Of a stretch of DNA of 64,000 nucleotides, positions 1-64,000 are shown piece after piece. The position numbers were made by a program, and so were the translations under genes. The stretch is from contig JBCDIZ010000005.1 of assembly GCA_038748365.1 (NCBI GenBank), positions 36,092 to 100,091 on the forward strand, read 5' to 3'. The notes under the pieces were generated by a model, which had not been told where the DNA came from, searched no databases, and saw nothing but the letters and a program-made list of their open reading frames with translations. Positions within the stretch are counted from its first letter, which is position 1; each line of letters starts with the position of its first letter. The DNA comes from Pseudomonadota bacterium (GTDB taxonomy: Bacteria; Pseudomonadota; Alphaproteobacteria; Sphingomonadales; Sphingomonadaceae).

Positions 1-50
1 AGCGCATAAGCGGGTGGCTCACGAATCATCAAAACGAGGACAGGCAAGCT

Positions 51-1106
51 ATGAACATCGAGAATAGCCGGGAATATTATGGTCAGGTGCTAGGCGGATC
101 GGATGATCTGAAGACTGATGCCTGTGTTACTGCCGAGCGTCCCCCAGAGGCCATCATACGGGCGCTGGCCAATGTCCATGAAGAGGTAAAGTCGCGCTAT
201 TATGGCTGCGGCTTGATTGCGCCACAGCAGCTTGAAGGTGCGCGCATTCTCGATCTCGGTTCGGGCTCGGGTCAGGACGCTTATATTCTGGCACAGCTGG
301 TGGGTGAACAGGGCGAAGTTGTCGGCGTGGATACCACTCCAGAGCAACTGGCAGTCGCCAATGCCCATATTGACTGGCACGCAGAGCGCTTCGGTTATGC
401 CAGTCCGAATGTTCGGTTTATTGAGGGCGATATTGAGAAGCTTGACTCTCTTGATCTTGAACCGGGCAGCTTTGATGTCATTGTTTCCAATTGTGTGATC
501 AATCTGGTTGCCGATAAGGGCAAGGTCTTCGGCGACGCGCATCGGTTGCTAAAACTCGGCGGCGAAATGTATTTCTCCGATGTCTATTCTGACCGCAGGG
601 TGCCGGAGCATTTGCTCAATGATCCGGTGTTGCACGGTGAGTGTCTCTCCGGCGCACTCTATTGGGGAGATTTTTTGGCGCTGGCGAAAATCGCAGGTTT
701 TACCGATCCGCGACTGGTTAAAGACCGCCCCCTGGGCATTGGCGACCCTGCGGTTGCCGCCAAGTTGGATGGCATTAATTTCTTCTCCGCCACATATCGC
801 CTGTTCAAGCTTGATGGGCTTGAGCCTGAGTGTGAGGATTACGGCCAGGCTGTGATATATAAGGGCGGGATCAGCGGTGAAGAACGCGTTTTCGCGCTCG
901 ACAAGCATCATATGATTGAGCGGGGCAAGGTTTTTCCGGTGTGCGGCAATAGCTGGAAGATGCTCGCCGATACGCGTTTTGCGAAATATTTTGATTTTAT
1001 CGGCGATTTCTCAAAACATTATGGCGTATTTGAGGGCTGCGGCACGGGTATGCCGTTTAATATGCCAAGCGAGGGTGGTGAGACTGCTCCGGCAAGCTGT
1101 TGCTGA
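51..1106 (+). CDS. arsM: Arsenite S-adenosylmethionine methyltransferase (AS3MT-like long form)
   Basis: SAM motif ILDLGSGSG. Cys pattern matches AS3MT/ArsM: DAC25, YYGC53G, SNC148VINL, GEC198LSGAL. C-terminal CC. Window edge is only 50 bp upstream. Confidence 0.85.
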   Translation: MNIENSREYYGQVLGGSDDLKTDACVTAERPPEAIIRALANVHEEVKSRYYGCGLIAPQQLEGARILDLGSGSGQDAYILAQLVGEQGEVVGVDTTPEQLAVANAHIDWHAERFGYASPNVRFIEGDIEKLDSLDLEPGSFDVIVSNCVINLVADKGKVFGDAHRLLKLGGEMYFSDVYSDRRVPEHLLNDPVLHGECLSGALYWGDFLALAKIAGFTDPRLVKDRPLGIGDPAVAAKLDGINFFSATYRLFKLDGLEPECEDYGQAVIYKGGISGEERVFALDKHHMIERGKVFPVCGNSWKMLADTRFAKYFDFIGDFSKHYGVFEGCGTGMPFNMPSEGGETAPASCC

Positions 1107-1126
1107 GTAGCAAAGAGACTGCACCT

Positions 1127-2143
1127 ATGCGTGTTTTATTGACAGGGGCGACAGGGCTAGTCGGTGGTGCACTGGCCGGTGCTTTGCTGGATTCAGGTCA
1201 TCACATCGTTGGCGTGCTGCGCGGCGAGGGTCGTACTATGCTTGACATGGATGGGCAGGACCGGGCGGCTGAAATCACGCCTTTGCAGGGAGATGTTACC
1301 CAACCTAGTTTCGGTCTTACTGGACTTCCAGATGATATTGATTTGGTTATCCATTGTGCCGCGACCACTGACTTTACCGCCAGCGATGCGGTTTATGAGA
1401 CGGTGAATATTGGCGGTGCGCGCAATGCGGTCGCGCTGGCGCAGCAGTTAGACGCGGCTTTGCTGCATGTTTCCACGGCGTATGTTTGTGGTCGGGCCGA
1501 TGGTCCGGTTTCAGAGATGCCAGCCAATCCTGAAGGCGATTTCACCAATGGCTATGAGCGTTCCAAGGCCATCGCTGAAAGCCACGTGATGCAGGCGCGC
1601 AAACAGGGCCTGGTCGCCGCGATTGCTCGGCCGAGCATCATTGTCGGGCGCTTGTCAGATGGCGCTATTCCGCGACAGGATGATTTCTATCATCTGTTTC
1701 GCCTGTTCGGTTCTCCGCTTTTGCAGCGCGTCCCGGCAATTGATGGCGCGGCTTTCGCGATTGTTCCGCTCGATCATGTGGTTTCCGGCTTGATGGAAAT
1801 GGCCGAAAACATGGCGCAGTTTGATGGCGATGCGGTGCATCTGGTTGCTGATAAACCTTTTCCGCTTGCCGATATGCTGGATATTGTCGCGGAATATGCG
1901 CGCGCGTCTCCGGCGGAGATCGTTCATCCTGATACGTACGATGTTGACCAACTCGACCGCCGCAGCCTGATGGTGCATCGCAAGGTTGGGGCGCAATTTT
2001 TTGAGTATTTTGCCCGGGTGCCCCTGTTTGAAAGCCGTGTTCTTGCAGAGAAGGCCGGGATTATTGCACCGCATATCGATAAAGCAGCGCTGCGGCGGAT
2101 GGTGGACTATTGCCATCGCACGGGGTTTTTGGATTGGCGCTGA
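1127..2143 (+). CDS. Extended SDR / NAD_binding_4 (male-sterility-like) oxidoreductase
   Basis: TGATGLVG Rossmann motif, HCAA, HVSTAYV, YERSK catalytic motif, RPSIIVG. ATG at 1127 preferred over the TTG at 1100. Confidence 0.8.
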   Translation: MRVLLTGATGLVGGALAGALLDSGHHIVGVLRGEGRTMLDMDGQDRAAEITPLQGDVTQPSFGLTGLPDDIDLVIHCAATTDFTASDAVYETVNIGGARNAVALAQQLDAALLHVSTAYVCGRADGPVSEMPANPEGDFTNGYERSKAIAESHVMQARKQGLVAAIARPSIIVGRLSDGAIPRQDDFYHLFRLFGSPLLQRVPAIDGAAFAIVPLDHVVSGLMEMAENMAQFDGDAVHLVADKPFPLADMLDIVAEYARASPAEIVHPDTYDVDQLDRRSLMVHRKVGAQFFEYFARVPLFESRVLAEKAGIIAPHIDKAALRRMVDYCHRTGFLDWR

Positions 2144-2887
2144 TTACCGGATATCCGGGTAAATATCCCCCAGCTTTTTGCGCACCCCAAAGCTCCACAT
2201 AATCCCGATCTTGAGATAGAGATAATTGGCCTTGAGCGGGCCCCAATGGGCGATGCGGCGGTCTGAAGTAATCACCGGCTTGCGCGTCATTTTCAGCTTG
2301 CCGCGTGTTGCCATGCCAATGCACAGGTCCGCTTCTTCCATAATCGTCGCATCATCCGGGATGCCACCGACGGCAAGAAAATCCTCGCGGCGGAAGAACA
2401 TCGCATGATCGCCGAACAGCAGCCGCACCCCGCGCACGAACAGATGTGGATGGGTGACAATCGGATACCAGGTCTTGATCCAGTTATGCAGCGTCGTGCC
2501 CCAACGGGTCTTTTTGCCACGGATAATCGGCAGGAAAGTACCGAGCGATATGGTGCGATTGCTGAGCGTCTGGCGCACATGGGTGATGGCATCAGGCGGC
2601 AGGATGCTATCGGCATGCAGGACAAGGACAATCGGCCCTTCTGCCTCTTCGACACCATGGTTGATCTGTGGACCACGGCCTTTTTTGGGTGCGATAATGG
2701 CGCGGAAACCGGCGTCTTTTGCCAGTTGCACCGTGGCATCCTTGCTACCGCCATCGACAAGTAGCACCTCATCGGGCGGCGGGTCCATCGCTGCGATATT
2801 GGCTATGGTTGCAGGCAAGGCCTCTTCCTCCTGCCATGTCGGGATCAGGATGGTGACAGGCTCGCCTGTTGCTTTCTGGGCAGTCAT
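2144..2887 (-). CDS. GT2 family glycosyltransferase (TIGR04283-like)
   Basis: ILIPTWQEE, VDGGSKD, LHADS, FGDHAMF, EEADL, TSDRR motifs. ATG at 2887 overlaps the upstream TGA (ATGA). Confidence 0.8.
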   Translation of the reverse strand: MTAQKATGEPVTILIPTWQEEEALPATIANIAAMDPPPDEVLLVDGGSKDATVQLAKDAGFRAIIAPKKGRGPQINHGVEEAEGPIVLVLHADSILPPDAITHVRQTLSNRTISLGTFLPIIRGKKTRWGTTLHNWIKTWYPIVTHPHLFVRGVRLLFGDHAMFFRREDFLAVGGIPDDATIMEEADLCIGMATRGKLKMTRKPVITSDRRIAHWGPLKANYLYLKIGIMWSFGVRKKLGDIYPDIR

Positions 2888-3501
2888 GGCGGCAGGCTTT
2901 CGACAAGCGCAGGCCAGCGCGTCAGGTCTTCGGGGCGGTCGCAATCGGCCAGTGTCTCCAGCATCACCGGGGCAATAGCCATCGCCTCCAGCCGCGCCAA
3001 GGTTGTCGGCAGAACCTTATCGGTACTCCATGGCATATCGCGGAACAGATCGGGCAGCGGACGCACCATACCGATCAGATAATAACCGCCATCCTCTGCC
3101 GGGCCAATAACCACCTGATGCGTTTCTAACGCGACAACAGCTTTTTGGACAATTTCGACGGTCAGATCGGGTGTATCGGCACCAAAAAATATCTGAGGGC
3201 CCGTGCCGAGCGCCGCGAGCAGGCGATTGGTCAAATCGCCTTCAGGCTGCTCGGCATAATCGGGCGTATCGCCCAGCCATTCGCGAAAGGCCATTTCCTC
3301 TTCTCCTGCATAATGCGCCACCACCGGCTGTCCGCTGGCAATCAGCGTGGCGCAGGTCCGATGCGCCAAAGTACGATGCAGCGCTGCGGCACCTGTCTCT
3401 CCCAGTGCGGGTATCAGCCGTGTCTTGGCATAGCCGGGCACCGGATATTTGGCGAAGAGACGAAGCGTTGCAAATTTTTGATCAGTTGATGATGGCATCA
3501 T
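2884..3501 (-). CDS. DUF2064 / TIGR04282-type glycosyltransferase-like protein
   Basis: FAKYPVPGYAKTRL, Q-x-GDL, GADTPDL, GPAEDGGYYLIG, PWST, LADCDRPEDL. The listed 395-aa ORF is over-extended; the start is near ATG 3501. Confidence 0.8.
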   Translation of the reverse strand: MMPSSTDQKFATLRLFAKYPVPGYAKTRLIPALGETGAAALHRTLAHRTCATLIASGQPVVAHYAGEEEMAFREWLGDTPDYAEQPEGDLTNRLLAALGTGPQIFFGADTPDLTVEIVQKAVVALETHQVVIGPAEDGGYYLIGMVRPLPDLFRDMPWSTDKVLPTTLARLEAMAIAPVMLETLADCDRPEDLTRWPALVESLPP

Positions 3502-3531
3502 TGAACGCTTTAGCGGAAAACTGGTGCCGAT

Positions 3532-3678
3532 CCAATTCCTCCCCGGCACGGGGAGGTGGCACGCCGTAGCTTTAGCGAAGGCGTGACGGAGGGGGTTCTC
3601 CTCTCGCGCAGCGCCATGCGGACAGCCCCCTCCACCATGCTGCGCATGGTCCCCCTCCCCGTGCCGGGGAGGAATTGG
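3532..3678. repeat. REP/MITE-like palindromic element with 25-bp terminal inverted repeats
   Basis: CCAATTCCTCCCCGGCACGGGGAGG (3532-3556) and its exact reverse complement CCTCCCCGTGCCGGGGAGGAATTGG (3654-3678), with internal hairpins. Intergenic. Confidence 0.8.
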
Positions 3679-3750
3679 TAAGAAACAAAACTTGCATTCA
3701 TCGCAGGCGCTGATCATGGTGCGCGGCCATTCCCGCTTAAGGATAGCATC

Positions 3751-4383
3751 ATGTCCGAGATTGTCCTGTATGACTATTTCCGCTCGACCGCGGCCTATCG
3801 GGTGCGGCTGGCGCTCAATTTGAAGGGCGTGGACTATCGCACCGAATGGGTCAATCTCGTCGATGGTGATCAGCGCAGCGCCTCTTACACAGCGCGCAAT
3901 CCGCAGGGGCTGGTGCCGATGTTGCAGATTGATGGCCATGACCTCAGCCAGTCGCTGGCGATTATCGATTATCTTGATGCGCGCTTCCCCGCACCGCGCA
4001 TGCTCCCTGAAGACCCGGCCGCGCGGGCCAAAGTACTGGCCGATGCCATGGGGATCATCGCCGATATCCATCCGATCAACAATTTGCGCGTCTGGCAGTA
4101 TTTGAAAGACCCGTTCGGCCGTTCACAGGATGATGTGGTGCAATGGATGCATTATTGGATGACTTTGGGCTATACCGCGCTGGAACAGGCGGCGCCGGAG
4201 CAGGGCGTTTTTGGTGGCGAGACCCCGAACCTCACCGATATCTGCCTGACCGCGCAAATGTATAATGCCGAGCGTTTTGGCTTGCCTATGGAGGCGTTTC
4301 CCAAGCTGAGGCGTATTCATGCTGAGCTTGGCGAATTGGAAGCATTCAAAGCCGCTCACCCTGACAGGATTGCCACCGAATAA
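3751..4383 (+). CDS. maiA: Maleylacetoacetate isomerase (GST zeta)
   Basis: LYDYFRSTAAYRVR, NPQGLVP, QSLAIIDYLD, DIHPINNLRV. Located in the hppD/FAH neighbourhood. Confidence 0.92.
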   Translation: MSEIVLYDYFRSTAAYRVRLALNLKGVDYRTEWVNLVDGDQRSASYTARNPQGLVPMLQIDGHDLSQSLAIIDYLDARFPAPRMLPEDPAARAKVLADAMGIIADIHPINNLRVWQYLKDPFGRSQDDVVQWMHYWMTLGYTALEQAAPEQGVFGGETPNLTDICLTAQMYNAERFGLPMEAFPKLRRIHAELGELEAFKAAHPDRIATE

Positions 4384-6590
4384 TGTCTTTGCGTTTTTTG
4401 TTTTCTACTGCCTCGATATCCATTCTCGCATTGGCTGGGACACCTGCTGCAGCCATTGCACAGGATCAGCCAGACCCATGCCTGTTGATCGATTGCACCC
4501 CAGATGATGGCAATGAACAATCAGTCGAAGTTATCGATCCATCTACCATTACGTTGGAAAACATTACCGTTCTAGGTGCTCCGCTTGATGATCCGCTGGG
4601 CGATAAGGCCTATGCCGTCAGCGAAATAGGGCCGCGGGAATTGGCCAATGAAGCTAGCGGACGCATCGAAAATGCCTTGCGCAATGTGCCGGGCCTGCAG
4701 CAATTTCGTCGTTCGGATTCACGCTCGGCCAACCCGACCAGCCAGGGCGTAACCCTGCGCGGGCTCGGCGGCAACGCTGCCAGCCGCGCTTTGCTGACAC
4801 TGGATGGTGTGCCGCAGGCCGATCCCTTTGGCGGCTGGGTCAGCTTTCCAGGCTATGATGCAATGGCGATTGAGAATGTTCGCGTCCGCCGAGGCGGCGG
4901 CACAGGCAGCGATGGTGCTGGAGCCTTGGCTGGGACGATCGAGTTACGAACAAGAACACTACCAAACCCTGATCTGTTAAATGATTTGCCAATGCCTTCG
5001 AGGGAAATTGAGGGAACTTTGCGCTATGGCAGCCGCGACAGCTTGGAAGCCAATATCGCCGCCGAGCAGAAGCTGGGAACCGGCGGGCTGACCTTCTCAG
5101 CGCAATATGCGCGCGGCGATGGCTTTATCCCGGTGATTGAGGAACAGCGCGGCAGCGTTGATCGTCCGGCGGAGTACCAGCAATATGGCTTTGGCGCGCG
5201 TTTTGTCGCGCCATTGAGCGACGATACCGAGATACAGGCCAATATCCGCGCCTATAGCGATGAGCGCGAGCGCGGCTTTGCCTTTAGCGACAACCGCAAT
5301 GATGGCGCCGATGCGTCGGTACGGCTGGTGTCGCGCGGGCGTTGGCAATGGGAGGCGCTGGCCTATCTGCAGTTGCGCGAATTTCAGACCAGCTTTGGTG
5401 CTGTCGAGGCGGAGCGCAATTCTGTGCGGCAGGTGCTTGATCAGTTTAACGTGCCTTCGACGGGGCTGGGCGCAAAGTTCGAGATCCGCCCGCCAGTAGG
5501 CGACAATGCCGAGCTGCGTATAGGCGGCGATTGGCGGCGCACTGTCGGTGAGACGAATGAGCGCTTCTTCTTCCAAAATGCTGCGCCCTTGCGCGGGCGC
5601 AATGCCGGTGGGCGCACCGATACGCTGGGCGGCTATGTTGAGGCGAGTTGGCAGGTGACGCCGACATTTTTGCTCACCGGCGGCGGGCGACTGGATTATT
5701 GGTCGATTGCCAATGGTTTCCGTCGCGAATTTGAACTGGCGCCTGATATTGCCGGGCAGATTCGCAGTGATGACAGCTTTGCCGATCGTGATGGCATTGA
5801 AGGCACGGGGCGGATCGGCTTTGCCTATAATGCCGCCAGCCTGTTGACGCTGCGCGGTGCGGCCTATCTTGGCTGGCGCTTGCCGACGCTGAACGAGCTG
5901 TACCGGCCTTTCCGCGTTGGCGCCGATGCCACTGCCGCCAATGAATTGCTCGAACCCGAGCGTTTGCGCGGGGTGGAATTGGGTCTCGACTGGGAAATCT
6001 ATACGCTGCGGTTCAGCGGCACGGTGTTCTATAACCAGCTCGACAATGCCATTGCCAATGTGACGCTCGATAGCGGCCCCGGCCTGTTCCCCGGTGTCGG
6101 CTTTGTCTCAGGGGCAGGGGTGTTTCGCCAGCGCCAGAATCTGGATGCTGTCGATGCGTTGGGTGTCGAGATTGATGCCGCGATTGATATTGGCGCGTTC
6201 AGCATGTCGGTGGGTTACGCTTATGTCGATAGCGAAGTCGCGGGTAATGCCGGCGCGCAGGCGGCGATTGACGGGCTGCGTCCGGCGCAGGTGCCGCAGC
6301 ATTTTGCCAATGCCGCGCTCGACTGGCAGCCGCGCCGCAGCGATATCAGCGCCGGCGTCACGCTGCGCTATATTGGCAGCCAGTTTGAGGACGACAGCAA
6401 TACGCGCCTGCTTGATGATGCCTTCACCCTCGATGCGCGCGCCAGCTATGGTCTGAGCGATACGCTGATGCTGGAGGGCTGGGTGGAAAATCTTTTCGAT
6501 GCAGAAGTGCAGGCGGGGATCAGCGGTGCAGGTGTGGTCGAACGCGCCCGACCGCAAACCTTCTGGCTCGGCCTGAATGTGCGGCTGTGA
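4383..6590 (+). CDS. TonB-dependent receptor
   Basis: Signal peptide, plug motif (LRGLGGNAASRALLTLDGVP), beta-strand alternation, C-terminal ENLFD...FWLGLNVRL. TAATG overlap with maiA. Confidence 0.9.
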   Translation: MSLRFLFSTASISILALAGTPAAAIAQDQPDPCLLIDCTPDDGNEQSVEVIDPSTITLENITVLGAPLDDPLGDKAYAVSEIGPRELANEASGRIENALRNVPGLQQFRRSDSRSANPTSQGVTLRGLGGNAASRALLTLDGVPQADPFGGWVSFPGYDAMAIENVRVRRGGGTGSDGAGALAGTIELRTRTLPNPDLLNDLPMPSREIEGTLRYGSRDSLEANIAAEQKLGTGGLTFSAQYARGDGFIPVIEEQRGSVDRPAEYQQYGFGARFVAPLSDDTEIQANIRAYSDERERGFAFSDNRNDGADASVRLVSRGRWQWEALAYLQLREFQTSFGAVEAERNSVRQVLDQFNVPSTGLGAKFEIRPPVGDNAELRIGGDWRRTVGETNERFFFQNAAPLRGRNAGGRTDTLGGYVEASWQVTPTFLLTGGGRLDYWSIANGFRREFELAPDIAGQIRSDDSFADRDGIEGTGRIGFAYNAASLLTLRGAAYLGWRLPTLNELYRPFRVGADATAANELLEPERLRGVELGLDWEIYTLRFSGTVFYNQLDNAIANVTLDSGPGLFPGVGFVSGAGVFRQRQNLDAVDALGVEIDAAIDIGAFSMSVGYAYVDSEVAGNAGAQAAIDGLRPAQVPQHFANAALDWQPRRSDISAGVTLRYIGSQFEDDSNTRLLDDAFTLDARASYGLSDTLMLEGWVENLFDAEVQAGISGAGVVERARPQTFWLGLNVRL

Positions 6591-7048
6591 TGTCTGAGAG
6601 TAACCGCAAAAGGCTGGCGGATTTTCTGCCCTATCAGCTTTCGATCACCACCAATGCGGTCAGCAATCTCATCGCCGAGGAATATCGCAGCCGCTTTGGC
6701 CTTAAAATCACCGAGTGGCGGATAATGGCGGTGCTGGGCGATCTGGAACAGGTGACACAGCGCGAACTGGTGGCCGTCACCCGGATGGACAAGGTCGCGG
6801 TCAATCGTGCCTGCAAGGCTCTGGTCGAGCGCAAGCTGATCGCCCGCGCGCCCCATGCCAGCGATGGCCGCTCGCACCAGCTGGCGCTAACGGTGACGGG
6901 TGCAGAGCTTTATGGCGAAATCATGCCGCTGGCCGAGGATATGGAACGACGGATTTTCGCGGTGCTTTCGGCGGAAGAGGAAGCACAGATGCGCGATATG
7001 CTGACCCGCCTGCGTGAGGCGAGCGATGCTTTGCGGGGTGAGGAATAG
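6587..7048 (+). CDS. MarR family transcriptional regulator
   Basis: FLPYQLS, EWRIMAVL, DKVAVNRA, DGRS winged-helix motifs. Overlaps the TBDR stop. Confidence 0.9.
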   Translation: MMSESNRKRLADFLPYQLSITTNAVSNLIAEEYRSRFGLKITEWRIMAVLGDLEQVTQRELVAVTRMDKVAVNRACKALVERKLIARAPHASDGRSHQLALTVTGAELYGEIMPLAEDMERRIFAVLSAEEEAQMRDMLTRLREASDALRGEE

Positions 7049-7065
7049 AGAACTTGCTTCACTAT

Positions 7066-7146
7066 AATCCGTTCGCCTTTAGCGAAGTCGAGAGGCCGGT
7101 GCAACTGGAGAGCTGTGTATCGACTGCGCTCGACACGAACGGGATT
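7066..7146. repeat. REP-like imperfect palindrome (CCGTTCG...CGAACGG type)
   Basis: ATCCGTTCG...AGTCGAGA paired with ATCGACTGCGCTCGACACGAACGGGAT. Lies between convergent genes. Confidence 0.65.
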
Positions 7147-7174
7147 ATTTCAAAACTAACTCTCAAATTCCGCG

Positions 7175-7846
7175 TTAAGCCGCCTCCGCCTGTTGAACAC
7201 TATCTGACAGTTTCTGCGCCAAGTCGCGATTGATGCGGGCGCGCAGGGCGTTGTCGATATCGGGCCATTTTGCGCACAGCTTGCGCAAGGCGGCGCTGTC
7301 CCAGGCGAGTATTTCAGCATTGTCGCTGCTGATCACCGTGGCGCTGGCCGGGCCGTTGAGCAGCCAGGCGACCTCGCCGATAAAATTATTCTCTCGCAAC
7401 GGGAAGCTATCGCGGCCCTTGCTCACATGTACGATGCCGTCCGTTATGAAATAGAGCCTTTCGGGGATTTGCCCTTCCAGAGTCAGCCGCAAATCCTGCT
7501 CACCCGAAAGCCGGGTTGCCGCTTTGAGCAGGCGGCGGAACTGGCCGGGATTGAAATTGTCGAAACGGCTATAGAGCGCCTTGTCCTCATCGCTCATGCC
7601 CCAGGTGGTGCGCTCCAGAGCGATGCGCCCCATCACCACGACATTGGCGATGGTCATCAACATTGTAGAACCGATGGCAATCCACAAGGTCACCTCGGGC
7701 ACGAAGAGATAATAGGCGATGTAAAAGCCGTTGCCGATCAGCGTTAATATGCGCAGCGTCAGCTCGCCGCGCACCGCAAAGGCGATGATGTAGATGATCG
7801 CGCCGATATTGATCAGGATTGTGCCGTCAGACCAGCCCATAATCAT
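7175..7846 (-). CDS. Membrane protein with cyclic-nucleotide-binding (Popeye-like) domain
   Basis: Three N-terminal hydrophobic segments followed by LYFITDG...FIGEVAWL...ASATV CNBD motifs. No DNA-binding HTH. Confidence 0.7.
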   Translation of the reverse strand: MIMGWSDGTILINIGAIIYIIAFAVRGELTLRILTLIGNGFYIAYYLFVPEVTLWIAIGSTMLMTIANVVVMGRIALERTTWGMSDEDKALYSRFDNFNPGQFRRLLKAATRLSGEQDLRLTLEGQIPERLYFITDGIVHVSKGRDSFPLRENNFIGEVAWLLNGPASATVISSDNAEILAWDSAALRKLCAKWPDIDNALRARINRDLAQKLSDSVQQAEAA

Positions 7847-7956
7847 GCTCCCTGCCCATGGAGATATTATGCGACCTTTATGGCACTGCTATAACCGCTG
7901 CGCGCAATTTGGAAAAGACATGCAAAAGCGCATTGCAGAATCGGTGCAAAAGGAAT

Positions 7957-7976
7957 ATAGTTACAGATGATACTAT
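7957..7976. promoter_or_regulatory. Candidate MarR operator upstream of hppD
   Basis: Imperfect 20-bp palindrome ATAGTTACAG/ATGATACTAT about 35 bp before the hppD start. Confidence 0.5.
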
Positions 7977-8011
7977 TTTCAGATCACCCCTAATCTGTGG
8001 AGACCCTGCTG

Positions 8012-9139
8012 ATGAACGCCCCTGTGACTGCAAAAGCCTCTGATGTTGCCAACCCCGCCGGTCTGGACGGGTTTGAGTTTATCGAATTCTGCGCCCCCGA
8101 AAAGGGCCAGCTCGAGCCGGTATTTGAAGCCATGGGCTTTTCCCATGTCGCAACGCACCGTAGCAAGCAGGTGCATCTTTGGCGTCAGGGTGGCATCAAT
8201 CTGATCATCAACTATGAGCCGCGCAGCGCGGCCTGGTATTTTGCCCGTGAACATGGTCCTTCGGCTTGCGGCATGGCCTTCCGTGTGCATGATGCCGCCA
8301 AGGCCTATGATCATCTGATCGCCGCCGGAGCTGAGCCGGTGCATGTCGAAACCGGCCCGATGGAACTGCGCCTGCCCGCCATTCGCGGCATTGGCGGCGC
8401 GATTCTGTATCTGGTGGATCGCTATGAGGGTAAGGCAGGCAAGGATGATCTGACCATCTACGATATCGATTTTGAATATCTACCCGGTGTTGACCGCCGC
8501 CCCGAAGGCGCGGGCTTCCAGCTGATCGATCACCTGACGCACAACGTCTATACCGGCCGCATGACCTATTGGGCCGATTATTATGAGAAGCTGTTCAATT
8601 TCCGCGAGATCCGCTTTTTCGACATTAAGGGCGAATATACCGGCCTGACCTCCAAGGCGCTGACCGCGCCTGACGGCAAGATCAAAATCCCGCTCAATGA
8701 AGAAGGCGAGGGCGGCAAGGGTCAGATTGAGGAATTTCTGCGTGCATTTAACGGCGAGGGCATCCAGCATATCGCTCTGATTTGTGATGATCTGGTCGGC
8801 TGCTGGGACCGGCTGAAGAAACTCGGTGTGCCGTTCATGACCGCACCGCCGGCGACCTATTATGAGATGCTCGATGAGCGTCTGCCCGGCCATGGTGAGA
8901 ACCCGGATGAGCTGAAAATGCGCGGCATCTTGCTCGATGGCACCACCGAAGGTGGTAACGCACGTCTGCTGCTGCAAATCTTTGCCGAGCCGCAAATCGG
9001 TCCGGTGTTCTTTGAATTTATCCAGCGCAAGGGCGATGACGGCTTTGGCGAGGGCAATTTCAAGGCGCTGTTCGAAAGTATCGAGCGCGACCAGATCGCG
9101 CGCGGTGTGCTGGATGCAGACAAGGCTCCGGCGGAGTAA
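8012..9139 (+). CDS. hppD: 4-hydroxyphenylpyruvate dioxygenase
   Basis: [59 protein letters not shown] at 8012. Confidence 0.96.
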
Positions 9140-9146
9140 GAAAAAT

Positions 9147-9229
9147 CGTCATTGCGAGCGCAGCGAAGCAATCCAGGGCCGCACGAGCTCGCTCTGGATT
9201 GCTTCGTCGCTTCACTCCTCGCAATGACG
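9147..9229. repeat. REP-like palindrome (GTCATTGCGAG...CTCGCAATGAC type)
   Basis: CGTCATTGCGAG..GAAGCAATCCAG pairs with CTGGATTGCTTC..CTCGCAATGACG. Ends just before the VOC gene RBS. Confidence 0.8.
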
Positions 9230-9244
9230 TATAGGAGACCCTAA

Positions 9245-9805
9245 ATGACCACCACAGCCCCCAATATTTCGCGCATTCACCATGTCGCCTATCGCTGCAA
9301 GGACGCGAAGGAGACGGTTCAATGGTATGAGCGCGTTCTCGGCATGGAATATACCAATGCCTTCGCCGAGGATTATGTCCCCTCTACAGGGGCTTATGAT
9401 CCCTATATGCACGTTTTTCTCGATTGCGGCGGCGGCAATGTGATCGCGTTTTTTGAGCTGCCCAATCAGCCGGATATGGGCAAAGACCCCAATACCCCGG
9501 CCTGGGTGCAGCATATCGCGTTTGAGGTCGCCGATATGGATGCGCTGTTGGCGGCAAAAGACCATATCGAGGCTGAGGGCATCGAGGTGCTGGGGCCAAC
9601 CTATCACGGCATTTTCCGCTCCATCTATTTCTTTGATCCCAATGGGCATCGGCTGGAGCTGGCGTGCAATATCGGTAGCGAAGAGCAATATGCCGAACTG
9701 CGCCGCGTCGCGCCGGATATGCTGGAAGAATGGAGCCAAACCAAAACCGCGCCGCAACATGCGCAATGGCTGCATGTCGATCCCGATGCGGTGGAAGCGG
9801 AATAG
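9245..9805 (+). CDS. VOC (glyoxalase/extradiol dioxygenase fold) protein
   Basis: IHHVAY, QHIAF, SIYFFDPNGHRLEL metal-binding motifs. Sits between hppD and FAH. Confidence 0.85.
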   Translation: MTTTAPNISRIHHVAYRCKDAKETVQWYERVLGMEYTNAFAEDYVPSTGAYDPYMHVFLDCGGGNVIAFFELPNQPDMGKDPNTPAWVQHIAFEVADMDALLAAKDHIEAEGIEVLGPTYHGIFRSIYFFDPNGHRLELACNIGSEEQYAELRRVAPDMLEEWSQTKTAPQHAQWLHVDPDAVEAE

Positions 9806-9815
9806 CATAACCAAG

Positions 9816-9901
9816 ACCGTTAGCCCTGAGCCTGTCGAAGGGTGTTTCTCTGCTTGGCGCAATGCTGATAAACGGGCTTCGACAAGCTCAGCCCTGACGG
9901 T
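9816..9901. repeat. REP-like palindrome (CTGAGCCTGTCGAAG...CTTCGACAAGCTCAG type)
   Basis: ACCGT..CTGAGCCTGTCGAAG pairs with CTTCGACAAGCTCAG..ACGGT. Intergenic between VOC and FAH. Confidence 0.8.
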
Positions 9902-9946
9902 ATTTGGGGCAATTGTGGAAATGAAGAAAATAAGGAAAACGCATAA

Positions 9947-10957
9947 ATGAAACTGGCATCACTTGAGAGCGGCCGCGATGGCTGTTTGGTCGTCGTTTCC
10001 AATGATCTCGCCTGGTATGCCGATGCGGCGCATATCTGCCCGACCTTGCAGGCGGCGCTGGATGATTGGGACACAATCGCACCGCAACTGGAAGTGCTGG
10101 CCCGCGATTTGGAGCATGAGGCGATCCCGCGCGAGCGTTTCCATGAGCATGATGCCGCTGCGCCCTTGCCGCGCGCCTACCAATGGGCCGATGGCAGCGC
10201 CTATGTGAATCACGTCGAACTAGTGCGCAAGGCACGTGGTGCCGAGATGCCAGAAACCTTCTGGACCGACCCGCTTATGTATCAAGGTGGCTCCGACGAT
10301 ATGCGCGGTGCGCGCTCGCCGATAAAACTCGCCGATGAGGCCTGGGGTTGCGATCTTGAGGCAGAGATTGTTGTTGTCACCGGCGATGTACCACAGGGCG
10401 TGACACCCGAAGAAGCGTGCAGCTATATCCGCCTGATCGGACTGGTGAACGATATTTCCTTGCGCAATCTCATCCCCGGCGAACTGGCCAAGGGCTTTGG
10501 CTTTGTCCAGTCCAAGCCCGCCAGCGCTTTCTCACCGGTGTTCGTCACCCCCGACGCGCTGGGCGATTACTGGCAGGACGGCAAGCTGCACCGCACGCTG
10601 CTGGTAGACCTCAATAGCGAGCCCTTTGGTCGAGCGGTCGCTTCGGACGACTGCACCTTCGATTTCGGCGTCTTGATCGCGCATCTCGCCAAAACCCGCA
10701 ATATCGGCGCGGGCTCGATCATCGGTTCCGGCACCGTCTCCAACCGCGACAGCGATGGCGGCCCGGGTAAGCCGGTAAGCGATGGTGGCTTGGGCTATAG
10801 CTGTATCGCTGAAGTGCGGATGGTCGAGAAAATCCTGACCGGAGAATTCAAAACCGGCTTCCTCAAACACGGGGATACCGTGCGCATCGATGTGCATGAT
10901 GACAATGAGCACACGATTTTCGGTGCGATCGAGCAGACGGTTGAGAAACCCAACTGA
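9947..10957 (+). CDS. Fumarylacetoacetate hydrolase family protein
   Basis: WADGSAY, CDLEAE, VNDISLRN, QSKPASAFSP, GSGTVSN motifs. Confidence 0.9.
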   Translation: MKLASLESGRDGCLVVVSNDLAWYADAAHICPTLQAALDDWDTIAPQLEVLARDLEHEAIPRERFHEHDAAAPLPRAYQWADGSAYVNHVELVRKARGAEMPETFWTDPLMYQGGSDDMRGARSPIKLADEAWGCDLEAEIVVVTGDVPQGVTPEEACSYIRLIGLVNDISLRNLIPGELAKGFGFVQSKPASAFSPVFVTPDALGDYWQDGKLHRTLLVDLNSEPFGRAVASDDCTFDFGVLIAHLAKTRNIGAGSIIGSGTVSNRDSDGGPGKPVSDGGLGYSCIAEVRMVEKILTGEFKTGFLKHGDTVRIDVHDDNEHTIFGAIEQTVEKPN

Positions 10958-10974
10958 TCCTTGCTCAAGATAGG

Positions 10975-10999
10975 AAAAAGGGGCGGTGTCACCGCCCCC
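10975..10999 (-). terminator. Intrinsic terminator between convergent FAH and tadC
   Basis: GGGGCGG-TGTCA-CCGCCCC hairpin with an A5 run on its left, giving a U-tract on the minus strand. Confidence 0.65.
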
Positions 11000-11005
11000 T
11001 GATCC

Positions 11006-11998
11006 TTATTTGTTGATTAGTGCATCGCTGATCGAGCAGGCTGCTGGACCAAGGATCACGACGAAAAGCACTGGCAGAATGAACAGAATGAGCGGCACTG
11101 TCATGATTGCAGGCAGGCGTGCCGCCTTTTCCTCTGCACGCATCATGCGTTCGTTGCGGAATTCTGCTGAGAGAACACGAAGTGCAGATGCTAGCGGAGT
11201 ACCGTATTTCTCGGTCTGGATCATGGTGGTCACCACACCTTTGACCGCTTCCAGATCAACACGATAGGCAAGGTTCTCAAAGGCTTGCCGACGCTCAGTA
11301 AGGAAGCTCAACTCAATCGCCGTTAGCGCAAATTCATCACCTAGTTCTGGGTAAGCACGGCCCAGTTCCTTGGCAACGCGGTTAAAGGCGGCATCGACCG
11401 TCAGACCAGCTTCTGCGCAGATAACCAACAGGTCGAGTGCATCAGGAAGCCCTTTGCGGATGGCATCAGTGCGCTTGGCAACCTTGTTCTGAACAAAGAT
11501 ATCTGGTCCCTTATAGCTCAGGATAAGGGATAGAGCCATAATGCCCGATTTCTTCCATGCTTCCCAATCCGATAAACCGTCAAACACGTAAATATAGAGC
11601 GCTGTTCCGCCGCCAATAACGATCGGTAGGATCAAGCGACCAAAGATAACAGCAATCGCCGCATCTTTGGAACGGATACCGGCTTGGGCAAGTTTTTGCT
11701 GGGCTGCCTCAAGCTGTTCATCCTGCAAGACACTAAGCGATGACAAAATGCTACGCATTCTGTCCGTAGTTTCATTTTGCTGCACCAGCTTGGCGCGCTT
11801 TTTGGTGGATGCCGTAATACCGGCCTTGAGCTGCTCACGCCGCTCATTGAGTGACTTGACGCGCTTGGCCATGGGATCACGCACCGTTGTTGCGGCATAA
11901 ATTGCGACCATTACCGCCAGCGTTGCGATGGCGGCCAAAATGGTGGCAACCCAGAGCACATCAACGCCCATTAATGTTGGTCCGCCAGCTTCAGGCAT
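11006..11998 (-). CDS. tadC: Tad pilus assembly platform protein TadC (T2SSF family)
   Basis: LPDALDLLVICAEAGLT, QTEKYGTPL, AEEKAARLPAIMTVPLILF. Confidence 0.92.
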   Translation of the reverse strand: MPEAGGPTLMGVDVLWVATILAAIATLAVMVAIYAATTVRDPMAKRVKSLNERREQLKAGITASTKKRAKLVQQNETTDRMRSILSSLSVLQDEQLEAAQQKLAQAGIRSKDAAIAVIFGRLILPIVIGGGTALYIYVFDGLSDWEAWKKSGIMALSLILSYKGPDIFVQNKVAKRTDAIRKGLPDALDLLVICAEAGLTVDAAFNRVAKELGRAYPELGDEFALTAIELSFLTERRQAFENLAYRVDLEAVKGVVTTMIQTEKYGTPLASALRVLSAEFRNERMMRAEEKAARLPAIMTVPLILFILPVLFVVILGPAACSISDALINK

Positions 11999-12036
11999 CT
12001 GTCATTCCTATTCCGCTCTTGGTCGCTCTATCGACA

Positions 12037-13008
12037 CTAAATCTCAAAGCTTATCATTCTGGACATGATGAACACGCCAAGACTCATCCAGACCATGCCA
12101 CCCATGCCAGCAATAATCAGTCGTTCATCAACAAAGAAGCCACCAATATATTCAGGGTTCACATAGAAAATCATGGCAAAGACAACGAAAGGCAATGCTC
12201 CCAAAATATAGGCTGATGCCTTGGCTTCCGATGACATCGCCTTGATCTTGAGCTTCATCTGAGCGCGTTTCCTGAGAACGTCTGACAGATTGGCCAATGT
12301 TTCTGCCAAGTTACCGCCCGTTTCTCGCTGAATGGCGAGCGTAATGCAGAAAAAGTTGAATTCTGGCGTATTCAGTTTCTTGGCTGTTTCCTGAAGAGAA
12401 TCTTCCATGGTACGGCCAATTTTTATCCGCTCTGTGACCTCTTTGAACTCTTCCCCGACCGGCCCGGGAATTTCAGTTGCTACAACACCCAGAGTTTCGG
12501 TCACAGGTAAGCCCGAACGGAGACCACGCACCAGAAGTTCAATGGCGTCAGGGAAATTCGTGGTGAATTGGGTGATCCGCTTCTTGATCATGGAACCGAT
12601 AACCATATGCGGCAGGCCAAAGCCAACTGCTGCTCCAACAAAGACAGATAGCATCGGGTTGTTACTGCGGAAATATATCAATGCTCCGATAACAACAGTA
12701 ATTCCTACGCAAACATAAAGATACTGGGCCAATGTCCAGTTGCGCCCTGTCTGAGCCAGCCGATTAGCCAGCATGTCGAGCTTGGACATTTCCCCTTGCG
12801 CATTGCCGCGCGGTTTGCGCGCAGCAATAGCTTTACGCATTTGGTCTTCGACCTGGCTTTTGGTGCTTTCACTATGCCGGAGTTTTAGGTCGTTAAGCCT
12901 TCTAGCGCCTTCCTTCTGAACCGAAGGGCCGGAAAAGCCGAAGACAAGCATAACGAGGAACGCCAGAACGCCCAGCACCAGCAAGCCTATCTGCATCCAC
13001 TCTGTCAT
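12037..13008 (-). CDS. tadB: Tad pilus assembly protein TadB
   Basis: FPDAIELLVRGLRSGLP, IQRETGGNLAETL, MSSEAKASA. Confidence 0.92.
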   Translation of the reverse strand: MTEWMQIGLLVLGVLAFLVMLVFGFSGPSVQKEGARRLNDLKLRHSESTKSQVEDQMRKAIAARKPRGNAQGEMSKLDMLANRLAQTGRNWTLAQYLYVCVGITVVIGALIYFRSNNPMLSVFVGAAVGFGLPHMVIGSMIKKRITQFTTNFPDAIELLVRGLRSGLPVTETLGVVATEIPGPVGEEFKEVTERIKIGRTMEDSLQETAKKLNTPEFNFFCITLAIQRETGGNLAETLANLSDVLRKRAQMKLKIKAMSSEAKASAYILGALPFVVFAMIFYVNPEYIGGFFVDERLIIAGMGGMVWMSLGVFIMSRMISFEI

Positions 13009-13064
13009 CTTTGTCCCCTAACGTATCAAGGCTAAGCAAAATGGCACTGCCGCCATGAGCTTGC

Positions 13065-14342
13065 TTACCCCTCTTTCTTTGGCTTTGATGGCAGAAGCGA
13101 TTTGAAATCGCCGAATTTGCCGAGCAGCGATTTTTTTGCACCTTCGCCTTCGCTATCCTCGTCATCATCTTCAACAACACCCAAAACGCGCTCACCAAGT
13201 GATGCCATTATGGATGCAGTCTTACTATTTTTGTTAGCGGTAATAAAAGGTTGGCCGAGTTTGGCAGCAGCAGCAGCGCCTTTGAAGTCGGCTGGTATGA
13301 CGAAATCAATTTTGCGCTCAACCGAGGCTTCAAAATCCGCACGGCTGATTTCCAAGTTGCTTGGTTGTACCTTATTAGCCACCAATACTATTTGCGCCTG
13401 TGGAGCATTGCTCTTTAACCATGACAGGATGCGAATAGCATCGCGGGCAGAAGCAAGCGTTAATTCGGTGACCAAAACAGCGACATTTACATCGCTCATA
13501 AGATGCGGGAAATTGACCAGCATATTCCGTGGCAGATCAATCATCGTCGACTCAAATGCAGCACGAAATTCTTCCTGAAGCTGGAAGAATGCTGCACCAT
13601 CAGTCATCAATGGTGAACTGATCGGCGCTTCTGCAGACAATATCGCAAGTTTTTCGTTAGCCTTGATCATCGCACGCTCAATAAACAGGCCGTCAATACG
13701 GCTCGGATTATCAATCGCGTCGGTAAGGCCCCGACCAGGCTCCAAGTCCATGATCAGCGCATCGGTGCCGAAATGGACATCAAGGTCGAGCAGTGCCGTT
13801 TGGCGGTCAGCATCCTGACTGAAATACCACGCCAGTGATGTAGCAATAGTGCTGGCGCCAACGCCGCCGCGACTGCCGATAACAGCGGTTGTGACATGAG
13901 GCCGCTCACTGCCATTATCTTGCTGCTTTGGAGCACTGAAGATCGCCTGGGCCTGTACTAAGGCATCGCGCAGCTGGTCAGGGCTGACCGGCTTTAGCAG
14001 ATAGTCCTGCAAACCACTGACGATAAGATCGCGATAAAGACGTACATCATTGACCTGACCCATGGCCACGACAACGGTGCCTGGCTCACAGACCTCGGCC
14101 AGAGCATTGATATCGTTTAACGGATCGCCTGACTCAGACAGGTCGACCAAAAGGATGTTAGGACTGGCGGCAATAGAAAGTGACTGGATTGCGTTGCGTA
14201 ATCCGCCTTGATTACACTTTTCCGATTGCCAGCCCATTTCAATGCAGACTGTCCGGACGACATCCAGCGTCTCATCGTCACAGATATAGGCAGCAAAAGC
14301 ATCACGCGTGCCACTGCCCGTAGGATTGAAGGGAGCGTTCAT
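13065..14342 (-). CDS. cpaE: Pilus assembly protein CpaE/TadZ (receiver-like plus MinD-like domain)
   Basis: N-terminal receiver-like domain, GSRGGVGAST deviant P-loop, LLDLDVHFG. ATG at 14342. Confidence 0.9.
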   Translation of the reverse strand: MNAPFNPTGSGTRDAFAAYICDDETLDVVRTVCIEMGWQSEKCNQGGLRNAIQSLSIAASPNILLVDLSESGDPLNDINALAEVCEPGTVVVAMGQVNDVRLYRDLIVSGLQDYLLKPVSPDQLRDALVQAQAIFSAPKQQDNGSERPHVTTAVIGSRGGVGASTIATSLAWYFSQDADRQTALLDLDVHFGTDALIMDLEPGRGLTDAIDNPSRIDGLFIERAMIKANEKLAILSAEAPISSPLMTDGAAFFQLQEEFRAAFESTMIDLPRNMLVNFPHLMSDVNVAVLVTELTLASARDAIRILSWLKSNAPQAQIVLVANKVQPSNLEISRADFEASVERKIDFVIPADFKGAAAAAKLGQPFITANKNSKTASIMASLGERVLGVVEDDDEDSEGEGAKKSLLGKFGDFKSLLPSKPKKEG

Positions 14343-14343
14343 C

Positions 14344-15042
14344 TTATTGTCCTCCTCCACCAGCAGCACCACCGCCGCCGCCGCCGGCACCACCACCGCC
14401 GCCGCCACTGGTTCCTCCGCCGCCTAAGCCGCCTGCACCAGTTGGTTGTGCGTTACGCAGCGTCTCAATGGCTTTGATCGCTGTATCCGAGTCTGAAGTA
14501 CCATCACCCTGACCGCGCACTAGATCTTCAGCGTCGGCAACCATTGAGGCCAAGTTGCTGTTTGAGGCGCAGCCGAAATTGCTGCTGGTGCCGTTGTTGA
14601 AGTTGGTCTCGCTTACTGAGGACCAGTCCGGGCAACCATCAACGCGCGCGCTGGACCGGCTAATCACGATCCGGACATCACCAGGTGCAAGATTGCCGCC
14701 GGTGATCGGTGCAGTATCAGCGATCAGTAGGCCATATTTTGCAGCCGCAGCCTCGACCAATGATCGTACTGAACGATTGCTCACAGGATCATCTATAGAA
14801 ACGCGATCACCATAGCCTACACCCATTGCCGCAAACCATTGGGCCAGTTTGGCTTGTTCCGAAACCGGAAGAGTGCCGCCGCGCGTATTGAGGTCAAGCG
14901 CATAGTTACTACGGCTGACTACAGGCTCGTGAATGCTGTTCAGCGAGCGATTGCTAGCCGTATGGCTCGTGCAAGCCGATGCGGCAAGAGCAAGGCCGAG
15001 AATGAGGGCCGATGAAAAGGTTTTTCTATTGAATTGGGTCAT
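14344..15042 (-). CDS. cpaD: Pilus assembly lipoprotein CpaD
   Basis: Lipobox LAASAC, CPDWS, NFGCASNSNLASMVADAEDLVRG. Gly-rich C-terminal tail. Confidence 0.88.
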   Translation of the reverse strand: MTQFNRKTFSSALILGLALAASACTSHTASNRSLNSIHEPVVSRSNYALDLNTRGGTLPVSEQAKLAQWFAAMGVGYGDRVSIDDPVSNRSVRSLVEAAAAKYGLLIADTAPITGGNLAPGDVRIVISRSSARVDGCPDWSSVSETNFNNGTSSNFGCASNSNLASMVADAEDLVRGQGDGTSDSDTAIKAIETLRNAQPTGAGGLGGGGTSGGGGGGAGGGGGGAAGGGGQ

Positions 15043-15056
15043 TTCGTCGGTCCTTC

Positions 15057-16640
15057 TTATTCAAAAGTGAAGCCGGGATTTGCATCACGAGATGCGCGGC
15101 TGCTGCTTTTGCCCCTTGCTTTGCCGGTTGACTGTTGCTGAAGTGCTTGCGGGTCCGACAATTGATTGTCCGACCCACGCCTACGATCACGTGTAGGCTG
15201 TTCAACGCGTGGCATCGGGCGTTCGCCACCACTAATGCCATCCGTTTCCTGATTGAGCAGCAGTCTTTGTGCATCATTAGCAGCCTGGAACGCGTCAGTC
15301 GGCAGCTTGATGTCGTTGCTATTGACCGGCTTCACCAGATAAGGCGTAACAATTATAACAAGTTCGGTCTCGCCACGTTGGAATTCGCTTGATTTGAACA
15401 AATTGCCGAGGATTGGGACATCGCCCAGACCAGGTGCTTTATTGACTGAATTCTGCACGTTGTTGCTCATCAGACCAGCGATCATAAAGCTCTGACCAGA
15501 GCCCAATTCTACCGTTGTTTCCGCGCTACGGATCGTCAGGCCTGGGACGGTGAAGCCTTGAAGCGTCACAGCGCCTGATGCAGATAGCTCTGAGACCTCT
15601 GGACGGACGCGCAACGAGATACGGCCATTTTCCAACACGGTTGGTGTATATGCTAGGCTAACGCCAAAGCTGCGGAATTGGATCGCTACGTTGCCCAAAC
15701 CTTGAGCAATCGGAATTGGAAATTCGCCACCGGCAAGAAATTCGGCCGTTTCCCCTGACAATGCTGTCAGGTTAGGCTGGGACAAAGTAGTCACAAGACC
15801 GACAGTTTCGGCAAGATCGAGCGTTCCAGCCAAATCCAGACCGAATAGATTACCCAATCCGGCAAGCGTAGTACCGCCACCGCCAACGCCGTCAATTACA
15901 GTAGTGCCTTCCGAGCCTGCAGTCACTCCGACACCTGCCGGACCTGTTGGCGTGAATTGCGGCGAAAAGCTGCGACCTGTTGTCACACCGAATTGGAAGC
16001 CATTGGTGGAATCGGCGCTCAATAGATTGGCACCAATGTTTTTCACCAGTGAGCGGCTGACTTCAGCGATTTTTACCTGCAGATTGACCTGCAAAGGCGT
16101 TGCCGTTTTCAGGCGGCTGATAACCTCGGTTTCTTCGCCAACAAATGCCTGCACTAGACGTTCAGCCTCGGCTGCATCGCCGGGTGCGGCAATGGTTCCG
16201 GTCAAAAGCACCAGACCATTCATAGTGGCTACATTGATATCGGCTTCTGGCATAGCCAGGGTCAGCATTTGATCAATTGAGTCAATGTTCGAGCCAACAC
16301 GGATCGTTGCCGAATAGACAACAGAGCCTGCTGCATTACTCGCATAGAGAGTGGTTTCGCCGCCTGCTTTGCCAAAGACATAGAGCTGGCGTGCGCTCTT
16401 CACTTGCACATCAGCAATCTGATCATCGGCGATGAACAGGTCAGTGATGTTACCGGGCAGGCTAACCAACTGACCGCGTCCAATGGAGAGTACGATCTCG
16501 CTTGAAGGCTTCGGGCTAGTCTGGGCAACTGCCGGTGCCGCACCGATGGTTGATCCAATAGCGGCCAAGGCACCAACGCAGATGCCGCTGGCAAGCGCGG
16601 AACCAACTACGGTCCTGCGGAAATTTTTAGTAAAGCTCAT
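15057..16640 (-). CDS. cpaC: Pilus secretin CpaC/RcpA
   Basis: T2SS-T3SS_pil_N, BON and secretin motifs (PNLTALSGETAEFLAGGEFP, PGLGDVPILGNLFKS). ATG 16640 is the likely start. Confidence 0.92.
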   Translation of the reverse strand: MSFTKNFRRTVVGSALASGICVGALAAIGSTIGAAPAVAQTSPKPSSEIVLSIGRGQLVSLPGNITDLFIADDQIADVQVKSARQLYVFGKAGGETTLYASNAAGSVVYSATIRVGSNIDSIDQMLTLAMPEADINVATMNGLVLLTGTIAAPGDAAEAERLVQAFVGEETEVISRLKTATPLQVNLQVKIAEVSRSLVKNIGANLLSADSTNGFQFGVTTGRSFSPQFTPTGPAGVGVTAGSEGTTVIDGVGGGGTTLAGLGNLFGLDLAGTLDLAETVGLVTTLSQPNLTALSGETAEFLAGGEFPIPIAQGLGNVAIQFRSFGVSLAYTPTVLENGRISLRVRPEVSELSASGAVTLQGFTVPGLTIRSAETTVELGSGQSFMIAGLMSNNVQNSVNKAPGLGDVPILGNLFKSSEFQRGETELVIIVTPYLVKPVNSNDIKLPTDAFQAANDAQRLLLNQETDGISGGERPMPRVEQPTRDRRRGSDNQLSDPQALQQQSTGKARGKSSSRASRDANPGFTFE

Positions 16641-16641
16641 C

Positions 16642-17631
16642 TTATTTACCTCCAACCGGAACGGTTGTGACATTCTTACCGCGAGATACGCGTACTTGAG
16701 GTTGCGGTTTGGTTGCTGGCGCAGCAGGAATATTCGCTGGCGTAGATTGTTTTTGCGATGGAACTGTAGTCCGCTGGAACCGGGAAACGTCGCCGCCGGT
16801 TACAAAAGTCGGGTCAGTGTCGACCGGCCGTTTAACAACCGACTGAATAAATTTCTCTTCCGCTTCCGGGTCATCGCTATCTGGTACCTTGATCTCACCA
16901 GCGGCAATGGCGCGTTCCAGTTCTGCCTCATTGTCGGCGATAGAGCGCAGCGACAGGCTGATCACACCGATTGTCTGGGCAACCGCAATCTTCTCTGCCA
17001 GCTTAGGCGTAACCTCGACGGTCACGGTGTTGAACTTGATGACAACCTGATTGCCTTCTTCGTCCAGAGAAGACACGCGCTGACCGGTAGCAAGAACGCG
17101 CAGATTGCGAATAATGGTTTCCGATGCCTTGAGATCAGGGCCATCCTTGCCTTTGACCGCCTGTGTCAGCACCAGGTCGATACGGTCACCGGGAAAAACA
17201 AAGCCACCCACGCTGGTGCGCTCAGATACAGGAACGGTAACAGCACGCATGCCAGGACCAAGCGCTGCGGCAAGGAAACCGCGGTCGCCTGGCTTCACCA
17301 AAGACCCTTGGGTTACCGGCTGGCCAGCGGTGATCTCGTTACGCACAACCGTGCCAAGCAGCGAGGCACCATCGGTGTTTTCTTCCATGAAATACGCTTT
17401 TTCGACCAGCTCTTCCGGCCAGGGCTGGAAGCTAAAGGCATCCGGTGTGATGATGGTGCCGACCGGCAGGGCGCGATTGGCGACCAGCACTTTTGGACCG
17501 GTTATCGCAGGCGCTTCTGCAGCGACAGTTTGCGGTGCTGAGGCGCCTGCAAACATGCTGCGCGCGAGAAAGGCGGTGCCCAATGCAACAATCAGTGCCC
17601 CAATCAGCAATACCAGCTTTTTCTTATCCAT
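16642..17631 (-). CDS. cpaB: Flp pilus assembly protein CpaB/RcpC
   Basis: SAF domain (VLVANRALPVGT), GMRAVTV, GGFVFPGDRIDL. Confidence 0.92.
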   Translation of the reverse strand: MDKKKLVLLIGALIVALGTAFLARSMFAGASAPQTVAAEAPAITGPKVLVANRALPVGTIITPDAFSFQPWPEELVEKAYFMEENTDGASLLGTVVRNEITAGQPVTQGSLVKPGDRGFLAAALGPGMRAVTVPVSERTSVGGFVFPGDRIDLVLTQAVKGKDGPDLKASETIIRNLRVLATGQRVSSLDEEGNQVVIKFNTVTVEVTPKLAEKIAVAQTIGVISLSLRSIADNEAELERAIAAGEIKVPDSDDPEAEEKFIQSVVKRPVDTDPTFVTGGDVSRFQRTTVPSQKQSTPANIPAAPATKPQPQVRVSRGKNVTTVPVGGK

Positions 17632-17675
17632 GATGTCACTGCCTCCACGCAGCTGAATTTATTGCGTTATCTTTT

Positions 17676-18155
17676 TTACATTTGCACAGAATGGTTAAAA
17701 TAGTGTTCGGCAATCACCCAAAGCCCGGCAAAGGCGATGGCCACGCCATAGGGAATTTCGAGTTTTGCCTTGGAACGGCGTATTTTGTGGATCATCGCCA
17801 TGAACACGGTCAGGATACCGCCGGCGATCGACATGATGAGCACCAGCATCAGCATATCTTGCCAAGAAAACCACAATGCGAGGGCACTCAAAAGTTTAAC
17901 ATCGCCGCCGCCCATGGCACCGATAGCAAATAAAGCAGTGAAGATAGCAAACACCCCCAGCGCCAACCCGATCTGCATCGCGATATCGGGCCATAGCGAC
18001 ATGCCTGTTGCCCACCAGAATATTGGAGCGGCAAGAGCGATACCGGCGTTAAGCCAGTTCTCAATCTCGCGTCGGCGAATGTCGGTATAGCTGGCATGGG
18101 CAAGTGCAATTGCCAACGCGCCAAGCATTCCGTAAATGATCTGAACCCCCGTCAT
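17676..18155 (-). CDS. cpaA: Prepilin peptidase CpaA (A24)
   Basis: YTDIRRREIENW, MGGGDVKLL, IPYGVAIA. Confidence 0.92.
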   Translation of the reverse strand: MTGVQIIYGMLGALAIALAHASYTDIRRREIENWLNAGIALAAPIFWWATGMSLWPDIAMQIGLALGVFAIFTALFAIGAMGGGDVKLLSALALWFSWQDMLMLVLIMSIAGGILTVFMAMIHKIRRSKAKLEIPYGVAIAFAGLWVIAEHYFNHSVQM

Positions 18156-18215
18156 GAAAGGTGTTCTTAAGGCGCATGACTTACCAAAAAGTAACCATCA
18201 GAAAATTTCTTTGCA

Positions 18216-19220
18216 GTGCGTATAGGAGCCAGTGCATTGGCTGGTAATGCGAAGCCTGCTTTTGACCGGCGCAGCCTGCCGGATGGACTGACTGAAGGAC
18301 GCTGGACAACCCGTGATGGCTGGGATGTGCGGCATATGGACTGGCCGACGCAGAACAGTCAGCGCAGGGGCGCAATGCTGTTTATGCCGGGGCGTGGCGA
18401 TATTTATGAGAAATATCTCGAAACGCTGAATCACTATAATGCGCAGGGATGGGATCTCAGTGCATCGGATTGGCGCGGGCAGGCCGCGTCGGGGCGGATG
18501 ACCGAGAATCCGCATGTCGGTCATATTGATGATTTTGCCACCTGGATCGCTGATCTGGCCGAATATTGGTCACGCTGGAAGGCAGAGCGTGAAGGCCCTT
18601 ATGTGTTGATGGCGCATTCCATGGGCGGCCATCTGGTTGCGCGGGCATTGATTGAAGGCGTTGTGGACCCGGATGCGGTGATATTAAGCGCACCGATGCT
18701 GGGCATGGATAGTCCAGGTGGGATGCCTGTTTCATGGGGGCATAATCTGGCCAAGCTTATGCGTGCTTTCAGCAAACCGCATCGCCCCGCATGGAAGGTA
18801 AGCGAGAAGCCCAATTCGCCGGTCTCCAAACGTATGTCGCTGCTGACGCACGATCATGAGCGCTATGCCGATGAGGCGGCATGGTGGGAGAAACGTCCCG
18901 AACTGGTGATGGGCCCGGCAAGCTGGCACTGGGTTGAGCGCGCCTATGCCTCGGTGCGGCATATTCATGCGCCCGGGCAGTGGGAAAAGGTTACAACACC
19001 TGTTCTGATATTATCGACATCGGTAGACCAGCTTGTGAGCCATTCCGCTATTGAAAAAGCAGCAGCGCGTTTGCCCAATGCCAGACTGGTGACCTATGGC
19101 AAGGAATGTGCGCATGAGTTGCTGCGTGAGGTGGATGAGGTGCGCGACAAGGCGATTGCCGAGATTGATGCCTTTCTGGCCGAACAATTTGATGCGTCTC
19201 TGACCGAAGCGGCGGAATGA
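18216..19220 (+). CDS. Alpha/beta hydrolase (PldB/lysophospholipase-like)
   Basis: PGRGDIYEKY, DWRGQ, AHSMGG nucleophile motif, AHELLRE. Exact start uncertain. Confidence 0.85.
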   Translation: MRIGASALAGNAKPAFDRRSLPDGLTEGRWTTRDGWDVRHMDWPTQNSQRRGAMLFMPGRGDIYEKYLETLNHYNAQGWDLSASDWRGQAASGRMTENPHVGHIDDFATWIADLAEYWSRWKAEREGPYVLMAHSMGGHLVARALIEGVVDPDAVILSAPMLGMDSPGGMPVSWGHNLAKLMRAFSKPHRPAWKVSEKPNSPVSKRMSLLTHDHERYADEAAWWEKRPELVMGPASWHWVERAYASVRHIHAPGQWEKVTTPVLILSTSVDQLVSHSAIEKAAARLPNARLVTYGKECAHELLREVDEVRDKAIAEIDAFLAEQFDASLTEAAE

Positions 19221-20371
19221 TCGGGAATGATCATAGCTATGATGCGCTGATTGTCGGCGGGGGCATGGCTGGGGCCAGCCTGGCTTATGAACTGTCCAAA
19301 TCGATGCGGGTGGCGATTGTCGAGGCTGAAAGCGTAGCGGGCTATCACGCCACGGGCCGCTCGGCCGCCTTCTGGACCGAAAGCTATGGCGGTCTGGACA
19401 TTCAGCCGCTGACCACTGCTTCCGGGCCATGGCTCGACCGTCCGCCGCAGGATTTTGCCGAGCGAGGCTTTTTGCGCCCGCGCGGTGCGCTGACCATTGG
19501 CAAGGCAGAGGATAGCGTGGCGCTGGATAAAGAGCGTGCTCTGTTTGCCGGGCGCGGTGTGGCGATGCAGCGGCTCAGCAGTGATGCTGTTGGTGCCATT
19601 GTGCCGGGCTTGAAACCCGACTGGTGTGAAGCGATCTCAGAACCCGATTGCAGCGATATTGATGTCGCGGCATTGCATCAGGCCTATCTTGCCGGGGCGA
19701 AACGACGCGGTGCACTCCTGTTTCTCAATAGTCCGGTTAAGGCCGCCAGTTTTGGCGATGGGCAATGGCAGGTGAAGACGTCGGGCAGGGCGCTCCAAAC
19801 GCCGCTATTGATTAACGCTGCCGGAGCCTGGGCTGATAACCTGGCGGTCCTTGCTGGGGTTACGCCGCTTGGCATCACACCGTTGCGGCGGACCATTGTG
19901 CAATTGCGGATGGTGCAGAATGTGCCCGATGACCTGCCACTGGTGATTGATTTTCATGGGCAGTTTTATTTCAAGCCGGAACATGGTTCGCTGTGGCTCA
20001 GCCCGCATGATGAAACGCCGAGCGAGCCTTGTGACGCAGCACCTGAAGAATGGGATGTTGCGTTGGCGATAGAGCGGCTGGGCGAGGTTGTTGATTGGCA
20101 GATTGAAGCCGTAGAGCACCGCTGGGCCGGGCTGCGTAGCTTTGCGCCAGATCGGGTGCCGGTTTATGGATATGATGCACAGCATAGCAGCTTTTTCTGG
20201 TTCGCCGGGCAGGGTGGCTATGGCATTCAGACCGCGCCAGCAGCGGCGCGGCTGGCGGCATCGATGATCACCGGCGATACTCTGAGCGCTGTCGATGCCG
20301 CGATTGATCGCAGCCGATATGAAGCATCGCGTCTTGCCGATAGTGCCGCTTTAGCGGCCGCTTCAATGTAA
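19217..20371 (+). CDS. FAD-dependent oxidoreductase (DAO family)
   Basis: IVGGGMAG, HATGRSAA, NAAGAWAD, WAGLRSF, GQGGYGIQ. ATGA overlap with the upstream gene. Confidence 0.88.
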   Translation: MIGNDHSYDALIVGGGMAGASLAYELSKSMRVAIVEAESVAGYHATGRSAAFWTESYGGLDIQPLTTASGPWLDRPPQDFAERGFLRPRGALTIGKAEDSVALDKERALFAGRGVAMQRLSSDAVGAIVPGLKPDWCEAISEPDCSDIDVAALHQAYLAGAKRRGALLFLNSPVKAASFGDGQWQVKTSGRALQTPLLINAAGAWADNLAVLAGVTPLGITPLRRTIVQLRMVQNVPDDLPLVIDFHGQFYFKPEHGSLWLSPHDETPSEPCDAAPEEWDVALAIERLGEVVDWQIEAVEHRWAGLRSFAPDRVPVYGYDAQHSSFFWFAGQGGYGIQTAPAAARLAASMITGDTLSAVDAAIDRSRYEASRLADSAALAAASM

Positions 20372-20522
20372 AATCTCGACACTAAATCCGTGCCTTTGCA
20401 ACATCGCCGCTATGCCTTCTGGCCAAGTGTAAACTGTCTCACTATTGTTGCTCACGAATCCACATTTGCTGCTGGATTTTCATTGCCGTACCGAAATTCC
20501 ATTCACTTCTAGGAGAGCTAAA

Positions 20523-20699
20523 ATGGCGCATCATTTTGAAATTTATAAAGACAAGGCAGGCGAGTTCCGCGTGCGCTTCAAATATAACAGCGAGATCATG
20601 TTCTCCACCGAGGGCTACTCCTCGAAGAGCTCTGCGCAAAATGCGATTGATTCGATCAAGAAAAACGGCCCCGACGCGCCGGTTGAAGACAATAGCTGA
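20523..20699 (+). CDS. YegP/DUF1508 family protein
   Basis: FEIYKDKAGEFRVRF, SEGY-like TEGYSSK, IDSIKKN. RBS AGGAG before ATG 20523. Confidence 0.85.
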   Translation: MAHHFEIYKDKAGEFRVRFKYNSEIMFSTEGYSSKSSAQNAIDSIKKNGPDAPVEDNS

Positions 20700-21066
20700 C
20701 CGTAATTCTGTTTAATTGATAGTCATACCGGCGGAGACTGTTTCCCGTCACTGTTCATGAGACAGATTGAGGTGGTTTGATTGAGGAGTATTTTGGTCTC
20801 ATTATAGTGGCCGTAAGGAATGAAGATGAGACCAAAACACTCGGTAAGCAAGACACCCTGCGTGTCCCAATTTATCTGACGACAGACAGGCGGTTGAGAG
20901 CAAACAGTGTGCCCGCAGTCCCATCATTACTAAAATACTGCTACTAGGCCGTATACTTATGGATCGGCGCAGCTTGGAGTGGGGCAGTTCGATCATTTCT
21001 AACCAATTCCAAAACTTGGTCCCATAGCTTCATTGATGTTAGGAGGTTTCGAGAAGGGGCGACGCC

Positions 21067-21585
21067 ATGAAGGTTTTGCGCAATACCTCAAAGGAGTTAG
21101 TGGCGCGGCATAATGCGGGTTCCAACCTTGTTTGGGTCGTTTTTCCAATTCCAGTTCTGGCGCTCGGTGCAGTGTTCACAGACGTCGATCTAACGATAGT
21201 GCAGTTGCTTGTCCTCTTGGGCTTTATTCTAACGCTCTTAGTGATTGTCGCGGCCAAGATCGAATGGACAACGCTTCGCCTTGATCGAGCTGAGCAAAGA
21301 GCATCCATAAGTCGCCAGCGCCTGTTCGGGGAATCGTGTCATGATTTCGGCCTCGAGCAAATTACCAAAGTCAGACCAGATAGCTTTTATCATGAAACCG
21401 GTTCCGTAGGTCACCGCCTGATTTTGGAGCATCGTGAGGAAGGCCCGGGTGGCGAGATAAGCGCAATACCATTGGTAAGCGTTGCGCAAGACTGGGATGC
21501 ACAGCAAGTGGCCGATGAGATCAACGACTGGCTGATGCGGTATTCCAACGCTTCAGAGGCTTTAGACGATGCGGATATCCAGTGA
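21067..21585 (+). CDS. Hypothetical membrane protein
   Basis: Two N-terminal hydrophobic helices then a beta-rich soluble part. AGGGG RBS-like sequence upstream. Confidence 0.55.
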   Translation: MKVLRNTSKELVARHNAGSNLVWVVFPIPVLALGAVFTDVDLTIVQLLVLLGFILTLLVIVAAKIEWTTLRLDRAEQRASISRQRLFGESCHDFGLEQITKVRPDSFYHETGSVGHRLILEHREEGPGGEISAIPLVSVAQDWDAQQVADEINDWLMRYSNASEALDDADIQ

Positions 21586-21828
21586 TGGACTTACTCGCGT
21601 GCACCGACCAAGGCTATAAAGTGCAACCTTTCATCGGGGCAGTTGGGAGCAGCCTACAGAGCACTGATTGCCAATGCCGCTACTTTCGCCTCGATGTCAT
21701 CTGCGCCATGATCGCTTTCTCTATCTGATCCATGTGCGATCTCGTTGTAGAGTCTCGCAAACCTAACGATTTATGTCTTGCTCCCTCTCCCCCGGGCCTG
21801 CGCTAAGATAACGATAATTATGGAAAGG

Positions 21829-22284
21829 CTAACCTGTTATCCTCTGCGCTTCAGCCGCATTGCTAGCCAGCGTATCGGCACGTTCATTATAAAGATCGCC
21901 GGCATGGCCTTTGACCCAGTGCCATGAGACTTGATGGCGTTCCGCAGCAGTAACCAATTGCTGCCATAAATCGGCATTTTTGACCGGCTTTTTCGCTGCA
22001 GTACGCCAGCCATTTTTCTGCCAGCCGTGGATCCATTTGGTGATGCCGTCGCGGACATAGACGCTGTCGGTCGTCAGCTCGATGGTACAGGAACGGGTCA
22101 GCGCATTAAGTGCCTCAATCGCGGCGAGCAGTTCCATGCGGTTATTGGTGGTCTCCGCCTCGCCGCCGGAGAGTTCCTTTTCCTTGTCCTTGAAACGGAT
22201 TACTGCACCCCAACCACCGGGGCCGGGATTGCCTTTGCACGCCCCATCGGTAGCGATGCGCACGATATTATCCTGATCGCTCAT
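21829..22284 (-). CDS. rnhA: Ribonuclease HI
   Basis: [41 protein letters not shown]. Confidence 0.97.
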
Positions 22285-23252
22285 ACTGCAAAAATATCCG
22301 CATTTGCTGGATCACTATAAAAGGCGAGACGACGGGCAAAGGCCAACGGGTCCTTGCGGGTCACTAATGCATCGGGCGGTGTATGGATCCAGTCATAGGC
22401 ACGGCTCAGCAGAAACCGCAACGACGCGCCGCGTGCCAACAGGGCAAGGCGTGCTGCGGCAAATTCCTGCATATGGTGGGTGATCACCGAGAAATAGCCT
22501 TTCAGAAGCGCAGCGGAAATAGCTTGGTCAAAAGCGCGGCCATCTTCGGAAAAGCACCATGCTGTATGGGTTACCGCCAGATCATAGGCGCGGATGTCGG
22601 TGCAGCTGAAATAAAAGTCGATCATACCGGTGACATCATCACCGAGCATCAGCACATTATCAGGGAAGAGGTCGGCGTGAATCGCTGTCTGTGGTTCATC
22701 CGCTGGCCAATGGGCATCAATATCCGCCAGTGTAGCATTGATGGTCTCTGCCAGCCCCGCCCCAATCTCCTCCAAAGCATCTGCGCCAATATCTGCGGCC
22801 AGCTCGTGCCAGCTTTCCGGCCCCATGCTGTTGCGCCGCTGCATCGCAAAATCCCGCACTGCCTGATGCATATCACCCAGTGCCCGGCCTGCGGATAGCG
22901 CCTGTGCAGCTGTGGGTTGGGTCAAGGATATGCCGGGCAAATAGCGGATCAGGCAGGCCGTGCGTCCGGCCAAAGTCTGGATTTTCTCGCCGCTCTTATC
23001 GGCAATCATGGGTGGAACTGTGAGATCGCGTTCAGCCAGATGGTCGAGCAGAGCAATAAAGAAAGGCAGGTCAGCCGGATCAACGCGCTTTTCATAAAGC
23101 GTCAGAATATAGCGGTCCTTGCTGGTCTCGATCAGATAATTGCTGTTCTCGACGCCCTCAGCGATTCCTTTGGCAGAACGCAGGGTGCCAACATCATAGC
23201 GTTGAAGAAAGGTTGCAATATCTTCTGATGCAACGCGGGTATAAACGGCCAT
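22281..23252 (-). CDS. thrB: Homoserine kinase type II
   Basis: [31 protein letters not shown]. Conserved ispH-thrB-rnhA order. Confidence 0.95.
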
Positions 23253-23260
23253 CTTGGCTG

Positions 23261-24286
23261 TCAGGCAGCTTCGTCTTCGAGCCCACGTGGCAGCTTGAAG
23301 ACAATGCGTTCGTCAGCGGTTTTCACCATCCGCTCGGTTATGGTGAAATGCTCTCTCAGCGCGTCCACCACTTCACGCACCAGGGATTCGGGAGCCGATG
23401 CGCCCGCCGTGAGGCCCAATGTTGTGATATTTTGCAGCCAGCGTGGGTCAATATCATGCGCCCTTTGGATAAGCATCGCCTGTGTGCCTTCGCGCTCTGA
23501 CACCTCGACCAAGCGCACTGAATTTGAGCTGTTTGGCGCACCGATCACGAACACAGCGTCACACGAAGCCGCAATTGCCTTTACTGCAGCCTGACGGTTG
23601 GAAGTAGCGTAGCAAATATCCTCTGCCTTTGGCCCAACGATTTTGGGGAAGCGCACTTTCAGAGCCTCGACTATTTCCTGTGTATCATCGACCGAAAGGG
23701 TGGTTTGGGTAAGAAAGGCAAGATTGTCCTCATCTTCAGGCGCAATTTTAGCGACATCTTCGAGCGTCTCGACCAGCGTCATTGCGCCTTCTGGTACCTG
23801 ACCAAAAGTGCCGATCACCTCAGGATGGCCTTCATGGCCGATAAACAATATGTGCCGCCCATGCTCGACCTGGCGTTCAGCCTGGCGATGCACCTTGGAT
23901 ACCAATGGACAGGTAGCATCGAGATAATTGAGGCCGCGTTCAGCGGCTTTATGCGGCACCGCCTTGGGTACACCATGGGCGGAAAATACTACGGGCACGC
24001 CATCGGGCACTTCATCCAGTTCCTCGACAAACACCGCGCCCTCGGCTTTCAGGCTATCCACGACATAGCGGTTATGGACAATCTCATGCCGCACATAGAC
24101 CGGGGCGCCATATTTCTTGATGGCCAGCTGCACGATATCGATTGCCCGGTCGACACCGGCACAAAACCCGCGCGGTGCCGCTATCACGACTTCCAGAGGC
24201 GGCTTGTCACCGGATTTCTTGTCGGACGCGACGTCCACAATGACGAGAGAATCGGAAGCGTCAGTAACGGGGGGTACCGCATTCAT
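23261..24286 (-). CDS. ispH: 4-hydroxy-3-methylbut-2-enyl diphosphate reductase
   Basis: [40 protein letters not shown] near 24286; the ORF-track start at 24484 is over-extended. Confidence 0.96.
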
Positions 24287-24620
24287 GCCTGTGTCTCTTT
24301 CCTGTCGCCCGTCCGTTATGGCAAGGCTGTTGCACCTAAACAGAATATCGCCCTGCATGCGCAGCAGGTGATTTAAAATCAACCTCATGTATGATTTAGA
24401 TGACCTCGGATAACATTTCAACTTGCTTGAAAATGCTATGGGTTCTGAGGCTGTGTCTTGCCAGAGCCATTCATCTTCTATCATGCTGTTCCGGAGTAAG
24501 ACTGATTATAGCGCACAGGCTGCCTTTGCACAGCGGTTTTGCCGATAGGGCTTTGATTGTCGGCGTAGAGCGGATAAAGGCTCTGCTGCATGGGGATTAG
24601 TGAGAAGAAATGAGAGCAAT

Positions 24621-25274
24621 ATGGCAAAAACCAATGGAATAATCGGGGCCGCGATTCTGGCTGGCGCGCTACTGGCCGGATGCGCAGGGGATGACCAGCT
24701 GGTGGTCGATCAGGGCGTCGGTATTACCCGCACGCTTTCTACGTGCCCTGATGTTGGCATTCCCGCTTATACCGGTGATGTGACGCTGTTTAACCCCCGT
24801 GAAAGCCGCGATGCCAGCGCCATCGATATTGTCGCCAATGTCACCAATTTGCGTTCTACCTGCAATGAAGGGCCGGAAAAGCTCTACACTGAAGTGACAT
24901 TTGACGTCATCGCCAGTCGCCGCGATGCAGGCCCGGCGCGTACTGTGCGTTTGCCCTATTTCTCATCGGTGCTGCGCGGCGGCTCTGCAGTGATTTCCAA
25001 GCGGATCGGCGCGGTGACACTGCAATTTGCCCAAGGCGAAACCCGTGCCAGCGCCAGCGGCAAGGCAGGTGCCTTTGTCGATCGCGCGACGGCGACACTG
25101 CCTGAAGATATCCAGCAGCTGATCACCGAGCGACGCCGCGATGGCGACCAATCTGCCGCGATTGACCCGCTGTCGCGCCCCGAGGTGCAGGCTGCCATAC
25201 AGCGCGCGACATTTGAGGTGTTGATCGGCTTCCAGCTGACTCAGGACCAGCTGCAATATAATGCCACGCGCTAA
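24621..25274 (+). CDS. Conserved hypothetical lipoprotein
   Basis: Lipobox LLAGC, CP...GD-x-T-x-F motif, C-terminal GFQLT. Divergent from ispH. Confidence 0.7.
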   Translation: MAKTNGIIGAAILAGALLAGCAGDDQLVVDQGVGITRTLSTCPDVGIPAYTGDVTLFNPRESRDASAIDIVANVTNLRSTCNEGPEKLYTEVTFDVIASRRDAGPARTVRLPYFSSVLRGGSAVISKRIGAVTLQFAQGETRASASGKAGAFVDRATATLPEDIQQLITERRRDGDQSAAIDPLSRPEVQAAIQRATFEVLIGFQLTQDQLQYNATR

Positions 25275-25315
25275 TAGCGCTGGCGCAATCCGCATTTCCC
25301 GAAAGCCCATTTGCT

Positions 25316-27052
25316 ATGACGCTTTACGCCCAATTTGCTGACCATCTGAATGCCGCGCTGGATACGCTGGTTGCTGATGGCGCTTTGCCTGCCGATGCCA
25401 ATCGCGCTCCGGTGACAGTAGAGCCACCGCGTGATGCGGCACATGGTGATCTGTCGACCAATGCGGCTATGGTGCTGGCCAAACAGGCGCAGATGAAGCC
25501 GCGCGATTTTGCCGAGAAGCTGGCAGTGGAGCTTGGGAAGCTCGACGATGTGGCATCGGTTGAGATTGCCGGTCCGGGCTTTATCAATATGCGGCTTGCC
25601 GATGCGGTATGGCATGGAGAGTTGCACGAAATTGCGTCTGCGGGTGCTGATTATGGCCGTCCACAAGTGCCTGCTACGGGCACAGTCAATGTCGAATATG
25701 TCTCTGCCAATCCCACCGGCCCGATGCATATGGGTCATTGCCGTGGTGCTGTTGTTGGCGATGCGCTGGCCAGCCTGCTCGAATATGCCGGGCATGACGT
25801 CACCCGCGAATATTATGTCAATGATGCTGGCGGGCAGGTCGATGTTCTCGCTCGTTCGGCGCATTTGCGATATCTGGAGGCGCTGGGCCGGGATATCGGT
25901 GAGATACCCGAAGGGCTGTATCCCGGCGACTATCTGATCCCGGTGGGCGAGCGCCTGGCCAAAGAGCATGGCGATACCTATGCCGATGCGCCCGAGGAAG
26001 AATGGCTGGTGCTGTTCCGGCGCGAGGCGGTGGCCGATATGCTGGTTATGATCCGTGATGATCTGGCGTTGCTTGGCATCAATCATGATGTGTTTGCCTC
26101 TGAGGCGGAGTTGCAGGCTGCCGGCAAGCCCGAAGCGGCCGAGAAATTCCTGCGCGAGCGTGATTTGGTGTTTGACGGTCTGCTCGAAGCGCCCAAGGGC
26201 AAGACGCCAGAGGAATTAGGCTCAGATTGGGAACCGGTGGAGCTGCCGCTGTTCCGCTCGACGCAATTTGGCGATGATCAGGACCGTCCGATCCGCAAAT
26301 CAGATGGCCGTTGGACTTATTTCGGTGCCGATATGGCCTATCATTTCCAAAAAGCGGAAAAAGCCGATGCCCTGATCAATATCTGGGGCGCGGACCATGC
26401 CGGCACGGTCAAGCGTATCAAGGCGGCGGTTGAAGCGCTGACCGAGGGCAAGACGCAGTTTGATATCAAGCTGGTGCAGATGGTGCGGCTGCTGCGCGAT
26501 GGTGAGCCGGTGAAAATGTCGAAGCGCTCGGGCAAATTTGTGACGCTGGCCGATGTTGTCAATGAGGTTGGCAAGGATGTCGTGCGCTTCACCATGCTGA
26601 CGCGCAAGGCCGATGCGCAGATGGATTTTGACTTTGCCAAGGTGGTTGAGGCGTCCAAGGACAATCCGGTTTTCTATGTGCAATATGCCCATGCGCGTAT
26701 CTGTTCGACACTGCGCAAGGCTGAAGCCGAAGGCATTATGCCATCGCCCGATCATCTCGACCGGCTCGGTGAGGAGGATTTGGCGCTGGTCAAATTGCTA
26801 GCGCAATGGCCGCGGATCATCGAATCGGCAGCCTCCGCGCGTGAGCCGCATCGCATCGCCTTTTACCTGCATGATCTGGCCGCAGTCTATCACGCCTTCT
26901 TCAATCTCGGCCATGATCAGACTGATAAACGTGTCCTGATATTGGACGATCCTGAAATCAGCTCCGCAAGACTTTTCTTAAGCGCTAATATCAGGCAGAT
27001 ATTGCGCAACGGTCTGGCGCTTATGGGCGTTGAGGCCGTAGACAAGATGTAG
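25316..27052 (+). CDS. argS: Arginine--tRNA ligase
   Basis: HGDLSTNAA, EYVSANPTGPMHMGH, GADH, MSKRSG, YVQYAHAR. Confidence 0.97.
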   Translation: MTLYAQFADHLNAALDTLVADGALPADANRAPVTVEPPRDAAHGDLSTNAAMVLAKQAQMKPRDFAEKLAVELGKLDDVASVEIAGPGFINMRLADAVWHGELHEIASAGADYGRPQVPATGTVNVEYVSANPTGPMHMGHCRGAVVGDALASLLEYAGHDVTREYYVNDAGGQVDVLARSAHLRYLEALGRDIGEIPEGLYPGDYLIPVGERLAKEHGDTYADAPEEEWLVLFRREAVADMLVMIRDDLALLGINHDVFASEAELQAAGKPEAAEKFLRERDLVFDGLLEAPKGKTPEELGSDWEPVELPLFRSTQFGDDQDRPIRKSDGRWTYFGADMAYHFQKAEKADALINIWGADHAGTVKRIKAAVEALTEGKTQFDIKLVQMVRLLRDGEPVKMSKRSGKFVTLADVVNEVGKDVVRFTMLTRKADAQMDFDFAKVVEASKDNPVFYVQYAHARICSTLRKAEAEGIMPSPDHLDRLGEEDLALVKLLAQWPRIIESAASAREPHRIAFYLHDLAAVYHAFFNLGHDQTDKRVLILDDPEISSARLFLSANIRQILRNGLALMGVEAVDKM

Positions 27053-27106
27053 CCATGTCGGCCTCCCGCTTATCGGGAAGGGGCATGAGAGGGAGACAAA
27101 AGCATC

Positions 27107-27721
27107 ATGAACGATGCAAATGCCATGGACGCCCAGAATGGGCGGCTGGATCTGGATGATGATGCCGATCGTCTGCCCTGGCTCGAATCGGCAGAGGATT
27201 ATGAGGGTGATACGGTGTCACCACTGCGCCTGCTGGGCCTTCTTCTACTCGGTTTGGTTATCATTGGCGCTATTGTCGCTGCGATCTACTACTATCAGCA
27301 GCGTGATCAACAGGTCGCTACAGCAGGTCAGGGTGAACTGATCCGGGCCCCTGAAGGTGATTACAAGGTGCCGCCTGAAGATGCTGGCGGCAAAACCTTT
27401 GAAGGCACGGGCGATGCCAGCCCCGCCGCCGCTGAGGGGCAGGAACAGGTCGCGGCGCTTGCCGGTGACGACAAAAAGGCAGTCGATGGGGTTTTGGTGC
27501 AGCTTGGCGCTTATGGCAGCCGCGCCAAGGCGGATACCGGCTGGATCATGCTCTCCGGGCGTTATGACTATGTCAAAGCGCTGCCCAATCGCGTCGCTTC
27601 GGCTGTTGTAGAAGGCGCAACCGTCTATCGCCTGAGCGTTGTCGCGCCTGATGCGGCTTCCGCGCAAGATGTATGCAACAAGTTGAAAAATGCCGGGCAA
27701 AGCTGTTTGGTTGTACGCTAA
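27107..27721 (+). CDS. SPOR domain-containing protein
   Basis: LPWLE, single TM helix, VQLGAY, C-terminal C...C pair. Conserved argS-SPOR-nagZ order. Confidence 0.85.
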   Translation: MNDANAMDAQNGRLDLDDDADRLPWLESAEDYEGDTVSPLRLLGLLLLGLVIIGAIVAAIYYYQQRDQQVATAGQGELIRAPEGDYKVPPEDAGGKTFEGTGDASPAAAEGQEQVAALAGDDKKAVDGVLVQLGAYGSRAKADTGWIMLSGRYDYVKALPNRVASAVVEGATVYRLSVVAPDAASAQDVCNKLKNAGQSCLVVR

Positions 27722-27760
27722 CCATGTATAGATGCTCTCCATGACTATGGAGATTATGCA

Positions 27761-28777
27761 GTGAAGCCGGTTATTTTCGGCATGTCCGGGCTGGAACTGA
27801 CCGTCGATGAGCGGGCATTTTTCAAAGACGCAAACCCTGCGGGCTATATCATCTTCGGCCGCAATATAGAGAGCCGCGAGCAGTTGCGCGCGCTCACCGA
27901 TGATTTGCGGGCTTTGCAAGGCGATGATCGGCTGATGATCATGATCGATCAGGAAGGGGGCCGGGTGCAGCGGATGAAACCGCCGCTCTGGCCCGCTTAT
28001 CCGGCGTCAGGCAGCTTTGCCGCACTATATCAGACCGCACCGATCAGCGCCTTGGAGGCCGCGCGCGTTAACGCCATGGCACTGGCGCTTGATCTCGCTG
28101 AAGTCGGCATCACTGTCGATTGTGCGCCAATGATCGATGTGCGCCAGCCCGGCAGCAATGATGCGGTGATTGGTGATCGTGCTTTTGGTAATGATCCGAT
28201 GATGGTTGCTGCCATGGGCCGTGCGACGCTGGATGGCTTACGCGATGGCGGTGTGCTTGGTATTGTCAAACATATGCCGGGTCATGGCCGGGCGCTGGTC
28301 GACAGCCATCATGATCTGCCGGTGGTTCCCGATGATGCGGAAACATTGGCCGAGACGGATCTGACACCCTTTGTTGCGCTGAATGATGCGTTGATGGGCA
28401 TGACCGGGCATATTGTCTTCCCCGCCTGGGATAAGGATCGTCCCGCGACGCTGTCACCTGTCATTATTGAACAGATTATCCGTGGCCAGATTGGCTTTGA
28501 CGGCCTGTTGTTCAGCGATGATCTTGATATGAAGGCGCTGTCCGGCACTGTGCCTGATCGCGCTGTTGCCTGTGTCGAGGCGGGTTGCGATATCGCGCTG
28601 AACTGCTGGGGCGTGATGGAGCATATGATCGAAATGACTGATCGCCTACCCGATATCAGTGACGCAACGCAGGCGCGATTGGACCGCGTTTTGGAAGCGA
28701 TGCCACCGCTTAACACTGTGGTTGATGAACGCGAAGCGCTGATCGCCAAGCGCGACAGCCTGATGGCGCTAGCCTGA
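27761..28777 (+). CDS. nagZ: Beta-N-acetylhexosaminidase
   Basis: IDQEGGRVQR, KHMPGHG, DSH, FSDDLDM. Confidence 0.95.
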   Translation: MKPVIFGMSGLELTVDERAFFKDANPAGYIIFGRNIESREQLRALTDDLRALQGDDRLMIMIDQEGGRVQRMKPPLWPAYPASGSFAALYQTAPISALEAARVNAMALALDLAEVGITVDCAPMIDVRQPGSNDAVIGDRAFGNDPMMVAAMGRATLDGLRDGGVLGIVKHMPGHGRALVDSHHDLPVVPDDAETLAETDLTPFVALNDALMGMTGHIVFPAWDKDRPATLSPVIIEQIIRGQIGFDGLLFSDDLDMKALSGTVPDRAVACVEAGCDIALNCWGVMEHMIEMTDRLPDISDATQARLDRVLEAMPPLNTVVDEREALIAKRDSLMALA

Positions 28778-29595
28778 TGAGTGAGAGTGAGACTGACACT
28801 CCTGATATAGACGATGCTGCATGGGAGGCGGAGGCTCCACCACGCCGCCTCGCCGAGAATGAACCGGAACAGTTGCAAATAGATGTTGAGGGCTGGGAAG
28901 GGCCGCTTGATGTCTTGCTCAGCCTTGCGCGCAACCAGAAGGTCGATCTCATGGAGATATCGATCCTTGAGTTGGTGCGGCAATATCTTGATTTTATCAA
29001 CAATGCCGAGGCGTTGAAGCTGGAACTTGCCGCCGATTATCTGGTGATGGCGGCATGGCTAACCTATCTCAAATCGGCGCTGTTGCTGCCCAAAGACCCC
29101 GAGGTTGATCCATCACCTGAAGAGCTGGCATTGCAACTGCAATTGCGATTGCAACGGCTGCAGGCCATGCGCGAATCCGGCGCGCGGCTGATGGCGCGTG
29201 ACCGGCTGGGGCGCGATGTTTTTGCACGCGGGGCGCCGGAGGGTCTGAAGCAGTTGACCGAAACCCGCTGGACCGCCTCGCTCTATGATCTGATGCAGGG
29301 CTATGCCGATGTGAAGATGCGCACCGCGCCTGCTGTCCATATTGTCCAGACCCGGCCGGTGATGGCGCTGGAGGAGGCATTGCAGCGCGTTTCCAATCTG
29401 GTCGGTGCTGCGCTTGACTGGACCGAATTATCCACTTTTCTGCCGCCGGAATTTCACGGGCAGTTGCGCCGTTCGGCTATGGCATCCAGCTTTGCTGCCG
29501 TGCTGGAACTGGCGCGCAATGGACGGGTTGATCTGCGTCAGGAAGAGACATTCGGGCCATTGCAATTGCGGGCACGCAGTGAGGCAGTGACATGA
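28777..29595 (+). CDS. scpA: Segregation and condensation protein A
   Basis: WEGPLDVLL, AADYLVMAAWL, SFAAVLELA. Confidence 0.95.
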   Translation: MSESETDTPDIDDAAWEAEAPPRRLAENEPEQLQIDVEGWEGPLDVLLSLARNQKVDLMEISILELVRQYLDFINNAEALKLELAADYLVMAAWLTYLKSALLLPKDPEVDPSPEELALQLQLRLQRLQAMRESGARLMARDRLGRDVFARGAPEGLKQLTETRWTASLYDLMQGYADVKMRTAPAVHIVQTRPVMALEEALQRVSNLVGAALDWTELSTFLPPEFHGQLRRSAMASSFAAVLELARNGRVDLRQEETFGPLQLRARSEAVT

Positions 29596-30248
29596 GCGAC
29601 GAGGCACATAGCAAAGATGATCTGCGCGCGGTGGAAGCGGTGCTGTTTGCTGCCGACACGCCTTTGTCAGTTAAAGAGATTACCGGCTATGTTGGCGACC
29701 AAGCAGACATCAAGGCGTTGCTGGAAGAACTGGCCGAACATTATGCGGATCGGGGTATCAGGCTGGTTAATAATGGCGGACTATGGCATTTCCAGACCGC
29801 ACCTGATCTGGCGCATTTGCTGCGACAGGAGCGCGAATCGGTGCGCAAACTCTCCCGTGCCGCGACAGAGACATTGGCGATTATTGCCTATCATGAACCG
29901 GTAAGCCGCGCTGAGATAGAATCAATCCGCGGGGTACAGACCAGCAAGGGCACGCTGGATGTGTTGATGGAACTGGAATGGATTCGCCCGGCCGGACGGC
30001 GCGAAACACCGGGGCGCCCGCTGATATATGCGACCACCTCCGAGTTTCTGGTGCATTTCGGGCTGGGTAGCCGTCGTGACTTACCAGGGATTGCCGATCT
30101 GCGTGCTGCCGGCCTGCTTGACCCGGTCGATGTCGCGATGGAGCAGGCTATGGGAGAGGGGCAATCTGATGATGACAGGGATGATCAGAAAGCAGCCGCG
30201 TCAGATGCGTATGAAGATTCAGTAGCGGAAATGCCTGATAATCCCTAA
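29592..30248 (+). CDS. scpB: Segregation and condensation protein B
   Basis: EAVLFA, LSRAATETLAIIAY, IRGV, GRPLIYATT. Confidence 0.95.
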   Translation: MSDEAHSKDDLRAVEAVLFAADTPLSVKEITGYVGDQADIKALLEELAEHYADRGIRLVNNGGLWHFQTAPDLAHLLRQERESVRKLSRAATETLAIIAYHEPVSRAEIESIRGVQTSKGTLDVLMELEWIRPAGRRETPGRPLIYATTSEFLVHFGLGSRRDLPGIADLRAAGLLDPVDVAMEQAMGEGQSDDDRDDQKAAASDAYEDSVAEMPDNP

Positions 30249-30317
30249 TATAGGCGTGTTGCGGGTTGGCATATCCGGCTTTGGCCAGATAGCGATCGGC
30301 CCGGTAAGGAGGCAGAT

Positions 30318-30554
30318 ATGTTGAGTAATATTGGCTTGCCGGGCCTTTTAGTGATTGCCGCTCTGGTCCTGCTATTGTTCGGTCGTGGCAAGATTTCCGA
30401 GGTTATGGGCGAATTTGGCAAAGGTATCAGCAGCTTCAAAAAAGGGGTTTCCGAAGAGGAGAAAGCCCCGGCTGCGCCTGAACCACGCCGCATTGACAGC
30501 GCCGAAAGCGTAAATACCGAGAGCGCCACAACCGAAACCAAGGCAGGCGAATAA
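30318..30554 (+). CDS. tatA: Twin-arginine translocase TatA
   Basis: [25 protein letters not shown]. Confidence 0.93.
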
Positions 30555-30579
30555 CCGCCGCCAGACGGGCTAATTAAGA

Positions 30580-30972
30580 ATGTTCGATATCGGTTGGACA
30601 GAACTTCTGGCCATCATCATTGTTGCGATTGTGGTGATCGGCCCGAAAGATTTGCCGCTGGCAATCCGCACCGCGGGCCGCTGGGTCGCGCGTGGGCGGC
30701 GGCTGATGGGCCAGTTTCGTGCCAGCATCGATTCATTGGCACATGAAGCCGAGATGGAAGAGATGGAGAAGAAGTGGGCCGAGCAGAATGAACGGATCAT
30801 GCGTGAACATGGCGATGCGGCCCCGATGCTGCCCGGTGTAACCGGCTATGCGGATAATGGCGACGATCAGGCAGCAGAAACTGGGCAATCGGCCTCTGAA
30901 AACACCAATGCAGAGAATGCCCAGGGCACATCCGAATCAGTCGAAACGGCCAAAAAGGATGTCGCGTCATGA
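30580..30972 (+). CDS. tatB: Twin-arginine translocase TatB
   Basis: MFDIGWTELL, VVIGPKDLP. Confidence 0.94.
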   Translation: MFDIGWTELLAIIIVAIVVIGPKDLPLAIRTAGRWVARGRRLMGQFRASIDSLAHEAEMEEMEKKWAEQNERIMREHGDAAPMLPGVTGYADNGDDQAAETGQSASENTNAENAQGTSESVETAKKDVAS

Positions 30973-31799
30973 GCGATGCTCCGGCACAGGATATTCCGGC
31001 TGGAGATGCGGCAGCGGACAAATCTGAAGCAGTTGAAACTGAATCGCTCAATGCCAGCAAGATGCCTTTGCTCGATCATCTGATTGAGCTCAGGCAGCGA
31101 TTATTATGGAGTCTGGTGGCTTTCGCTGTCGCCTTTATTGGATGTTTTGTTTTTGCTGAAGAAATCTTCGCCATATTGGCCCAGCCGTTGTTGGCGGCTT
31201 TTGACGGCAGCGATGGCAAGCTCATCTATACCAAGCTCTATGAGGCGCTTTTCGTTGAGTTGAAAGTAGCGCTGTTCGCCGCGTTTTTCGTATCTTTCCC
31301 GGTGATTGCCAACCAGCTTTGGCAGTTTGTTGCCCCCGGTCTCTACAACAATGAGAAGCGGGCATTTTTGCCTTTCCTTTTGGCAACGCCAGTGTTGTTC
31401 AGTGCTGGCGCAGCACTGGCCTATTTTGTGGTTATGCCGTTGATGTTCAGTTTTTTGCTGGAATATGAAGGGGATCGTGGCGGACTGGAACTGCAAGCGC
31501 TGCCGGGAATTGGCGATTATCTTGCTTTTGTTATGCAGATTATCCTGGCGTTCGGGATTGCCTTTTTACTGCCAGTACTGCTGTTGCTGCTCAATCGTGC
31601 AGGTCTGGTAAGCCGCGAACAGCTTGCGAAGCTGCGGCGCTATATGATTGTCGGATCCTTTGCCGTGGCAGCAATTATGACCCCACCTGATGTCGTTTCC
31701 ATGCTGTTTTTGGGGTTACCGCTAATTGCGCTTTACGAAGGCTCAATGCTGATCATGCGCTTCACGGAAAAACGCGATCAGGCCAGGGTAGAAGGCTGA
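30969..31799 (+). CDS. tatC: Twin-arginine translocase TatC
   Basis: PLLDHLIELR, FVAPGLY, TPPDVVS, LYE motifs. Confidence 0.96.
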   Translation: MSDAPAQDIPAGDAAADKSEAVETESLNASKMPLLDHLIELRQRLLWSLVAFAVAFIGCFVFAEEIFAILAQPLLAAFDGSDGKLIYTKLYEALFVELKVALFAAFFVSFPVIANQLWQFVAPGLYNNEKRAFLPFLLATPVLFSAGAALAYFVVMPLMFSFLLEYEGDRGGLELQALPGIGDYLAFVMQIILAFGIAFLLPVLLLLLNRAGLVSREQLAKLRRYMIVGSFAVAAIMTPPDVVSMLFLGLPLIALYEGSMLIMRFTEKRDQARVEG

Positions 31800-31816
31800 A
31801 TTTTTACGCCAAAAGC

Positions 31817-31960
31817 CTATTTGGCTGAATCAGCAGCATCTGCAACCGTATCCCCAGCAGACTCAATATCCCGACCGATGCCAGAAATAGTGTTGCAGGC
31901 AGTCACAAGCATCGCTGCAATACCAATAGATATTATCAGAACGGGCTTACGCATGGTCAT
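31817..31960 (-). CDS. Entericidin A/B family lipoprotein (not in ORF track)
   Basis: Hand translation MTMRKPVLIISIGIAAMLVTACNTISGIGRDIESAGDTVADAADSAK. Lipobox plus CNT-x-x-G-x-G-x-D motif; GGAG RBS. Confidence 0.85.
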   Translation of the reverse strand: MTMRKPVLIISIGIAAMLVTACNTISGIGRDIESAGDTVADAADSAK

Positions 31961-32044
31961 GGACTCCAATGTGATGGTCAATAGCTGATCAAATTACCAG
32001 CTCCATAGCATGTCTGACGCTGTATGGGAGATGACTGGCGAGAT

Positions 32045-32140
32045 AATAGCGTTCGGGCATGCTTGAGAAGGGGGGAGGATCACACGCCCGAACGCATATC
32101 TTGAGACAGGAAGAGGGGGGCTTGATGCTGTCTCAAACCA
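32045..32140 (-). ncRNA. Candidate two-hairpin small RNA with C-rich anti-SD loops (cuckoo/alpha-r14-like)
   Basis: Stems 32101-32109/32128-32136 and 32049-32058/32086-32095. Minus-strand loops contain CCCCCCUCUUCC and UCCUCCCCCCUUC. Boundaries approximate. Confidence 0.5.
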
Positions 32141-32284
32141 TAAACGACAGACCGCTGTATTTGGTTCCCGCTTCGAAGCAGATAATGAAAAAAAGAGGCC
32201 AGCTATCGACTAATGGGATTTTGCTGGCGACGAATGACCTGCCTTCCTGTCAGATGATTCGGCCAGTGCATTGGGTGCACACAT

Positions 32285-32310
32285 AAAAAAAGCGGGGCCG
32301 AAGCCCCGCT
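32285..32310 (-). terminator. Intrinsic terminator of small protein copy 1
   Basis: GCGGGGC-UUCG-GCCCCGC followed by U7 on the minus strand. Confidence 0.85.
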
Positions 32311-32335
32311 TGATGAATTTTGTTATACCGCGATA

Positions 32336-32575
32336 TTACGGGCTGGTAGGCAGATCATCATCGTCATCATTGTCAGCTGCAATAATGATACCACCGATAA
32401 CAGCAGCAGCAGCCAAGATACCGACAATAATACCGGTGCTGCCCTCAAGTTCACTTTCGCTGTCAGAAGCCTCAGCCGTGCGCGAAACCGGAGCAGACTG
32501 CGTAGCCTGAGCCAGTACCGGCGTGGTGGTCATGGCGAGAGCTGCAGCAGTTGCAGCAAGTGCACGGAACTTCAT
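32336..32575 (-). CDS. Small exported/membrane protein, paralog 1
   Basis: Signal peptide (VLA-QA), C-terminal hydrophobic helix, acidic tail ending PTSP. Strong AAGGAGA RBS and own terminator. Confidence 0.8.
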   Translation of the reverse strand: MKFRALAATAAALAMTTTPVLAQATQSAPVSRTAEASDSESELEGSTGIIVGILAAAAVIGGIIIAADNDDDDDLPTSP

Positions 32576-32780
32576 TTTTATCTCCTTGGATCACTCGATT
32601 CACTCTTTCACTAATCCAAATAGATGGACGAAACAACCCCCAAATATATGAAAAGCTGTTTACATTTGTCGGCACAGGTTGGTTGCGCGCATGTGATTTT
32701 TCAAGAGGAAAGACATCAAGATATCTCATACTCATAGCTCAAATTCACGACCTCGCATGAAGATAATCAGGCCAGAAAAT

Positions 32781-32811
32781 AAAAAAGCGGGGTCAAAGCC
32801 CCGCTTTTTTT
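32781..32811. terminator. Intrinsic (bidirectional-looking) terminator of small protein copy 2
   Basis: A6-GCGGGG-TCAAAG-CCCCGC-T7. Confidence 0.85.
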
Positions 32812-32827
32812 AAAAAGCTATGCCAAC

Positions 32828-33061
32828 TCAAGGGCTGGTAGGCTCATCATCATCGTCATCGGCAATAATGATAATAGCAGCAACGACGGCTGCTGCGGCA
32901 AGAATGCCGACGATCAGACCGGTATCGCCTTCTAGTTCACTTTCAGCATTGGAAGCTTCAGCTGCACGAGCAACCGGAGCAGACTGCGTAGCCTGAGCCA
33001 GCACTGGCGTTGCTGTCATTGCGAGTGCTGCAGTGGCCGCAGCAAGGACGCGAAATTTCAT
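32828..33061 (-). CDS. Small exported/membrane protein, paralog 2
   Basis: Near-identical architecture and sequence to 32336-32575, with the same leader GAGTGATC-x-AAGGAGATAA. Confidence 0.8.
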   Translation of the reverse strand: MKFRVLAAATAALAMTATPVLAQATQSAPVARAAEASNAESELEGDTGLIVGILAAAAVVAAIIIIADDDDDEPTSP

Positions 33062-33413
33062 CAGTTATCTCCTTTGATCACTCCACTTGCATAACGATTA
33101 GTTCAAATATCCAGCCCTTACAAGGCTAAATTCGTCACAAAATGTATTTATACCCATGATGATAGCGCTGCTTTGCTTGATCGTTCTGCCTATACATTAA
33201 CTTATATTAACCAATGCCTAGCTTTGCTGAATAAATGTAAATTATTGGCGCATCTTACGGCTGAAATGGGTCGTTTTATCTCAGAATGTAAGCTTTATCA
33301 GGCTTTTCATGAACCAGATTGTCTTAAAAATGTCGCAAAGCTATTTCTGGGAATATGCGACATTGAAATGGAAACGCACTTTGATGCAGCTTTGCTTCCC
33401 TGAAATTTTAGCT

Positions 33414-35114
33414 TCAGCGAAGCGCATTGTTGCTTGCATGCCACACCCGCTCACCACCAATCCAGGTCTCTAAAGGCCGAATCGTCCGAATCATCGATGG
33501 AGAAGCCAAAGTGATATCTTCATCGATTAAGAGAAAGTCGGCACGATGGCCTGGACTGAGTGATCCGAAACGCCCTTCAGCAAAGCCTGCCCAAGCAGCA
33601 TCTATGGTAAAAGCGGCGAGTGCTTGTTCGCGCATGAGGCGTTCTTGCGGCTGCCATCCACCAAAAGGCTCGCCATTTTCATCCTCGCGGGTCATTGCGA
33701 CTGCCAGGCCGACAAACGGGTTAGCCGCTTCAACCGGAGCGCCAGAACCAAAAGCCAGCCTTGTGCCGCTCTCGCTCAGGCTCCGCCAGGCATAAGCACC
33801 GGCGAGCCGTTCCGGACCGAGACGGCGCTCCGCCATCTCACGGTCAGATGTCTGATGCACGGGCTGCATTGAGGCAATAGCGCCATATTTTGCCAGGCGT
33901 GGCAGATCAGCAGGATCAAGTATCTGCGCATGTTCGATTCGCCAGCGCCGATCGGTGCCGAAGGTTTCAACCAGCTCTTCCATAGCATCCAGCACTTGCT
34001 GATTGGCCCGGTCGCCAACAGCCTGCACCGCGATCTGAAAGTCATCCATACTGGCGCGACTCATCAGGTTGAGGAGTTGGGTATCATCCAGGAACTGTAA
34101 GCCTGTTTCTTCCGGCGCGTCGGCATAGGGCTGTTTTAGCCATGCCCCATATGAGCCCAGCGCGCCATCCAGAGCCAGCTTCACTCCATTAAGCCGCAAC
34201 CGGTCGTCATAGAGCCAGGGTGTTGGCCCCGGGCCGCCAATGGTGATCATCGCGTCAATGCCATTAGCATATGACATGATACGCAGTTTCAGTGCGCCGC
34301 GATCGCCAGCGCGGCGATAGCTTTGCCAGGCTTCCATGGTGGTACCCATATCTGCCATGGCAGTGATACCCTGTGCCAACAGGATTTTCTGTGCCTCTTC
34401 AAAGGCCAAGTCGCGGTCAACCGGGCGTGGCGGTGGCACAAAACGACCGACAAGGTCTTCAGCAGCCGCAATGAATATGCCCGTCGGTTTGCCATTGGCG
34501 CGCTCAATCCGGCCACCAACGGGATTCGGCGTCTTTGCCGTAATCTTGGCAATCTCCATCGCCTTGCTGTTGGCCCATGCGGCCTGGCCATCAACGCGGC
34601 CGAGCAAAACCGGGCGATCGCTGACCACAGAATCAATCTCGGCAGCAGTCGGGAATCGGCCTAAGCCCCATTTCTCCTGATTCCATCCACGACCGATAAT
34701 CCAGGGACGATTAGGGTAAAGTGCAGCATAGTCGGCAATCGCTGCCTGTGCTTCCTCGAGCGATGTGATCTGACTCAGATCAAGTGTCAGTGCCTGAAAA
34801 CCGAGATCCATGATATGACCATGCGCATCGACCATGCCGGGTATCAGCGTCTTGCCTTTGCCGTCGAGCTTGTAATCAATATCTTCAGGGCGATCATCGC
34901 GGCGCTCGAGCAACTGTGTCACCCGTCCATCATCATCGAAGATCAGCCCGGTAAAACGGATCAACTCGCCCTCGCGATCTAGAGTGATACCGTTGACATT
35001 ATCGATCAGCGTATCGGCATAAGCTGCCGGGGCGAGTGCCACTAAAGCCATCATCGCAAAGGCGAGGGGGAACTTAGTCAATATTGCTTGCACTCCAGTC
35101 TTTCCATTCCTCAT
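33414..35114 (-). CDS. YtcJ/amidohydrolase_3 family protein with altered catalytic motifs
   Basis: DAHGH, GRGWNQ, KLALDGALGS, RIEHAQ present. QAVGD and FGSGAPV replace the usual HAIGD and FGSDAPV. Start uncertain. Confidence 0.85.
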   Translation of the reverse strand: MRNGKTGVQAILTKFPLAFAMMALVALAPAAYADTLIDNVNGITLDREGELIRFTGLIFDDDGRVTQLLERRDDRPEDIDYKLDGKGKTLIPGMVDAHGHIMDLGFQALTLDLSQITSLEEAQAAIADYAALYPNRPWIIGRGWNQEKWGLGRFPTAAEIDSVVSDRPVLLGRVDGQAAWANSKAMEIAKITAKTPNPVGGRIERANGKPTGIFIAAAEDLVGRFVPPPRPVDRDLAFEEAQKILLAQGITAMADMGTTMEAWQSYRRAGDRGALKLRIMSYANGIDAMITIGGPGPTPWLYDDRLRLNGVKLALDGALGSYGAWLKQPYADAPEETGLQFLDDTQLLNLMSRASMDDFQIAVQAVGDRANQQVLDAMEELVETFGTDRRWRIEHAQILDPADLPRLAKYGAIASMQPVHQTSDREMAERRLGPERLAGAYAWRSLSESGTRLAFGSGAPVEAANPFVGLAVAMTREDENGEPFGGWQPQERLMREQALAAFTIDAAWAGFAEGRFGSLSPGHRADFLLIDEDITLASPSMIRTIRPLETWIGGERVWHASNNALR

Positions 35115-36007
35115 GGCTTCGCTATCCGCTGCACCAGCGCGCTGGTGTCTTGCCGACCCGCACCCATTTTCTGCAGCTCGGCATAAAATTGATCGACCAG
35201 TGCAGCGACGGGCAGGGTGGCGCCATTGCTGCGCGCCTCTTCCAGCGCCAGCCCCAGATCCTTGCGCATCCAGTCGATGGCAAAGCCGAAATCGAAGCTG
35301 TCCTCATCCATCGTCTTCCAGCGATTATCCATCTGCCAGCTTTGCGCCGCGCCGCCGGAAATCGCCTCGAACACCAGATCGGTATTAAGTCCGCTGGTCT
35401 GGGCAAAACGCAGTCCCTCGGACAGCCCGCCCAACATCCCGGCGATGCAGATCTGGTTGACCATCTTGGTGGTTTGCCCCGCACCTGCCGGACCGACATG
35501 GACAATGCGCGCAGCATAGGCCTGCATCACCGGCTCGGCGCGCGTCATCGCATCGTCGCTGCCACCGCACATAATCGCCAGCGCACCATTTTCCGCACCC
35601 GCCTGACCGCCCGAAACCGGCGCATCAACGCAATGGATTTCGCGCGATTTACCCTCGACCGAAAGCTGTCGCGCCAGCCGTGCCGATACCGTGGTATGGT
35701 CGATAAACAGGCTGTCGGCAGGCATGGTCTCGAACAAACCATTGCGGCCCAGCGTTACGCCGGACAGATCATCGTCATTGCCGACACAACTGATCGCGAT
35801 GGCGCAGCCCTTGGCCGCCTCAGCCGGATTATCATGCACTGAAAGCCGCGCTGCCAGATCGGGGGCATCGGCGACCAGCGCCGCCACCAGAGCCTCGGCC
35901 TTGGCCCGGCTGCGGTTGAACAGACGCAGCTCATGCCCGGCCTGCACCAGATGGCGCACCATCGGCCCGCCCATAATCCCGGTTCCGGCAAATGCGATTA
36001 TCGCCAT
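35111..36007 (-). CDS. NAD(P)-dependent beta-hydroxyacid dehydrogenase family protein
   Basis: AGTGIMG, DAPVSGG, GAGQTTKMVNQ, MRKDL. Confidence 0.9.
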   Translation of the reverse strand: MAIIAFAGTGIMGGPMVRHLVQAGHELRLFNRSRAKAEALVAALVADAPDLAARLSVHDNPAEAAKGCAIAISCVGNDDDLSGVTLGRNGLFETMPADSLFIDHTTVSARLARQLSVEGKSREIHCVDAPVSGGQAGAENGALAIMCGGSDDAMTRAEPVMQAYAARIVHVGPAGAGQTTKMVNQICIAGMLGGLSEGLRFAQTSGLNTDLVFEAISGGAAQSWQMDNRWKTMDEDSFDFGFAIDWMRKDLGLALEEARSNGATLPVAALVDQFYAELQKMGAGRQDTSALVQRIAKP

Positions 36008-36157
36008 ATTGGCAGGCTCCCCTTGTCTTCGTGTCGCTGCGCGTCTTTATCTTGCTCGCCTCATGGCGGCGGCGGGGCGGCATGGTCAAGCCCGTAGCGC
36101 GTTTTTGGACAATTTGCCCCTTTGCATCATAGCGGCAAGGGTTTAGGCGATGGAGCC

Positions 36158-37408
36158 ATGAACAGCACAGCCACACAAATGCCCGACCCCGAGACCGCCG
36201 GCCTCACTATCGCCGATGTCCATGCCGCGCATCAGCGTATTGCCGGAGCCGTCGTCCGCACCCCGACATTGCTCAGCCGTACCCTGTCGGAGATTACCGG
36301 CGCCAATGTCTATCTGAAGTTTGAGAATCTTCAGTTCACCGCGGCCTATAAAGAGCGTGGCGCGCTCAACTTCCTGCTGCAAATGCCCGAAGAGCTGCGC
36401 GCCAAAGGCGTTATTACCGCTTCGGCAGGCAACCATGCCCAGGCGCTGGCTTATCATGGCACCCGGCTGGGCGTGCCCGTCACCATCGTCATGCCGCAGC
36501 CGACACCGACGGTAAAGGTGCAGCAGACCGAGGCCAATGGCGGCACCGTCATCCTGCATGGAGAGAAATTTGATGATGCCTATGCCCATTCCCGCGAGTT
36601 GGAGCAGGAGCGTGATCTGGTGTTCGTGCCGCCCTTTGACCATCCCTGGATCGCCGCAGGGCAGGGTACGGTTGCGCTGGAGATGCTTGAAGATTATCCC
36701 GAGATTGATCATCTGGTCATCCCCATTGGCGGCGGCGGCCTGTTCTCCGGCATGGCGACGGCAGCGCGCGCGGTGAAGGACACAATCCGCCTTACCGGTG
36801 TCGAGGCAGAGCTATACCCTTCCATGTATGCCAAGGTGAACGGCTTTGAGATGCCGTGCGAAGGCGACACACTGGCCGAGGGTATTGCGGTCAAGGAGCC
36901 GGGGAAATTCACCGCCAAGATCGTTAAAAAATATGCCGATTCGCTGGTGCTGGTGAATGAGGGCTCATTGGAAAAGGCGGTCAGCCTGTTGCTGCAGATA
37001 GAAAAATCGGTGGTCGAAGGCGCGGGCGCCGCGGGCCTCGCCGCAATGCTGGCGCATCCGGAGAAATTTGCCGGACATAATGTCGGCGTGGTGCTGTGCG
37101 GCGGCAATATCGATACTCGCCTGCTTGCCAATGTGCTGTTGCGCGATCTCGCCCGCTCAGGCCGCCTCGCGCGGCTGCGCATAAACCTGCAAGACCGCCC
37201 CGGCGCACTGTTCAAAGTGATGCGCATGTTCCACGAGCATAATGTGAACATCATCGAGATTTATCACCAGCGGGTCTTCACCAACCTGCCGGCCAAGGGT
37301 TTGATTACCGATATTGAATGCGAGGCGAGGGATGCGGAGCAACTGACACGGCTGATCAACGACCTGCGCGGGCAGCAATATCAGGTCGCGCGGGTGGAGT
37401 TGGCTTAA
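36158..37408 (+). CDS. ilvA: Threonine ammonia-lyase with C-terminal ACT domain
   Basis: KFENLQFTAAYKERGA, SAGNHAQ, PIGGGGL, EGAGAAG, CGGNID, DRPGAL. ATG 36158 with GGAG RBS. Confidence 0.9.
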   Translation: MNSTATQMPDPETAGLTIADVHAAHQRIAGAVVRTPTLLSRTLSEITGANVYLKFENLQFTAAYKERGALNFLLQMPEELRAKGVITASAGNHAQALAYHGTRLGVPVTIVMPQPTPTVKVQQTEANGGTVILHGEKFDDAYAHSRELEQERDLVFVPPFDHPWIAAGQGTVALEMLEDYPEIDHLVIPIGGGGLFSGMATAARAVKDTIRLTGVEAELYPSMYAKVNGFEMPCEGDTLAEGIAVKEPGKFTAKIVKKYADSLVLVNEGSLEKAVSLLLQIEKSVVEGAGAAGLAAMLAHPEKFAGHNVGVVLCGGNIDTRLLANVLLRDLARSGRLARLRINLQDRPGALFKVMRMFHEHNVNIIEIYHQRVFTNLPAKGLITDIECEARDAEQLTRLINDLRGQQYQVARVELA

Positions 37409-37446
37409 GGGCTTTCCAATCCTCCTCCCACCAGAAGGAGAGCATT

Positions 37447-39144
37447 ATGTCCCTCTCTGTAGTTGAAGAAGAAGTCCGGCGATTCCTATCAGACCCATCG
37501 CCAGAAGTGCTTTGTATTAAAGGCAAATGGGGGGTTGGCAAAACCTTCGGCTGGAGAACATTCTTGCGTAAAGCGCGAGACGATCAGAAACTCGCGCTAG
37601 ATCGATACGCCTATGTCTCCCTTTTCGGTCTGAACTCTTACGAGGAGCTGCGATATGCACTCTTCGAACGAACGGTATCTGGAAAGGATATTGGCGAAGA
37701 CCCGACACCTTCCACCCTAAAATCAGTGATCAAAGATCGCGACATATGGAGGAAATTCAAACCTGTTGCAGAAGCCGCAGCAAGAATTTTCAACATGAAC
37801 AGTGTAACAGATGCTCTCGCTAAAGGGGCAACACTCTTTGTTCGAGAGCAGCTTGTCTGCCTCGATGACTTGGAGAGAGCCGGAGAAGGCCTTCGCACAC
37901 GAGAGATCATGGGTTTAGCATCGCTTTTGAAAGAGGAGCGCAAATGCAAGGTTGTGCTTTTGTTAAACGATGAAGAACACAACGATAAAGATGAGTTCGA
38001 TGCTCAACTCGAAAAGGTAGCGGATGTCACTTTGACATTTGCGCCAACCGCTATCGAAGCGGCTAATATTGCACTCGATCATAGCGCCCCATTTGCGGAT
38101 ATGATTAGGCCTAGGATTGAGCAGCTAGGCATTACCAATATCCGCGTCATAAGGAAGATCGAACGACTTGCTGATCGATTGGGCAATCTTTTGACGGACT
38201 ATGATCACGCTATAGTAAATGACTCTATCGCGACTTTGGTGCTGGCAAGTTGGTCTGTTCAACAACCGAAACTTGCACCGTCAGTCGACATAATGCGTCG
38301 ATACAATACACTGGCAATGGCTATTAAATCAGATGAAGAGACTGTTGATCCTGAACTCAAGCGCTTCAAAGAGATAATATCTGACTACCCGTTCAATTAT
38401 GCCAATGACCTCGACAAAGCGGTGATAGATGGCGCTGAGGCTGGGTACTTTGTAGAGGCAGAGATCAAAAAAGCTGCAACAGAAGTCGAAGCCTTTCTTA
38501 AGGCCAACACGCGTAACAGCGCGCTTAGTCAAGCTTGGGAAAAACTTTACCACGGATCACTTGCAACAGAAGATGATGAGTTCTTAGATGCTGTGCATGC
38601 TGGCGCTATCAAGGACGCCGCTTTCGTAACACCCGTTAACCTCAATAGTGCGATTTATATCTTGCGCGTTTGTGGAAGAGAGCAGCAAGCGTTAGAAGTG
38701 CTCTCAGCCTATATGGAAGCCCATAAAGATGAATTGCCTGAGTTCTTTGACTTGTCGCCCCATTTTTTGGGTGAAGGTGATGTCGAAGAGATACTGGTCG
38801 AAGCCTTCGCAAACGCCCGTGCAAATTATGTTGACCCGCGCGATCCTTTTGAAGTTCTAAAGCATATGGGCGAAAAAAGGGGCTGGGATAGGCGTGATGC
38901 TATGTTGATGGCAAAGCAAAGCGTCGATGATTTTGAAAGCATGTTTGAAGCTTTGGAAGGCGACCAGATTAGAAATTCGATCGAAATCCTGCAATCGCTT
39001 GGACGTTCTCAACAAGAGGGAAGCGAGGAAGTCGAAAAGTCAACAACCGAAGCCTTGAGGCGGATTGCAGTGAAGTCATCGTTACGCGCACGCAAAGTTG
39101 CAAGGTTTGGAGTGACCCTCGATGAAGAGAATTACGGTGAATAA
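37447..39144 (+). CDS. KAP-family-like P-loop NTPase with unknown C-terminal domain
   Basis: Walker A GKWGVGKT, YVSLFG, Walker B VCLDDLER, EKV. ATG 37447 after AAGGAG. Visibly AT-richer than the flanks. Confidence 0.75.
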   Translation: MSLSVVEEEVRRFLSDPSPEVLCIKGKWGVGKTFGWRTFLRKARDDQKLALDRYAYVSLFGLNSYEELRYALFERTVSGKDIGEDPTPSTLKSVIKDRDIWRKFKPVAEAAARIFNMNSVTDALAKGATLFVREQLVCLDDLERAGEGLRTREIMGLASLLKEERKCKVVLLLNDEEHNDKDEFDAQLEKVADVTLTFAPTAIEAANIALDHSAPFADMIRPRIEQLGITNIRVIRKIERLADRLGNLLTDYDHAIVNDSIATLVLASWSVQQPKLAPSVDIMRRYNTLAMAIKSDEETVDPELKRFKEIISDYPFNYANDLDKAVIDGAEAGYFVEAEIKKAATEVEAFLKANTRNSALSQAWEKLYHGSLATEDDEFLDAVHAGAIKDAAFVTPVNLNSAIYILRVCGREQQALEVLSAYMEAHKDELPEFFDLSPHFLGEGDVEEILVEAFANARANYVDPRDPFEVLKHMGEKRGWDRRDAMLMAKQSVDDFESMFEALEGDQIRNSIEILQSLGRSQQEGSEEVEKSTTEALRRIAVKSSLRARKVARFGVTLDEENYGE

Positions 39145-39172
39145 CGCTGACAGCTCAGCGAATCCCCAACCC

Positions 39173-40414
39173 CTACTCCTCCAAACAACCCGGCACATTC
39201 AAATCAAAAACATATGCAGCACCGGTATTACCTGGCTTGGTGACGATAAAGCCGGGCGCGCCGACGGCGATGTGGTTTTCGTTCATCGCAAGGCCCCATC
39301 CGAATACGTCTTCGCCCGCACTCTCTGACGAAACCAGCTTGCGGGTGACAAGCCAGTCTTTCCCCTTTTTCTGATAAAGATAAACCGCACCGGCATCGGT
39401 AACTCTGGCATCATGCAAAATTGATCCCACTGCCAGCGTGTCGCCAGAAATGGCAACGCGCGTTCCAAATCTGTCATTGGCTGCGCCGTCAGGTGGAGTC
39501 AGCTTGGCTTCCTGCTGCCATTCCCTGTCGGTTCGTCTGAATAGATAGGTAGCACCGGCATTCTCTGCGCGTTGGTTATCCCGGGCCGCGCCTATCAGCG
39601 CGAGGTCTCCATGAAGGTGGACGCGAATGCCAAATAAATCGCCCGCGGCCGCATCACTCGCGGTTAATTTGGTTTTGAACTGCCAATCGCCGGCTTCACG
39701 GTGGAAGATATAGGCTGAGCCGGCATTTTCTCCCCCTTGGTCCGTCAAATCCGCACCGACAAGCAACCGGCCATCAGAGAGGGAGAGGCTGATACCAAAG
39801 ACATCACCCGCCGCGCCGTCAGGGGCTGAAAGGACAGCCGTCTGGTTCCACTGCCCGTTGGTATTTTCAAAAATATACACCACGCCAGCATCGTCAGCAA
39901 CGCTATCATTTCTGGGGGCACCAATCGCAACTGTGTCGTCATCTATTGCGATGCTGTATCCGAACTCATCACCTGTCGCAGCATTTGCGGCGGTCAGCTT
40001 AGTTAGCTGCTGCCAATCCGACCCGCGCCGTGCAAAAAGATAGACGGCGCCAGCGTCCTCTTCTGCCGCATCGTGTCGCCGGGCACCGATAACCGCTATG
40101 TCCGCGCCTATTGCAACGGCACCGCCAAAATTATCGCCAGCGGCGCCATCCGCTGCACTGAGCACCGCTTCGCTGAGCCAGTTGTCCCCCTTTTTTACAA
40201 AAACGGTTGCATATTCCGACAGGCCCTCGCTGGCACTTCCTTGCGCACCTACGAGCAGCCTGTCATCTGAAAAGGCGACGCTGAAGCCGAAGAAATCGTT
40301 GGGCTTTGGCTCAACTCCTGTCAGTCTTTGACCTTCGGTTTGTTGGCATATCGCTTGTCCTGATGGAACCAGAGGACTGGGAAGCATAAGCAACATGCTC
40401 AACCATACAGACAC
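39173..40414 (-). CDS. Secreted FG-GAP repeat (integrin-alpha-like beta-propeller) protein
   Basis: Signal peptide and about seven repeats of D-x-FG-x-x-V-A-I-x-GD...VGA...GAVY. Confidence 0.85.
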   Translation of the reverse strand: MSVWLSMLLMLPSPLVPSGQAICQQTEGQRLTGVEPKPNDFFGFSVAFSDDRLLVGAQGSASEGLSEYATVFVKKGDNWLSEAVLSAADGAAGDNFGGAVAIGADIAVIGARRHDAAEEDAGAVYLFARRGSDWQQLTKLTAANAATGDEFGYSIAIDDDTVAIGAPRNDSVADDAGVVYIFENTNGQWNQTAVLSAPDGAAGDVFGISLSLSDGRLLVGADLTDQGGENAGSAYIFHREAGDWQFKTKLTASDAAAGDLFGIRVHLHGDLALIGAARDNQRAENAGATYLFRRTDREWQQEAKLTPPDGAANDRFGTRVAISGDTLAVGSILHDARVTDAGAVYLYQKKGKDWLVTRKLVSSESAGEDVFGWGLAMNENHIAVGAPGFIVTKPGNTGAAYVFDLNVPGCLEE

Positions 40415-40528
40415 TATTTTCTCTCGCTTCTCATAATTGTGAAATGGGCAATTTAGGCCATGGCCTCATCAAAACCCTTGCGCGGAAAACCTTGAAATCA
40501 TCCATACGCGCCAGCACCAAAAATATCA

Positions 40529-41392
40529 TCAGGCTGCCAGCAATGTGTCCAGCATAGCAACAAGCTCTTGCTGTGTCTTCGGGTTTGCGGCGAGGGCGGG
40601 TATCGTCTTTTGCTTGCGGTTGGCGACATAAATTCCGCTGCGTCCATCAAAGGCTAGTGCATCGGCGCTGTCCACGACTTTTTGTGCCTGCTTGTCCGCC
40701 GGGCTGAATAGAAACGGTGCCAGCCATGCCAGTATCTTTGGCATTCCCGAAGTGTTGTTGGTCGTCATCGGGGTTTTGGTCGCGCCGGGATCGATGGCGC
40801 GGATCAGAATATTGTCCGACTGTAAATCCTCGGCAAGGGCGGCGGACAAAGCGGTTACCGCCAATTTGGTCTGGGCATAGGTGGTCATAAGACCGCCGAC
40901 AATGTCCGGATTGGCGAGATTTTCCAGGTCGAGCTTCTTGGTTGAATCTATCACACCTGATGAAAGGTTGACGATCATCGCCGCGGGCTCACCCGTTGGC
41001 CGCGCCATCTTTGCACGCAGGCCCTTGATCAGCTGATAGGGTGCCAAGGTGTTTACGGCGAATTGGGACTCATAGCCCTGTGCGCTGAGCACCTTTTCCG
41101 CAGTCAGGATGCCGGAATTGTTATACAGCGCGTCTATTCTGCCGGGGAGCGCAACGATGCTGGCGGCAGCAGCAGTGATCTGCGCTATATCCATCAAATC
41201 GGCTGTGACCAGTTCGATGGTTAATTCCGGATGCGCGGCCAATATCTCCGAACGCTGGGCGTTGGCTTTTGCTTCGGAGCGATTGACCAAAATCATCGCA
41301 TCACCGCGCTTGGCAAGTATCTTCACAATTTCGCTGCCTATTCCCCCGGTAGACCCTGTGATGACGGTCCAGTTTGCATTGGTCTGTGTCAT
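40529..41392 (-). CDS. Short-chain dehydrogenase/reductase
   Basis: TGSTGGIG, NNSG, NLSS, YAQTK. Confidence 0.88.
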   Translation of the reverse strand: MTQTNANWTVITGSTGGIGSEIVKILAKRGDAMILVNRSEAKANAQRSEILAAHPELTIELVTADLMDIAQITAAAASIVALPGRIDALYNNSGILTAEKVLSAQGYESQFAVNTLAPYQLIKGLRAKMARPTGEPAAMIVNLSSGVIDSTKKLDLENLANPDIVGGLMTTYAQTKLAVTALSAALAEDLQSDNILIRAIDPGATKTPMTTNNTSGMPKILAWLAPFLFSPADKQAQKVVDSADALAFDGRSGIYVANRKQKTIPALAANPKTQQELVAMLDTLLAA

Positions 41393-41468
41393 TTGTTAAT
41401 TTCCATTGAATGTTTCATGATGAATATACTTATAGTGTATATATTCACGATATCAAAGCGAAATAGCC

Positions 41469-41888
41469 ATGCTTTCTCCGGCTGATACAATTTGCCAGTT
41501 TATCCCACCCTTTTTACGGTTTTTGCGCGATATTCTGGCCGAACTGAATATGTCTCCAGCGCGGTTTCAGATTCTGCAGGCCCTAAAACAGGGCGGGGCG
41601 CTTTCGATGGTGGAGGTTGCGGACCGTCTTTCGGTGACCAAGCGCAATATAACAACACTGGTCGATGGCCTGGAAAAGGAGGGTCTGGCGGTTCGTCGCC
41701 CGCACCCGACCGACAGACGCTCGACGCTTGTGGAACTGACCAGTGCAGGCGAGGCGCTGTTTACCAAAGCGGCGGCGCTTCAAAAGGAGCATCTTGAAGA
41801 GCTATTGGCCAATTTGGAGCCATCCCGGCAAAAGGATATGGCTCAAGCCCTTACAGATCTTACCAATACGCTCATGACAAAAGCATAA
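41469..41888 (+). CDS. MarR family regulator (divergent from SDR)
   Basis: TTLVDGLEKEGL, HPTDRRS winged-helix motifs. Confidence 0.88.
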   Translation: MLSPADTICQFIPPFLRFLRDILAELNMSPARFQILQALKQGGALSMVEVADRLSVTKRNITTLVDGLEKEGLAVRRPHPTDRRSTLVELTSAGEALFTKAAALQKEHLEELLANLEPSRQKDMAQALTDLTNTLMTKA

Positions 41889-41993
41889 TCTAACCCGGTC
41901 AGATATGGCTTCGATGAATGGAGGATGTGTGTCTGGTTCGGCGCTTTTCGGGTTGTCTGCAACCCTACCCATATTCAAAACCGGTTCACCAAC

Positions 41994-42017
41994 TTGACGA
42001 ATGTTACAAGATAACAT
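41994..42017 (+). promoter_or_regulatory. Promoter -35 (TTGACG) followed by a Zur/Fur-like palindrome
   Basis: TTGACG at 41994-41999. ATGTTAC-AAG-ATAACAT at 42001-42017 is a 7-3-7 palindrome with one mismatch. Confidence 0.5.
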
Positions 42018-42142
42018 AGCCGGACGTGATCATATAGTTTCTGTCCTAACGGCCGTTCTTCGACCTGTTCATTTGCAATGATCAAGGATTACCCCTCGGA
42101 AACTGAAAGCCATATTCGACCCATCAGGACAAAGCAGAAACC

Positions 42143-43210
42143 ATGGACACATACCCTGTTGTTATTATTGGCGCTGGACCGGCCGGAATCGGCATTGGGG
42201 CGCTGCTTTCACAATGTGCGGTACCGGCGCTGATATTGGAACGCGGCCGTATCGGAGAAAGCATGAAGCGCTGGCCGAAGGAAACGCGTTTTATCTCGCC
42301 ATCCTTTACCGGCAACTTTTTTGGTGCGGTTGATCTGAATGCGATTACGCCCGACAGCTCGCCCGCCTTCGGGATGCAGACAGAGCATCCATCGGGCGTG
42401 CAATATATGGACTATCTTGAAGATGTCGCCGATATCCACAAGCTGGATATTGAAGAGGGCGTCGAGGTTCTCGACTTTGAGGTCCAGGATAATGGCATGA
42501 TACTGCTCACCACAAGCGAGGGCGATGTGCAATGCCATGCGCTGATCTGGGCCGGGGGAGAATTTCAATATAAGAAAACCATACCGCACACGATACGCGT
42601 CGGCGAATCCTACAAGGCTCTGCCCCAAGGGCATCATGTCATTATCGGCGGCGCGGAAAGCGGCATGGAGACGGCATATAATCTGGTGAAAAACGGCTCT
42701 ACGGTAAGTGTCGTCGATCCGTCAGCGCCCTGGGCCACACGGGTTAGCGATTCCAGCTATGGCCTCAGCCCATTCACATTTTCGCGTGTGCGCTTTCTGG
42801 AAAAGAGCGAAAAAGCAGAGTTTATTCCGGAAGCTGCTGAAGAGATCACCGACAAAACGGTGCGGACGCAAAGCCGTGTTCTCAACCTTGAGCATCCGGC
42901 GATCGACGCCACCGGCTTTGACATACAGCAAAGCTTGGCCGGAAAGCTGTTCGACTTCAAAGATGGCCATCCCGCTTTGACCGAACATGATGAGAGCACG
43001 ATCCACAAAAATGTCTATCTCGTTGGCCCTAATGTTCAGCACGACAAGGCGATATTCTGCTTCATCTACAAATATCGCCAGCGCTTTGCTGTGATTGTGA
43101 ACGAGATGCTGCGCCGCTGGGAAACGCAGAGTCCGATGATTGCCGACTATGCCGCCAAGGGCTTTTTCCTCGATGATCTGAGCTGTTGCGACGGGGAATG
43201 CGAATGCTGA
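42143..43210 (+). CDS. NAD(P)/FAD-dependent oxidoreductase with C-terminal CCxxxCxC
   Basis: IIGAGPAGIG, EHPSG..Y, WAGGEF, IIGGAESG, FCFIYKYRQRF, tail DDLSCCDGECEC. Confidence 0.85.
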   Translation: MDTYPVVIIGAGPAGIGIGALLSQCAVPALILERGRIGESMKRWPKETRFISPSFTGNFFGAVDLNAITPDSSPAFGMQTEHPSGVQYMDYLEDVADIHKLDIEEGVEVLDFEVQDNGMILLTTSEGDVQCHALIWAGGEFQYKKTIPHTIRVGESYKALPQGHHVIIGGAESGMETAYNLVKNGSTVSVVDPSAPWATRVSDSSYGLSPFTFSRVRFLEKSEKAEFIPEAAEEITDKTVRTQSRVLNLEHPAIDATGFDIQQSLAGKLFDFKDGHPALTEHDESTIHKNVYLVGPNVQHDKAIFCFIYKYRQRFAVIVNEMLRRWETQSPMIADYAAKGFFLDDLSCCDGECEC

Positions 43211-44232
43211 GCGGGGCATTGCAAAAGGCGGCCGATTTCATGTTCGGCTCGGGTACGGCCTTTGTGCTGATCGGCGCTATAATCGGGGGTTCGCTTATCG
43301 GAATCGCGCTGCCCGGGGCAGGCGACATGCTCTCCGGCCAGATTGATTATACCATCTTGCTGCTGGTCTTCCTGTTGCTGTTTGAAGTGCGGGTGCAGAA
43401 TGTGCTGTCCAGCCTCAACCGCATACCGTTTCTCGCTGCTACCCTGATTGCCAATTTTATCATCATCCCGGCGCTCGGTTTTGGCCTTGCCTCGGCTTTT
43501 ATGTTCGCGCATCCGCTGTTTTTTATCGGCCTTGTTATCTATTTCATGGCGCCGTGCACCGACTGGTTTTTAGGCTTCACCCGGCTGGCAAAGGGCAACA
43601 CGGCTTTGGGCGCGGCGCTTTTGCCGATCAATATGATCGTCCAGCTTCTGCTCTATCCGGTCTATCTGCACCTATTCGGCATAGACGCGATAGAAACCGG
43701 CGCAGGCGATATCGCGCAAACGCTGTGGCAATGGTTTCTGGTTCCGCTTCTCGCGGCACTGATCCTGCGCTTTGTTGCGGAACGGATCTTGCGCGAAGAT
43801 CAAATGCAATTCGTGCAAAATCTGGTGGCGCTGATTGTTCCGCTTTTATTGGCGCTTCTCGTTGGGCAGATATTTGCTGCCAATATTGGCACCTTAATCT
43901 CCAATATCGCGATTTTCCCGCTGATCCTCTGTGCCATCTTTCTGTTCTTTGTCCTGACTTTCTTGCTAAGCGAAGCGATCGCGAAAATCATGAAGCTGAG
44001 CTATGAAGACCGCGTATTGATGACAATGACCACCGCAGCACGCAATGCGCCGCTCATGCTGGCTGTCACCATGGTGGTCATTCCTGACCAGCCGGTTGTT
44101 TATGCCGCGATCATTATCGGCATGCTGGTCGAGTTTCCGCATCTGGTGGCTTTGAAAGTGATTCTGGAACGCCGCCGTGCTTTGGGTGAAGAAGGGGTGA
44201 CGGAGCCACATAGGAATCCTCTGGCCAGATAA
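43204..44232 (+). CDS. Acr3/SBF (BART superfamily) transporter
   Basis: About 10 TM helices, APCTDW..FT.LAKGN, ARNAPL, GMLVEFP. ATG 43204 overlaps the upstream stop. Confidence 0.8.
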   Translation: MLSGALQKAADFMFGSGTAFVLIGAIIGGSLIGIALPGAGDMLSGQIDYTILLLVFLLLFEVRVQNVLSSLNRIPFLAATLIANFIIIPALGFGLASAFMFAHPLFFIGLVIYFMAPCTDWFLGFTRLAKGNTALGAALLPINMIVQLLLYPVYLHLFGIDAIETGAGDIAQTLWQWFLVPLLAALILRFVAERILREDQMQFVQNLVALIVPLLLALLVGQIFAANIGTLISNIAIFPLILCAIFLFFVLTFLLSEAIAKIMKLSYEDRVLMTMTTAARNAPLMLAVTMVVIPDQPVVYAAIIIGMLVEFPHLVALKVILERRRALGEEGVTEPHRNPLAR

Positions 44233-44345
44233 ACACAGCCCTGACCGATCACCTGATTATAGTGACGGCTGTTAAACATAGGACTTATGAGATCTCCAAT
44301 ATCGCTTGATCGCCAAGTAGTTGTCCCCGGCAAATTACAAATTAT

Positions 44346-45188
44346 TTATATTTTGTCCGCGATAATCGCAAATTCGGGGTACTGATCAGAGAATGCCTGA
44401 CCGGTTGCGTCTTGATAGATTTGCTGCACTGAAAAACCATTAGTCTGAAGCTCTTCCGTCAGCCTCTCTGGGCTAAAATATTGCAGCCAGTTATAGACCG
44501 TTTCCTCGCCGCCGCTTTCCGGGAAGATGCTGTATTTATCCAGCACTACGGCTTCGTCCTTATAGGTGAAGCTATTGACGAAACAGTAATAGTCCTCTGC
44601 ACACCAGAAGTGGTTGAGCTGGTTCTTTTCATAGAAGCTGGCATCTTCACGCTCGGCAAAGGCCGTCATGGAATAGACATCCAGCAGCAAGGCACCATCG
44701 TCCTTTAGGCACTTGCGGAAGATGCCGAGCAGTTTGCGCCTCTGCTCCGGGCCGAGGGCGCAATAATCGCACATGATCATGGTGATCAGATCAAACTGCT
44801 CCTGTGGCTCATATTCCAGATAGTTTGCATGATTATAGGTGATCTGTTGCTGCGCCTTTTCGGCTTGCTCGCGAGCATAGCGTATCGAGTTTTCCGAAAA
44901 GTCGATGCCAGTCACCGCCGCGCCTGATTGGGCAAGGCGCGACGCATAAAGGCCGGGGCCGCAGCCGAAATCGCAGACGGATTTTCCGGGTTTCAGGTCA
45001 AACTGCTCAATCATCCAGGCTGTCGAGGCATCAATGAAGGCGGCGTTGCGCGATGACATGTCTACGCTCTCATTGAGGTGGAGCGCCAGCATTTGCTGCG
45101 CACGATAGGTATCTGTCCACAGCGCGTTCGCGGTGTAGACTTCAAATGGCTGTGGCTTGCTGTTGATTTCGTTCAGTTTTTCAAACAT
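44346..45188 (-). CDS. Class I SAM-dependent methyltransferase
   Basis: VCDFGCGPGLY, GIDFSENSI, FDLITMI. Confidence 0.85.
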   Translation of the reverse strand: MFEKLNEINSKPQPFEVYTANALWTDTYRAQQMLALHLNESVDMSSRNAAFIDASTAWMIEQFDLKPGKSVCDFGCGPGLYASRLAQSGAAVTGIDFSENSIRYAREQAEKAQQQITYNHANYLEYEPQEQFDLITMIMCDYCALGPEQRRKLLGIFRKCLKDDGALLLDVYSMTAFAEREDASFYEKNQLNHFWCAEDYYCFVNSFTYKDEAVVLDKYSIFPESGGEETVYNWLQYFSPERLTEELQTNGFSVQQIYQDATGQAFSDQYPEFAIIADKI

Positions 45189-45358
45189 TGATCATGTCTA
45201 CACAATATAGTCTTTTTATTATATTTGCTTTTAACCATAAAAAATCGTGGATTGTTGGTTAAGGCGTTTGTGGCTTCACAGCAGTTACGGCATAATCATG
45301 CTATTCGGTAGCGATATTCGCGGCCACAACCCTCGATGAGGAAGGATCATCAGAAACC

Positions 45359-46150
45359 GTGAGTGCGCCAACCCGTTTTCCGCGATTCTTTGTGACGCAT
45401 CCGTCGCCTTGCCCCTATTTGCCGGGGCGGACCGAGCGCAAGGTGTTTACCGAGCTGTCGGGCGAGCATGCCAGTGAGTTGAATGATGCACTGTCGCGGA
45501 TCGGCTTCCGGCGCAGTCAGAATGTGGCGTATCGGCCGAGTTGTATGGACTGTAAGGCTTGCGTCTCGGTGCGGGTGGTGGCGGAAGAATTTGCGCCGAG
45601 CCGGACTCAGCGCCGCATTGCCCGGGCCAATGGCGATCTGGTGGCGCGGGTGTGCCGCCCTTGGGCGACCGAGGAACAATATAGCCTGCTCAAATCCTAT
45701 CTTGCCGTGCGTCACCCGGATGGCGGCATGGTCGATATGGATGAGTCCGACTATGCCGATATGGTCGAGCAATCACCGGTGCGCAGCCATATCATCGAGT
45801 ATCGCGAGCCTGCCGATGAGCATGGTCAGGAGGGGCGGCTGGTCGGTGCCTGTCTAACCGATGTGCAGGGCGATGGCCTGTCTATGGTCTACAGCTTTTT
45901 TGATCCCAATCACCCGACACGGCAGGGGCTGGGCAATTACATCATCCTTGAGCATATAGAACGCGCCCGGCGTGAGCATCTGCCCTATGTCTATCTCGGC
46001 TATTGGGTGAACGGTTCGCCGCGTATGGCCTATAAGACACGCTATAAGCCGCTTGAACGGCTGGGCCCCAATGGCTGGTATCGTGCTGATATCGATGCAT
46101 CGGCCACTATGCCCGCCAGCGCGGCAGATTCGACGCCGGATGGTGCGTAA
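45359..46150 (+). CDS. bpt: Arginyl-tRNA-protein transferase family (bacterial Bpt/ATE1-like)
   Basis: PCPYLP, GFRRSQ...[29 protein letters not shown]. Confidence 0.92.
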
Positions 46151-46266
46151 AATCTGCTATGATACAAATATCCCCATTGCTCCGGTGACAAAGGGCGTGA
46201 TAGGCGCCGTTACGTTTTCTTGGCAGGCTGCAAAACTTCCCGAATAAGGGGCTTTGGGAAGCATGA

Positions 46267-48615
46267 TTGCGCTGCTCCGTTCGCTGGAAGAACATGGGTT
46301 TTTGCGCAACTGGTCAGGCGTATCCATCGCCATATCTGCATAAAGGGTTACGGCTTTCACTTGCTGCGGCGGTCCTTGTGTGCAGTGCATTTTTGGCGAC
46401 CTCTGAAGGGCTTGCACAGGCGGAGCAGGATAGTCCCAAACAGGACGAAACGCCGACAATGCAAGAGGATCAGGTGGACAGCGCCATTCCGCCAGAAGAT
46501 GATGATCTGCAACCACTGATTACCGATGATGATTTTGGCATAGAATGGCCTGAGTTTGATCAGCCCGTTTCGGCCAATGAAGAGCGCGCAGCTGAAGATA
46601 CACCCAATCAGCAGCCTGAGACAGTGGAAACTACGCCGGACAACGAGGCTGCGGCGCTGGCGGATGAGGAGCAAGATACCGATCTGCCTGCCGAAGCGGA
46701 AGAAGCTGTTGCCGATGTCACCGATGATGTGAATGCGCTGTCCGGCGACGTTGCAGATAGCATCGCCGAGGACATTCGTGATTCCGTCGATAACAGTGTG
46801 GACCTCAGCAATATCGACCGTGAATTCAGTAACTTCCGCATCGTTTTTGACTATGTAGATGATCTGATGCTGGTAAAGGATCGCCGCGCATTAACCGAGC
46901 GTTTCGATATGCTCTCTGCGCTGGAGCAGATTGAAGATGATGATGATAATATCGCCCAGGTGCGGCGCCGGGCAGAGCGCGACAAGGATCTGCTGACCCG
47001 GCTATTACGGATATATGGCCATTATGATGGCTATGTTGTGCAGACGATTGAGGAAGACACCACCGGCGCGGCCGATCTGGCGGTTGTGTTCACCATACAG
47101 GCCGGGCCGCATTACAGTCTGAACGCTGTTGATCTTGGCAATCTGGATAATACGGGAACAGATTATCCATTTCTGTTCAACAGCTTTGGGCTGGAAAGTG
47201 GAAACCTTCTAAACTCTTATGACATCATGCAGGGGCGCGAGAATCTGACCGAGGCACTGGCGGAAAACGGTTATGCCTTTGCCACGCTCGATCCGCCCAA
47301 TTTGCTGATCGACCATGCCGCCGAGACGGGTGATCTATCGCTGCCGGTTGAGCCGGGGCGAAAATATGTTTTTGGCGATATATTGGTTGGCGATGATCCG
47401 CTGCTCGATGCCGATCATCTCGCCCTTATCGCACGCTTTGATGGCGGCGATGTCTATCGCCGTTCGCGCATACAGGATTTGCGCCGTGCCATATTAGCGA
47501 CGGGATTGGCGTCGTCGGTCACGATTGAACCGATCCGCACCGACACGCCGCCGGAAAAGCCCGCTGGCCGTGCCAATGAGGCTGCACCCAAAGCGCCTGA
47601 TGCCCAGGTTGATCTGGCGGTCGATATTGTGCCCGCGCCGCTGCGCACTGTGGCCGGGGAAATCGGTTTCGGCACCGGGGAGGGCTTTCGCGTCGCCGGC
47701 AGTTGGGAGCACCGCAATCTGTTCCCGCCTGAGGGCGCGCTGTTGGCGCGTACCATTGTCGGTACGCAGGAACAGGTTCTGGGCGCAACCTTCCGCCGCA
47801 ACAATTTCCGCAAGCGCGATCAGATACTGATCTTCAACGCATTGGTGGCGAATGTTCAGCGCGATGCCTTTGATGCCCGGACGCTGCTGTTTTCCGGATC
47901 GCTGGAGCGTCAGACCAATTTGATATTCCAGAAAAAATGGGCGTGGTCGGTCGGGCTGGAGCTGATCCTCACCGATGAAAGCGATATTGTCGGCGCCATT
48001 GATGCCACCGGGCGACGGACATTTGCCATTGCCGCATTACCCTTGCGGCTGGCCTATGACGGTACTGATGATTTGCTCGACCCCAGCAGAGGCTTTCGTT
48101 TGAGCGCCTTCTTCTCGCCCGAAATATCCTTTCAGTCGCAGGTTTTTGGCTATGAGCGCACCCAGATAGACGGCAGCTTCTATCAACCGCTGCGCGATGA
48201 TGTGACGCTGGCCGGGCGGGTGCGGCTGGGGTCTATTGCTGGTGCCTCAGCCCTCGATATTGCGCCGTCGCGGCGCTTTTATGCAGGCGGTGGTGGCTCT
48301 ATTCGTGGCTTCGGCTTTCAGGATGTCGGCCCGCTGGATGTCAATGGCGATCCGATTGGTGGCCGCAGCCTGGCCGAGTTTTCATTGGAAGCGCGTATCC
48401 GCTTCGGCAATTTCGGGGTGGTGCCGTTTGTCGATGCCGGCAATGTCTATAATGATGCGCTGCCGACCTTTGGCGGGCTACGCTACGGCGCGGGTCTCGG
48501 TCTGCGTTATTATAGCAGCTTCGGCCCGCTCCGGCTTGATGTCGGCACCCCGATCAATCCGCGTCCCGGCGATGCCAATATCGGCGTCTATATCTCTTTA
48601 GGGCAGGCTTTCTGA
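46267..48615 (+). CDS. tamA: TamA/Omp85 family outer-membrane protein
   Basis: POTRA-like regions, RFYAGGGGSIRGF, FVDAG, GPLRLDVG, C-terminal LGQAF. Start uncertain. Confidence 0.9.
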   Translation: MRCSVRWKNMGFCATGQAYPSPYLHKGLRLSLAAAVLVCSAFLATSEGLAQAEQDSPKQDETPTMQEDQVDSAIPPEDDDLQPLITDDDFGIEWPEFDQPVSANEERAAEDTPNQQPETVETTPDNEAAALADEEQDTDLPAEAEEAVADVTDDVNALSGDVADSIAEDIRDSVDNSVDLSNIDREFSNFRIVFDYVDDLMLVKDRRALTERFDMLSALEQIEDDDDNIAQVRRRAERDKDLLTRLLRIYGHYDGYVVQTIEEDTTGAADLAVVFTIQAGPHYSLNAVDLGNLDNTGTDYPFLFNSFGLESGNLLNSYDIMQGRENLTEALAENGYAFATLDPPNLLIDHAAETGDLSLPVEPGRKYVFGDILVGDDPLLDADHLALIARFDGGDVYRRSRIQDLRRAILATGLASSVTIEPIRTDTPPEKPAGRANEAAPKAPDAQVDLAVDIVPAPLRTVAGEIGFGTGEGFRVAGSWEHRNLFPPEGALLARTIVGTQEQVLGATFRRNNFRKRDQILIFNALVANVQRDAFDARTLLFSGSLERQTNLIFQKKWAWSVGLELILTDESDIVGAIDATGRRTFAIAALPLRLAYDGTDDLLDPSRGFRLSAFFSPEISFQSQVFGYERTQIDGSFYQPLRDDVTLAGRVRLGSIAGASALDIAPSRRFYAGGGGSIRGFGFQDVGPLDVNGDPIGGRSLAEFSLEARIRFGNFGVVPFVDAGNVYNDALPTFGGLRYGAGLGLRYYSSFGPLRLDVGTPINPRPGDANIGVYISLGQAF

Positions 48616-51600
48616 TGGCGCAGGATAAAGACACTATCGCCGAAGAGGGCGTGCCCGAAGAAGAGGATTTCGCCAGCGCCGTATTGGGCGAGGATGAGGC
48701 GATCCGCAAATCCCGCTGGCGCTGGCCGCGGCGCTTTGGCATTGCTCTGGTGCTGCTTGTGGCAACGCTGATCCTGCTGGCACTGGGTCTGGACACGCAA
48801 CCGGGTCACCGCTTCGTCGTCAACCGCATCGAAGCCTTGGAACTGGAAAACGGTCTGCGCATCCGCATGGAGCGGATTGATGGCTCGATCTATGAAGAGG
48901 CGATCATCCATGATCTCGAATTGCTTGACCCGGAAGGGCTTTTCTTCAGCGTCGAAAAGACGACGCTCAACTGGCGGCCTTTGGCATGGTTCTCGAACAA
49001 GCTCGATATTCGCGCGCTGCTGCTCAAAGATGCGCGACTGGAGAAAATTCCGGCACTACGGGATACGGGCAGCGATGAGCCTATTTTGCCCGGCTTTGAT
49101 ATCCGTATCGACCAGTTCGAGGCCAAATCCTTTACCATCGCAGAGGGCATAGCGGGGGATGAACGCATCGGTGATCTAACCGGCAATGCCGATATCCGCG
49201 ACGGGCTGGCCAAACTCAATCTCGATGCGCGTTTGCGCAATGGCGAGGATCGTATTCTCGCCGATATCGATATCGCGCCCGATAAGGACCGCTTTGACGC
49301 CAAGCTGGATATTGGCGCGCCCGCCGATGGTGTGATTGCTGCGCTGGCTGGGCTGGATCGCAATCTCACCATCGCACTGGATGGGGCAGGGAGCTATCGT
49401 CAATGGAGCGGCAAGCTCGTCGCTGAGGCTAATAAGCAGCCATTGGTGGACTTCGATCTGGGTGCGAGCAGCGGCGATTATACCATTGTTGGTACACTGT
49501 TTCCGGGCGACTTTATCAGCGGCACAGTGGCAGAGCTGATCGGGCCGAAAGTCGCGGTCGATTGGGCAGGGCGGCTGGATGATCGGGTATTGAGCAATGC
49601 CCTATCATTGCGAGGGGACACCTTTGCCGGTGAAGCCAATGGCGCGGTTGATCTGGGCGAGAACCGCTTTGACAATGTGCAGATACAGGCGCGCAGTTTG
49701 CAGCGTGACCTTGTTATCGCCGGCCTTACCGCCAGCGCCTTGCAGCTTGAGGGCAAGCTGGATGGGGCTTTTTCGGAACTGAATTCGCCTTATAGCCTCA
49801 GCGCCGCCAATATCGCGTTCGCCGATTATGCTATGGCGCAGCCGGTGTTGAAGGGGCAGTTGTTGCGACAGGAAGGTGCCTGGGCAACGGACTTTGATCT
49901 TACCAATGTCGGCATCGCCACAAATAATGATTTCCTCGACAATTTGCTGACCGGAGCTGCACTATCCGGCCTGGTGCGGCTCGATGATGGCAATGTCACC
50001 TCAGACAAACTCGAACTGCGCGGCGACAATCTCAGCGCCGATCTGGCATTGAATGGCACATTAGCCGACAGCGATTACCGCCTGACCGGCGATGTTCGCG
50101 CGCCCGACTTTCCGGTACAGAATCTCGCGGAACTCGACATTCAGGCCGACATTGATGCGCGGTTTAATGATAGCTGGTCGGTAACGGCGGATATTGACGG
50201 GCAAATACGATCAGTCAGCAACCAGAGCTTTGCCGTCTATGTCGGCGAGACCGGACGCTTCAGCGCCAATGTCGTCGCGGCTCAGGGCCAGCCGATCCTT
50301 GTGCGCGATGCCGATTTTGCCGCCACCCAACTGGCCTTTATAGGCGGCGGGCGGCTGGAGCCTGATGGCCGTATCGTGCTGACCGCGGCGGGCAATCATG
50401 TGCGCTATGGTGGTTTTGATGTCGATGTTGACGGCAATACCCAAAGCGCCAGCGCCAATATCTTCCTCGCCAGTCCTTATCCTGCGCTTGATATACGGGA
50501 TGTCGCCATCGCTGTGGCGCCATCAGCGGATGGCTTTACCGTCAATGCCAATGGCCAGTCGGTGCTGGGCAGCTTTGCCGGTGATGCCGCTATCACCGCG
50601 CTCGACAATGGCCTGACGCGGATCAATTTGGATGCGCTGCGTCTGTCCGATACCTTTATACGCGGGATAGTAACCGCCGGTGATGAAGGCTTGCGCGGTG
50701 ATCTGGCGGCCAATGGCGGCGGGGTTGAAGGCACCATCAAAGTCCGTCCGGTCTCGGGTCGCAACAGCCTGATCGCCGATCTGGAATTGCGCAATGCCGC
50801 CTTTGTCGGCGCAACCCCGATCAGGATACGTCAGGGCAGTATCGATGCGGCGGTATTGCTTGGTGACGGACCGGTAGAGGTTGATGCCACCGCCAGCGCG
50901 CAGGGGATATCACGCGGCAATCTGTTTATCGGTCGGCTGGCAGGCAACGCACAGTTGAGTGGCCGATCCGGCACCATAACCGCCTCAGTCGCCGGGCGGC
51001 GCGGCAGCCGTTTTGCCATGGCCGGCGAAGCTTTGGTGCGGCCTAACCGTATCTCCTTTGATCTCACTGGCGCCTATGCTGGCAAGAAGATTGATATGCC
51101 CAAGGCGGGGACGCTGATCCGCACCGATGCCGGTTGGCGGCTGGATAAAACAAAGCTCAACATCGCCAATGGTTCGGTTGAAGCCTCGGGTCGAGTTGGA
51201 CGGACAACACAGATAGATTTTGCACTTGATCGTCTGCCGCTGACAATACTGGATATCGGTTTCGAGAATCTTGGTCTGGGTGGCACCGCCTCAGGCGATA
51301 TGAACCTCAGATTCAATCGTCGCGGCCTACCCTATGGCACCGCCAAACTGCAGCTGAACCGCCTCACGCGTTCCAGTGCGGCGCTGACCTCGCGACCGGT
51401 TGATCTGGCGGTCAATGCCAAGCTGACCGAGGATAAGCTGGCGTTGCGCAGTATCATCCGCGATGCCGATCGTGAACTCGGTCGGGCGCAATTGCGGTTG
51501 ACCAATATCTCGCAAAATCCCGACCCGATCCGGCGCTATACTCAGGCCGATATGCTCGGGCAGATCCGCTTTAATGGCCCGGCAGATGCCCTGTGGCGGC

Positions 51601-52829
51601 TGGTGGGACTGGATCTTTTTGACATTACCGGATCGCTGGAGGTCAGTGCCGATGCCACGGGAACATTGGTCGACCCTAGAGTGCGCGGGCGTGTCGCCAC
51701 CCGTGACGCACAGCTGGAAAGCGGTCTGTCCGGCACAGTCATCAGCGATATTTCCGCCGATGGCCGCTTCTCGGGTGCTCGCCTTAATCTGACGCAATTT
51801 AGCGGGACAGCGCCTAATGGTGGAACGGTCAGCGGGTCCGGCGTTATCGATCTTGGCGGACGACGCGGCGTGATGCTCGACCTGAAGGGGCAAGCAGAGA
51901 ATGCCGAACTGCTCGACCGGGATGACTTTGGCGCGACTGTTACCGGCCCGATTTATATCCGCTCCGATGGCGTCGGCGGTACATTGGGCGGCGATCTGGT
52001 GATCAACAAAGGTCGTTTTGTGCTGGGCCAGACCGATGTGCTCTATGAACTGCCCAATATTGCCTATCGCGAGATTAACCGCCGCGCCGATGAAGCCCCA
52101 CCGCGTGCAACCGCTACGCCATGGCGCTATGCGATCAAGGCGAAAGCGCGCAGTCGCATTGATGTGCGCGGGTTGGGGCTGAACAGCGAATGGCGTGCCG
52201 ATATTGCGCTTGCTGGCCCGGTCAACCAGCCGCAGATTAGTGGGCAGGCCGAACTGGTGCGTGGCGAATATGAATTTGCCGGACGCGACTTTGATCTGGA
52301 ACGCGGTATTATCCGTTTTCAGGAGAACTACCCACCAGACCCTACATTGGATATTGAAGCCAACGCCAATTTGCAGGGCCTGAGCGCAACCATCAATGTG
52401 CGCGGCACCGGCCAACGCCCCGAGATTACGTTTAACAGTATCCCTGCGCTGCCCGAGGATGAGCTGCTGGCGCGGCTGATTTTCGGCTCATCAGTGACCG
52501 ACATTTCCGCAGCCGAGGCAGTTCAGCTGGCTGCGGCTCTGGCATCGCTGCGTGGCGGTGGCGGGCTCGATCCGATCAACGCGCTGCGCGGTGCAGTGGG
52601 CCTCGACCGGTTGCGTATCATCGCCGCTGACCCGGCTATCGGTGCGGGCACCAGCATTGCGGCAGGCAAATATCTCACCCGCCGCGTCTATGTTGAGGTC
52701 ATCACCGATGGCGCTGGCTATTCTGCCACCCAGGCCGAGTTCCAGATCACCCGTTGGCTATCGATCTTGTCCAGCATCTCGACCATCGGCAGGCAGGGCG
52801 TAAGCGCACGGATATCGCGGGATTATTAG
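48615..52829 (+). CDS. tamB: TamB (DUF490) translocation and assembly module protein
   Basis: N-terminal TM anchor, long beta-taco repeats, GLNSEW, GKYLTRRVYVE. Directly follows tamA. Confidence 0.92.
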   Translation: MAQDKDTIAEEGVPEEEDFASAVLGEDEAIRKSRWRWPRRFGIALVLLVATLILLALGLDTQPGHRFVVNRIEALELENGLRIRMERIDGSIYEEAIIHDLELLDPEGLFFSVEKTTLNWRPLAWFSNKLDIRALLLKDARLEKIPALRDTGSDEPILPGFDIRIDQFEAKSFTIAEGIAGDERIGDLTGNADIRDGLAKLNLDARLRNGEDRILADIDIAPDKDRFDAKLDIGAPADGVIAALAGLDRNLTIALDGAGSYRQWSGKLVAEANKQPLVDFDLGASSGDYTIVGTLFPGDFISGTVAELIGPKVAVDWAGRLDDRVLSNALSLRGDTFAGEANGAVDLGENRFDNVQIQARSLQRDLVIAGLTASALQLEGKLDGAFSELNSPYSLSAANIAFADYAMAQPVLKGQLLRQEGAWATDFDLTNVGIATNNDFLDNLLTGAALSGLVRLDDGNVTSDKLELRGDNLSADLALNGTLADSDYRLTGDVRAPDFPVQNLAELDIQADIDARFNDSWSVTADIDGQIRSVSNQSFAVYVGETGRFSANVVAAQGQPILVRDADFAATQLAFIGGGRLEPDGRIVLTAAGNHVRYGGFDVDVDGNTQSASANIFLASPYPALDIRDVAIAVAPSADGFTVNANGQSVLGSFAGDAAITALDNGLTRINLDALRLSDTFIRGIVTAGDEGLRGDLAANGGGVEGTIKVRPVSGRNSLIADLELRNAAFVGATPIRIRQGSIDAAVLLGDGPVEVDATASAQGISRGNLFIGRLAGNAQLSGRSGTITASVAGRRGSRFAMAGEALVRPNRISFDLTGAYAGKKIDMPKAGTLIRTDAGWRLDKTKLNIANGSVEASGRVGRTTQIDFALDRLPLTILDIGFENLGLGGTASGDMNLRFNRRGLPYGTAKLQLNRLTRSSAALTSRPVDLAVNAKLTEDKLALRSIIRDADRELGRAQLRLTNISQNPDPIRRYTQADMLGQIRFNGPADALWRLVGLDLFDITGSLEVSADATGTLVDPRVRGRVATRDAQLESGLSGTVISDISADGRFSGARLNLTQFSGTAPNGGTVSGSGVIDLGGRRGVMLDLKGQAENAELLDRDDFGATVTGPIYIRSDGVGGTLGGDLVINKGRFVLGQTDVLYELPNIAYREINRRADEAPPRATATPWRYAIKAKARSRIDVRGLGLNSEWRADIALAGPVNQPQISGQAELVRGEYEFAGRDFDLERGIIRFQENYPPDPTLDIEANANLQGLSATINVRGTGQRPEITFNSIPALPEDELLARLIFGSSVTDISAAEAVQLAAALASLRGGGGLDPINALRGAVGLDRLRIIAADPAIGAGTSIAAGKYLTRRVYVEVITDGAGYSATQAEFQITRWLSILSSISTIGRQGVSARISRDY

Positions 52830-52886
52830 AGGAAAGCTATAATTTTCAGCTTTCCTTAAGCATCTATTGACATTACTGTCAGCACT

Positions 52887-53288
52887 ATGTCGCAACAGCA
52901 TCATCACAGCATTAGCGTTTCTGCATCGGACATTGACTTTATGGGTCATGTCAACAACGCCAATTATCTCAATTGGGTGCAGGACGCGGTGATCGCCCAT
53001 TGGGAGAAAATCGCGCCGCCAACGGCGGTTGCGGAGCATCTCTGGGTCGCGCTGAAGCATGAGATTACCTATCGCAAGCCGGCATTTCTCGACGATGATG
53101 TGGTGGCTACAGTGATCCTCGAAAAGGTCCACGGTGCGCGCGCCTTTTATGACACGGTGATTCGCCGCGGCGAGGAGGTGCTGGCCGAGGTGAAGTCGAG
53201 CTGGTGCTGCATCGATGCCGAGACGCTAAAGCCTGCGCGGCTTACCAAAGAAGTTGTTGCGAAATTTCTGCCTTCGAGCGACGGCTGA
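52887..53288 (+). CDS. Acyl-CoA thioesterase (hotdog, YbgC/FadM-like)
   Basis: DIDFMGHVNNANYL. Confidence 0.9.
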   Translation: MSQQHHHSISVSASDIDFMGHVNNANYLNWVQDAVIAHWEKIAPPTAVAEHLWVALKHEITYRKPAFLDDDVVATVILEKVHGARAFYDTVIRRGEEVLAEVKSSWCCIDAETLKPARLTKEVVAKFLPSSDG

Positions 53289-53407
53289 AACCTCTCCTGC
53301 AAAAACCCTATCAGCTATAATATCGCTGCGTAACAATGCTTGGCGCGGCAGAGCAGAATGGTTATCGCTGCACGGCATTCTTCCTGTTGCTGTTTGAAGG
53401 CTTTGCC

Positions 53408-54496
53408 ATGACCGATATTCTCTATGCCGCGCCGTTGTCGCTCTATTCGGGTAAGGCGCGTGCCTATATGGACTGGAAGAATATCGATTATCGCGAGGAA
53501 TTGTCGCGACCCGAAGTTTATCGCGATGTCATTATTCCCGCGGTGGGCCGTCCGGTGATTCCCGTGGTGCAGCTCTCCGATGATCGTATTTTGCAGGATA
53601 CGACAAAGATTATCGATCATTATGAAGCGGTTGAAGCTGGCCCTTCAGTCTATCCCGAGACGCCGGTGCAGCATCTCGTCGCGCTGCTGTTTGAAAGCTA
53701 TGGCGATGAATGGCTGGTTATCCCGGCGATGCACTATCGCTGGAACTATAATGAGGAATGGGTCTATGGTGAATTCGGCAAGGTGGCTCATCCAGACGGT
53801 ACGCCAGAGGAGCAATATACGATAGGCAAGGAGCGCGGAACGGAATTTAAGGGCTTTTGTCCGGTGCTCGGCATTAATGATGATACGATCCCCGCAATCG
53901 AGGCGAGCTATGAGGCGCTGCTTGCCGAATTGGACGCCCATTTTGCCAGCCATGACTATCTTCTCGGATCGCGCCCGAGCATTGGCGATTATGGTTTGAT
54001 CGGTCCGCTCTATGCGCATCTCTATCGTGACCCGGCATCGGGTAAGATCATGCAGAGGTTGGCCTCTAATGTCGTGGGCTGGGTTAAACGCATGGTTACC
54101 GTTGACGCGCCGTTATCGGGTGCGTTTCTTGCGGATGATATCATCCCCGAGACGCTTTATCCGATCCTTAAGCGGATGATGGCCGAGTATATTCCATGGT
54201 TGCAAAATGTTGCCGATATGTTGGAAAGCTGGGCTAGGGAAAATGCTGACGAGGCACTGCCGCGCGCTGTCGGTTTCGCGCCATTCACTATTGAAGGCAC
54301 ACAAGGCGCCCGGGTTGCGATACCATTCAGCTTATGGATGCATCAGCGACCACTTGACGCATATCAGGCGCTTGACGGCAAGGCGCTGGCGCGCGCCGAG
54401 ACTCTGCTGGATAAAGTCGGTGGCGTTCCGTTTCGCGATTTCCGGCTGCCCCAGCGGGTCGATTTTGTTGACCATGAGATTGTCTTGGCTAGCTAG
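53408..54496 (+). CDS. Glutathione S-transferase family protein
   Basis: SLYSGKARAY, IPVV, QDTTKII, YLLGSRPSIGDYGL. ATG 53408. Confidence 0.8.
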   Translation: MTDILYAAPLSLYSGKARAYMDWKNIDYREELSRPEVYRDVIIPAVGRPVIPVVQLSDDRILQDTTKIIDHYEAVEAGPSVYPETPVQHLVALLFESYGDEWLVIPAMHYRWNYNEEWVYGEFGKVAHPDGTPEEQYTIGKERGTEFKGFCPVLGINDDTIPAIEASYEALLAELDAHFASHDYLLGSRPSIGDYGLIGPLYAHLYRDPASGKIMQRLASNVVGWVKRMVTVDAPLSGAFLADDIIPETLYPILKRMMAEYIPWLQNVADMLESWARENADEALPRAVGFAPFTIEGTQGARVAIPFSLWMHQRPLDAYQALDGKALARAETLLDKVGGVPFRDFRLPQRVDFVDHEIVLAS

Positions 54497-54516
54497 CCCT
54501 GACTGTAATTTTTCAA

Positions 54517-55656
54517 CTAACCAAGTAGCCCCAGCGCCAGCAATATAGCGAAGAACAGCACCACGACTAAATTGATAAAGCTGAAAAGTACGAAGAACCG
54601 GATCACTGATCCCAGCCTCGAAAAGCCATAGGCATGACGCAGCTGGCGATAGAGGTGAAATGGCGCGTAAAAAACAGCCGCAGTGATCACCAGTCCGGGC
54701 AAAATATTGAACTTTACTGACAATACACAGGCGATGAACAACAGCGACATGAAGGACAGCGAATAGGTCGTGAATACCGCATGGTCATAAAAACGATGAC
54801 CACGCTTGCCGATCGTGACCAGCCAGACAAACGGAATGGAAAGCGGGATCAGCAGCCAGGCAAATTTATAGCCATTGGATTTGAGTTTATAGAGCAGAAG
54901 CTCCGGGTTGCTATTCGCCTTTTTCGCAGCATTGGTGACCCATTTGTTGAGCCACGGCACACCGGTATCGACATTGCCTTCGGCATCCAGCCCGGCAATT
55001 TCGCCGTCATCGCTTATCAACTCAGGATATCGAACGGAGCCGGTGGTGGCAAAGCTGATTGCGTTGATCTTGCCCTTTGCTTCTGAGAGCGTCTTCTCAA
55101 CCTCAGAGCGTTCTGCATCGCTCAGGCTCTCGTCTTTTAAGGCATCCGTTTGCTGAGCAACCTGAGCCTCTAATTCAGCCAGAGTTTCCTCATCTGATTG
55201 CCAGGTCCAGTCGATAGGGGATTCCTCGCTGTCTTTACTCGTAGTGTTGGTGTCGGCCATGCCGGGAGAGCCAACAAAGGAGAAGATCGCGAACATCATG
55301 AACACGGTGAACAGGAACAGCGCCATGGGCGAGATGAATTTCGCCCGCTCGCCATGGACATAACGCCGAGTCAACTCACCCGGTTTCCAGGCCAGAAGCG
55401 GCAGGGTGTTCCAGAATTTGCCGTCAAAATGCAGGACGCCATGGAGAATGTCATGCCAAAAGGCGCTGATTGAGCGATGGACATGGCCCGGCTGGCCGCA
55501 GGCGTGGCAGTGCGAGCCGATTAATTCAGTGCCGCAATTGAGACATTGGGCGGGATGATCGGCATCCGCAGCGGTTTCGCCATCGCGCTTTTCAAAGGCG
55601 CGTCCAGCCATTGTCCCCTCGGCCATAGTGCCAATTGCTTCAAATTCACCGGACAT
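54517..55656 (-). CDS. DUF3667 domain membrane protein
   Basis: CLNCG...CHACGQ zinc ribbon, PGELTRRYVHG, several TM helices, YDHAVF. ATG 55656. Confidence 0.8.
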   Translation of the reverse strand: MSGEFEAIGTMAEGTMAGRAFEKRDGETAADADHPAQCLNCGTELIGSHCHACGQPGHVHRSISAFWHDILHGVLHFDGKFWNTLPLLAWKPGELTRRYVHGERAKFISPMALFLFTVFMMFAIFSFVGSPGMADTNTTSKDSEESPIDWTWQSDEETLAELEAQVAQQTDALKDESLSDAERSEVEKTLSEAKGKINAISFATTGSVRYPELISDDGEIAGLDAEGNVDTGVPWLNKWVTNAAKKANSNPELLLYKLKSNGYKFAWLLIPLSIPFVWLVTIGKRGHRFYDHAVFTTYSLSFMSLLFIACVLSVKFNILPGLVITAAVFYAPFHLYRQLRHAYGFSRLGSVIRFFVLFSFINLVVVLFFAILLALGLLG

Positions 55657-55756
55657 TAGGGTTACGCTTTCTCCCCTCGCGCCCATATTGTCTAGCCAAA
55701 ACTGGTCTGTCTGGCAAAGTGAGAATTGCAAAGCTGTCCGCTGGGCACCATAACGA

Positions 55757-57097
55757 TTGCCAATGGACAGCTTTGACCCCCGCACCTTTCGCGATGCCCT
55801 TGGCCAATTTGCCACCGGCGTTACCATCGTCACCGCGCGTGCCAGTGATGGCACGCCGGTAGGCGTGACTGCCAATAGTTTTAACTCGGTCTCGCTCGAC
55901 CCGCCGCTGGTGCTGTGGTCGCTGGCTAAGACATCGCGTTGCATGCCGGTGTTTGAGACAGCGGAGGAATTTGCCGTGCATATCCTTGCCAGTGATCAGG
56001 ATGATCTCTCCAATCGTTTTGCCTCGCGCACCGCGGACAAATTTGCCGGGCTGGATATCGGCGAGACGGGGCTGCCGCTGCTGGAGGGCTGCACCGCGCG
56101 TTTTCGTTGTAAAACCCGCCATGCCTATGAAGGTGGCGATCATATCATCTTTGTCGGTGAGGTGGTCGGCTTCGAGCATGACGACAAGCCACCGCTGCTT
56201 TTTCATGGCGGTGACTATGCCGACAAGAAAAAGCGTGTCCCGGCTAACCCGGAAACCCATGGTACCGAGATGGGCAGCGATGTCAGCGATGCCGAAATGG
56301 CTGGTCCGGCGGTGCTCTACAGCGTCGATAGCAGCATCGCGACGATCACGCTGAACCGTCCTGCAACACGCAATGCGTTATCGGAAGAGGTGATTACCGC
56401 GCTGGTTGATGCGCTGGATGAGGCTGAAGCGGATAACCGCGTTAGCTGTGTCGTGCTGACCGGGGCAGGGGACAGCTTCTGCTCTGGCGGGAATATCAAG
56501 CAGATCAAGGCGCTGACTGCCGAAAAGCAGATGAGCCCGCTCGAACTGGAACAATGGTATCGCGACCATATCCAGCGTATCCCGCGCACGATGGATGCAA
56601 TGTCAGTGCCAATTATCGCGGCGATTAACGGCCATGCCATTGGTGCTGGCTGCGATCTGGCGTGTATGTGTGATATCCGTATCGCTTCGGATAATGCGGT
56701 TTTTGCCGAGAGTTTTCTGCGCGTCGGGATTATTCCCGGCGATGGCGGCGCATGGCTTTTGCCGCGCACAATTGGCATGGCGCGAGCGAGCCAGATGCTG
56801 CTCACCGGCGAGTTTATCGATGCAGCCAAGGCGCTCGACTATGGTCTGGTCACCGAAGTGCTGGCTGCTGACGCACTGCTTGACCGTGCCCAAAAGCTGG
56901 CCGAGATGGTGGTGCAATATCCACCCGCTGCTATCCGTAAATCCAAACGCCTGCTGAAGGATGCCCGCGATATGTCGCTGGGTGAGCATCTGGATGAAGC
57001 AGCGATCTGGCAGGGTGTGTTGCAACAGATGGACGATCATCGTGAGGCGATTGACGCGATATTGGAAAAACGGGCGCCGCGTTTCAGTGGCCGCTGA
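55757..57097 (+). CDS. Flavin reductase-like domain fused to enoyl-CoA hydratase/isomerase
   Basis: N-terminal FRDALGQFATGVT, NSFNSVSLDPPLVL, GGDH. C-terminal LNRP..RNAL, FCSGGN, AINGHAIGAG. Confidence 0.88.
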   Translation: MPMDSFDPRTFRDALGQFATGVTIVTARASDGTPVGVTANSFNSVSLDPPLVLWSLAKTSRCMPVFETAEEFAVHILASDQDDLSNRFASRTADKFAGLDIGETGLPLLEGCTARFRCKTRHAYEGGDHIIFVGEVVGFEHDDKPPLLFHGGDYADKKKRVPANPETHGTEMGSDVSDAEMAGPAVLYSVDSSIATITLNRPATRNALSEEVITALVDALDEAEADNRVSCVVLTGAGDSFCSGGNIKQIKALTAEKQMSPLELEQWYRDHIQRIPRTMDAMSVPIIAAINGHAIGAGCDLACMCDIRIASDNAVFAESFLRVGIIPGDGGAWLLPRTIGMARASQMLLTGEFIDAAKALDYGLVTEVLAADALLDRAQKLAEMVVQYPPAAIRKSKRLLKDARDMSLGEHLDEAAIWQGVLQQMDDHREAIDAILEKRAPRFSGR

Positions 57098-57127
57098 ACA
57101 CCTTCCCGTGTTTAATGCACCCTGACC

Positions 57128-59092
57128 CTAGGCCGAAAAAGAATCGCCAGCTGCCATAGACGGTCCGGCAACACCTTTGGTGGTGCCCAGTTTGGCCAGT
57201 TGTAAAGCGTGACTTTGTGGTACGGGACGGCTGTAGAAAAAGCCCTGGCCCTGAGTACAGCCTGCGATACGCACTGACTGCTCATGGTGCATATTCTCGA
57301 TACCCTCGGCAACGATCGTCATATCGAGTGTGCTCGCCAGCTCAGCAACCGCGCGGATAATCGCATTGGATTTTGAGCCAGCATTGGGACCACTGACAAA
57401 AGACCGGTCGACCTTGATCTTGCTGAAATTATAGCTGTGCAGATAGGATAGTGAGGAATAGCCGGTGCCGAAATCGTCGAGGGCAATGCGAATATCTTCG
57501 CGCTGTAGCATGGCCATGAAATCCGTAATTGCCGCATCTTCGTCGATAAACACGGTTTCAGTGATCTCCAGCTCCAGCCTGTGTGGCTCAATACCCGCAT
57601 CGCGAATAGCGCGCAAAATTCCCAGCGCAGATCCCGGCGCTCTCATCTGCACCGGGCTGATATTGACGCAGATGGAGATGTGCGAAGGCCATTGACTGGC
57701 CGCTTCACAAGCACGCGTCGTGATCCAGTTACCCAGGGTGATGATCAGACCGGTATCCTCTGCCACCGGAATAAACTCGGCTGGTTCCAGTTCGCCTTTT
57801 TCTGGATGGAACCAACGCACCAGTGCCTCAAAGGCCGTGATATGCCCCGTATCAAGATCAACAATAGGCTGGAAATAGAGGTTCAGTTCATCATTCTGGA
57901 TTGCAGCGCGCAACTCGCTTTCAATCTCGCGGCGATGCACCAGATCGCGGTTCATTGACTTGGCGAAGAAGCTATACTGGTTTCGGCCATTTACCTTGCT
58001 GTGATATAAAGCCAGATCAGCGCATTGCATCACGCTGTCCAGATCATTGCCATTATCGGGCATTTGGGCGATGCCAATGGACACGCCGATTTCCAGGTGG
58101 TTGCCATCGAGGCGAACAGGCTTGGTCAACTCGCTCAATAGGGTTTCTGCCATCGCCTGGAGCGCGCCAAAATCCTTATTACGCGTAACCACGACAAATT
58201 CATCGCCGCCAAAGCGAGCGACAATGTCGTCAGGGCAGATACGCCGCAGGCGTTTAGCGGTTTCTGCCAAAAGCCTGTCACCAATAGGATGGCCAAGCGT
58301 ATCATTCACTTCCTTGAAGCGGTCCAGATCGAGCCAGAATACGGCCATTTTGTTGTCTGCTTCGGTCTGCGCCACCATTTTGACCAGCTTGCCATTAAGG
58401 CCGGCACGGTTGAGCAACCCAGTGACAATATCGGTGCGCGCATAGCTACGCATTTTCTCTGCCAGTTCGGCATTTTGCTCCGCAGCGTCAAAGGAATCGC
58501 GGACAATGGCATAGGTGTTGACGGTGATGCTGATCAGCGCGGCTATGAACAGGACCATGGTTATCGCGAGAATCTGATAGGCGGGTACCTCGCTTATCCA
58601 GAGTGTGAAAGCCAGCGGCAAAGTTGCAAAAAAGATCTGGCCTATAGCGATAATCGGCCTTGCTGCGTTGCTCCCCGAGATACCCGCAGCATAACCAATG
58701 GCGTGTGCAGCGGCGAGCACATGGAGCGTAGGGTCATTGGAAAAGCTGATGGTGAATGCAGCCACCATTCCCAAAGAAAGAGCATAGACCCAGGCACCGG
58801 CTTCATAGAGCGTTTCAAGGCTTTCAGTATCGCTGCGACTGTTACGGTCCTCAAAAAGATAAGCGACTATTATCCGGAAAACGGACACCATAATCACCGC
58901 ACAAGCAGCAATATGGATGGCTATGTTCTCGGCCCTCCAGGCGATAAAGACCGTTGCCACAACGCCGCATAAAACCCCCAATGTCAGTGATATGGGGGAG
59001 GCGTAAAGTGTGGATACAAGCGCGTGCTTGACCCGCTGATTAAGCGGATCAGAGCCAAATAGTCCTTCCAGTCGTGATAGCTGAAACCTGAT
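57128..59092 (-). CDS. Membrane-bound GGDEF-EAL protein
   Basis: TM helices, intact GGDEF, FEALVR and DDFGTGYSS. The frame is open upstream of the TTG at 58981; the proposed start is ATC 59092 after a GGGGAG SD. Confidence 0.85.
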   Translation of the reverse strand: MRFQLSRLEGLFGSDPLNQRVKHALVSTLYASPISLTLGVLCGVVATVFIAWRAENIAIHIAACAVIMVSVFRIIVAYLFEDRNSRSDTESLETLYEAGAWVYALSLGMVAAFTISFSNDPTLHVLAAAHAIGYAAGISGSNAARPIIAIGQIFFATLPLAFTLWISEVPAYQILAITMVLFIAALISITVNTYAIVRDSFDAAEQNAELAEKMRSYARTDIVTGLLNRAGLNGKLVKMVAQTEADNKMAVFWLDLDRFKEVNDTLGHPIGDRLLAETAKRLRRICPDDIVARFGGDEFVVVTRNKDFGALQAMAETLLSELTKPVRLDGNHLEIGVSIGIAQMPDNGNDLDSVMQCADLALYHSKVNGRNQYSFFAKSMNRDLVHRREIESELRAAIQNDELNLYFQPIVDLDTGHITAFEALVRWFHPEKGELEPAEFIPVAEDTGLIITLGNWITTRACEAASQWPSHISICVNISPVQMRAPGSALGILRAIRDAGIEPHRLELEITETVFIDEDAAITDFMAMLQREDIRIALDDFGTGYSSLSYLHSYNFSKIKVDRSFVSGPNAGSKSNAIIRAVAELASTLDMTIVAEGIENMHHEQSVRIAGCTQGQGFFYSRPVPQSHALQLAKLGTTKGVAGPSMAAGDSFSA

Positions 59093-59298
59093 GGTGCGCT
59101 CCCCGAATTGCCCGAAACACCATCAAAGACAAAATGAGCAGTTTCTGAGGTGGTCGAAGCTTAGGGCAGACTATGATTTTACAATAAAAATTTCCTTAAT
59201 CCCGAAAGCGGTTTCAGGTCGCTTTCCGGCAGCGGATTGGTTGATGAATCCTGGCTAATATACGGCCATCGCGGTGCCGGTTATCGCGATATGAAGCT

Positions 59299-60534
59299 TT
59301 ACTTCTTCCCCGGCTGGGCAATCCATTTGCCGCTGTCGCGATATTCCGGGCGGATGCTGCCTGCTCCGGGCAGGTTCTGAGCGCGATAATTGGCATCGCC
59401 GCCCTTGGCCGCAGCTTCTGTGGAATATGCCGGGGCAGCCTGTATCGGCGCTATATTGCTTGCTTCTGCCTTTGCCCCATAGCTCTGGCCTTTTGCCGCT
59501 ATTTCGGCTGCCGCTTTGTTGCTTTCTTCAAGTGCAGCCTCATAGGCGCGAGCCAGCGCCAATGGATCGGTAACATCTGTTTTTGCCGCAACTGCGCGCT
59601 TTGGCTTAGGACCTGGTGTCGGTTCGTTGCCGCTATAGATAGTGGAAAAAGCATCCGCAAAACCTGCGCGGCCTTTCCAGCTATAGAAACGATGCGCACC
59701 GATAGTACCGAGGAAATTGAGGCTGGAGGCCCAATAGGGATTGACCTCTGTGGTGTGATAATGGGTGGCAAGACCTGCTGGCGCAAAAACTGCACCGTCG
59801 AGCATGTCCCCGGCAACCCGGCGCGCTCGGGTCCAGTGATAGCGGTCAGGGCGGCGGGCCATGGAGCCATCGCAGCTAAAGGTGAACTGGCAGCCGGTGT
59901 TACGCTCAGAGCCTTGATAGACCACGCCGCAGACACTCGCGGGATAGCTGGGGTGACGTACACGGTTCAATATCACCTGTGCGACTGCGCGTTGCCCGGC
60001 ATCAGGCTCCAGCGCCGCTTCATAATAGATGGCTGTGGTGAGGCATTGTAGCGCGCGATAGCGATCGCGCGATGTGCCGCTTAAGGCAAAGGCCTTGGCC
60101 GCAGATATGATGCCCAGACTGCCAGTGACTGGGGCTGCACCGGGGGCAAAATCAGCGCCTGCCATGGCTCCCGCATTGGCCGTATTCCACTCGCCATCCT
60201 TGGCAAGATAGTAAAAGGCGGAGCCGGGGAAATTGTCCGCCGCGCGCTCTGACCAGAGATTACGAGCATTGTCATAAGCGGGCACAGGGCCGCTGACATT
60301 TTCGCTCTGTGCGGTGCCGATCTGGGTGAGGGAAAGCGCCGACAGGACAAATAGCGCGAGCGACAACAGCTTCTCACGTAATGTCAGCCGCAGCCCGCCA
60401 AAAGGACGCACAGCTTTGGATCGCGCTGATTTTGCGCGACTCGCAGCCTGCCTTTTTGGTGGCTGACTATTGCCGTAATGCCCCATAGAACCTGTATTTT
60501 CATCCTCACGCACCGCAACCTGGTGCACTCTCAT
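59299..60534 (-). CDS. SleB-like cell wall hydrolase
   Basis: CLTTAIYYEA, VAQVILNRV, CQFTF, ATHYH, GAHRFY. Start uncertain. Confidence 0.85.
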   Translation of the reverse strand: MRVHQVAVREDENTGSMGHYGNSQPPKRQAASRAKSARSKAVRPFGGLRLTLREKLLSLALFVLSALSLTQIGTAQSENVSGPVPAYDNARNLWSERAADNFPGSAFYYLAKDGEWNTANAGAMAGADFAPGAAPVTGSLGIISAAKAFALSGTSRDRYRALQCLTTAIYYEAALEPDAGQRAVAQVILNRVRHPSYPASVCGVVYQGSERNTGCQFTFSCDGSMARRPDRYHWTRARRVAGDMLDGAVFAPAGLATHYHTTEVNPYWASSLNFLGTIGAHRFYSWKGRAGFADAFSTIYSGNEPTPGPKPKRAVAAKTDVTDPLALARAYEAALEESNKAAAEIAAKGQSYGAKAEASNIAPIQAAPAYSTEAAAKGGDANYRAQNLPGAGSIRPEYRDSGKWIAQPGKK

Positions 60535-60650
60535 AGAGGCTATAGCACATTACTCCATTATGGAGATATGTTGCATAGCACAATTTACCTTTGCGTCCCG
60601 GTGCGGGACACAGGCACGTAATGAGCTTAACGGATTACAGGTGTGAAAAA

Positions 60651-61958
60651 TTAGTGGTTTCTAAGAGCCGTCTGCTCATGACTGTTGACCAGACGCATCG
60701 CCAGCACATAGCCCATCATGCCGAAGATGATGCCGCCGATAGCGGGCGCAGCGATCACGCCTGCAGCTCCGGCCAGCCAGTCACCGATGACGAGAAATGG
60801 CAAGATACCCAATGTATTGCGGCCCCAGTTGAGCCACGTAGACCAGCGTGGCCGCTCCAGATTATTGAAGGCAGCGTTGGAAATATAGAGGATACCGTTG
60901 AACAGGAACAATGGCGCGACAATGCCACCAAAGACCTGAAGCAGAATCAGCCCCTCTGAATCCAGATCAAACAGCGTCGCGGTCAGGGGCGATGCAAAAT
61001 ACAGCACCGGCCAGATCAACAATGTATAACCGGTAGCGAAGATCACGGCGCTGCGGATTGCCTCCCGCACCCGGGCATAGTTACGCGCGCCATAATTCTG
61101 TCCGACAATTGGTCCGATTGCGCCGGATAGTGAGAAAAGCAGACAGAAAGCCACCGGTACGATCCGACCGATAACGGCATAGCTGGCAATCACTGTTTCA
61201 TTATATTCAGCGAGAAAACGGAAGGTGAGAAAACCGCCCACCGGTGTCGCCAAATTGGTGAGAACTGCAGGCCCCATAATCTCGCGTATCGGCGCCAGAT
61301 CGGCCATGAAATGCTCTTTGTTGAAAGGAGCGAACCCACCATAAAGCCGCAATACCGGCCAGAAGCCGGAAATCGCCATGGCAAAAGTTGCCAAAACCGT
61401 CGCATAGGCAGCACCGGCAAAGCCAAAATCCAGACCGAACATCAGCAGCGGATCGAAGATCGCATTGGTTGCCGCCATGGCCAGGGTGACGTTCATGGCT
61501 CGGCGCGCATCACCATGGGCGCGCAAAAAGCCGGAGCAGATCATGCCCGTGACGGTGACGGGACTGAACGGCGCGACGATGCGGATATATTGTATTGCCG
61601 CTTCGCGCGCGGTTCCTGTTGCGCCGATAAGATCCATAAAGCCCGGTGCGAACACCCAGAAAATCAATGCCAATGGCAGAGACAGGGCGACACCCAGCAG
61701 CATAACATGGGTAAAAAGTACATTGGCCTTCTCACCGCGGCCCATGCCAATGCTCTTGGCGGCGAGCGCCGAGATGGTGATCATCAATCCTATATTGAGC
61801 GCCGAATTAAAGAACAGCAGGGTTGCAGCAAATCCCATTGCCGCGGTTAGCGCCGGATCGCCAAGCTGGGCGATAAAAAACAGGTCGAGAAAATCGACCA
61901 GAAACATCGCCAGCAAACCGAAAGACGAGGTCAGCGTCATCACGGCGACATGGTTCAT
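60651..61958 (-). CDS. MATE family efflux transporter
   Basis: About 12 TM helices, D..FIAQLG, LRAHGD, NAIFDPLL..G..GAAYAT. The N-terminus probably extends upstream. Confidence 0.88.
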   Translation of the reverse strand: MNHVAVMTLTSSFGLLAMFLVDFLDLFFIAQLGDPALTAAMGFAATLLFFNSALNIGLMITISALAAKSIGMGRGEKANVLFTHVMLLGVALSLPLALIFWVFAPGFMDLIGATGTAREAAIQYIRIVAPFSPVTVTGMICSGFLRAHGDARRAMNVTLAMAATNAIFDPLLMFGLDFGFAGAAYATVLATFAMAISGFWPVLRLYGGFAPFNKEHFMADLAPIREIMGPAVLTNLATPVGGFLTFRFLAEYNETVIASYAVIGRIVPVAFCLLFSLSGAIGPIVGQNYGARNYARVREAIRSAVIFATGYTLLIWPVLYFASPLTATLFDLDSEGLILLQVFGGIVAPLFLFNGILYISNAAFNNLERPRWSTWLNWGRNTLGILPFLVIGDWLAGAAGVIAAPAIGGIIFGMMGYVLAMRLVNSHEQTALRNH

Positions 61959-62246
61959 CAGTCCGCCCGTAAGGAATTTCCCGGGCTGTGCGCTCAGCGA
62001 TCCGCGTGGCGCGCTTTCCCCTGCACGTGTCGGCGGGGCGCTTTCGCCAGATATGGTCTGGCCGTTCTGGGTAGCGCGTTTGAAAATCGGGGTTCTCGCA
62101 ACTCTGGGGCGGAATAGCTTTTCGAAGATATAGGGCTGAGGTCAACAAAGGCAAAGAAGCATTTCTTTTCGAAGGGCATATTGCCGTAGCTGCCGAGTGC
62201 TTAGACACTGACATTGCGCATATGGGGAAGGCTTATGCAGTGAACG

Positions 62247-62663
62247 TTACTCGGCTGGTTCCGCCTCAGGCTGCGCACAACGGCTGCGGTCCCCAGCTTC
62301 ACAGGCGGCAACATCTTCCTGCCATTGCTTCACTGCGGCAGCATGTTCCGCCCGTGCCTTTTCATAGGCTTTCACTGCCGCATCATATTCCGCCAGCGAC
62401 CCTGCGCGATCAATCAGCTCTTCACTCTGCTCAGCGATTTCTTCCTGATATTCGGCTTCGGCTTCAGCATTCTGCTTAAGCTGCTCGCGCGCCATTTCCG
62501 CTTGCTGGGTATTGGCCTCAATACGCGCTTTTTCCTCTGCGCTCAGTTCCTGTTCGGCGGTATCTGTGGCCTTTTCCTGCGCTGTTGCCGGGTTGTTAAA
62601 GGCTATCGTGATGGCCATTGCCGAGATGGCTGCAATATATCGAATCGTCATCATGTACCCCAT
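62247..62663 (-). CDS. Hypothetical secreted coiled-coil protein
   Basis: Signal peptide (PATA-QE), Ala/Glu-rich helix, C-terminal W..DVAACEAGDRSRC. Confidence 0.7.
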   Translation of the reverse strand: MGYMMTIRYIAAISAMAITIAFNNPATAQEKATDTAEQELSAEEKARIEANTQQAEMAREQLKQNAEAEAEYQEEIAEQSEELIDRAGSLAEYDAAVKAYEKARAEHAAAVKQWQEDVAACEAGDRSRCAQPEAEPAE

Positions 62664-62805
62664 ATCGTTACGCGAGTGATGCTAGCCCGGTTTTCCGCCA
62701 AACCCAATATTGCTGAAATCTTTATGCAATTCTGTCATAGAAGTGACGCCAATCTGTAAATCCAGACGTAATCTCTGACATGATAGGCACGGGCAAAAGG
62801 GTAGT

Positions 62806-63735
62806 ATGATGAAAAAAGTTTTTGGGCTTTTGCTGCCCATATTGCTCGGCTTTAGCGCTGCCTCTGCCAAAGACAGGGCGCCGCGCGAAATTACACTGAG
62901 CGGTGACTATACTGTTTCCGGAAATGTCGTGCAGGATGAGGGTCAGCTTTTCCCGATGCAACTGGAGGTTGATGGTGCAACGCCAAGCCGTCCGGTACTC
63001 AACCAGGATTTTGCCGAACGTGCAGATGTTGAAATCAGCCCTATCCGCGGTGTTGTTCTTGTTGGACCCGTCAAGCTTCAGGCAAATACGAAGATTCTGA
63101 AATATCGCATCGCAGGATCAGAAAAGAGGCGTCGTGCATTATGGGCTGATCGCATTTATGCGCCGGATTCTGACGGTGGCATTGGGCCACTTGGCTTACC
63201 TCAGGAAATTATCCATCTGCAGTGGCGCGAGGAGAAGCCAGGCGAACAGCTTTGCACGATGCAGTTGGAGACCAAGAGAGAAGCAGTTGCCGAGCTTCGA
63301 ATTGACGGTAAGGCAATCAATGTGACCTTCACGCATAAACGCGGGCAGACGCTGTCATCTGCCGCAGCCGGGGCCGTCATTGCTGAACAATATGATGGCG
63401 AATTCACTGGGGAAAGAACGGAGGTGGAAATCGCCTTTGGCATTGAACGGCCAATACGCAAGATTGCCCTGCGTCAGCCGCTCAGTTTCTGTGATGTTAC
63501 GCTTGATAGTTTCTATGTCCGCACTTCTGATTTCGGCGATGCATCGGATATTGTCGACGGAGATTTGCGTCGCGCCAATGCGGATAGCAGTGAAATTATT
63601 GTGATTGGCAAACAGGGTACAAAGGACAAGAACCGCTATTTCCTGACCGTCGGCCAGGATGATTTACAGCATTGCTCATCGGTGACCTATGACCAACGCC
63701 GCAAGGAGATACGCCTGTCATGTCTGGCGGAGTGA
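62806..63735 (+). CDS. Hypothetical secreted protein
   Basis: Signal peptide (SAASA-KD), long open frame, beta-rich. Confidence 0.7.
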   Translation: MMKKVFGLLLPILLGFSAASAKDRAPREITLSGDYTVSGNVVQDEGQLFPMQLEVDGATPSRPVLNQDFAERADVEISPIRGVVLVGPVKLQANTKILKYRIAGSEKRRRALWADRIYAPDSDGGIGPLGLPQEIIHLQWREEKPGEQLCTMQLETKREAVAELRIDGKAINVTFTHKRGQTLSSAAAGAVIAEQYDGEFTGERTEVEIAFGIERPIRKIALRQPLSFCDVTLDSFYVRTSDFGDASDIVDGDLRRANADSSEIIVIGKQGTKDKNRYFLTVGQDDLQHCSSVTYDQRRKEIRLSCLAE

Positions 63736-63741
63736 CAGACT

Positions 63742-64000
63742 TTATCCCGCCTCATCCGATGCGCGTTTCACATAGGCTCCATCAAAAACAGTCGTCCATG
63801 TCTTCTCGCCATCGGTCGATTGTTCCCAATGTTGGCGCACTGAACCATCGTCATTGGGGGTCCAGGTGACGCGATTGACCGGTGATCCCGCAACGTAGCC
63901 GGGCCAGTTCTTATTGCTCAGCACCATCTCGCCGGCATCATTGACGCCGCCCTCGATATAGAGCGCATTGCCATCCACGCCCATCCAAGTCTGATGCCAG
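63742..64000 (-). CDS. Partial hypothetical protein (runs off window end)
   Basis: Frame open to the window edge (WHQTWMGVDG...). VRQHWEQSTDG..W...FDG.Y motif. Confidence 0.6.
   Translation of the reverse strand, partial: WHQTWMGVDGNALYIEGGVNDAGEMVLSNKNWPGYVAGSPVNRVTWTPNDDGSVRQHWEQSTDGEKTWTTVFDGAYVKRASDEAG

Follow-up and report, generated by a model that had tools for sequence, protein, structure and literature searches.

The genome of a marine sphingomonad holds a conserved cluster of six or more genes whose probable role is to convert arsenic to adenosine-derived compounds, for example arsenosugars, with a radical SAM enzyme replacing ArsS. The window (the whole stretch of DNA that was analysed, 64,000 nucleotides long) holds four of these genes, which form the right-hand half of the cluster; the left-hand half lies upstream of the window. 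In Synechocystis, ArsM and ArsS (TIGR04167) produce 5'-deoxy-5'-dimethylarsinoyl-adenosine, and TIGR04282 and TIGR04283 are NCBIfam 'arsenosugar' transferases. In the sea and in seafood, arsenosugars and arsenolipids rank among the major arsenic species. To our knowledge, enzymes have been assigned to no more than the first two steps of their synthesis (ArsM and ArsS), and in cyanobacteria alone.

Layout and conservation of the cluster

An arsM and an SDR gene facing a coupled pair of TIGR04282- and TIGR04283-like genes had been reported in an earlier note on this DNA, and all four genes were confirmed at their positions (Table 1). The SDR starts with the ATG at 1127 (MRVLLTGATG), 20 bp past the ArsM stop, and its stop codon adjoins that of GT2 with zero spacer. 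The GT2 start lies on the DUF2064 stop in an ATGA overlap at 2884-2887, so that the pair is translationally coupled. The description of these genes as a four-gene unit was not borne out: the locus has at least six or seven genes, and one of these, encoding a radical SAM enzyme, lies 2.9 kb before window position 1. Promoter and terminator scans and an Rfam search returned nothing above background. A minus-strand ORF past the stop of the radical SAM gene (L011:9373-10140) was set aside as an apparent antisense artefact; on the plus strand there, the ORF had a weak NUDIX match only and is not the MTA phosphorylase found in relatives.

Table 1. Genes of the cluster and the MTA phosphorylase gene of the source genome (G000). 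Positions without a contig name are those of the window.
Feature	Position	Strand	Details
ArsM, AS3MT-type arsenite S-adenosylmethionine methyltransferase	51..1106	+	351 aa; PDB phmmer and four Cys
Extended SDR, terminal thioester-reductase / fatty-acyl-reductase type (NAD_binding_4)	1127..2143	+	338 aa; Pfam PF07993
GT2 glycosyltransferase, TIGR04283-like	2144..2887	-	247 aa; TIGR04283 and Pfam Glycos_transf_2
DUF2064 / TIGR04282, predicted nucleotidyltransferase	2884..3501	-	205 aa; TIGR04282 and fold model
MerA-like FAD disulfide oxidoreductase	G000 contig C5:34305-35864	-	just upstream of window
Periplasmic rhodanese	G000 contig C5:33538-34158	-	just upstream of window
Type-A ArsS-like radical SAM enzyme	G000 contig C5:32380-33237	-	start probably ATA at C5:33360
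MTA phosphorylase	C7:118162-119025		unlinked to cluster in source genome

The same gene order and orientation were found in Parasphingorhabdus, Sphingorhabdus, Parerythrobacter and several further genomes, and synteny of the block extends over several families of sphingomonads. Parasphingorhabdus sp. DH2-15 and Alterisphingorhabdus coralli are examples of cultivable relatives with this cluster. The arrangement of DUF2064-GT2 facing SDR-ArsM, and diverging into the genes for the flavoprotein and the radical SAM enzyme, is kept in L013, L014, L016, L018, L019, L040 and L068. Because order and orientation recur in several genera, comparison of the sequences indicates that the arrangement is not chance. 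In a sample of 74 same-family genomes, the radical SAM and DUF2064 genes co-occurred in exactly the same 21.

ArsM, a remote ArsS homologue and their partners

Over nearly its full length, the window ArsM matched the solved ArsM structures 5evj (E = 1.6e-101 over residues 7-333, PDB phmmer) and CmArsM (4fr0/4kw7; E = 2.9e-80). All four expected cysteines, catalytic and As-binding, are present, as had been noted before: C25, C53, C148 and C198 align to C44, C72, C174 and C224 of CmArsM. Scores against PRK11873 (154.3 bits, cut-off 263) and NF038099 AsSugarArsM (81.4 bits, cut-off 400) fell below threshold, and these two models describe ArsM subfamilies other than this one. Its orthologues in the syntenic loci are 72-87% identical. 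These similarities identify the protein as an AS3MT-type ArsM, predicted to methylate As(III).

We then asked what stands in the place of ArsS. In a search of the whole genome (completeness 99.99%), TIGR04167 was nowhere over its cut-off, the best match reaching 66.3 bits against 300 in an alignment confined to the model's N-terminal half, and canonical ArsS was rejected. To the question raised earlier, whether arsS lies upstream of position 1 or elsewhere in the genome, the reply is strictly speaking no; however, the upstream type-A radical SAM enzyme aligned with true ArsS over 267 columns at 23% identity (hhalign probability 98.75%, E = 1.5e-16). The enzyme has a conserved N-terminal extension, a CX3CX2C motif (CNLACASC) and a Cys-rich tail, HCARFCVLGGASCSG, where that of ArsS is HCYGCTAGQGSSCGG. 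The C-terminal motif reads HCxxxCxxGGASC, compared with HCxGCTAGxGSSC in ArsS; the spacing from first to last Cys of this triad is equal in the two and the middle Cys is one residue off. By its sequence, then, the type-A enzyme is a remote full-length homologue of ArsS. It resembles cyanobacterial ArsS in combining CX3CX2C with a C-terminal H-C...C...G-x-S-C motif, and differs in being only ~23% identical and in forming a separate clade (support 100/100). The family comprises 185 clusters at 50% identity (E <= 1e-30) and is named in no database, and a literature search found no paper that describes the subtype. Natural fusions join members of the family to DUF2064 (P0128 and P0268), to an AS3MT-type ArsM 44% identical to the window ArsM (P0277), and to a phosphoesterase or an HD nucleotidase.

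The chemistry of ArsS and ArsL and the binding of As(III) by a Cys triad have been described (PMC13598754; bioRxiv 10.1101/2024.02.01.577332). The ArsL/ArsM arsinothricin pathway of Burkholderia gladioli also pairs an As-C-forming radical SAM enzyme with ArsM, and the C-terminal Cys triad of ArsL binds As(III). However, ArsL moves a 3-amino-3-carboxypropyl group and ends in RCCLKC, and the arsinothricin pathway has no counterpart of the sphingomonad transferase pair. No ArsL model was among the best 25 of the 27 NCBIfam families matching the type-A enzyme.

These data bear on the possibility that ArsM merely detoxifies arsenite to MMA, DMA or TMAO, its adjacency to the transferase pair being functionally meaningless. 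ArsM alone suffices for methylation in characterised systems, and the neighbouring genes have no known product. Against this, synteny is kept in more than one genus and family, and among the syntenic loci a second radical SAM subtype stands directly beside ArsM; ArsM is fused to a radical SAM enzyme in P0277, and every ArsM-bearing genome of the same-family sample (14 of 14) also had both the radical SAM gene and DUF2064. We consider detoxification alone improbable.

The transferase pair conformed to the families named in the earlier note in part. DUF2064 scored 171.8 bits against TIGR04282, over the cut-off of 134; for GT2, TIGR04283 was the best match yet fell just below its cut-off (164.1 bits against 182), with the next NCBIfam family at 54 bits, a gap of 110 bits. 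The orthologous GT2 slot in L032 scored 186 bits against TIGR04283, and the window GT2 matched Pfam Glycos_transf_2 at 4e-22. The reading of TIGR04282 as a glycosyltransferase found no support, since the fold looks like that of a nucleotidyltransferase. DUF2064 matched PDB entry 3cgx at 2.2e-19, and a Foldseek search of the PDB with its AlphaFold model (pLDDT 94.9) returned 3cgx at the top, followed by CofC/FbiD, KdsB, IspD, GlmU and RmlA. DUF2064 shares with the CofC/FbiD guanylyltransferases and with RmlA, GlmU, KdsB and IspD both the modelled fold and the N-terminal P-x-x-G-x-x-K-x-R signature, but only 10-20% identity. Judging from this model, DUF2064 looks like a nucleotidyltransferase, and we predict that it acts as one. 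A literature search for DUF2064 gave no matches.

The SDR matched Pfam NAD_binding_4 (PF07993) at 2e-35 and reached 124.7 bits against the thioester reductase domain model TIGR01746 (cut-off 213). When its family profile was compared with the PDB, the MxaA R-domain ranked highest (3.6e-33), with R-domains of PKS/NRPS, fatty acyl-CoA reductase and carboxylic acid reductase next and NDP-sugar enzymes far behind. T117, Y143 and K147, the putative catalytic T/Y/K triad, are invariant. The flavoprotein is of the disulfide reductase type, with a CxxxxC predicted to be redox-active (GGDCLNTGCVPSK), and scored 341 bits against TIGR02053 (cut-off 454). It has neither a C-terminal Cys pair nor an NmerA domain, and the absence of the former led us to reject mercuric reductase MerA. 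The upstream rhodanese, which has a signal peptide, shares only 24% identity with the one linked to the cluster in L068 and was therefore treated as loosely associated.

Proposed pathway and the identity of the substrate

The gene logic of ArsM, an ArsS-like enzyme and a transferase pair is present, because the radical SAM enzyme is a remote ArsS homologue, is syntenic with arsM and is fused to DUF2064 or ArsM elsewhere. The cluster shares with the cyanobacterial ArsM/ArsS route an arsenite-type methyltransferase, the pair of DUF2064 and GT2 and, recurrently, a MerA-like flavoprotein; it differs in that its ArsM is of the eukaryote-like AS3MT type rather than the NF038099 type, and in having the extra thioester-reductase-type SDR. 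Canonical ArsS loci in other Pseudomonadota have the same GT2-DUF2064 pair and the same flavoprotein, and one of them, L062, adds an AS3MT-type ArsM and has an MTA phosphorylase gene beside ArsS. Of the 22 same-family genomes with a radical SAM gene (21 relatives and the source genome), 9 also have an MTA phosphorylase gene at most about 1 kb away from it; in genus g47, which has the second subtype, the distance is within 1.5 kb in 10 of the 12 genomes.

From synteny, the fusions, MTA phosphorylase adjacency and the DUF2064 fold, we infer a chain of adenosylation, phosphorolysis, NDP-activation and glycosyl transfer. ArsM would convert As(III) to methyl-As(III) and dimethyl-As(III), and the ArsS-like enzyme would transfer the 5'-deoxyadenosyl group of SAM to a trivalent arsenical, as in ArsS, with its C-terminal Cys triad as the putative arsenic holder. 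MTA phosphorylase would remove adenine by phosphorolysis to give 5-arsinoyl-ribose-1-phosphate. DUF2064 would then use an NTP to form the NDP-sugar or, alternatively, activate a phosphorylated aglycone, and an inverting GT2 would pass the sugar to an acceptor, yielding a beta-riboside. The flavoprotein may keep the arsenical or enzyme thiols reduced, and the SDR may serve in the synthesis or modification of the aglycone, which could be a fatty aldehyde or alcohol. A similar logic operates in the HpnH/HpnG hopanoid side-chain pathway, where 5'-deoxyadenosyl comes from a radical SAM enzyme, a phosphorylase of the PNP_UDP family then splits off adenine, and glycosyltransferases follow; however, the matches to HpnH (33 bits) and HpnG (23 bits) were low, the sphingomonad phosphorylase is an ordinary MTA phosphorylase, and the substrate in the sphingomonad cluster is not a hopene. 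We give about even chances to the proposal that the cluster makes an adenosine-derived organoarsenical by way of ArsM, the ArsS-like enzyme, MTA phosphorylase, DUF2064 and GT2.

Several observations count against this proposal. MTA phosphorylase could merely salvage 5'-deoxyadenosine, NDP-ribofuranose donors are unusual, and it is hard to see what a reductase-type SDR would do in arsenosugar chemistry. Neither an arsenic-responsive regulator nor a gene for ars efflux is linked to the cluster. The earlier observation that classical ars genes are absent beside the locus holds, and a classical ars operon was rejected: the whole genome has no ArsB, ArsH or Acr3 over cut-off, and the sole ArsC, of the Grx type, lies on another contig (C8) beside an unrelated hydrolase.

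The arsenosugar-type pathway first suggested for this DNA stands as far as its gene logic goes, whereas arsenic as the substrate is insecure, because AS3MT-type ArsM is missing genome-wide from 7 of the 21 cluster-bearing genomes of the same family. Four such loci (L022, L023, L026 and L027) have rSAM-FADox-SDR-GT2-DUF2064 intact and branch in the tree in between relatives that do have ArsM. The core of ArsS-like enzyme, DUF2064, GT2, flavoprotein and SDR might instead make an arsenic-free product, for example a 5'-deoxyadenosyl-derived S- or C-bearing sugar for the cell envelope, with ArsM an optional add-on in some lineages. Consistent with such a product, a rhodanese recurs near the cluster (NF045521 'rhoda_near_glyco', 97 bits in L068), the flavoprotein is a CxxxxC disulfide reductase, and the radical SAM subtype of the cluster stands alone, in a different genus, beside metZ-apaG, genes of sulfur and methionine metabolism, in a genome without ArsM. 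In relatives, the cluster also borders genes for a polyprenyl-phosphate-type GT2, a large membrane protein, DUF547 proteins and DedA. However, P0277 joins an AS3MT-type ArsM physically to this very radical SAM family, ArsS, an arsenic enzyme characterised by experiment, fills the same slot in other bacteria, and the C-terminal Cys triad is common to both enzymes; genomes without ArsM could use As(III) directly or import dimethylarsenate. We regard an arsenic-free product as possible, if rather unlikely.

A cluster that handles selenium and makes a selenosugar-like product seems very improbable. TIGR04167, TIGR04282 and TIGR04283 have a historical link to selenoproteins, their names recall selenium, and rhodanese can carry selenium. 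This reading was marked down because no SelD was found over its cut-off in the genome (best 49.8 bits against 125); moreover, the cluster genes have no selenocysteine codon and the methyltransferase is of the arsenic type.

Possible implications for arsenic biology in marine heterotrophs

Returning to an arsenic-based pathway, a more specific version seems to us doubtful but worth setting out: the type-A radical SAM enzyme, ordinary MTA phosphorylase, DUF2064 nucleotidyltransferase and TIGR04283 GT2 may together carry out the late steps of arsenosugar and arsenolipid synthesis through NDP-activated 5-arsinoyl-ribose. Lipid or envelope acceptors would receive the product in heterotrophic marine alphaproteobacteria, and in strains without ArsM the starting material would be As(III) or dimethylarsenate of phytoplankton. 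The neighbours and fusions point to MTA phosphorylase, the DUF2064 nucleotidyltransferase and GT2 as candidates for the missing late steps, and the sister clusters without ArsM provide a natural control on arsenic as the substrate. Collectively, these data indicate that common marine heterotrophs carry the ArsM/ArsS gene logic with a different radical enzyme.

Gene content and order of the arsM cluster

The earlier note had described a four-gene locus in a sphingomonad-like organism, with arsM and an SDR gene facing a GT2 and a DUF2064 gene. Coordinates and family matches held for all four. The window covers C5:36092-100091 of a 3.14-Mb genome (completeness 99.99%), and the sphingomonad-like assignment was right, the closest named relatives being Alterisphingorhabdus coralli (one cluster protein is 88% identical) and species of Parasphingorhabdus and Sphingorhabdus. 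The cluster extends beyond these four genes: three further genes, on the minus strand and divergent from arsM, precede window position 1.

Features of the cluster and related sites in the genome (C5, C7 and C18 are contigs)
Feature	Coordinates	Strand	Remarks
ArsM	window 51-1106	+	matches solved ArsM structures
SDR	window 1127-2143	+	NAD_binding_4 protein
GT2	window 2144-2887	-	TIGR04283 by far best match
DUF2064	window 2884-3501	-	TIGR04282, 171.8 against cut-off 134
Class-I pyridine-nucleotide disulfide oxidoreductase	C5:34305-35864	-	CxxxxC; nearest PDB relative MerA core
Rhodanese	C5:33538-34158	-	signal peptide
Radical SAM gene	C5:32380-33237	-	
Radical SAM N-terminal stretch	C5:33238-33360 (L011:11239-11361)	-	upstream of window
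MTA phosphorylase	C7:118162-119025		single copy, contig other than the cluster's
Inverted arms	window 3532-3678		DUF2064-maiA intergenic
maiA, TonB-dependent receptor, MarR regulator	window 3751-7048		maiA: TIGR01262, 231 bits
Acr3-like match	window 43291-44157		TIGR00832, 76 bits against cut-off 282.8
DUF547, GT2, membrane protein, DUF547	C18:9995-14054 (L069:4995-9054)		

ArsM matched the Chlamydomonas (5evj, E 1.6e-101) and Cyanidioschyzon (E 2.9e-80) structures, and its four expected cysteines, C25, C53, C148 and C198, line up with C44, C72, C174 and C224 of CmArsM, as claimed. It fell below the cut-offs of the NCBIfam ArsM models because these describe other subfamilies. GT2 scored 164.1 against TIGR04283, slightly below the cut-off of 182. 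The DUF2064 and GT2 genes share an ATGA overlap, and the stop codons of SDR and GT2 adjoin directly. The flavoprotein was considered as a MerA and rejected, as it is nearest to the MerA core but lacks the MerA C-terminal cysteine pair. The radical SAM protein has a conserved N-terminal stretch of 41 residues (SPFALAEKQPLDPAKFRDP...), whose coding sequence lies 5' of the first ATG and has no in-frame ATG, GTG or TTG. An ATA codon follows a GGAGAG Shine-Dalgarno by 6 nt, which points to a rare ATA start and a protein of 326 aa.

Several relatives share the arrangement in which DUF2064-GT2 faces SDR-ArsM and flavoprotein-radical SAM diverges from the latter: Parasphingorhabdus sp. DH2-15, Sphingorhabdus sp. 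Alg239-R122, Parerythrobacter aurantius, two uncultured Sphingomonadaceae, genome G110 and one alphaproteobacterial MAG. In an Erythrobacteraceae genome without the SDR (L015), the radical SAM gene adjoins arsM directly. The downstream maiA-receptor pair also sits beside DUF2064 in loci L012, L013, L014, L016 and L040. Between DUF2064 and maiA, two inverted 28-nt arms (96% complementary, 91 nt apart) belong to a REP/MITE-like element of ~65 bp, with similar copies, 76-97% identical, at ~28 other genome sites.

A radical SAM enzyme related to ArsS

The arsS gene (TIGR04167, cut-off 300) that the earlier note had proposed to look for was not found: across the whole genome no gene exceeded 66 bits, the score of the upstream radical SAM protein. 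We compared a profile of reference ArsS sequences, from other Pseudomonadota and all above the TIGR04167 cut-off, with that of the family of this protein (type A). The two aligned by hhalign over 267 columns, nearly the whole length (probability 98.75%, E 1.5e-16, 23% identity), including the C-terminal tails (HCxGCTAGxGSSCGG in ArsS, HCxxxCxLGGASCSG in type A). By profile alignment, the enzyme is thus a remote ArsS homologue. In other sphingomonad families a second subtype, type B (~35% identity to the present enzyme, tail HHRCYSCFAYGxSCSE), directly adjoins AS3MT-type arsM; it, too, falls outside TIGR04167 (41.6 bits). In a maximum-likelihood tree ArsS split from types A and B at 100/100 support, and type B formed its own clade (100/100). 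Type A is a large family, with >8000 matched proteins, the best 120 of which bear generic names only, and 185 clusters at 50% identity (E <= 1e-30); our literature search found no paper describing the subtype.

Linkage of the cluster genes

In a sample of 74 same-family genomes, the 21 that carry the radical SAM gene are exactly those that carry DUF2064; ArsM is present in 14 of these 21 and in none of the rest, a pattern of co-occurrence among kin rather than a statistical test. Loci with canonical ArsS carry GT2-DUF2064 (L058, L059, L061, L062, L063), the MerA-like flavoprotein (L062, L065-L067) and, in L062, an AS3MT-type ArsM with 62% identity to that of the present genome; the companion module therefore recurs with either radical SAM type. 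Natural fusions join DUF2064 to a type-A domain (P0128, P0268) and AS3MT-type ArsM to a type-B-like domain (P0277, whose ArsM part has 44% identity and retains the cysteine motifs). Other radical SAM fusions carry a metallophosphoesterase (P0129, P0130) or an HD 5'-nucleotidase-like domain (P0132).

MTA phosphorylase is a further neighbor. Its gene is convergent with the radical SAM gene and no more than ~1 kb away in 9 of the 22 same-family genomes bearing the latter (21 relatives and the present genome). Of 12 genus g47 genomes, 10 have it at most 1.5 kb away, and in nine of these it is co-directional with the type-B gene at a distance of ~20 bp. MTA phosphorylase also adjoins canonical ArsS in L062 and exceeds the NF006492 cut-off in L068, a locus with the full gene order.

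The confident DUF2064 model (pLDDT 94.9) lies nearest to family member 3cgx, then to CofC/FbiD guanylyltransferases, KdsB, IspD, GlmU and RmlA, so its predicted fold is that of a nucleotidyltransferase, not a glycosyltransferase. SDR is closest to terminal thioester, fatty acyl-CoA and carboxylic acid reductases (family profile: MxaA 3.6e-33, NDP-sugar enzymes ~45 bits).

Candidate pathway and its substrate

We propose that ArsM would yield trivalent methylarsenicals and that the ArsS-like enzyme would adenosylate the arsenic, by analogy with the chemistry shown for ArsS (PMC13598754); in ArsL a cysteine triad holds As(III) (bioRxiv 10.1101/2024.02.01.577332). MTA phosphorylase would cut off adenine, leaving an alpha-ribose-1-phosphate derivative, from which DUF2064 would produce an NDP-sugar; alternatively, DUF2064 would activate a phosphorylated aglycone in CofC-type fashion. 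The inverting GT2 would then form a beta-riboside, and natural arsenosugars have the same configuration. A possible role of the flavoprotein is to hold arsenicals or enzyme thiols in the reduced state. At the weakest step of the model, SDR may provide a fatty aldehyde or alcohol as aglycone, given its nearest relatives.

Cluster neighbors in relatives include DUF547 genes, a DedA/VTT protein, a fatty-acid hydroxylase and a polyprenyl-phosphate-type GT2 with a large membrane protein fused to or following it. A module of DUF547, polyprenyl-phosphate-sugar-synthase-like GT2, 494-aa membrane protein and DUF547 sits beside the ars-type cluster in L015, L024, L032, L033 and L068. It is kept in the present genome, ~5 kb from metZ-apaG, which hints at a sugar on a lipid carrier delivered to the envelope.

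There is room for a core pathway of radical SAM enzyme, flavoprotein, SDR, GT2 and DUF2064 that does not act on arsenic. Loci L022, L023, L026 and L027 keep these five genes intact with no ArsM in the cluster or anywhere in their genomes (E <= 1e-20), and interleave with ArsM-bearing sisters in the tree, although such strains may begin from As(III) or imported dimethylarsenate. Genus g59 and two other lineages have the type-A gene by itself upstream of metZ-apaG, and ArsM is absent from most of these genomes. A rhodanese is repeatedly near the cluster. In four other sphingomonad genomes with the type-A gene outside the cluster (L029, L030, L031, L041), it is directly upstream of metZ, of the O-succinylhomoserine sulfhydrylase family, and apaG. 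Selenium as the substrate is unlikely, since the genome has no SelD above cut-off.

The gene observation is thus confirmed and the arsenosugar-type reading partly supported. Arsenosugars already figure in the NCBIfam names of TIGR04282 and TIGR04283, and both ArsM and ArsS have been characterized; what is new is an unnamed ArsS-like subtype in place of ArsS, together with an AS3MT-type ArsM, an extra reductase and concrete candidates for the late steps. The only Acr3-like match in the genome is atypical. Because the whole genome holds no ArsB, ArsH or Acr3 above cut-off, this cluster may be the main arsenic-handling route of the organism.

Follow-up and report, generated by a model that had tools for sequence, protein, structure and literature searches.

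Among the major forms of arsenic in the sea and in seafood are arsenosugars and arsenolipids, whose known producers are, to our knowledge, cyanobacteria and algae. We know of only two enzymes demonstrated in their biosynthesis, the S-adenosylmethionine (SAM) methyltransferase ArsM and the radical SAM enzyme ArsS, and the later steps are undefined. Adenosylation of arsenic by ArsS is credited in PMC12159101 to Cheng et al. (2021, PMID 33427387). Another radical SAM enzyme forming a C-As bond, ArsL, is paired with ArsM in the arsinothricin arsQML cluster (bioRxiv 10.1101/2024.02.01.577332), and bacteria, possibly aerobic heterotrophs, have been proposed as an overlooked arsenolipid source in a preprint on ocean particles (bioRxiv 10.1101/2021.03.22.436501). 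A literature search on sphingomonads and arsenosugars returned no functional study.

In this study, a 64,000-nt stretch of a sphingomonad genome (assembly GCA_038748365.1, contig JBCDIZ010000005.1, positions 36,092 to 100,091; hereafter the window) was analysed together with the DNA upstream of it. Four genes of the window appear to make up the right-hand portion of an organoarsenical cluster of six genes that is conserved in Sphingomonadales and continues upstream of the window. Together with the upstream genes, the locus is best read as a variant arsenosugar-type pathway that would use an adenosylating radical SAM enzyme (rSAM) other than ArsS; for cluster and mechanism jointly, we estimate a probability of about 0.6.

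The four genes in the window

The first gene (positions 51–1106, + strand) encodes a 351-aa protein with a C-terminal CC tail. Judged from its translation, by full-length homology and four cysteines, the product is an arsenite SAM methyltransferase (ArsM) of the AS3MT type. Its top solved relative was the arsenite methyltransferase 5evj (E = 1.6e-101, residues 7–333), followed by 4fr0/4kw7 (E = 2.9e-80) and 8xt7 (E = 3e-77); homology to these extends over the full length, and the four cysteines and the GxGxG SAM-binding motif, here LDLGSGSG, are common to all. The cysteines, at 25, 53, 148 and 198 exactly as the sequence-only reading had it, aligned with Cys44, Cys72, Cys174 and Cys224 of the solved Cyanidioschyzon enzyme CmArsM, which are the As(III)-binding/disulfide-relay residues. 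The protein matched PF13847 of Pfam (114 bits) and stayed under the NCBIfam cut-offs for PRK11873 (154.3 of 263 bits, residues 39–233 only) and for NF038099, AsSugarArsM (81.4 of 400 bits).

The following ORF on the same strand (1100–2143, +) opens with a TTG at 1100, and the ATG at 1127 is the likely start. The gene so delimited (1127–2143, +) encodes an extended SDR of the thioester-reductase or 'male sterility' type, with the motifs TGATGLVGG and YERSK and matches to PF07993, NAD_binding_4 (122.6 bits), PF01370 (67 bits) and the thioester reductase model TIGR01746 (124.7 bits, below the cut-off of 213). Its closest solved relatives were the terminal reductases of NRPS/PKS systems MxaA (1e-14) and AusA. 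An SDR gene followed arsM in 61 of 81 loci, the present one counted, and identity to relatives that are not close was only 35–40%. The SDR is a lineage-specific accessory of the cluster.

The other two genes lie on the opposite strand. One (2144–2887, −) encodes a family-2 glycosyltransferase (GT2) that is 247 aa long when read from an ATG at 2887, its ORF extending to 2944; the other (2884–3501, −) encodes a 205-aa DUF2064 protein. The GT2 protein matched PF00535 (79 bits) and, over profile positions 2–215 of 221, TIGR04283 with 164.1 bits, a near miss; because this falls under the curated cut-off of 182, the protein is only TIGR04283-like. The DUF2064 protein is a member of TIGR04282, since its 174.4 bits (profile positions 3–189 of 189) exceed the cut-off of 134; it also matched PF09837 (90.9 bits) and has a nucleotide-diphospho-sugar-transferase-like (CofC/MobA-like) fold, the structural-genomics entry 3cgx being matched at E = 2.2e-19. 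The stop codon of DUF2064 and the start codon of GT2 overlap in an ATGA at 2884–2887, and the stop codons of SDR and GT2 abut without a spacer, the former ending at 2143 and the latter beginning at 2144. All four genes announced by the sequence-only reading were thus present at the positions and in the orientations it gave, its coupled pair and its convergence were borne out by the overlap and the abutting stops, and its family labels for the pair held in the HMM scan, one above and one just below the cut-off. About 60 of 80 Sphingomonadales loci contain GT2 and DUF2064 together, and the pairing recurs beside canonical ArsS. A complex prediction for the two proteins gave a score of 0.00, which carries no weight for or against. 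TIGR04282 and TIGR04283 owe their functional names to association; a literature search on these families, DUF2064 and arsenosugar glycosyltransferases returned no functional or experimental study.

The window had been said to hold no ars resistance genes, which was nearly right, the exception being a distant ACR3-like transporter at 43186–44232 (76 of 283 bits). In the whole source genome, Acr3 and ArsH gave no match above the cut-off and ArsB gave zero matches. The genome is without recognisable arsenite efflux pumps, and therefore the organoarsenical pathway may be the main arsenic handling of this organism.

The upstream radical SAM gene and its neighbours

A radical SAM gene with the CX3CX2C motif and PF04055 lies approximately 3 kb upstream of the window (12288–13145, − strand, in the numbering of locus L011, in which the window position equals the L011 position minus 15999). 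Next to it is the gene of an FAD pyridine-nucleotide-disulfide oxidoreductase (L011 approximately 14213–15637, −). The rSAM and the FAD oxidoreductase belong to the locus, and the cluster is larger than four genes. Among 80 Sphingomonadales loci, 59 had rSAM, ArsM, GT2 and DUF2064 within 6 kb, and 31 of these 59 also carried the FAD oxidoreductase and the SDR. Between rSAM and FAD oxidoreductase, a signal-peptide rhodanese is encoded; only this genome among all loci compared has it there, which rules it out as a conserved member of the cluster, and its match to NF045521, 'rhoda_near_glyco', was weak (29.5 of 145). The gene beside rSAM gave a weak NUDIX match of 21.5 bits, a hint at most. In alignments with relatives, no clear conserved operator was found in the divergent promoter region, the intergenic stretch (approximately 410 nt) being longer here and poorly alignable.

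A bona fide MTA phosphorylase gene was tail to tail with rSAM in 36 of the 80 loci; in the source genome it is on another contig. Confined to one order, this adjacency may be inherited synteny. MTA phosphorylase, DUF547, a fatty-acid-hydroxylase-like protein and a GT87-GT2 gene were rejected as universal partners, being found in Sphingomonadales loci only and absent beside canonical ArsS and distant rSAM loci.

In the source genome, which is 99.99% complete, no protein exceeded the ArsS (TIGR04167) cut-off of 300 bits. The best score, 66 bits, was that of the upstream rSAM and covered profile positions 3–150 of 303, the N-terminal half only; true members score 380–480 bits. ArsS above this cut-off was likewise not found in 82 other alphaproteobacterial genomes sampled. 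DUF3641 (PF12345) was not found in the rSAM, PF04055 being its sole Pfam match at E ≤ 1e-4. With this score and DUF3641 absent, the rSAM is by sequence not an ArsS. The top curated match was the uncharacterised Rv1681 family (102 of 380 bits), and a literature search on Rv1681/MoeX returned no functional study.

The motif reads CNLACASC, with C15, C19 and C22 invariant across 34 sequences, and six more conserved cysteines are located in the C-terminus. The rSAM and ArsS are of similar length, both have the N-terminal CX3CX2C in a similar 'LxTLxxNxGxxCNxxC' context, and in both a Cys-rich C-terminus ends in an HC..C..SC.G-like motif, whereas the Cys spacing is CX3C...CX6C in the rSAM and CX2C...CX7C in ArsS. 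Profile-profile comparison of the two families gave a probability of 99.1%, the significant similarity being that of the radical SAM core, and the C-terminal halves aligned short of significance (hhalign, E = 0.06). The AF2 model of the rSAM (pLDDT 87) had its top AlphaFold DB match, at TM 0.87, in residues 15–293 of an entry of 634 aa named 'arsenite methyltransferase', and it matched the ArsS/DUF3641 clusters at TM 0.79–0.80 over nearly the whole length; ArsS clusters were also the next-nearest family in language-model features. The next-best named fold was adenosyl-hopene transferase HpnH (TM 0.72), which, like ArsS, is a radical SAM enzyme adding an adenosyl radical to its substrate; the rSAM scored only 33 bits on the HpnH model TIGR03470 (cut-off 225), and hopanoid gene context is absent around it. 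In our reading, the rSAM represents a different family from ArsS and would be an adenosylating enzyme that is either not orthologous to ArsS or highly diverged from it.

The sequence-only reading had proposed a search for ArsS upstream and elsewhere in the genome, and had held a genome without arsS to count against an organoarsenical function. ArsS is formally absent; because a different rSAM takes its place in the same cluster, this absence does not refute the organoarsenical idea.

Co-occurrence, fusions and canonical ArsS loci

The rSAM family was present in 23 of 301 genomes examined for co-occurrence, a sample in which related genomes are not independent; all 23 carried TIGR04282 and none carried ArsS. 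Natural fusions join the rSAM to ArsM (P0274, whose ArsM domain keeps the four cysteines and is 44% identical to the window ArsM), to DUF2064 (P0125 and P0265, the N-terminal domain of P0125 being 49% identical to the DUF2064 protein of the window), to Metallophos_2 (P0126 and P0127) and to an HD_3/YfbR-like domain (P0129). The association of TIGR04282 and TIGR04283 with arsM and ArsS, a premise of the sequence-only reading, was recovered in canonical ArsS loci, three of which (L114, L115 and L117) showed the order ArsS-GT2-DUF2064 and one (L112) ArsS-ArsM; a further one (L118) encodes an FAD oxidoreductase 46% identical to that of the cluster. Because the rSAM is syntenic (59/80), in the genome sample never found with ArsS and always found with TIGR04282, and naturally fused to ArsM and to DUF2064, the reading that still fits best is that an arsenosugar-like organoarsenical is made. 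The product suggested by the sequence-only reading is thus retained, by way of a non-canonical enzyme and not of ArsS.

It is unlikely that the locus serves detoxification only, with ArsM, perhaps assisted by the flavoprotein reductase and the SDR, producing volatile or excreted methylarsenicals, and rSAM, GT2 and DUF2064 forming a separate, adjoining non-arsenic system. Such a division would agree with the position of the rSAM outside TIGR04167 and with the independent occurrence of the two parts: 11 Blastomonas-type loci keep just FAD oxidoreductase-ArsM-SDR, with no rSAM or GT genes nearby, and the AS3MT-type ArsM is absent from 9 of the 23 genomes carrying rSAM and TIGR04282, although ArsM-less genomes could use dimethylarsenate taken up from sea water. 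One relative of the same family (G032) has DUF2064, GT2, FAD oxidoreductase and rSAM apparently uninterrupted on one strand without ArsM or SDR, and in another genome (G132) rSAM stands alone between gyrA and zwf. Against a separate system, ArsM+rSAM fusion proteins exist, canonical ArsS is surrounded by the same partner set, and rSAM is present in every one of the 11 sampled alphaproteobacterial genomes that have ArsM. Moreover, in two genomes of another family (G159 and G183), rSAM relatives at 35–38% identity directly follow ArsM, in G159 also with DUF2064-GT2 and the FAD oxidoreductase; for these two rSAMs, ArsS was merely one among many generic rSAM matches.

Proposed pathway and comparison with known systems

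In the pathway that we propose, ArsM would convert As(III) to dimethylarsenite, as its strong homology and four cysteines suggest. The rSAM would then add the 5'-deoxyadenosyl radical of SAM to the trivalent methylated arsenic, giving 5'-deoxy-5'-dimethylarsinoyl-adenosine, a role suggested by context, fusions and fold, and the flavoprotein disulfide reductase would probably hold arsenical or enzyme thiols reduced in an aerobe. The later steps are more speculative. Removal of adenine, plausibly by MTA phosphorylase acting on an MTA analogue, would give arsenoribose-1-phosphate; an arsenoriboside or the head group of an arsenolipid might then arise by activation of the arsenoribosyl unit and its transfer to an acceptor, carried out by the nucleotidyltransferase-like DUF2064 protein and GT2; and a phosphohydrolase might act somewhere in between. 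The SDR would be a lineage-specific tailoring enzyme.

The phosphate- and nucleoside-cleaving partners could also be taken to mean that the cluster degrades or salvages algal arsenosugars and arsenolipids, the rSAM and GT-like proteins acting on imported arsenoribosides. The MTA phosphorylase neighbour and the HD_3 and Metallophos_2 fusions would fit, as would the source, a marine metagenome sample; a search of sequencing runs gave a single match, a marine metagenome DNA run, maybe the source sample itself, and no RNA run among those listed. We regard salvage as improbable: ArsM, a nucleotidyltransferase-like protein and GT2 are typically anabolic, and a conserved transporter, glycosidase or C-As lyase was not found in the cluster loci. 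Least probable is a system for Se, Te or S, in which Se or Te would be the substrate methylated by the ArsM-like enzyme, with the disulfide reductase and the rhodanese processing the element. The pyridine-nucleotide-disulfide oxidoreductase of the cluster, the rhodanese of this genome and the NCBIfam term '(seleno)protein' for TIGR04167 would fit; an intact four-Cys As(III) site, high similarity to solved arsenite methyltransferases and the confinement of the rhodanese to this genome among all loci compared speak against it.

The locus is a concrete, widespread genetic candidate for the proposed bacterial arsenolipid source, in cultivable Sphingomonadales, and it suggests that arsenic chemistry has a second radical SAM family; neighbours and fusions (MTA phosphorylase, DUF2064, GT2 and phosphoesterases) suggest enzymes for the steps after adenosylation. 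A wider proposal, which we advance tentatively and at somewhat less than even odds, is that a generically annotated, previously undescribed rSAM family replaces ArsS across Alphaproteobacteria and forms an adenosyl (or other) C-As bond, and that with ArsM, the flavoprotein disulfide reductase, MTA phosphorylase, DUF2064 and GT2 it enables aerobic heterotrophs of the sea to produce arsenoribosides or arsenolipids. If this were true, an additional enzyme forming C-As bonds would come to light, and with it the steps that are still missing downstream of dimethylarsinoyl-adenosine.

Compared with AS3MT/ArsM enzymes of ars resistance operons, the window ArsM is embedded in a biosynthetic-looking cluster. 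The arsinothricin arsQML cluster has the pairing of a radical SAM enzyme with ArsM in common with this locus, but the GT2/DUF2064 pair is absent there, the window ArsM reached 128 of 500 on the arsinothricin ArsM model, and the ArsL model was absent among the best 25 of 34 NCBIfam matches of the rSAM. The Synechocystis-type ArsS-ArsM cassette has the same cast, namely an arsenic SAM methyltransferase, a radical SAM protein and translationally linked GT2 and DUF2064, in some cases accompanied by an FAD disulfide oxidoreductase like that of the present cluster. This locus differs from it in that the rSAM is from another family, ArsM is of the long AS3MT type and not NF038099 AsSugarArsM, GT2 narrowly misses the TIGR04283 cut-off, the SDR is an extra gene, and the organism is a marine heterotroph with aerobic metabolism and not a cyanobacterium.

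Genes of the cluster and their surroundings

The four genes described in the sequence-only reading were found at the start of the window, with the same places and identities. The first, arsM (51–1106, plus strand), encodes a protein of 351 aa whose Cys 25, 53, 148, and 198 align with those that bind As(III) and form the disulfide relay in the Cyanidioschyzon enzyme. Full-length close relatives among solved arsenite methyltransferases were 5evj (E 1.6e-101), 4fr0/4kw7 (E 2.9e-80), and 8xt7 (E 3e-77); the NCBIfam ArsM cut-offs were not reached (PRK11873, 154 against 263; arsenosugar-type NF038099, 81 against 400). The second gene on the plus strand (ORF from 1100, likely ATG at 1127, end at 2143) encodes a thioester-reductase-type extended SDR (PF07993, 122.6 bits; TIGR01746, 124.7 against a cut-off of 213), and the solved proteins nearest to it were NRPS/PKS terminal reductases. 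The minus-strand genes for GT2 (2144–2887) and DUF2064 (2884–3501) share an ATGA overlap. Both had been called TIGR-like from the sequence; in HMM scans DUF2064 was a member of TIGR04282 (174.4 against a cut-off of 134), while GT2 fell slightly below the TIGR04283 cut-off (164.1 against 182 bits). The stop codons of SDR (TGA, ending at 2143) and GT2 (TAA, minus strand, from 2144) touch with zero spacer (window 2141–2146), leaving no room for a terminator between the convergent transcripts.

Between the DUF2064 gene and its neighbour lies a GC-rich repeat of some 65 bp that can form a hairpin (3533–3600) and has 28 further matches across the contigs of the genome at 76–97% identity. It resembles intergenic repeats of the REP/MITE type, with a fold z-score of only −2.1. 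Beyond it, ORF translation alone indicated a maleylacetoacetate-isomerase-type GST (3751–4383), a TonB-dependent receptor (4383–6590), a MarR regulator (6587–7048), and a 4-hydroxyphenylpyruvate-dioxygenase-like protein (7997–9139). The first two genes (3751–6590) are syntenic in close relatives, and the translations suggest a role of the stretch 3751–9139 in the catabolism of aromatic amino acids, with no relation to the cluster.

Upstream of the window, in the adjoining 16-kb region L011, three minus-strand genes diverge from arsM. They encode a radical SAM protein (rSAM, L011:12288–13145), a rhodanese for which a signal peptide is predicted (L011:13446–14066, some 2 kb before the window begins), and an FAD pyridine-nucleotide-disulfide oxidoreductase, which has the redox motif CLNTGC and is without the MerA-type C-terminal cysteine pair. 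The rhodanese, lying between the other two, was unique to this genome among all loci compared. A 284-aa gene adjoining rSAM (L011:11262–12116, plus strand) was common only to the two closest relatives (69–70% identity) and gave a borderline NUDIX/CoA-pyrophosphatase match of about 22 bits.

The sequence-only reading had proposed a search for arsS upstream and elsewhere in the genome. The search returned instead rSAM, a protein of another family: it was the top TIGR04167 (ArsS) match of the genome, scored 66 bits where the cut-off is 300, aligned with no more of the profile than its N-terminal half, and lacked a DUF3641 match. Strictly defined, ArsS is therefore absent from this 99.99%-complete genome. 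The top curated match of rSAM was the uncharacterised Rv1681 family (102 against 380), and more than 8000 relatives are labelled only "radical SAM protein" in public sources. In addition to the CX3CX2C motif, Cys 210, 223, 243, 272, and 276 are invariant in the family and Cys 283 is nearly so.

Conservation and co-occurrence

Conservation was counted on the 80 best ArsM-centred loci, nearly all of them from Sphingomonadales, the closest being those of Parasphingorhabdus sp. DH2-15 and uncultured Sphingomonadaceae (ArsM identity 86–87%). Candidate cultured carriers of the six-gene cluster are Parasphingorhabdus sp. DH2-15 (L013) and Alterisphingorhabdus coralli, whose rSAM is 88% identical. Genes for rSAM, ArsM, GT2, and DUF2064 lay within 6 kb in 59 of the 80, and 31 of these 59 also had the FAD oxidoreductase and SDR; 11 loci (Blastomonas and a few others) had FAD oxidoreductase-ArsM-SDR only. 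Unbiased clustering of all neighbouring ORFs yielded the same six families. In one genome from the same family (G032), the genes for rSAM and FAD oxidoreductase and the DUF2064 match share the minus strand over a stretch of some 5 kb (L144, G032:C2:340000–354000), with an ORF between them that is a putative GT2 by its size; neither ArsM nor SDR was found at this locus, nor ArsM in the G032 genome. This one-strand gene set points to the ArsM-SDR pair of the plus strand as a module inserted into an rSAM/FAD-oxidoreductase/DUF2064 operon.

Canonical ArsS in other Pseudomonadota has the same partners, in agreement with the earlier statement that TIGR04282- and TIGR04283-type genes accompany ArsS and ArsM: the order ArsS-GT2-DUF2064 was seen at three loci (L114, L115, and L117) and ArsS-ArsM at another (L112), and at L118 ArsS adjoins an FAD oxidoreductase 46% identical to that of the present genome. 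Co-occurrence was counted in 301 genomes, including 83 of Alphaproteobacteria; the relatedness of the sampled genomes makes the counts look more independent than they are. ArsS scored above cut-off in 129 of the 301 and in none of the 83. The sphingomonad-type rSAM was present in 23 of the 301, of which none had ArsS, all had TIGR04282, even with the two genes far apart on the chromosome, and 14 had an AS3MT-type ArsM. Conversely, all 11 ArsM-bearing alphaproteobacterial genomes of the sample had rSAM. In two genomes of gammaproteobacteria or similar (G159 and G183), rSAM relatives with 35–38% identity directly follow ArsM, and G159 additionally has DUF2064-GT2 and the FAD oxidoreductase.

Fusions and fold of the rSAM family

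A HMMER scan of 1.8 billion representatives gave 185 of the rSAM family at E <= 1e-30, and natural fusions were found to ArsM (P0274, its ArsM domain 44% identical to that of the window and with the four Cys kept), DUF2064 (P0125 and P0265, the P0125 domain being 49% identical to that of the window), Metallophos_2 (P0126 and P0127), and HD_3/YfbR-like (P0129, after rSAM). The AlphaFold2 model of rSAM (pLDDT 87.2) matched residues 15–293 of a 634-aa AlphaFold DB entry named arsenite methyltransferase with TM 0.87, all others being at about 0.6–0.7. In the ESM Atlas, ArsS/DUF3641 clusters gave TM 0.79–0.80 across 261–262 of 285 residues, and the adenosyl-hopene transferase HpnH gave 0.72. In language-model features, no family other than its own was closer to rSAM than ArsS. 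A profile-profile comparison against 26 ArsS sequences gave an overall probability of 99.1%; the C-terminal halves alone were not significant (E 0.06), despite which their motifs MC..., (Y)D..F(D/N), and HC..C...SC.G line up.

Proposed pathway

Although it is not ArsS, the rSAM family takes the position of ArsS within a shared set of genes, and the favoured reading of the locus is therefore a variant arsenosugar-type pathway. Gene identities, synteny, co-occurrence, fusions, and a likeness of fold are shown by the data; the enzymatic steps are inferred. ArsM would supply dimethylarsenite, and rSAM would make the next C-As bond, most likely by the kind of adenosyl transfer reported for ArsS (Cheng et al. 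2021, cited in PMC12159101), with the flavoprotein probably keeping the reduced state. More speculatively, an MTA-like adenosyl-arsenical might then be phosphorolysed, followed by nucleotidyl activation by DUF2064 and transfer by GT2. These steps are proposed from the phosphoesterase fusions and from a bona fide MTA phosphorylase (459 bits against a cut-off of 437) that lies tail-to-tail with rSAM in 36 of the 80 loci (e.g. L024:6553–7425), an adjacency confined to one order; the orthologue in the present genome (76% identity) is on contig C7, away from the cluster on C5. The literature search brought up no experimental study of TIGR04282 or TIGR04283.

Flanking the cluster in Erythrobacteraceae-type loci are genes for a DUF547 protein (L030:6014–7162), an OlsE-like fatty-acid hydroxylase (L050:13454–14245), and a 665-aa GT87-like plus GT2 membrane protein (L030:13129–15126), each in 20–28 loci, which hints at a lipid-bound product there. 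ArsM is missing from 9 of the 23 rSAM-bearing genomes, and in one (G132) rSAM stands alone. Hence methylarsenicals taken up from outside may be the substrate of the rSAM/GT system, or the system may not be specific for arsenic.

The window had been thought free of ars resistance genes. It does encode a distantly ACR3-like membrane protein of 348 aa (43186–44232, plus strand), whose full-length but weak ACR3 match (76 bits, cut-off 283) is the top ACR3 score in the genome and exceeds its bile-acid:sodium symporter match (26 bits); ACR3 above cut-off is absent. No match to ArsB and no ArsH above cut-off were found in the 99.99%-complete genome, where contigs C1 and C8 carry the two genes of the ArsC/Spx family (PF03960). 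The organism, whose window DNA is present in a marine metagenome run, may be without classical arsenite efflux.

Synthesis of arsenosugars or a related organoarsenical, as first suggested, is partly supported: the gene set common to ArsS loci, the fusions, and the fold favour it, and ArsS itself is lacking. The proposed variant arsenosugar-type pathway merits experimental testing. The key enzyme of a known kind of system here belongs to an undescribed family: rSAM shares with ArsS its position in the gene set and a likeness of fold, yet forms a distinct family without a DUF3641 match.

Follow-up and report, generated by a model that had tools for sequence, protein, structure and literature searches.

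The window analysed here is a stretch of 64,000 nucleotides whose position 1 corresponds to C5:36092 of genome G000. At its left end a gene resembling arsenite methyltransferases is grouped with a reductase, a glycosyltransferase and a DUF2064 gene, which raises the question of whether the host makes arsenosugars or a related organoarsenical rather than only detoxifying arsenite, as had been proposed from the sequence alone. The genome is 99.99% complete and belongs to a marine sphingomonad of the Alterisphingorhabdus/Parasphingorhabdus group, so the earlier description of the organism as sphingomonad-like was correct.

Genes of the locus

All four genes first recognised in the window were confirmed, at or near the positions originally assigned to them, with strong family matches. 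The methyltransferase (MT; 351 aa) is encoded at positions 51 to 1106 of the forward strand. Its GAGGA ribosome-binding site lies within positions 1 to 50, the last 50 nt of an intergenic spacer of about 380 nt that separates it from a divergent flavin disulfide reductase gene (FADox). MT contains a PF13847 domain (114 bits) and a SAM motif, ILDLGSGSGQD, characteristic of the class I SAM-binding fold. In a search of the PDB it matched the arsenite methyltransferase 5evj over residues 7-333 (E 1.6e-101) and CmArsM (4fr0/4kw7, E 3e-80), with similarity over the full length, including the C-terminal domain. Residues C25, C53, C148 and C198 align with the conserved cysteines C44/C72/C174/C224 of CmArsM and are kept in 16 of the 16 cluster-linked orthologues aligned at full length, corroborating the earlier assignment to the AS3MT type. 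The protein scores below the cut-off of every NCBIfam ArsM model (the best, NF008823, gave 154 versus 263 bits), including the arsenosugar-ArsM model NF038099 (81 bits against a cut-off of 400). Judged by its sequence, MT is a full-length AS3MT/ArsM-type S-adenosylmethionine methyltransferase with the four cysteines, and methylation of As(III) is its predicted activity.

The gene that follows on the same strand (positions 1127 to 2143) begins at ATG 1127 and not at TTG 1100 (MRVLLTGATGLVGG), leaving 20 nt between it and the MT stop codon. It encodes an extended SDR of 338 aa, of the thioester-reductase or fatty-acyl reductase type, as indicated by its matches to PF07993 (122 bits) and to the thioester-reductase domain TIGR01746 (125 bits). 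The protein displays a Rossmann motif (TGATGLVGG) and a catalytic pair (YERSK), and its nearest solved structures are the terminal reductase domains of the NRPS/PKS proteins MxaA and AusA (E 5e-15 and 1e-11). The GC3 of MT and SDR, 0.56-0.57, is slightly below that of the neighbouring genes (0.59-0.75).

On the opposite strand, convergent with this pair, are the genes of a family-2 glycosyltransferase (GT2; TIGR04283-like, 247 aa, positions 2144 to 2887) and of a DUF2064/TIGR04282 protein (205 aa, positions 2884 to 3501). GT2 begins at 2887 and not at 2944; its ATG overlaps the TGA of DUF2064 as ATGA, and its stop codon abuts that of SDR at 2143|2144. Scans with the two family models proposed in the sequence-only reading gave a divided result, since the DUF2064 protein exceeded the TIGR04282 cut-off (171.8 versus 134 bits) whereas GT2 fell short of that of TIGR04283 (164.1 versus 182 bits); the GT2 domain itself is clear (PF00535, 79 bits). 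The DUF2064 protein also matched PF09837 (89 bits) and PDB entry 3cgx (E 2e-19), an uncharacterised member of the same family. Among the best 50 PDB structural matches of its predicted model (pLDDT 93.6) there was no glycosyltransferase: after 3cgx, ranks 2 to 50 are all nucleotidyltransferases or MobA-like/probable nucleotidyltransferases. The protein is predicted to adopt the fold of sugar-phosphate or phospho-acid nucleotidyltransferases (CofC/FbiD/KdsB/IspD/RmlA-like), not that of the glycosyltransferase it had been taken for, and the motifs KTRL, G(S/T)DxP and GPAxDGGY are conserved. The pairing of GT2 with DUF2064, labelled 'arsenosugar biosynthesis glycosyltransferase' by NCBI, is conserved across genomes, and in genome G178 the two occur as a single GT2-DUF2064-GT2 fusion. 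A search of the literature retrieved no experimental work on TIGR04282, TIGR04283 or the radical SAM family described below.

The region between DUF2064 and maiA contains a 147-bp element (positions 3532 to 3678) with 28-nt terminal inverted repeats. About 40 more copies are found throughout the genome at 70-85% identity. The element is a dispersed MITE/REP-like repeat that is probably not part of the system.

The sequence-only reading had noted that no ars resistance genes flank the locus in the window. Neither Acr3, ArsB nor ArsH was detected above threshold anywhere in the genome, and the single ArsC is on another contig. ArsR, an arsenite pump and MTA phosphorylase (MTAP) are not found in the cluster of this genome, the MTAP gene being unlinked, on contig 7.

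The upstream radical SAM gene and the distribution of the cluster

The cluster continues on the same contig outside the window, with three genes on the reverse strand: FADox (C5:34305-~35762; redox pair CLNTGC), a rhodanese with a signal peptide (C5:33538-~34107) and a radical SAM gene, rSAM-B (C5:32380-33360), 3 kb upstream of the window. The full arrangement is rSAM-B, (rhodanese) and FADox, divergent from MT and SDR, which in turn converge on GT2 and DUF2064; the window holds the right-hand half. What had been described as a four-gene locus is a cluster of at least six conserved genes.

The arsS gene (TIGR04167) that was expected upstream or elsewhere in the genome is absent. The profile search of this nearly complete genome gave a best score of 66 bits, the cut-off being 300. 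This refutes a true arsS in the host, save for the unassembled 0.01% of the genome, and no TIGR04167 member occurs in any of 40 relatives. The absence of arsS was one of three findings that the sequence-only reading had named as jointly refuting its proposal, the remaining two being of an experimental kind. The 66-bit match is rSAM-B itself, at model positions 3-150 only. rSAM-B carries the CX3CX2C radical SAM core (CNLACASC; PF04055, 63 bits), and in profile-profile comparison it aligns with ArsS in this core only (probability 98.7%, 174 columns). The C-terminal domains showed no significant similarity (hhalign probability 1.5%), and Pfam detected no DUF3641, the Cys/Sec-rich C-terminal domain of ArsS, in rSAM-B. 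The last 15 or so residues are alike (HCxxxCxxGGxSC versus HCxxCxxGxGSSC), both proteins having the motif H-C-x(2-3)-C-x(6-7)-S-C-x-G with an identical span. Among 18,950 NCBIfam models the top match of rSAM-B is the family of Rv1681 (known as 'MoeX'), at 102 bits versus a cut-off of 380, and ArsS is the second best. Clustered at 90% identity, the family counts at least 8,000 sequence clusters; it is uncurated, named by NCBI only as 'radical SAM protein'. By these comparisons rSAM-B is not ArsS but belongs to a separate radical SAM family. It is a SPASM/twitch-type enzyme and a regular partner of the GT2/DUF2064 pair in Alphaproteobacteria.

The arrangement rSAM-B-FADox-[MT]-SDR-GT2-DUF2064 is kept in different sphingomonad genera, where identities are 35-90% and the gene order has been reshuffled, and it also occurs in Acetobacteraceae, Beijerinckiaceae and Caulobacterales, as well as in the Gammaproteobacteria Cocleimonas and Pseudohongiella. 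Its recurrence in several genera and families, and in both classes, shows that the arrangement is not due to chance. In a class sample of 251 Alphaproteobacteria genomes we found TIGR04282 in 100, rSAM-B in 76 (about 30%) and true ArsS in three. TIGR04282 was present in 73 of the 76 genomes with rSAM-B and in 27 of the 175 without it, and in three of these 27 it adjoins true ArsS. It lies within 2-7 kb of true ArsS in all three ArsS genomes, which supports the claim that the TIGR04282/TIGR04283-type pair travels with that enzyme. FADox of the same subfamily adjoins ArsS in three of three cases, and DedA/VTT, fatty-acid hydroxylase, MTAP (TIGR01694, 279 bits versus a cut-off of 275), GT2 and DUF2064 are common to true-ArsS and rSAM-B clusters.

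Only seven of the 251 genomes, from six families besides that of the host, have an AS3MT-type MT, and all seven carry both rSAM-B and TIGR04282. These MT genes usually adjoin the rSAM-B system, with a variety of gene orders and in members of two classes, which supports a functional linkage of MT to the pair. Among 80 rSAM-B loci examined, 14 have an AS3MT-type MT within 10 kb of rSAM-B; the distance is 3 kb here, and the two genes are directly adjacent in other genomes. MTAP was found in 10 of the 80 loci, in at least four lineages, the pattern to be expected of a radical SAM enzyme that produces a 5'-substituted 5'-deoxyadenosine. The AS3MT type is absent from 69 of the 76 rSAM-B genomes (three of the 69 gave weak matches to other methyltransferases), and about 85-90% of the genomes with the system have no arsM. 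Likewise, only generic methyltransferase matches were obtained from the three genomes with true ArsS and from two sphingomonads that were checked. In G002, a species of the same genus, MT alone was cleanly lost and the other cluster genes are intact; SDR is retained in the cluster even where MT is absent. In many Alphaproteobacteria GT2-DUF2064 is flanked on one side by a PA0069-type radical SAM gene and on the other by MoaB, and the neighbours of rSAM-B are metZ/apaG. This housekeeping synteny suggests a more general role.

Proposed pathway and competing explanations

We give an even chance to the cluster encoding an ArsS-like organoarsenical pathway that proceeds by adenosylation, sugar-1-phosphate and NDP-sugar formation and glycosyl transfer. 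Such a pathway would convert arsenite to a 5-deoxy-5-arsinoyl-pentose conjugate, either an arsenosugar-like compound or an arsenolipid head group. ArsS is known biochemically to adenosylate DMAs(III) to 5'-deoxy-5'-dimethylarsinoyladenosine (PMC13598754). In the proposed scheme MT, given its strong homology and four cysteines, would methylate As(III) to MAs(III)/DMAs(III), and rSAM-B, placed by its genomic context, may take the role of ArsS and transfer a 5'-deoxyadenosyl radical onto the trivalent arsenic to yield a 5'-arsinoyl-5'-deoxyadenosine. Adenine would then be removed by MTA phosphorylase, whose gene lies inside many sister clusters, to give a pentose-1-phosphate. DUF2064, with its predicted fold, would transfer an NMP to form an NDP-pentose, and the translationally coupled GT2 would pass the pentose to an acceptor (glycerol, a lipid or polyprenyl phosphate). 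SDR might reduce or epimerise the sugar or the aglycone, the weakest step of the scheme, and FADox may keep arsenic or enzyme thiols reduced. That the host makes arsenosugars is thus a reasonable proposal but unproven, given how often arsM is missing and its clean loss in G002.

The rarity of arsM among rSAM-B genomes makes a non-arsenic function of the core a serious rival. The core (rSAM-B, DUF2064, GT2 and FADox) would then make a non-arsenic 5-deoxypentose or other glycoconjugate, and the ArsM-type MT and SDR would be optional tailoring or piggy-backing genes of some lineages; the radical might then be added to a soft atom other than arsenic (Se, S, Sb or P(III)) or to a carbon substrate. 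The prevalence and housekeeping synteny of the core in Alphaproteobacteria, the loss of only MT in G002 and the separation of the rSAM-B family from ArsS are in agreement with this idea, as is the presence among the accessory genes of rhodanese, the glutathione/mercuric-reductase-like FADox and DedA, which elsewhere have been connected with the handling of sulfur/selenium. We nevertheless consider it less likely, because the AS3MT-type genes of the class sample are confined to core genomes (seven of seven), usually next to the core, and the same accessory set surrounds the biochemically defined ArsS. True-ArsS genomes also lack ArsM, so its absence is no argument against arsenic.

A lower probability still is assigned to two unrelated neighbouring units, with MT (with or without SDR) acting in stand-alone arsenite detoxification or volatilisation and GT2-DUF2064 having an envelope or cofactor function. 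The convergent orientation of the two pairs, the slightly lower GC3 of MT and SDR and the dispensability of MT in G002 would fit such a division, and a detoxifying MT would make sense in a genome with no other arsenite defence. Against it, MT occurs next to rSAM-B, GT2 and DUF2064 in differing orders in at least five families of two classes, was never found outside system-bearing genomes in the class sample, and leaves SDR behind in the cluster where it is missing. A role of DUF2064, GT2 and rSAM-B in the nucleotide chemistry of cofactors, molybdenum-cofactor-like or other, is very improbable: DUF2064 is MobA/CofC-like and adjoins MoaB in many genomes, MobA flanks the G127 cluster and Rv1681 is the best rSAM-B match, but the MoaB adjacency belongs to a long housekeeping synteny block, the Rv1681 score is far under its cut-off, and MTAP, ArsM, fatty-acid hydroxylase and GT2 fit poorly. 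A canonical cyanobacterial-type arsenosugar cluster, with arsM and true arsS, is suggested by the TIGR04282 score and the NCBI name of the pair and can be practically dismissed, considering the lack of TIGR04167 in the host and its 40 relatives, the TIGR04283 score and the poor match of MT to the arsenosugar-ArsM model.

Within the organoarsenical reading, we tentatively suggest, as a possibility that we rate below even odds, that in heterotrophic bacteria rSAM-B does the work that ArsS does elsewhere, and that together with DUF2064 and GT2 it supplies the missing post-adenosylation steps (phosphorolysis, NDP-sugar formation and glycosyl transfer) of arsenosugar or arsenolipid synthesis. If so, marine and soil Alphaproteobacteria, beyond algae and cyanobacteria, would be widespread makers of complex organoarsenicals, and many carriers, having no arsM, would start from environmental methylarsenicals.

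Comparison with known systems

The cluster resembles the ArsM-ArsS arsenosugar pathway of the Synechocystis type in having an As(III) methyltransferase gene near a radical SAM gene and a TIGR04282/TIGR04283-type pair nearby. It differs in the radical SAM enzyme, which is from another family with a C-terminal domain not alignable with ArsS, in the AS3MT type of its MT and in the addition of the thioester-reductase-type SDR. The accessory genes of rSAM-B clusters (FADox, DedA/VTT, fatty-acid hydroxylase and MTAP) are those of the true-ArsS clusters of Alphaproteobacteria. MT shares its SAM motif, four cysteines and three-domain full-length similarity with AS3MT, CrArsM and CmArsM (PDB 5evj, 4fr0, 8xt7); unlike them it lies outside an ars operon, with no ArsR, in a biosynthetic-looking cluster, and is below all NCBIfam bacterial ArsM cut-offs.

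In hopanoid side chain synthesis by HpnH/HpnG/HpnA/HpnI, radical SAM adenosylation is followed by adenine removal by a PNP/MTAP-family enzyme to leave a ribosyl group, and then by an SDR and a GT2. The scheme proposed here would follow the same tool-kit logic, although our proteins are not members of those families (HpnH 33 bits and HpnA 52 bits, far under cut-off), the substrate would not be a triterpene and a nucleotidyltransferase (DUF2064) is added. The mycobacterial GT2 MtxS (Rv0539) makes the MTX lipid donor for 5-methylthio-xylofuranose capping (PMC12088412). It offers an analogy, not a claim of orthology, for a GT2 handling a 5-deoxy-5-heteroatom pentose that originates from an adenosine thioether. 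Our locus has no GT-C gene. One ArsS-type cluster, with a GT87-type membrane glycosyltransferase, parallels a lipid-linked donor route. Finally, although DUF2064 has only 10-19% sequence identity with CofC, FbiD, 3-phosphoglycerate guanylyltransferase, KdsB, IspD and RmlA, and NCBIfam names its family a glycosyltransferase, its predicted fold resembles those of these enzymes with TM values of 0.6-0.8.

The four genes of the locus and their upstream neighbours

Analysis of the window, which spans 36092-100091 of contig C5 in a 3.14 Mb, 99.99%-complete genome with Alterisphingorhabdus coralli and Parasphingorhabdus sp. as its nearest named relatives, confirmed the presence of all four genes that the sequence-only reading had grouped into an organoarsenical locus. 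The AS3MT/ArsM-type methyltransferase (MT; 51-1106, plus strand, 351 aa) gave full-length matches to arsenite methyltransferases of known structure (Chlamydomonas ArsM 5evj, E 1.6e-101; CmArsM 4fr0/4kw7, E 3e-80), and the four cysteines expected in it (C25, C53, C148 and C198) correspond in the alignments to the conserved four of these enzymes. Among the NCBIfam ArsM models it scored under every cut-off (best 154 bits vs 263), and no NCBIfam model passed. The SDR gene, also on the plus strand, starts with the ATG at 1127 (MRVLLTGATGLVGG), 20 nt past the MT stop, and belongs to the thioester-reductase/fatty-acyl-reductase branch, with matches to PF07993 (122 bits) and TIGR01746 (125 bits), a YERSK motif and its nearest structures in the reductase domains of MxaA and AusA. 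On the minus strand, the DUF2064 gene (3501-2884) and the GT2 gene (2887-2144) overlap by TGA and ATG in the sequence ATGA. The HMM scans proposed for this pair upheld the assignment of DUF2064 to TIGR04282 (172 bits, over the cut-off of 134) and left GT2 slightly below the TIGR04283 cut-off (164 bits vs 182). The convergent SDR and GT2 genes abut at their stop codons (TGA/TTA) with zero spacer at 2141-2158, where a 12-nt perfect palindrome, CCGGATATCCGG, lies within the final GT2 codons.

The contig extends upstream of window position 1, where three minus-strand genes, divergent from MT, encode a flavin disulfide reductase (FADox, a class-I pyridine-nucleotide disulfide oxidoreductase with a CLNTGC redox pair), a rhodanese and a radical SAM protein, here called rSAM-B (contig C5:32380-33360), with a CX3CX2C motif and a Cys-rich C-terminus ending in HCARFCVLGGASCSG. 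The divergent intergenic region between FADox and MT measures about 380 nt (approximately 17764-18142 of locus L003 plus window 1-50) vs about 127 nt in the relative G003, and a promoter/terminator scan of this region gave nothing useful. Public annotation of rSAM-B is merely 'radical SAM protein', and the gene callers predicted a truncated protein of 285 aa. Its homologues have about 319-322 aa, and their conserved first 41 codons were found in frame at C5:33239-33361 of this genome (L003 15239-15361, minus strand), with no ATG, GTG or TTG ahead of this region. The frame shows a TAA, then a GGAGAG Shine-Dalgarno sequence, 6 nt and ATA (ATC in the relatives G002 and G003); the start codon is probably a non-canonical AUA/AUC.

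The rhodanese was considered as an Acr2/Cdc25-type arsenate reductase and rejected, and it is not counted as a core part, because its loop (CNNNFAE) is without the CX5R arginine, the protein carries a signal peptide and its occurrence is limited to the genus. A 284-aa ORF beside rSAM-B, with conservation in the genus only and zero family matches, was also rejected as a cluster member.

On the right flank, a 147-bp element lies between DUF2064 and maiA (3532-3678). Its terminal inverted repeats are 28 nt long and 96% complementary, and a palindrome lies inside it. This element is a dispersed repeat of the MITE/REP-like kind, with about 40 more copies of 70-85% identity across the genome. The segment 3751-9139 is a tyrosine/homogentisate catabolism neighbourhood. 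It has no connection with the cluster and shows synteny within the genus, and it contains genes for maleylacetoacetate isomerase (3751-4383), a TonB-dependent receptor (4383-6590), a MarR regulator (6587-7048), a cNMP-binding protein (7175-7846, minus strand) and 4-hydroxyphenylpyruvate dioxygenase (7997-9139).

Comparison of rSAM-B with ArsS, and the predicted fold of DUF2064

A gene for ArsS, the TIGR04167 radical SAM enzyme of arsenosugar synthesis, had been expected upstream or elsewhere in the genome. No true arsS was found in this genome or in 40 relatives; the TIGR04167 search of the genome gave a half-length match only, which is rSAM-B (66 bits vs a cut-off of 300, model positions 3-150). 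Whole-protein comparison of rSAM-B and ArsS by hhalign gave a 98.7% probability over the radical SAM core only, and their C-terminal domains alone produced no significant alignment. The NCBIfam matches of rSAM-B were the Rv1681 family first and ArsS second. Since the alignment is confined to the core and both NCBIfam scores are far under cut-off, we rejected rSAM-B as a divergent ArsS and did not file it under that name. The two proteins have in common a terminal motif of equal span, visible in a MAFFT alignment. Sequence and profile searches of the PDB found no structure of ArsS or rSAM-B, and both profiles have generic SPASM/twitch enzymes as their shared matches; rSAM-B as modelled by AlphaFold (pLDDT 81) matches BlsE, SuiB, SkfB and anSME, which do not reveal its substrate.

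Three clusters with true ArsS were read. That of genome G127 runs in one direction as VTT, FADox, ArsS, DUF3179, fatty-acid hydroxylase, MTA phosphorylase (MTAP; TIGR01694, 279 bits vs a cut-off of 275), GT2 and DUF2064. In G056, FADox-ArsS adjoins GT2 and DUF2064, and the cluster of G178 (on its contig C5) contains ArsS, a VTT-DUF547 fusion, FADox, a GT87-type membrane glycosyltransferase and a fusion of GT2, DUF2064 and a second GT2 domain in one 713-aa protein (L069:7697-9838). These three clusters indicate that the ArsS-type and rSAM-B-type clusters are distinguished by the radical SAM gene and have the rest in common, and it is on context that the idea of rSAM-B working like ArsS rests.

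The AlphaFold model of DUF2064 (pLDDT 93.6) matched 3cgx, a structure of its own family, and after it only nucleotidyltransferases (KdsB, the CofC-like MM2497, 3-phosphoglycerate guanylyltransferase, FbiD, IspD, GlmU and RmlA), with no glycosyltransferase among the top 50 structural matches. The conserved motifs KTRL, G(S/T)DxP and GPAxDGGY fit the nucleotidyltransferase fold that this predicted structure assigns to DUF2064. Our literature searches found no functional study for DUF2064/PF09837/COG3222, TIGR04282, TIGR04283 or rSAM-B. MT, TIGR04282 and TIGR04283 are families already known by name; what appears to be new is the distinct radical SAM family in the position of ArsS in Alphaproteobacteria, the accessory gene set common to both cluster types and the predicted nucleotidyltransferase fold of DUF2064.

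Distribution in the family and across Alphaproteobacteria

A tblastn comparison of the locus proteins with the DUF2064 regions of relatives revealed that the set rSAM-B, FADox, SDR, GT2 and DUF2064, with MT as a variable member, is kept in five species of this genus and, beyond it, in several genera of the same family. The orthologues show 35-90% identity, and gene order and orientation vary. A. coralli (G002), from the same genus, lacks MT alone and retains its five partner genes intact, and no more than about 200 nt separate SDR and FADox at that place (L024:10738-11895); the relative G007 is likewise without MT. The genus is therefore a natural control pair of strains with MT vs one without.

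We surveyed 251 evenly drawn Alphaproteobacteria with a specific profile for rSAM-B and an E value below 1e-90 for AS3MT-type MT, and the counts are descriptive and not a test, since the sampled genomes are related to one another: TIGR04282 occurred in 100 genomes and rSAM-B in 76, with TIGR04282 in 73 of these 76 vs 27 of the 175 genomes without rSAM-B. True ArsS was present in 3/251, with TIGR04282 2-7 kb away in each, and the partner radical SAM enzyme in this class is nearly always from the rSAM-B family, not ArsS. All seven genomes with an AS3MT-type MT (7/251) carry rSAM-B and TIGR04282, and they include six families besides this one. The four cysteines are kept in all cluster-linked MTs aligned over full length.

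When all species genomes were scanned with the rSAM-B alignment, at least 580 loci were detected, mostly alphaproteobacterial, with a few from Gammaproteobacteria (Cocleimonas flava, Pseudohongiella). For the best 80 of them (L090-L169), the neighbours lying up to 10 kb from rSAM-B were GT2 (32), FADox (25), DUF2064 (20), a fatty-acid-hydroxylase-family gene, SDR and MT (14 each), MTAP (10) and a DedA/VTT membrane protein (3). MTAP never occurred together with MT or SDR in these 80 loci, which suggests two alternative cluster versions, a pattern that may merely track lineage. Many other Alphaproteobacteria have the genes unlinked, inside long housekeeping synteny blocks. The GT2-DUF2064 pair of many non-sphingomonads (L036, L038, L039, L041, L054-L056, L063, L066, L081) is wedged into a block that reads MutY, DciA, CcrM-like methylase, RNase HII, PA0069-type radical SAM, then the pair, MoaB, SLT, family-4 UDG, ETF-QO, TPR and IspE, and rSAM-B occurs in housekeeping contexts beside metZ, apaG, GTP cyclohydrolase I and trkH.

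Proposed pathway and alternative readings

A search of the whole genome found no Acr3, ArsB or ArsH above threshold, and one ArsC on another contig. The sole Acr3-like match (window 43186-44232; Acr3 model 76 bits vs a cut-off of 283) was rejected, since it belongs to the SBF family of bile-acid/sodium symporters. An arsenite efflux pump of a recognised kind seems to be absent from the genome. MTAP is present in a single copy, unlinked to the cluster.

To our knowledge, the enzymes identified for arsenosugar synthesis are those of its first two steps only, ArsM and ArsS, which lead to 5'-dimethylarsinoyl-adenosine. ArsS converts DMAs(III) to 5'-deoxy-5'-dimethylarsinoyladenosine (PMC13598754). 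We give about an even chance to the cluster being an integrated organoarsenical pathway, in which MT would supply trivalent methylarsenicals, rSAM-B would adenosylate them and MTAP may release adenine, leaving a pentose-1-phosphate that DUF2064 could convert to an NDP-pentose; GT2 would transfer the NDP-pentose moiety, SDR may tailor the product and FADox would hold arsenic or thiols reduced. What the analysis shows is limited to the family assignments and the predicted DUF2064 fold, and we infer each of the catalytic steps. The recurrence of MTAP genes in the clusters would fit a 5'-substituted 5'-deoxyadenosine intermediate.

That the core has a general function unrelated to arsenic, with MT as a lineage-specific add-on, is in our estimate rather unlikely, and it is a serious rival because ArsM is absent from most core carriers, the core occurs very commonly and in a housekeeping context, MT was dropped in a species of the same genus, the rSAM-B family is separate from ArsS and the locus has no arsenic-responsive regulator or pump. 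The first of these arguments is weakened, however, by the three true-ArsS genomes, in which no ArsM was found either. That the genes are unrelated neighbouring units is improbable, and other readings are more improbable still.

Should rSAM-B act on arsenic, complex organoarsenicals in seawater and soil would have a far broader range of producers than thought; if not, thousands of alphaproteobacterial genes carry a misleading NCBI name, 'arsenosugar biosynthesis glycosyltransferase', and a very common system of three genes has yet to be given a function. For the integrated organoarsenical pathway, the locus and its relatives give a testable enzyme order past the adenosyl step, with MTAP followed by the putative nucleotidyltransferase DUF2064 and lastly GT2, plus a dedicated flavin reductase. 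The hopanoid side-chain enzymes HpnH/HpnG/HpnA/HpnI follow a comparable logic. The proposed GT2 step is paralleled by MtxS, a mycobacterial GT2 that acts on 5-methylthio-pentose (PMC12088412).

Follow-up and report, generated by a model that had tools for sequence, protein, structure and literature searches.

Two overlapping genes in the window (the whole stretch of DNA that was analysed, 64,000 nucleotides), one encoding a flavoprotein with a cysteine-rich C-terminal tail and the other a permease resembling Acr3, are preceded by a Zur-type box and are probably a Zur-repressed zinc-starvation module for zinc uptake or trafficking. The features of the locus are as follows.

42001 to 42017, either strand: Zur-box-like palindrome, ATGTTA-caaga-TAACAT, 126 to 142 nt upstream of the flavoprotein ATG
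42011 to 42038, plus strand: promoter-like site, ATAACA-16 nt-TATAGT, 9 of 12 consensus matches
42143 to 43210, plus strand: flavoprotein gene, 355 aa, PF13738 Pyr_redox_3, predicted NAD(P)H/FAD protein with two dinucleotide folds
43172 to 43207, plus strand: Cys-rich C-terminal tail DDLSCCDGECEC, the last 12 flavoprotein residues
43204 to 43210, plus strand: ATGCTGA start/stop overlap, translational coupling
43204 to 44232, plus strand: gene for a BART-superfamily (Acr3/BASS-fold) permease, 342 aa, about 10 transmembrane (TM) segments
43345 to 43347, plus strand: codon for Asp48 in TM2, a subfamily-specific invariant acidic residue in the alignment
43552 to 43566, plus strand: PCTDW motif (Cys118, Asp120) in discontinuous TM4, in 22/22 paired permeases from 7 phyla
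44128 to 44142, plus strand: VEFPH motif (Glu310, His313) in the last TM segment, Glu invariant, His in 20/22

An earlier note on this DNA had described a Cys-tailed oxidoreductase overlapping an Acr3-like permease with a TM Cys and a late Glu; this arrangement is real, and the open reading frames are as the note gave them. The overlap is preceded by a GGGGA Shine-Dalgarno-like stretch. An alternative permease start upstream of the ATG at 43204, TTG at 43186, gives the longest reading frame; the ATG is the start in database gene calls, and homologues align from residue 1 there. All 12 close loci with sufficient sequence have the overlapping flavoprotein-permease pair, as do 9 distant loci belonging to other phyla. 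Of the 12 close loci that have a permease match, 9 show the spacing seen here, with the permease alignment beginning 4 nt upstream of where the flavoprotein alignment ends. The recurrence of the tail motif and of the overlapping pair is far above chance, and the co-occurrence analysis upheld the proposal that reductase and transporter belong together, as a conserved, co-inherited unit. A small 'YEDWKHCIT' protein accompanies the pair in some relatives and is absent from the source genome. In the window, a MarR gene (41469-41888) lies on the same strand 254 nt upstream of the flavoprotein gene, with an SDR gene divergent from it, and a methyltransferase gene lies downstream of the pair. These three, an FG-GAP protein and Ate were rejected as parts of the module because they have no counterpart in any related locus.

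The region upstream of the flavoprotein gene carries a putative Zur-type operator. The 15-nt core (GTTACAAGATAACAT) of the box ATGTTAcaagaTAACAT is identical at 13 of 15 positions to GTTACGATATAACAT, the P. denitrificans znuA Zur site that was validated by EMSA (PMC5387054, Table 7). The perfect ATGTTA-N5-TAACAT site occurs twice in the 3.14-Mb genome, once in this promoter, and GTWAYNNNATAACAT was matched twice genome-wide versus 0.63 matches expected. A related perfect palindrome is located 38 nt upstream of a ZigA-type COG0523 gene (589 bits) in the source genome, and a box with one mismatch precedes hisI. The identity to the validated site, the rarity of the box and the ZigA palindrome support the Zur-like box and the zinc reading raised in the earlier note. 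The second perfect box (position 78814 of contig C7) was rejected as an operator; its position is within rimI, roughly 1 kb upstream of a Fur gene, and hence not every box match is an operator. In the pair's promoter, the -35 hexamer of the promoter-like site coincides with the right half of the box; the site is a consensus match only, the count of such sites in the region being not above that in shuffled sequences. Because the upstream regions of the close loci could not be aligned (34% column identity), boxes were sought by pattern, and Zur-type boxes were found upstream in only some close loci (L007, L011 and G309).

Orthologues of the flavoprotein are embedded in Zur, COG0523 and zinc-importer clusters of other lineages. 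Genes for COG0523, Fur/Zur-family or ZnuABC proteins or for HisI or CA paralogues were found in 41 of 80 related loci, and folE and cysS (CysRS) paralogues also recur near the flavoprotein gene; about half of the 80 loci have no zinc marker within 6 kb. On Klebsiella plasmids the gene order is CA-folE2-dksA-COG0523-zur-cysS-flavoprotein-FeoB-like-zigA-hisI-zur, and on a Paracoccus plasmid it is aztABCD-zur-COG0523-flavoprotein-cysS. Distant relatives of the permease occur in the orders flavoprotein-permease-ZinT (Shimia), COG0523-FolE2-L36-flavoprotein-permease (Achromobacter) and COG0523-116 aa-permease (Brucella intermedia). A Zur-like gene lies directly upstream of the pair in three close relatives (L002, L004 and L008), and the regulators linked to the pair score best as Zur, not Fur. 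No ars gene was recurrent near the pair in the neighbour clusters of the 80 loci or in the loci of three distant homologues.

Downstream of the flavoprotein gene lies an Acr3-like permease gene in 21 of the 80 loci, a FeoB-like GTPase-permease gene in 28 and both in none. Partner type tracks the flavoprotein tree (4 changes, compared with a mean of 19.4 after shuffling). An intramembrane Cys is retained in both partner families, and the FeoB gate motif GFGCNVP is found in 21 of 29 FeoB-like sequences. The statement in the earlier note that Cys-tailed oxidoreductases of Firmicutes sit beside FeoB was correct: the FeoB-like GTPase+Gate loci include Bacillaceae, and in Bacillaceae and other Firmicutes the partners of the flavoprotein family are FeoB-like and COG0523 genes and not an Acr3-like permease. 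A haloarchaeal locus (L069) was rejected as a 1006-aa flavoprotein/FeoB-like fusion, the N-terminal part being an out-of-frame, Arg-rich read of GC-rich DNA. A scan of 185,579 species genomes detected the flavoprotein family in at least 532; about 500 Klebsiella plasmids also carry it, and homologues are present in transcriptomes of marine eukaryotes.

The flavoprotein matches the Pyr_redox_3 profile with 232.6 bits (cut-off, 30) and contains two GxGxxG-type motifs, GAGPAG at residue 10 and GGAESG at residue 169, as well as the ATG motif ATGF at residue 256, and is thus predicted to bind its cofactors through two dinucleotide-binding domains. Asp192 predicts that NADH is preferred over NADPH. 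The family is marked by the invariant columns RFISPSFTGNFF, SDSSYxLSP and FCFIYKYRQRF and by a C-terminal CCx3CxC tail, which is present in 117 of 120 homologues and is kept across bacteria, archaea and algae. Among 52 diverse sequences, C349, C353 and C355 of the tail are invariant and C348 is nearly so; the only other Cys residues of the flavoprotein are 25, 131 and 306. The AF2 model has a pLDDT of 87 overall and below 50 at residues 352-355, and therefore the tail is probably mobile.

In the model, the fold of the flavoprotein is nearest to disulfide reductases. The model has a TM of 0.84 to PDB 3D1C, a structural genomics entry for NP_373108.1 of S. aureus Mu50 that is labelled 'flavin-containing putative monooxygenase'. 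The two proteins are 34% identical, belong to the same family (E, 5.5e-62) and align end to end, including the 3D1C tail YLDDYSCCEVSCTC. Literature searches returned no papers for '3D1C' and no biochemical study of the flavoprotein family. One source labels a homologue 'putative flavoprotein involved in K+ transport'. The nearest characterised fold is that of the bacillithiol disulfide reductase YpdA/Bdr (PDB 7APR and 7A76; TM, 0.71-0.78), which is likewise a two-domain NAD(P)H/FAD reductase and close in size, and IruO and TrxR-like FNRs are also among the fold neighbours. Identity to YpdA/Bdr is about 20%, and the source protein adds the four-Cys tail and family-specific loops. The catalytic Cys of Bdr sits within the first GxGxxG motif, and the source flavoprotein has Ala at the same position. 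The Cys-less GAGPAG and a TIGR04018 score of 62.1 bits, below the cut-off of 339.9, place it outside YpdA/Bdr.

Two flavoproteins with links to metals provide further comparisons. MerA has a mobile C-terminal tail (...LSCC...) that binds the metal ion and passes it inward, and the source flavoprotein likewise has a C-terminal vicinal Cys pair. However, it belongs to a different fold subfamily and lacks the redox-active CxxxxC pair of MerA, and Zn is not reducible; the absence of CxxxxC anywhere in the sequence speaks against a MerA-type metal-ion reductase. CzcO (COG2072) is a B. subtilis flavoprotein that assists the CDF transporter CzcD. It may offer a precedent for a Pyr_redox_3-type flavoprotein that is encoded with a divalent-metal transporter and aids it, although CzcO serves an efflux system induced by metal excess.

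The permease is predicted to have the SBF fold of the BART superfamily, with two discontinuous helices: it matches PF01758 SBF with 54.5 bits (cut-off, 24.3) and BASS structures in the PDB with an E value of 4e-6, its hydropathy profile has about 10 hydrophobic segments, and PCTDW...AKGN and TAARNAPL occupy the TM4 and TM9 positions. Cys118 and Glu310 fall in invariant alignment columns shared with true Acr3, which has the same fold, a similar number of TM segments and the same intramembrane Cys (TM4) and late Glu (TM9/10), both of which As(III) transport requires. However, RCIAM, EVPV and GNNFEL in Acr3 are replaced by PCTDW, EFPH and ARNAPL in the permease, the position of His313 is Val in Acr3, and Asp48, present in 100% of 118 homologues and in 22/22 paired permeases, is missing from Acr3. 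The permease scores 76.3 bits on TIGR00832 acr3, far below the equivalog cut-off of 282.8, whereas a true Acr3 from a family relative, to which it is 25% identical, scores 425.5 bits. The Cys/His/Asp/Glu set is a better match for Zn(II) than for As(III). Unlike Acr3, the permease has no ars context and stands in a Zur-regulon context, and therefore it probably imports Zn rather than exporting As(III). Acr3 is an exporter, and therefore the fold does not set the direction of transport. The name 'arsenic resistance protein' that databases give to the permease is a systematic mislabel of this partner.

The gene pair, its coupling and conservation, the Zur-type box and the zinc-regulon neighbourhoods are observed; from them we infer zinc as the substrate, import as the direction, metal binding by the tail and a part for the flavin. 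With plentiful zinc, Zur would repress both genes. When zinc is low, the cytoplasmic NAD(P)H/FAD flavoprotein would be made and, via translational coupling, the inner-membrane permease. The permease has retained the intramembrane Cys and Glu of the arsenite carriers while gaining an invariant Asp two residues past the Cys, a His three residues past the Glu and an Asp in TM2; most likely it imports zinc or a complex of zinc with a thiolate. The flavoprotein has the build of a small disulfide reductase, and its most likely task is to serve the cytoplasmic end of the metal path. It may receive the metal at the thiolates of its tail, hold the tail and the transport-site Cys of the permease in the reduced state, or do both, before a chaperone (ZigA, for example) takes over the zinc. 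Because Zn(II) is redox-inactive, there is no established reason why a flavoprotein would be required; the suggestion in the earlier note that the enzyme alters the redox state of the transported metal is inapplicable to Zn(II). A bolder form of the zinc reading, in which NAD(P)H-driven thiol/disulfide cycling of the four-Cys tail binds Zn(II) where the permease (Acr3-fold here, FeoB-like in other lineages) opens to the cytoplasm and then releases it to chaperones, seems to us rather unlikely.

The pair could instead serve redox housekeeping during zinc starvation rather than zinc transport. The flavoprotein would then reduce disulfides in Cys-rich zinc sites stripped of their metal, or the disulfide of a zinc-buffering low-molecular-weight thiol, and the permease would carry the thiol, the disulfide or another organic anion, as BASS-like proteins do. 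The nearest folds, bacillithiol disulfide reductase and TrxR-like enzymes, are consistent with such a function, as are the transport of organic anions by BASS relatives and the frequent occurrence of the flavoprotein beside COG0523 and CysRS paralogues without an adjacent permease. We nevertheless consider it unlikely, because two unrelated permease families alternate as the partner, one of them of the FeoB-like, metal-ion transporter type, because the invariant Cys/Asp/Glu/His set of the permease resembles a metal site, and because Ala stands where Bdr has its catalytic Cys. Another reading, in which the pair imports a stand-in metal (Fe(II), Co(II), Mn(II) or Cd(II)) to refill zinc sites during zinc shortage and the flavoprotein reduces metal complexes, for example of Fe(III) or Co(III), as IruO and ferric reductases do, appears improbable. 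A redox enzyme is chemically sensible for Fe or Co, the alternative partner is FeoB-like with the FeoB gate motif in most sequences, and IruO and TrxR-like FNRs are fold neighbours. However, the promoter box matches a Zur site, and the neighbours are zinc specific (ZinT, Znu/Azt, ZigA and paralogues of L36 and FolE2). Of the Zn/Fe acquisition that the earlier note found plausible, the Zn part is supported, and the Fe part is weaker because the linked regulators score best as Zur and the neighbours are COG0523/ZigA, FolE2, L36, ZinT and Znu/Azt.

A module for arsenite, antimonite or organoarsenicals, in which the flavoprotein shifts the redox state of the metalloid and the Acr3-like protein exports it, is very improbable. 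The permease keeps the Cys and Glu of Acr3 and is named 'arsenic resistance protein' by the sources, the flavoprotein has a weak match to the ArsO flavin monooxygenase (30 bits versus a cut-off of 425), and, according to the earlier note, an arsM locus lies 40 kb away in the window. In contrast, the acr3 score is well short of its cut-off, the Cys is flanked as PCTDW and not as RCIAM, ArsR, ArsC, ArsA and ArsM are not recurrent among the neighbours of about 95 loci, every recurrent neighbour is a zinc-starvation gene, and the promoter box is of the Zur type. The metalloid handling that the note had proposed is not supported, given the lack of a recurrent ars gene in any lineage covered, the failed acr3 cut-off and the apparent absence of synteny between the arsM locus and the pair. 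Least probable of all is a detoxification unit in which the MarR protein senses an organic or thiol-reactive compound and governs the pair accordingly. The MarR gene is close upstream on the same strand, and its product has a faint match to the zinc-dependent AdcR family (E, 0.007), but none of the related loci has a counterpart of MarR, the SDR or the downstream methyltransferase, the inverted repeat of the MarR gene faces the divergent SDR gene, and Zur occupies that place in close relatives.

A zinc-starvation module would operate in a genome (99.99% completeness) in which no ZnuA, ZnuB/ABC-3 or ZIP genes and no true Acr3 were found. The end of contig C16 contains a cluster of Zur-like, MacB-type ABC, DUF1826, COG0523 and PhoX-like genes that may be a second, Zrg/AztD-like zinc system, so that the module is not the sole candidate importer; for this reason, it was rejected as a unique importer. 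It was also rejected as a replacement for ZnuABC, because there is no clean anticorrelation with ZnuA: among relatives, ZnuA is present in two with the module and missing in two family members without it.

The product of S. aureus NWMN_2483 is, going by locus-tag arithmetic, presumably the protein of PDB 3D1C, and NWMN_2483 is likely an orthologue of the flavoprotein family. Calprotectin induced NWMN_2481-2483 (COG0523, a hypothetical protein and an FAD oxidoreductase) 43- to 152-fold, with 152-fold induction of NWMN_2483 (PMC5480029). Zur-regulated COG0523 clusters with zinc-enzyme paralogues were described by Haas et al. 2009 (PMC2770081), who flagged the cluster on plasmid pLVPK; these clusters share the regulatory logic and the neighbours of the present loci (COG0523/ZigA, FolE2, DksA2, HisI, CysRS, CA and L36), and the passages of that paper that were searched do not discuss the flavoprotein or its permeases. 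The flavoprotein is likewise not mentioned in the sections covered of a metallostasis review, and the literature search returned no paper tying FeoB-like genes to Zur. A flavoprotein with a BART or FeoB-like permease is unlike the known Zur-controlled importers ZnuABC and ZupT, which are of the ABC and ZIP types.

Growth is limited by zinc acquisition in the sea and in infected hosts, and the flavoprotein family is probably part of a strongly calprotectin-induced operon in S. aureus. If the redox-coupled form of import were true, reducing power, and not ATP or an ion gradient alone, would pull a non-redox metal inward, and the permease would be the first member of the BART superfamily to transport zinc. 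Once the function of the pair is shown, it would add a new component to zinc homeostasis, perhaps with a new class of transporter and a new coupling principle, and would correct a widely spread 'arsenic resistance protein' annotation. The pair could also mark zinc stress in marine metagenomes.

The flavoprotein and permease genes form a conserved, translationally coupled pair with a Zur-type box upstream and with zinc-regulon neighborhoods in many phyla. The two overlapping plus-strand open reading frames described in the earlier note were found exactly where that note had placed them, and the flavoprotein stop and permease start overlap in ATGCTGA.

40529-41392, minus strand: SDR gene, divergent from the MarR gene
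41421-41447: inverted repeat TGAATATA-N11-TATATTCA, between the SDR and MarR genes
41469-41888, plus strand: MarR gene, divergent from the SDR gene
42001-42017: predicted Zur-type box ATGTTAcaagaTAACAT, promoter region of the pair
42143-43210, plus strand: flavoprotein, 355 aa, full-length Pyr_redox_3 (232.6 bits)
43204 (ATG start), plus strand: permease, 342 aa, SBF/BART fold

Two dinucleotide motifs are present in the flavoprotein, whose C-terminal residues are DDLSCCDGECEC. The longest open reading frame for the permease begins at TTG 43186; ATG 43204 is the start in database gene calls and in all homologue alignments. The permease, with ∼10 hydrophobic segments, scored above the threshold of the SBF model (54.5 bits) and, at 76.3 bits, below the cutoff of the acr3 model (282.8). 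When it was aligned to a bona fide Acr3 of a family relative (425 bits), Cys118 (PCTDW) and Glu310 (VEFPH) shared columns with the Cys and Glu of that protein, so that, with the reading frames and their overlap, the first observation of this locus was confirmed in every detail. Asp48 and Asp120 are invariant in the permease subfamily and His313 is present in 20 of 22 sequences, whereas none of these three has a counterpart in a true Acr3. These residues would move the permease site toward a Cys/His/Asp/Glu combination, as is typical for zinc.

The 3.14-Mb genome has just two perfect ATGTTA-N5-TAACAT sites, one of which is the box of the pair. Its 15-nt core is identical at 13 of 15 positions to the Paracoccus denitrificans znuA site, which Zur of that organism bound in EMSA (PMC5387054). 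The Paracoccus-type pattern GTWAYNNNATAACAT has 2 genome matches versus 0.63 expected, and the probability of a match in a given 254-nt spacer is ∼5e-5. A promoter-like site (consensus match only) has the right half of the box as its −35 hexamer. The looser pattern ATGTKA-N5-TMACAT yields one further perfect site, fully palindromic, which precedes a ZigA-type COG0523 gene (589 bits) by 38 nt, and a one-mismatch site 13 nt upstream of hisI. The second ATGTTA-N5-TAACAT site (contig C7, 78814-78830; 5815-5831 of locus L081) lies in a tsaB-rimI-mucR-fur stretch, with the Fur gene ∼1 kb downstream; it is inside rimI (GNAT) and is probably not an operator. Because the genome (99.99% complete) encodes no ZnuA, ABC-3 permease, ZIP, or true Acr3, the pair is the sole case in which a transporter gene follows a perfect Zur-type box.

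There are two Zur-like genes in the genome, on contigs C15 and C16. The latter belongs to a second candidate zinc-starvation cluster outside the window, at a contig end (C16, 1-7000; locus L084). One strand carries the Zur-like gene (1613-2113, minus), a 111-aa open reading frame, an ABC ATPase, and a MacB-type permease; the other carries DUF1826, COG0523, and a PhoX-like beta-propeller. As a caveat to the reading of the pair, this cluster may be another zinc system, possibly of the Zrg/AztD-like type.

Among 80 related loci, the recurrent neighbors included COG0523 GTPases (22 loci), Fur-family regulators scoring best as Zur (19 loci), ZnuA/B/C, paralogues of HisI, gamma-CA, FolE, and CysRS, M19 dipeptidase, and MerC-like proteins, the last recurring in Balneolaceae and Fulvivirga loci. 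At least one zinc marker (COG0523, Zur-like, Znu, or HisI/CA type) was within 6 kb in 41 of the 80. Around 500 Klebsiella plasmids carry a complete zinc-starvation island in which a flavoprotein homologue and a FeoB-like "nucleoside recognition domain" protein sit between two Zur-like repressor genes, in the order CA-folE2-dksA-COG0523-zur-cysS-flavoprotein-FeoB-like-zigA-hisI-zur (K. pneumoniae plasmid NZ_CP132714.1, 120255-135289; locus L086). Haas et al. marked the pLVPK version of this island as Zur regulated and left the flavoprotein without comment (PMC2770081). The order on a Paracoccus plasmid is aztABCD-zur-COG0523-flavoprotein-cysS.

The contexts of ∼50% identical permeases on their own also point to zinc; their neighbors are ZinT in Shimia (flavoprotein-permease-ZinT), COG0523, FolE2, and L36 in Achromobacter (TBDR/COG0523-FolE2-L36-flavoprotein-permease; tail CCEGCEC), and COG0523 in Brucella intermedia. 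The last locus holds a 116-aa signal-peptide-like protein (L092, 4658-5008) between the COG0523 and permease genes and has no flavoprotein, and thus the permease can apparently work without the enzyme.

The co-occurrence check proposed in the earlier note favored a module: in all 12 close loci with enough sequence the permease came after the flavoprotein, in most cases with an identical overlap, and this arrangement was also seen in nine distant loci (Flavobacteriales, Balneolaceae, Cyclobacteriaceae, Roseivirgaceae, Marinamargulisbacteria, Peribacteria, and one Methanosarcinales archaeon). Only 3 of 401 sampled alphaproteobacterial genomes encode the flavoprotein, with the permease immediately downstream in all three; the module thus has a scattered distribution and is probably mobile. 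In other lineages the downstream gene is most commonly a 550-aa FeoB-like GTPase+Gate protein (28 loci) or else a small membrane protein, and Acr3-like and FeoB-like partners never co-occurred in the 80 loci. When 77 flavoproteins were placed on a maximum-likelihood tree, the 22 sequences paired with an Acr3-like permease all fell on one side of a split with 99/93 support, and the partner label required 4 changes versus a shuffled mean of 19.4. Since related sequences have common labels, this pattern indicates co-inheritance rather than independent events. The flavoproteins of a Flavobacteriales locus (L014) and the Methanosarcinales locus (L055), both followed by the Acr3-like permease, are sisters (99/96), which suggests that the pair has crossed between the two domains.

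Several small proteins accompany these genes. Bacteroidota and Thermodesulfobacteriota without either permease type have, after the flavoprotein, 80- to 95-aa membrane proteins of two unrelated families without Pfam matches (L016, 1541-1825, L022, L025, and L058; L065, 7092-7337, L068, and L080). Some close relatives have a protein with a conserved ∼70-aa core, YEDWKHCIT...TPEYIE...WG..HL...WFE.A (L005, 841-1107; L009, 1451-1699; L006, 760-1035; L003, 8084-8353), which is absent from the genome studied here. In loci from Balneolaceae, a Spirochaetales member, and a Gracilibacteria member (L018, 7553-7930; L019, 5483-5860; L043; L071), a conserved 125-aa Cys-containing protein without a Pfam match is encoded close to the flavoprotein.

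The flavoproteins are, by their sequences, a large, sharply bounded family without a name. A tail of the [FY]LxDLSCCxxECxC type ends 117 of the 120 homologues listed, which include Bacteroidota, Spirochaetota, and eukaryote transcriptome sequences. A genome scan found a relative in at least 532 species genomes and extended the family to Bacillota, Cyanobacteriota, Planctomycetota, SAR324, Deinococcota, haloarchaea, and Methanosarcinales. Invariant residues include the loop RFISPSFTGNFF, SDSSYxLSP, FCFIYKYRQRF with its Cys306, and all but one of the four tail cysteines. The only solved relative, PDB 3D1C (Staphylococcus aureus, structural genomics, no function given), aligned end to end, its own CC...CxC tail included; its probable source, by locus-tag arithmetic, is NWMN_2483. 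In an AlphaFold2 model from 52 sequences (pLDDT 87), confidence was low for the end of the tail and for the conserved loop at 53-60. After 3D1C, the closest folds were Bdr/YpdA, a bacillithiol disulfide reductase (TM 0.71 to 0.78), followed by TrxR-like ferredoxin reductases, thioredoxin reductases, and IruO, so that the flavoprotein resembles a small NAD(P)H-dependent reductase rather than a class-B monooxygenase. Its sequence has no CxxxxC pair, nor the Cys present in the first glycine motif of Bdr. With Asp192 closing its second Rossmann strand, the enzyme may prefer NADH. The S. aureus NWMN_2483 enzyme, from a calprotectin-induced operon, was termed uncharacterized by the authors of that study (PMC5480029), and a literature search found no paper giving a function to the flavoprotein family or the permease subfamily.

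We propose that Zn(II), or a complex of zinc with a thiolate, enters the cell through the permease and that the flavoprotein services the metal path via its mobile Cys4 tail. The tail might be a thiolate acceptor taking the ion from the permease, or the reductase might keep the tail and the transport-site cysteine reduced; both roles are possible together. An intramembrane cysteine is common to both partner types, in PCTDW of the permease and in the FeoB gate motif GFGCNVP (21 of 29 FeoB-like partners), and provides one shared rationale for thiol servicing. In TrxR-like ferredoxin reductases a C-terminal extension covers the flavin, and MerA has an LSCC tail; by analogy, the tail of the flavoprotein probably communicates with its flavin.

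Redox housekeeping without zinc transport is a less likely alternative. A substitute-metal or ferric-reductase role is less probable still, because the context is Zur specific. The metalloid reading in the earlier note is not supported: no ars gene recurred near the flavoprotein in the 80 loci, whose recurrent neighbors are of the zinc-starvation type, and even with the shared Acr3 Cys and Glu an arsenic function appears very improbable. The inverted repeat beside the MarR gene is likely a MarR operator. The MarR, SDR, and methyltransferase genes were syntenic with the pair nowhere else among related loci and hence were not counted as module parts. The SDR/MarR pair has no relation to the zinc module. 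A detoxification unit under MarR control is very improbable.

It is doubtful that the module embodies a new redox-coupled import principle. The context indicates zinc starvation rather than arsenic, and we class the pair as a Zur-controlled zinc acquisition or trafficking system whose parts are unprecedented.
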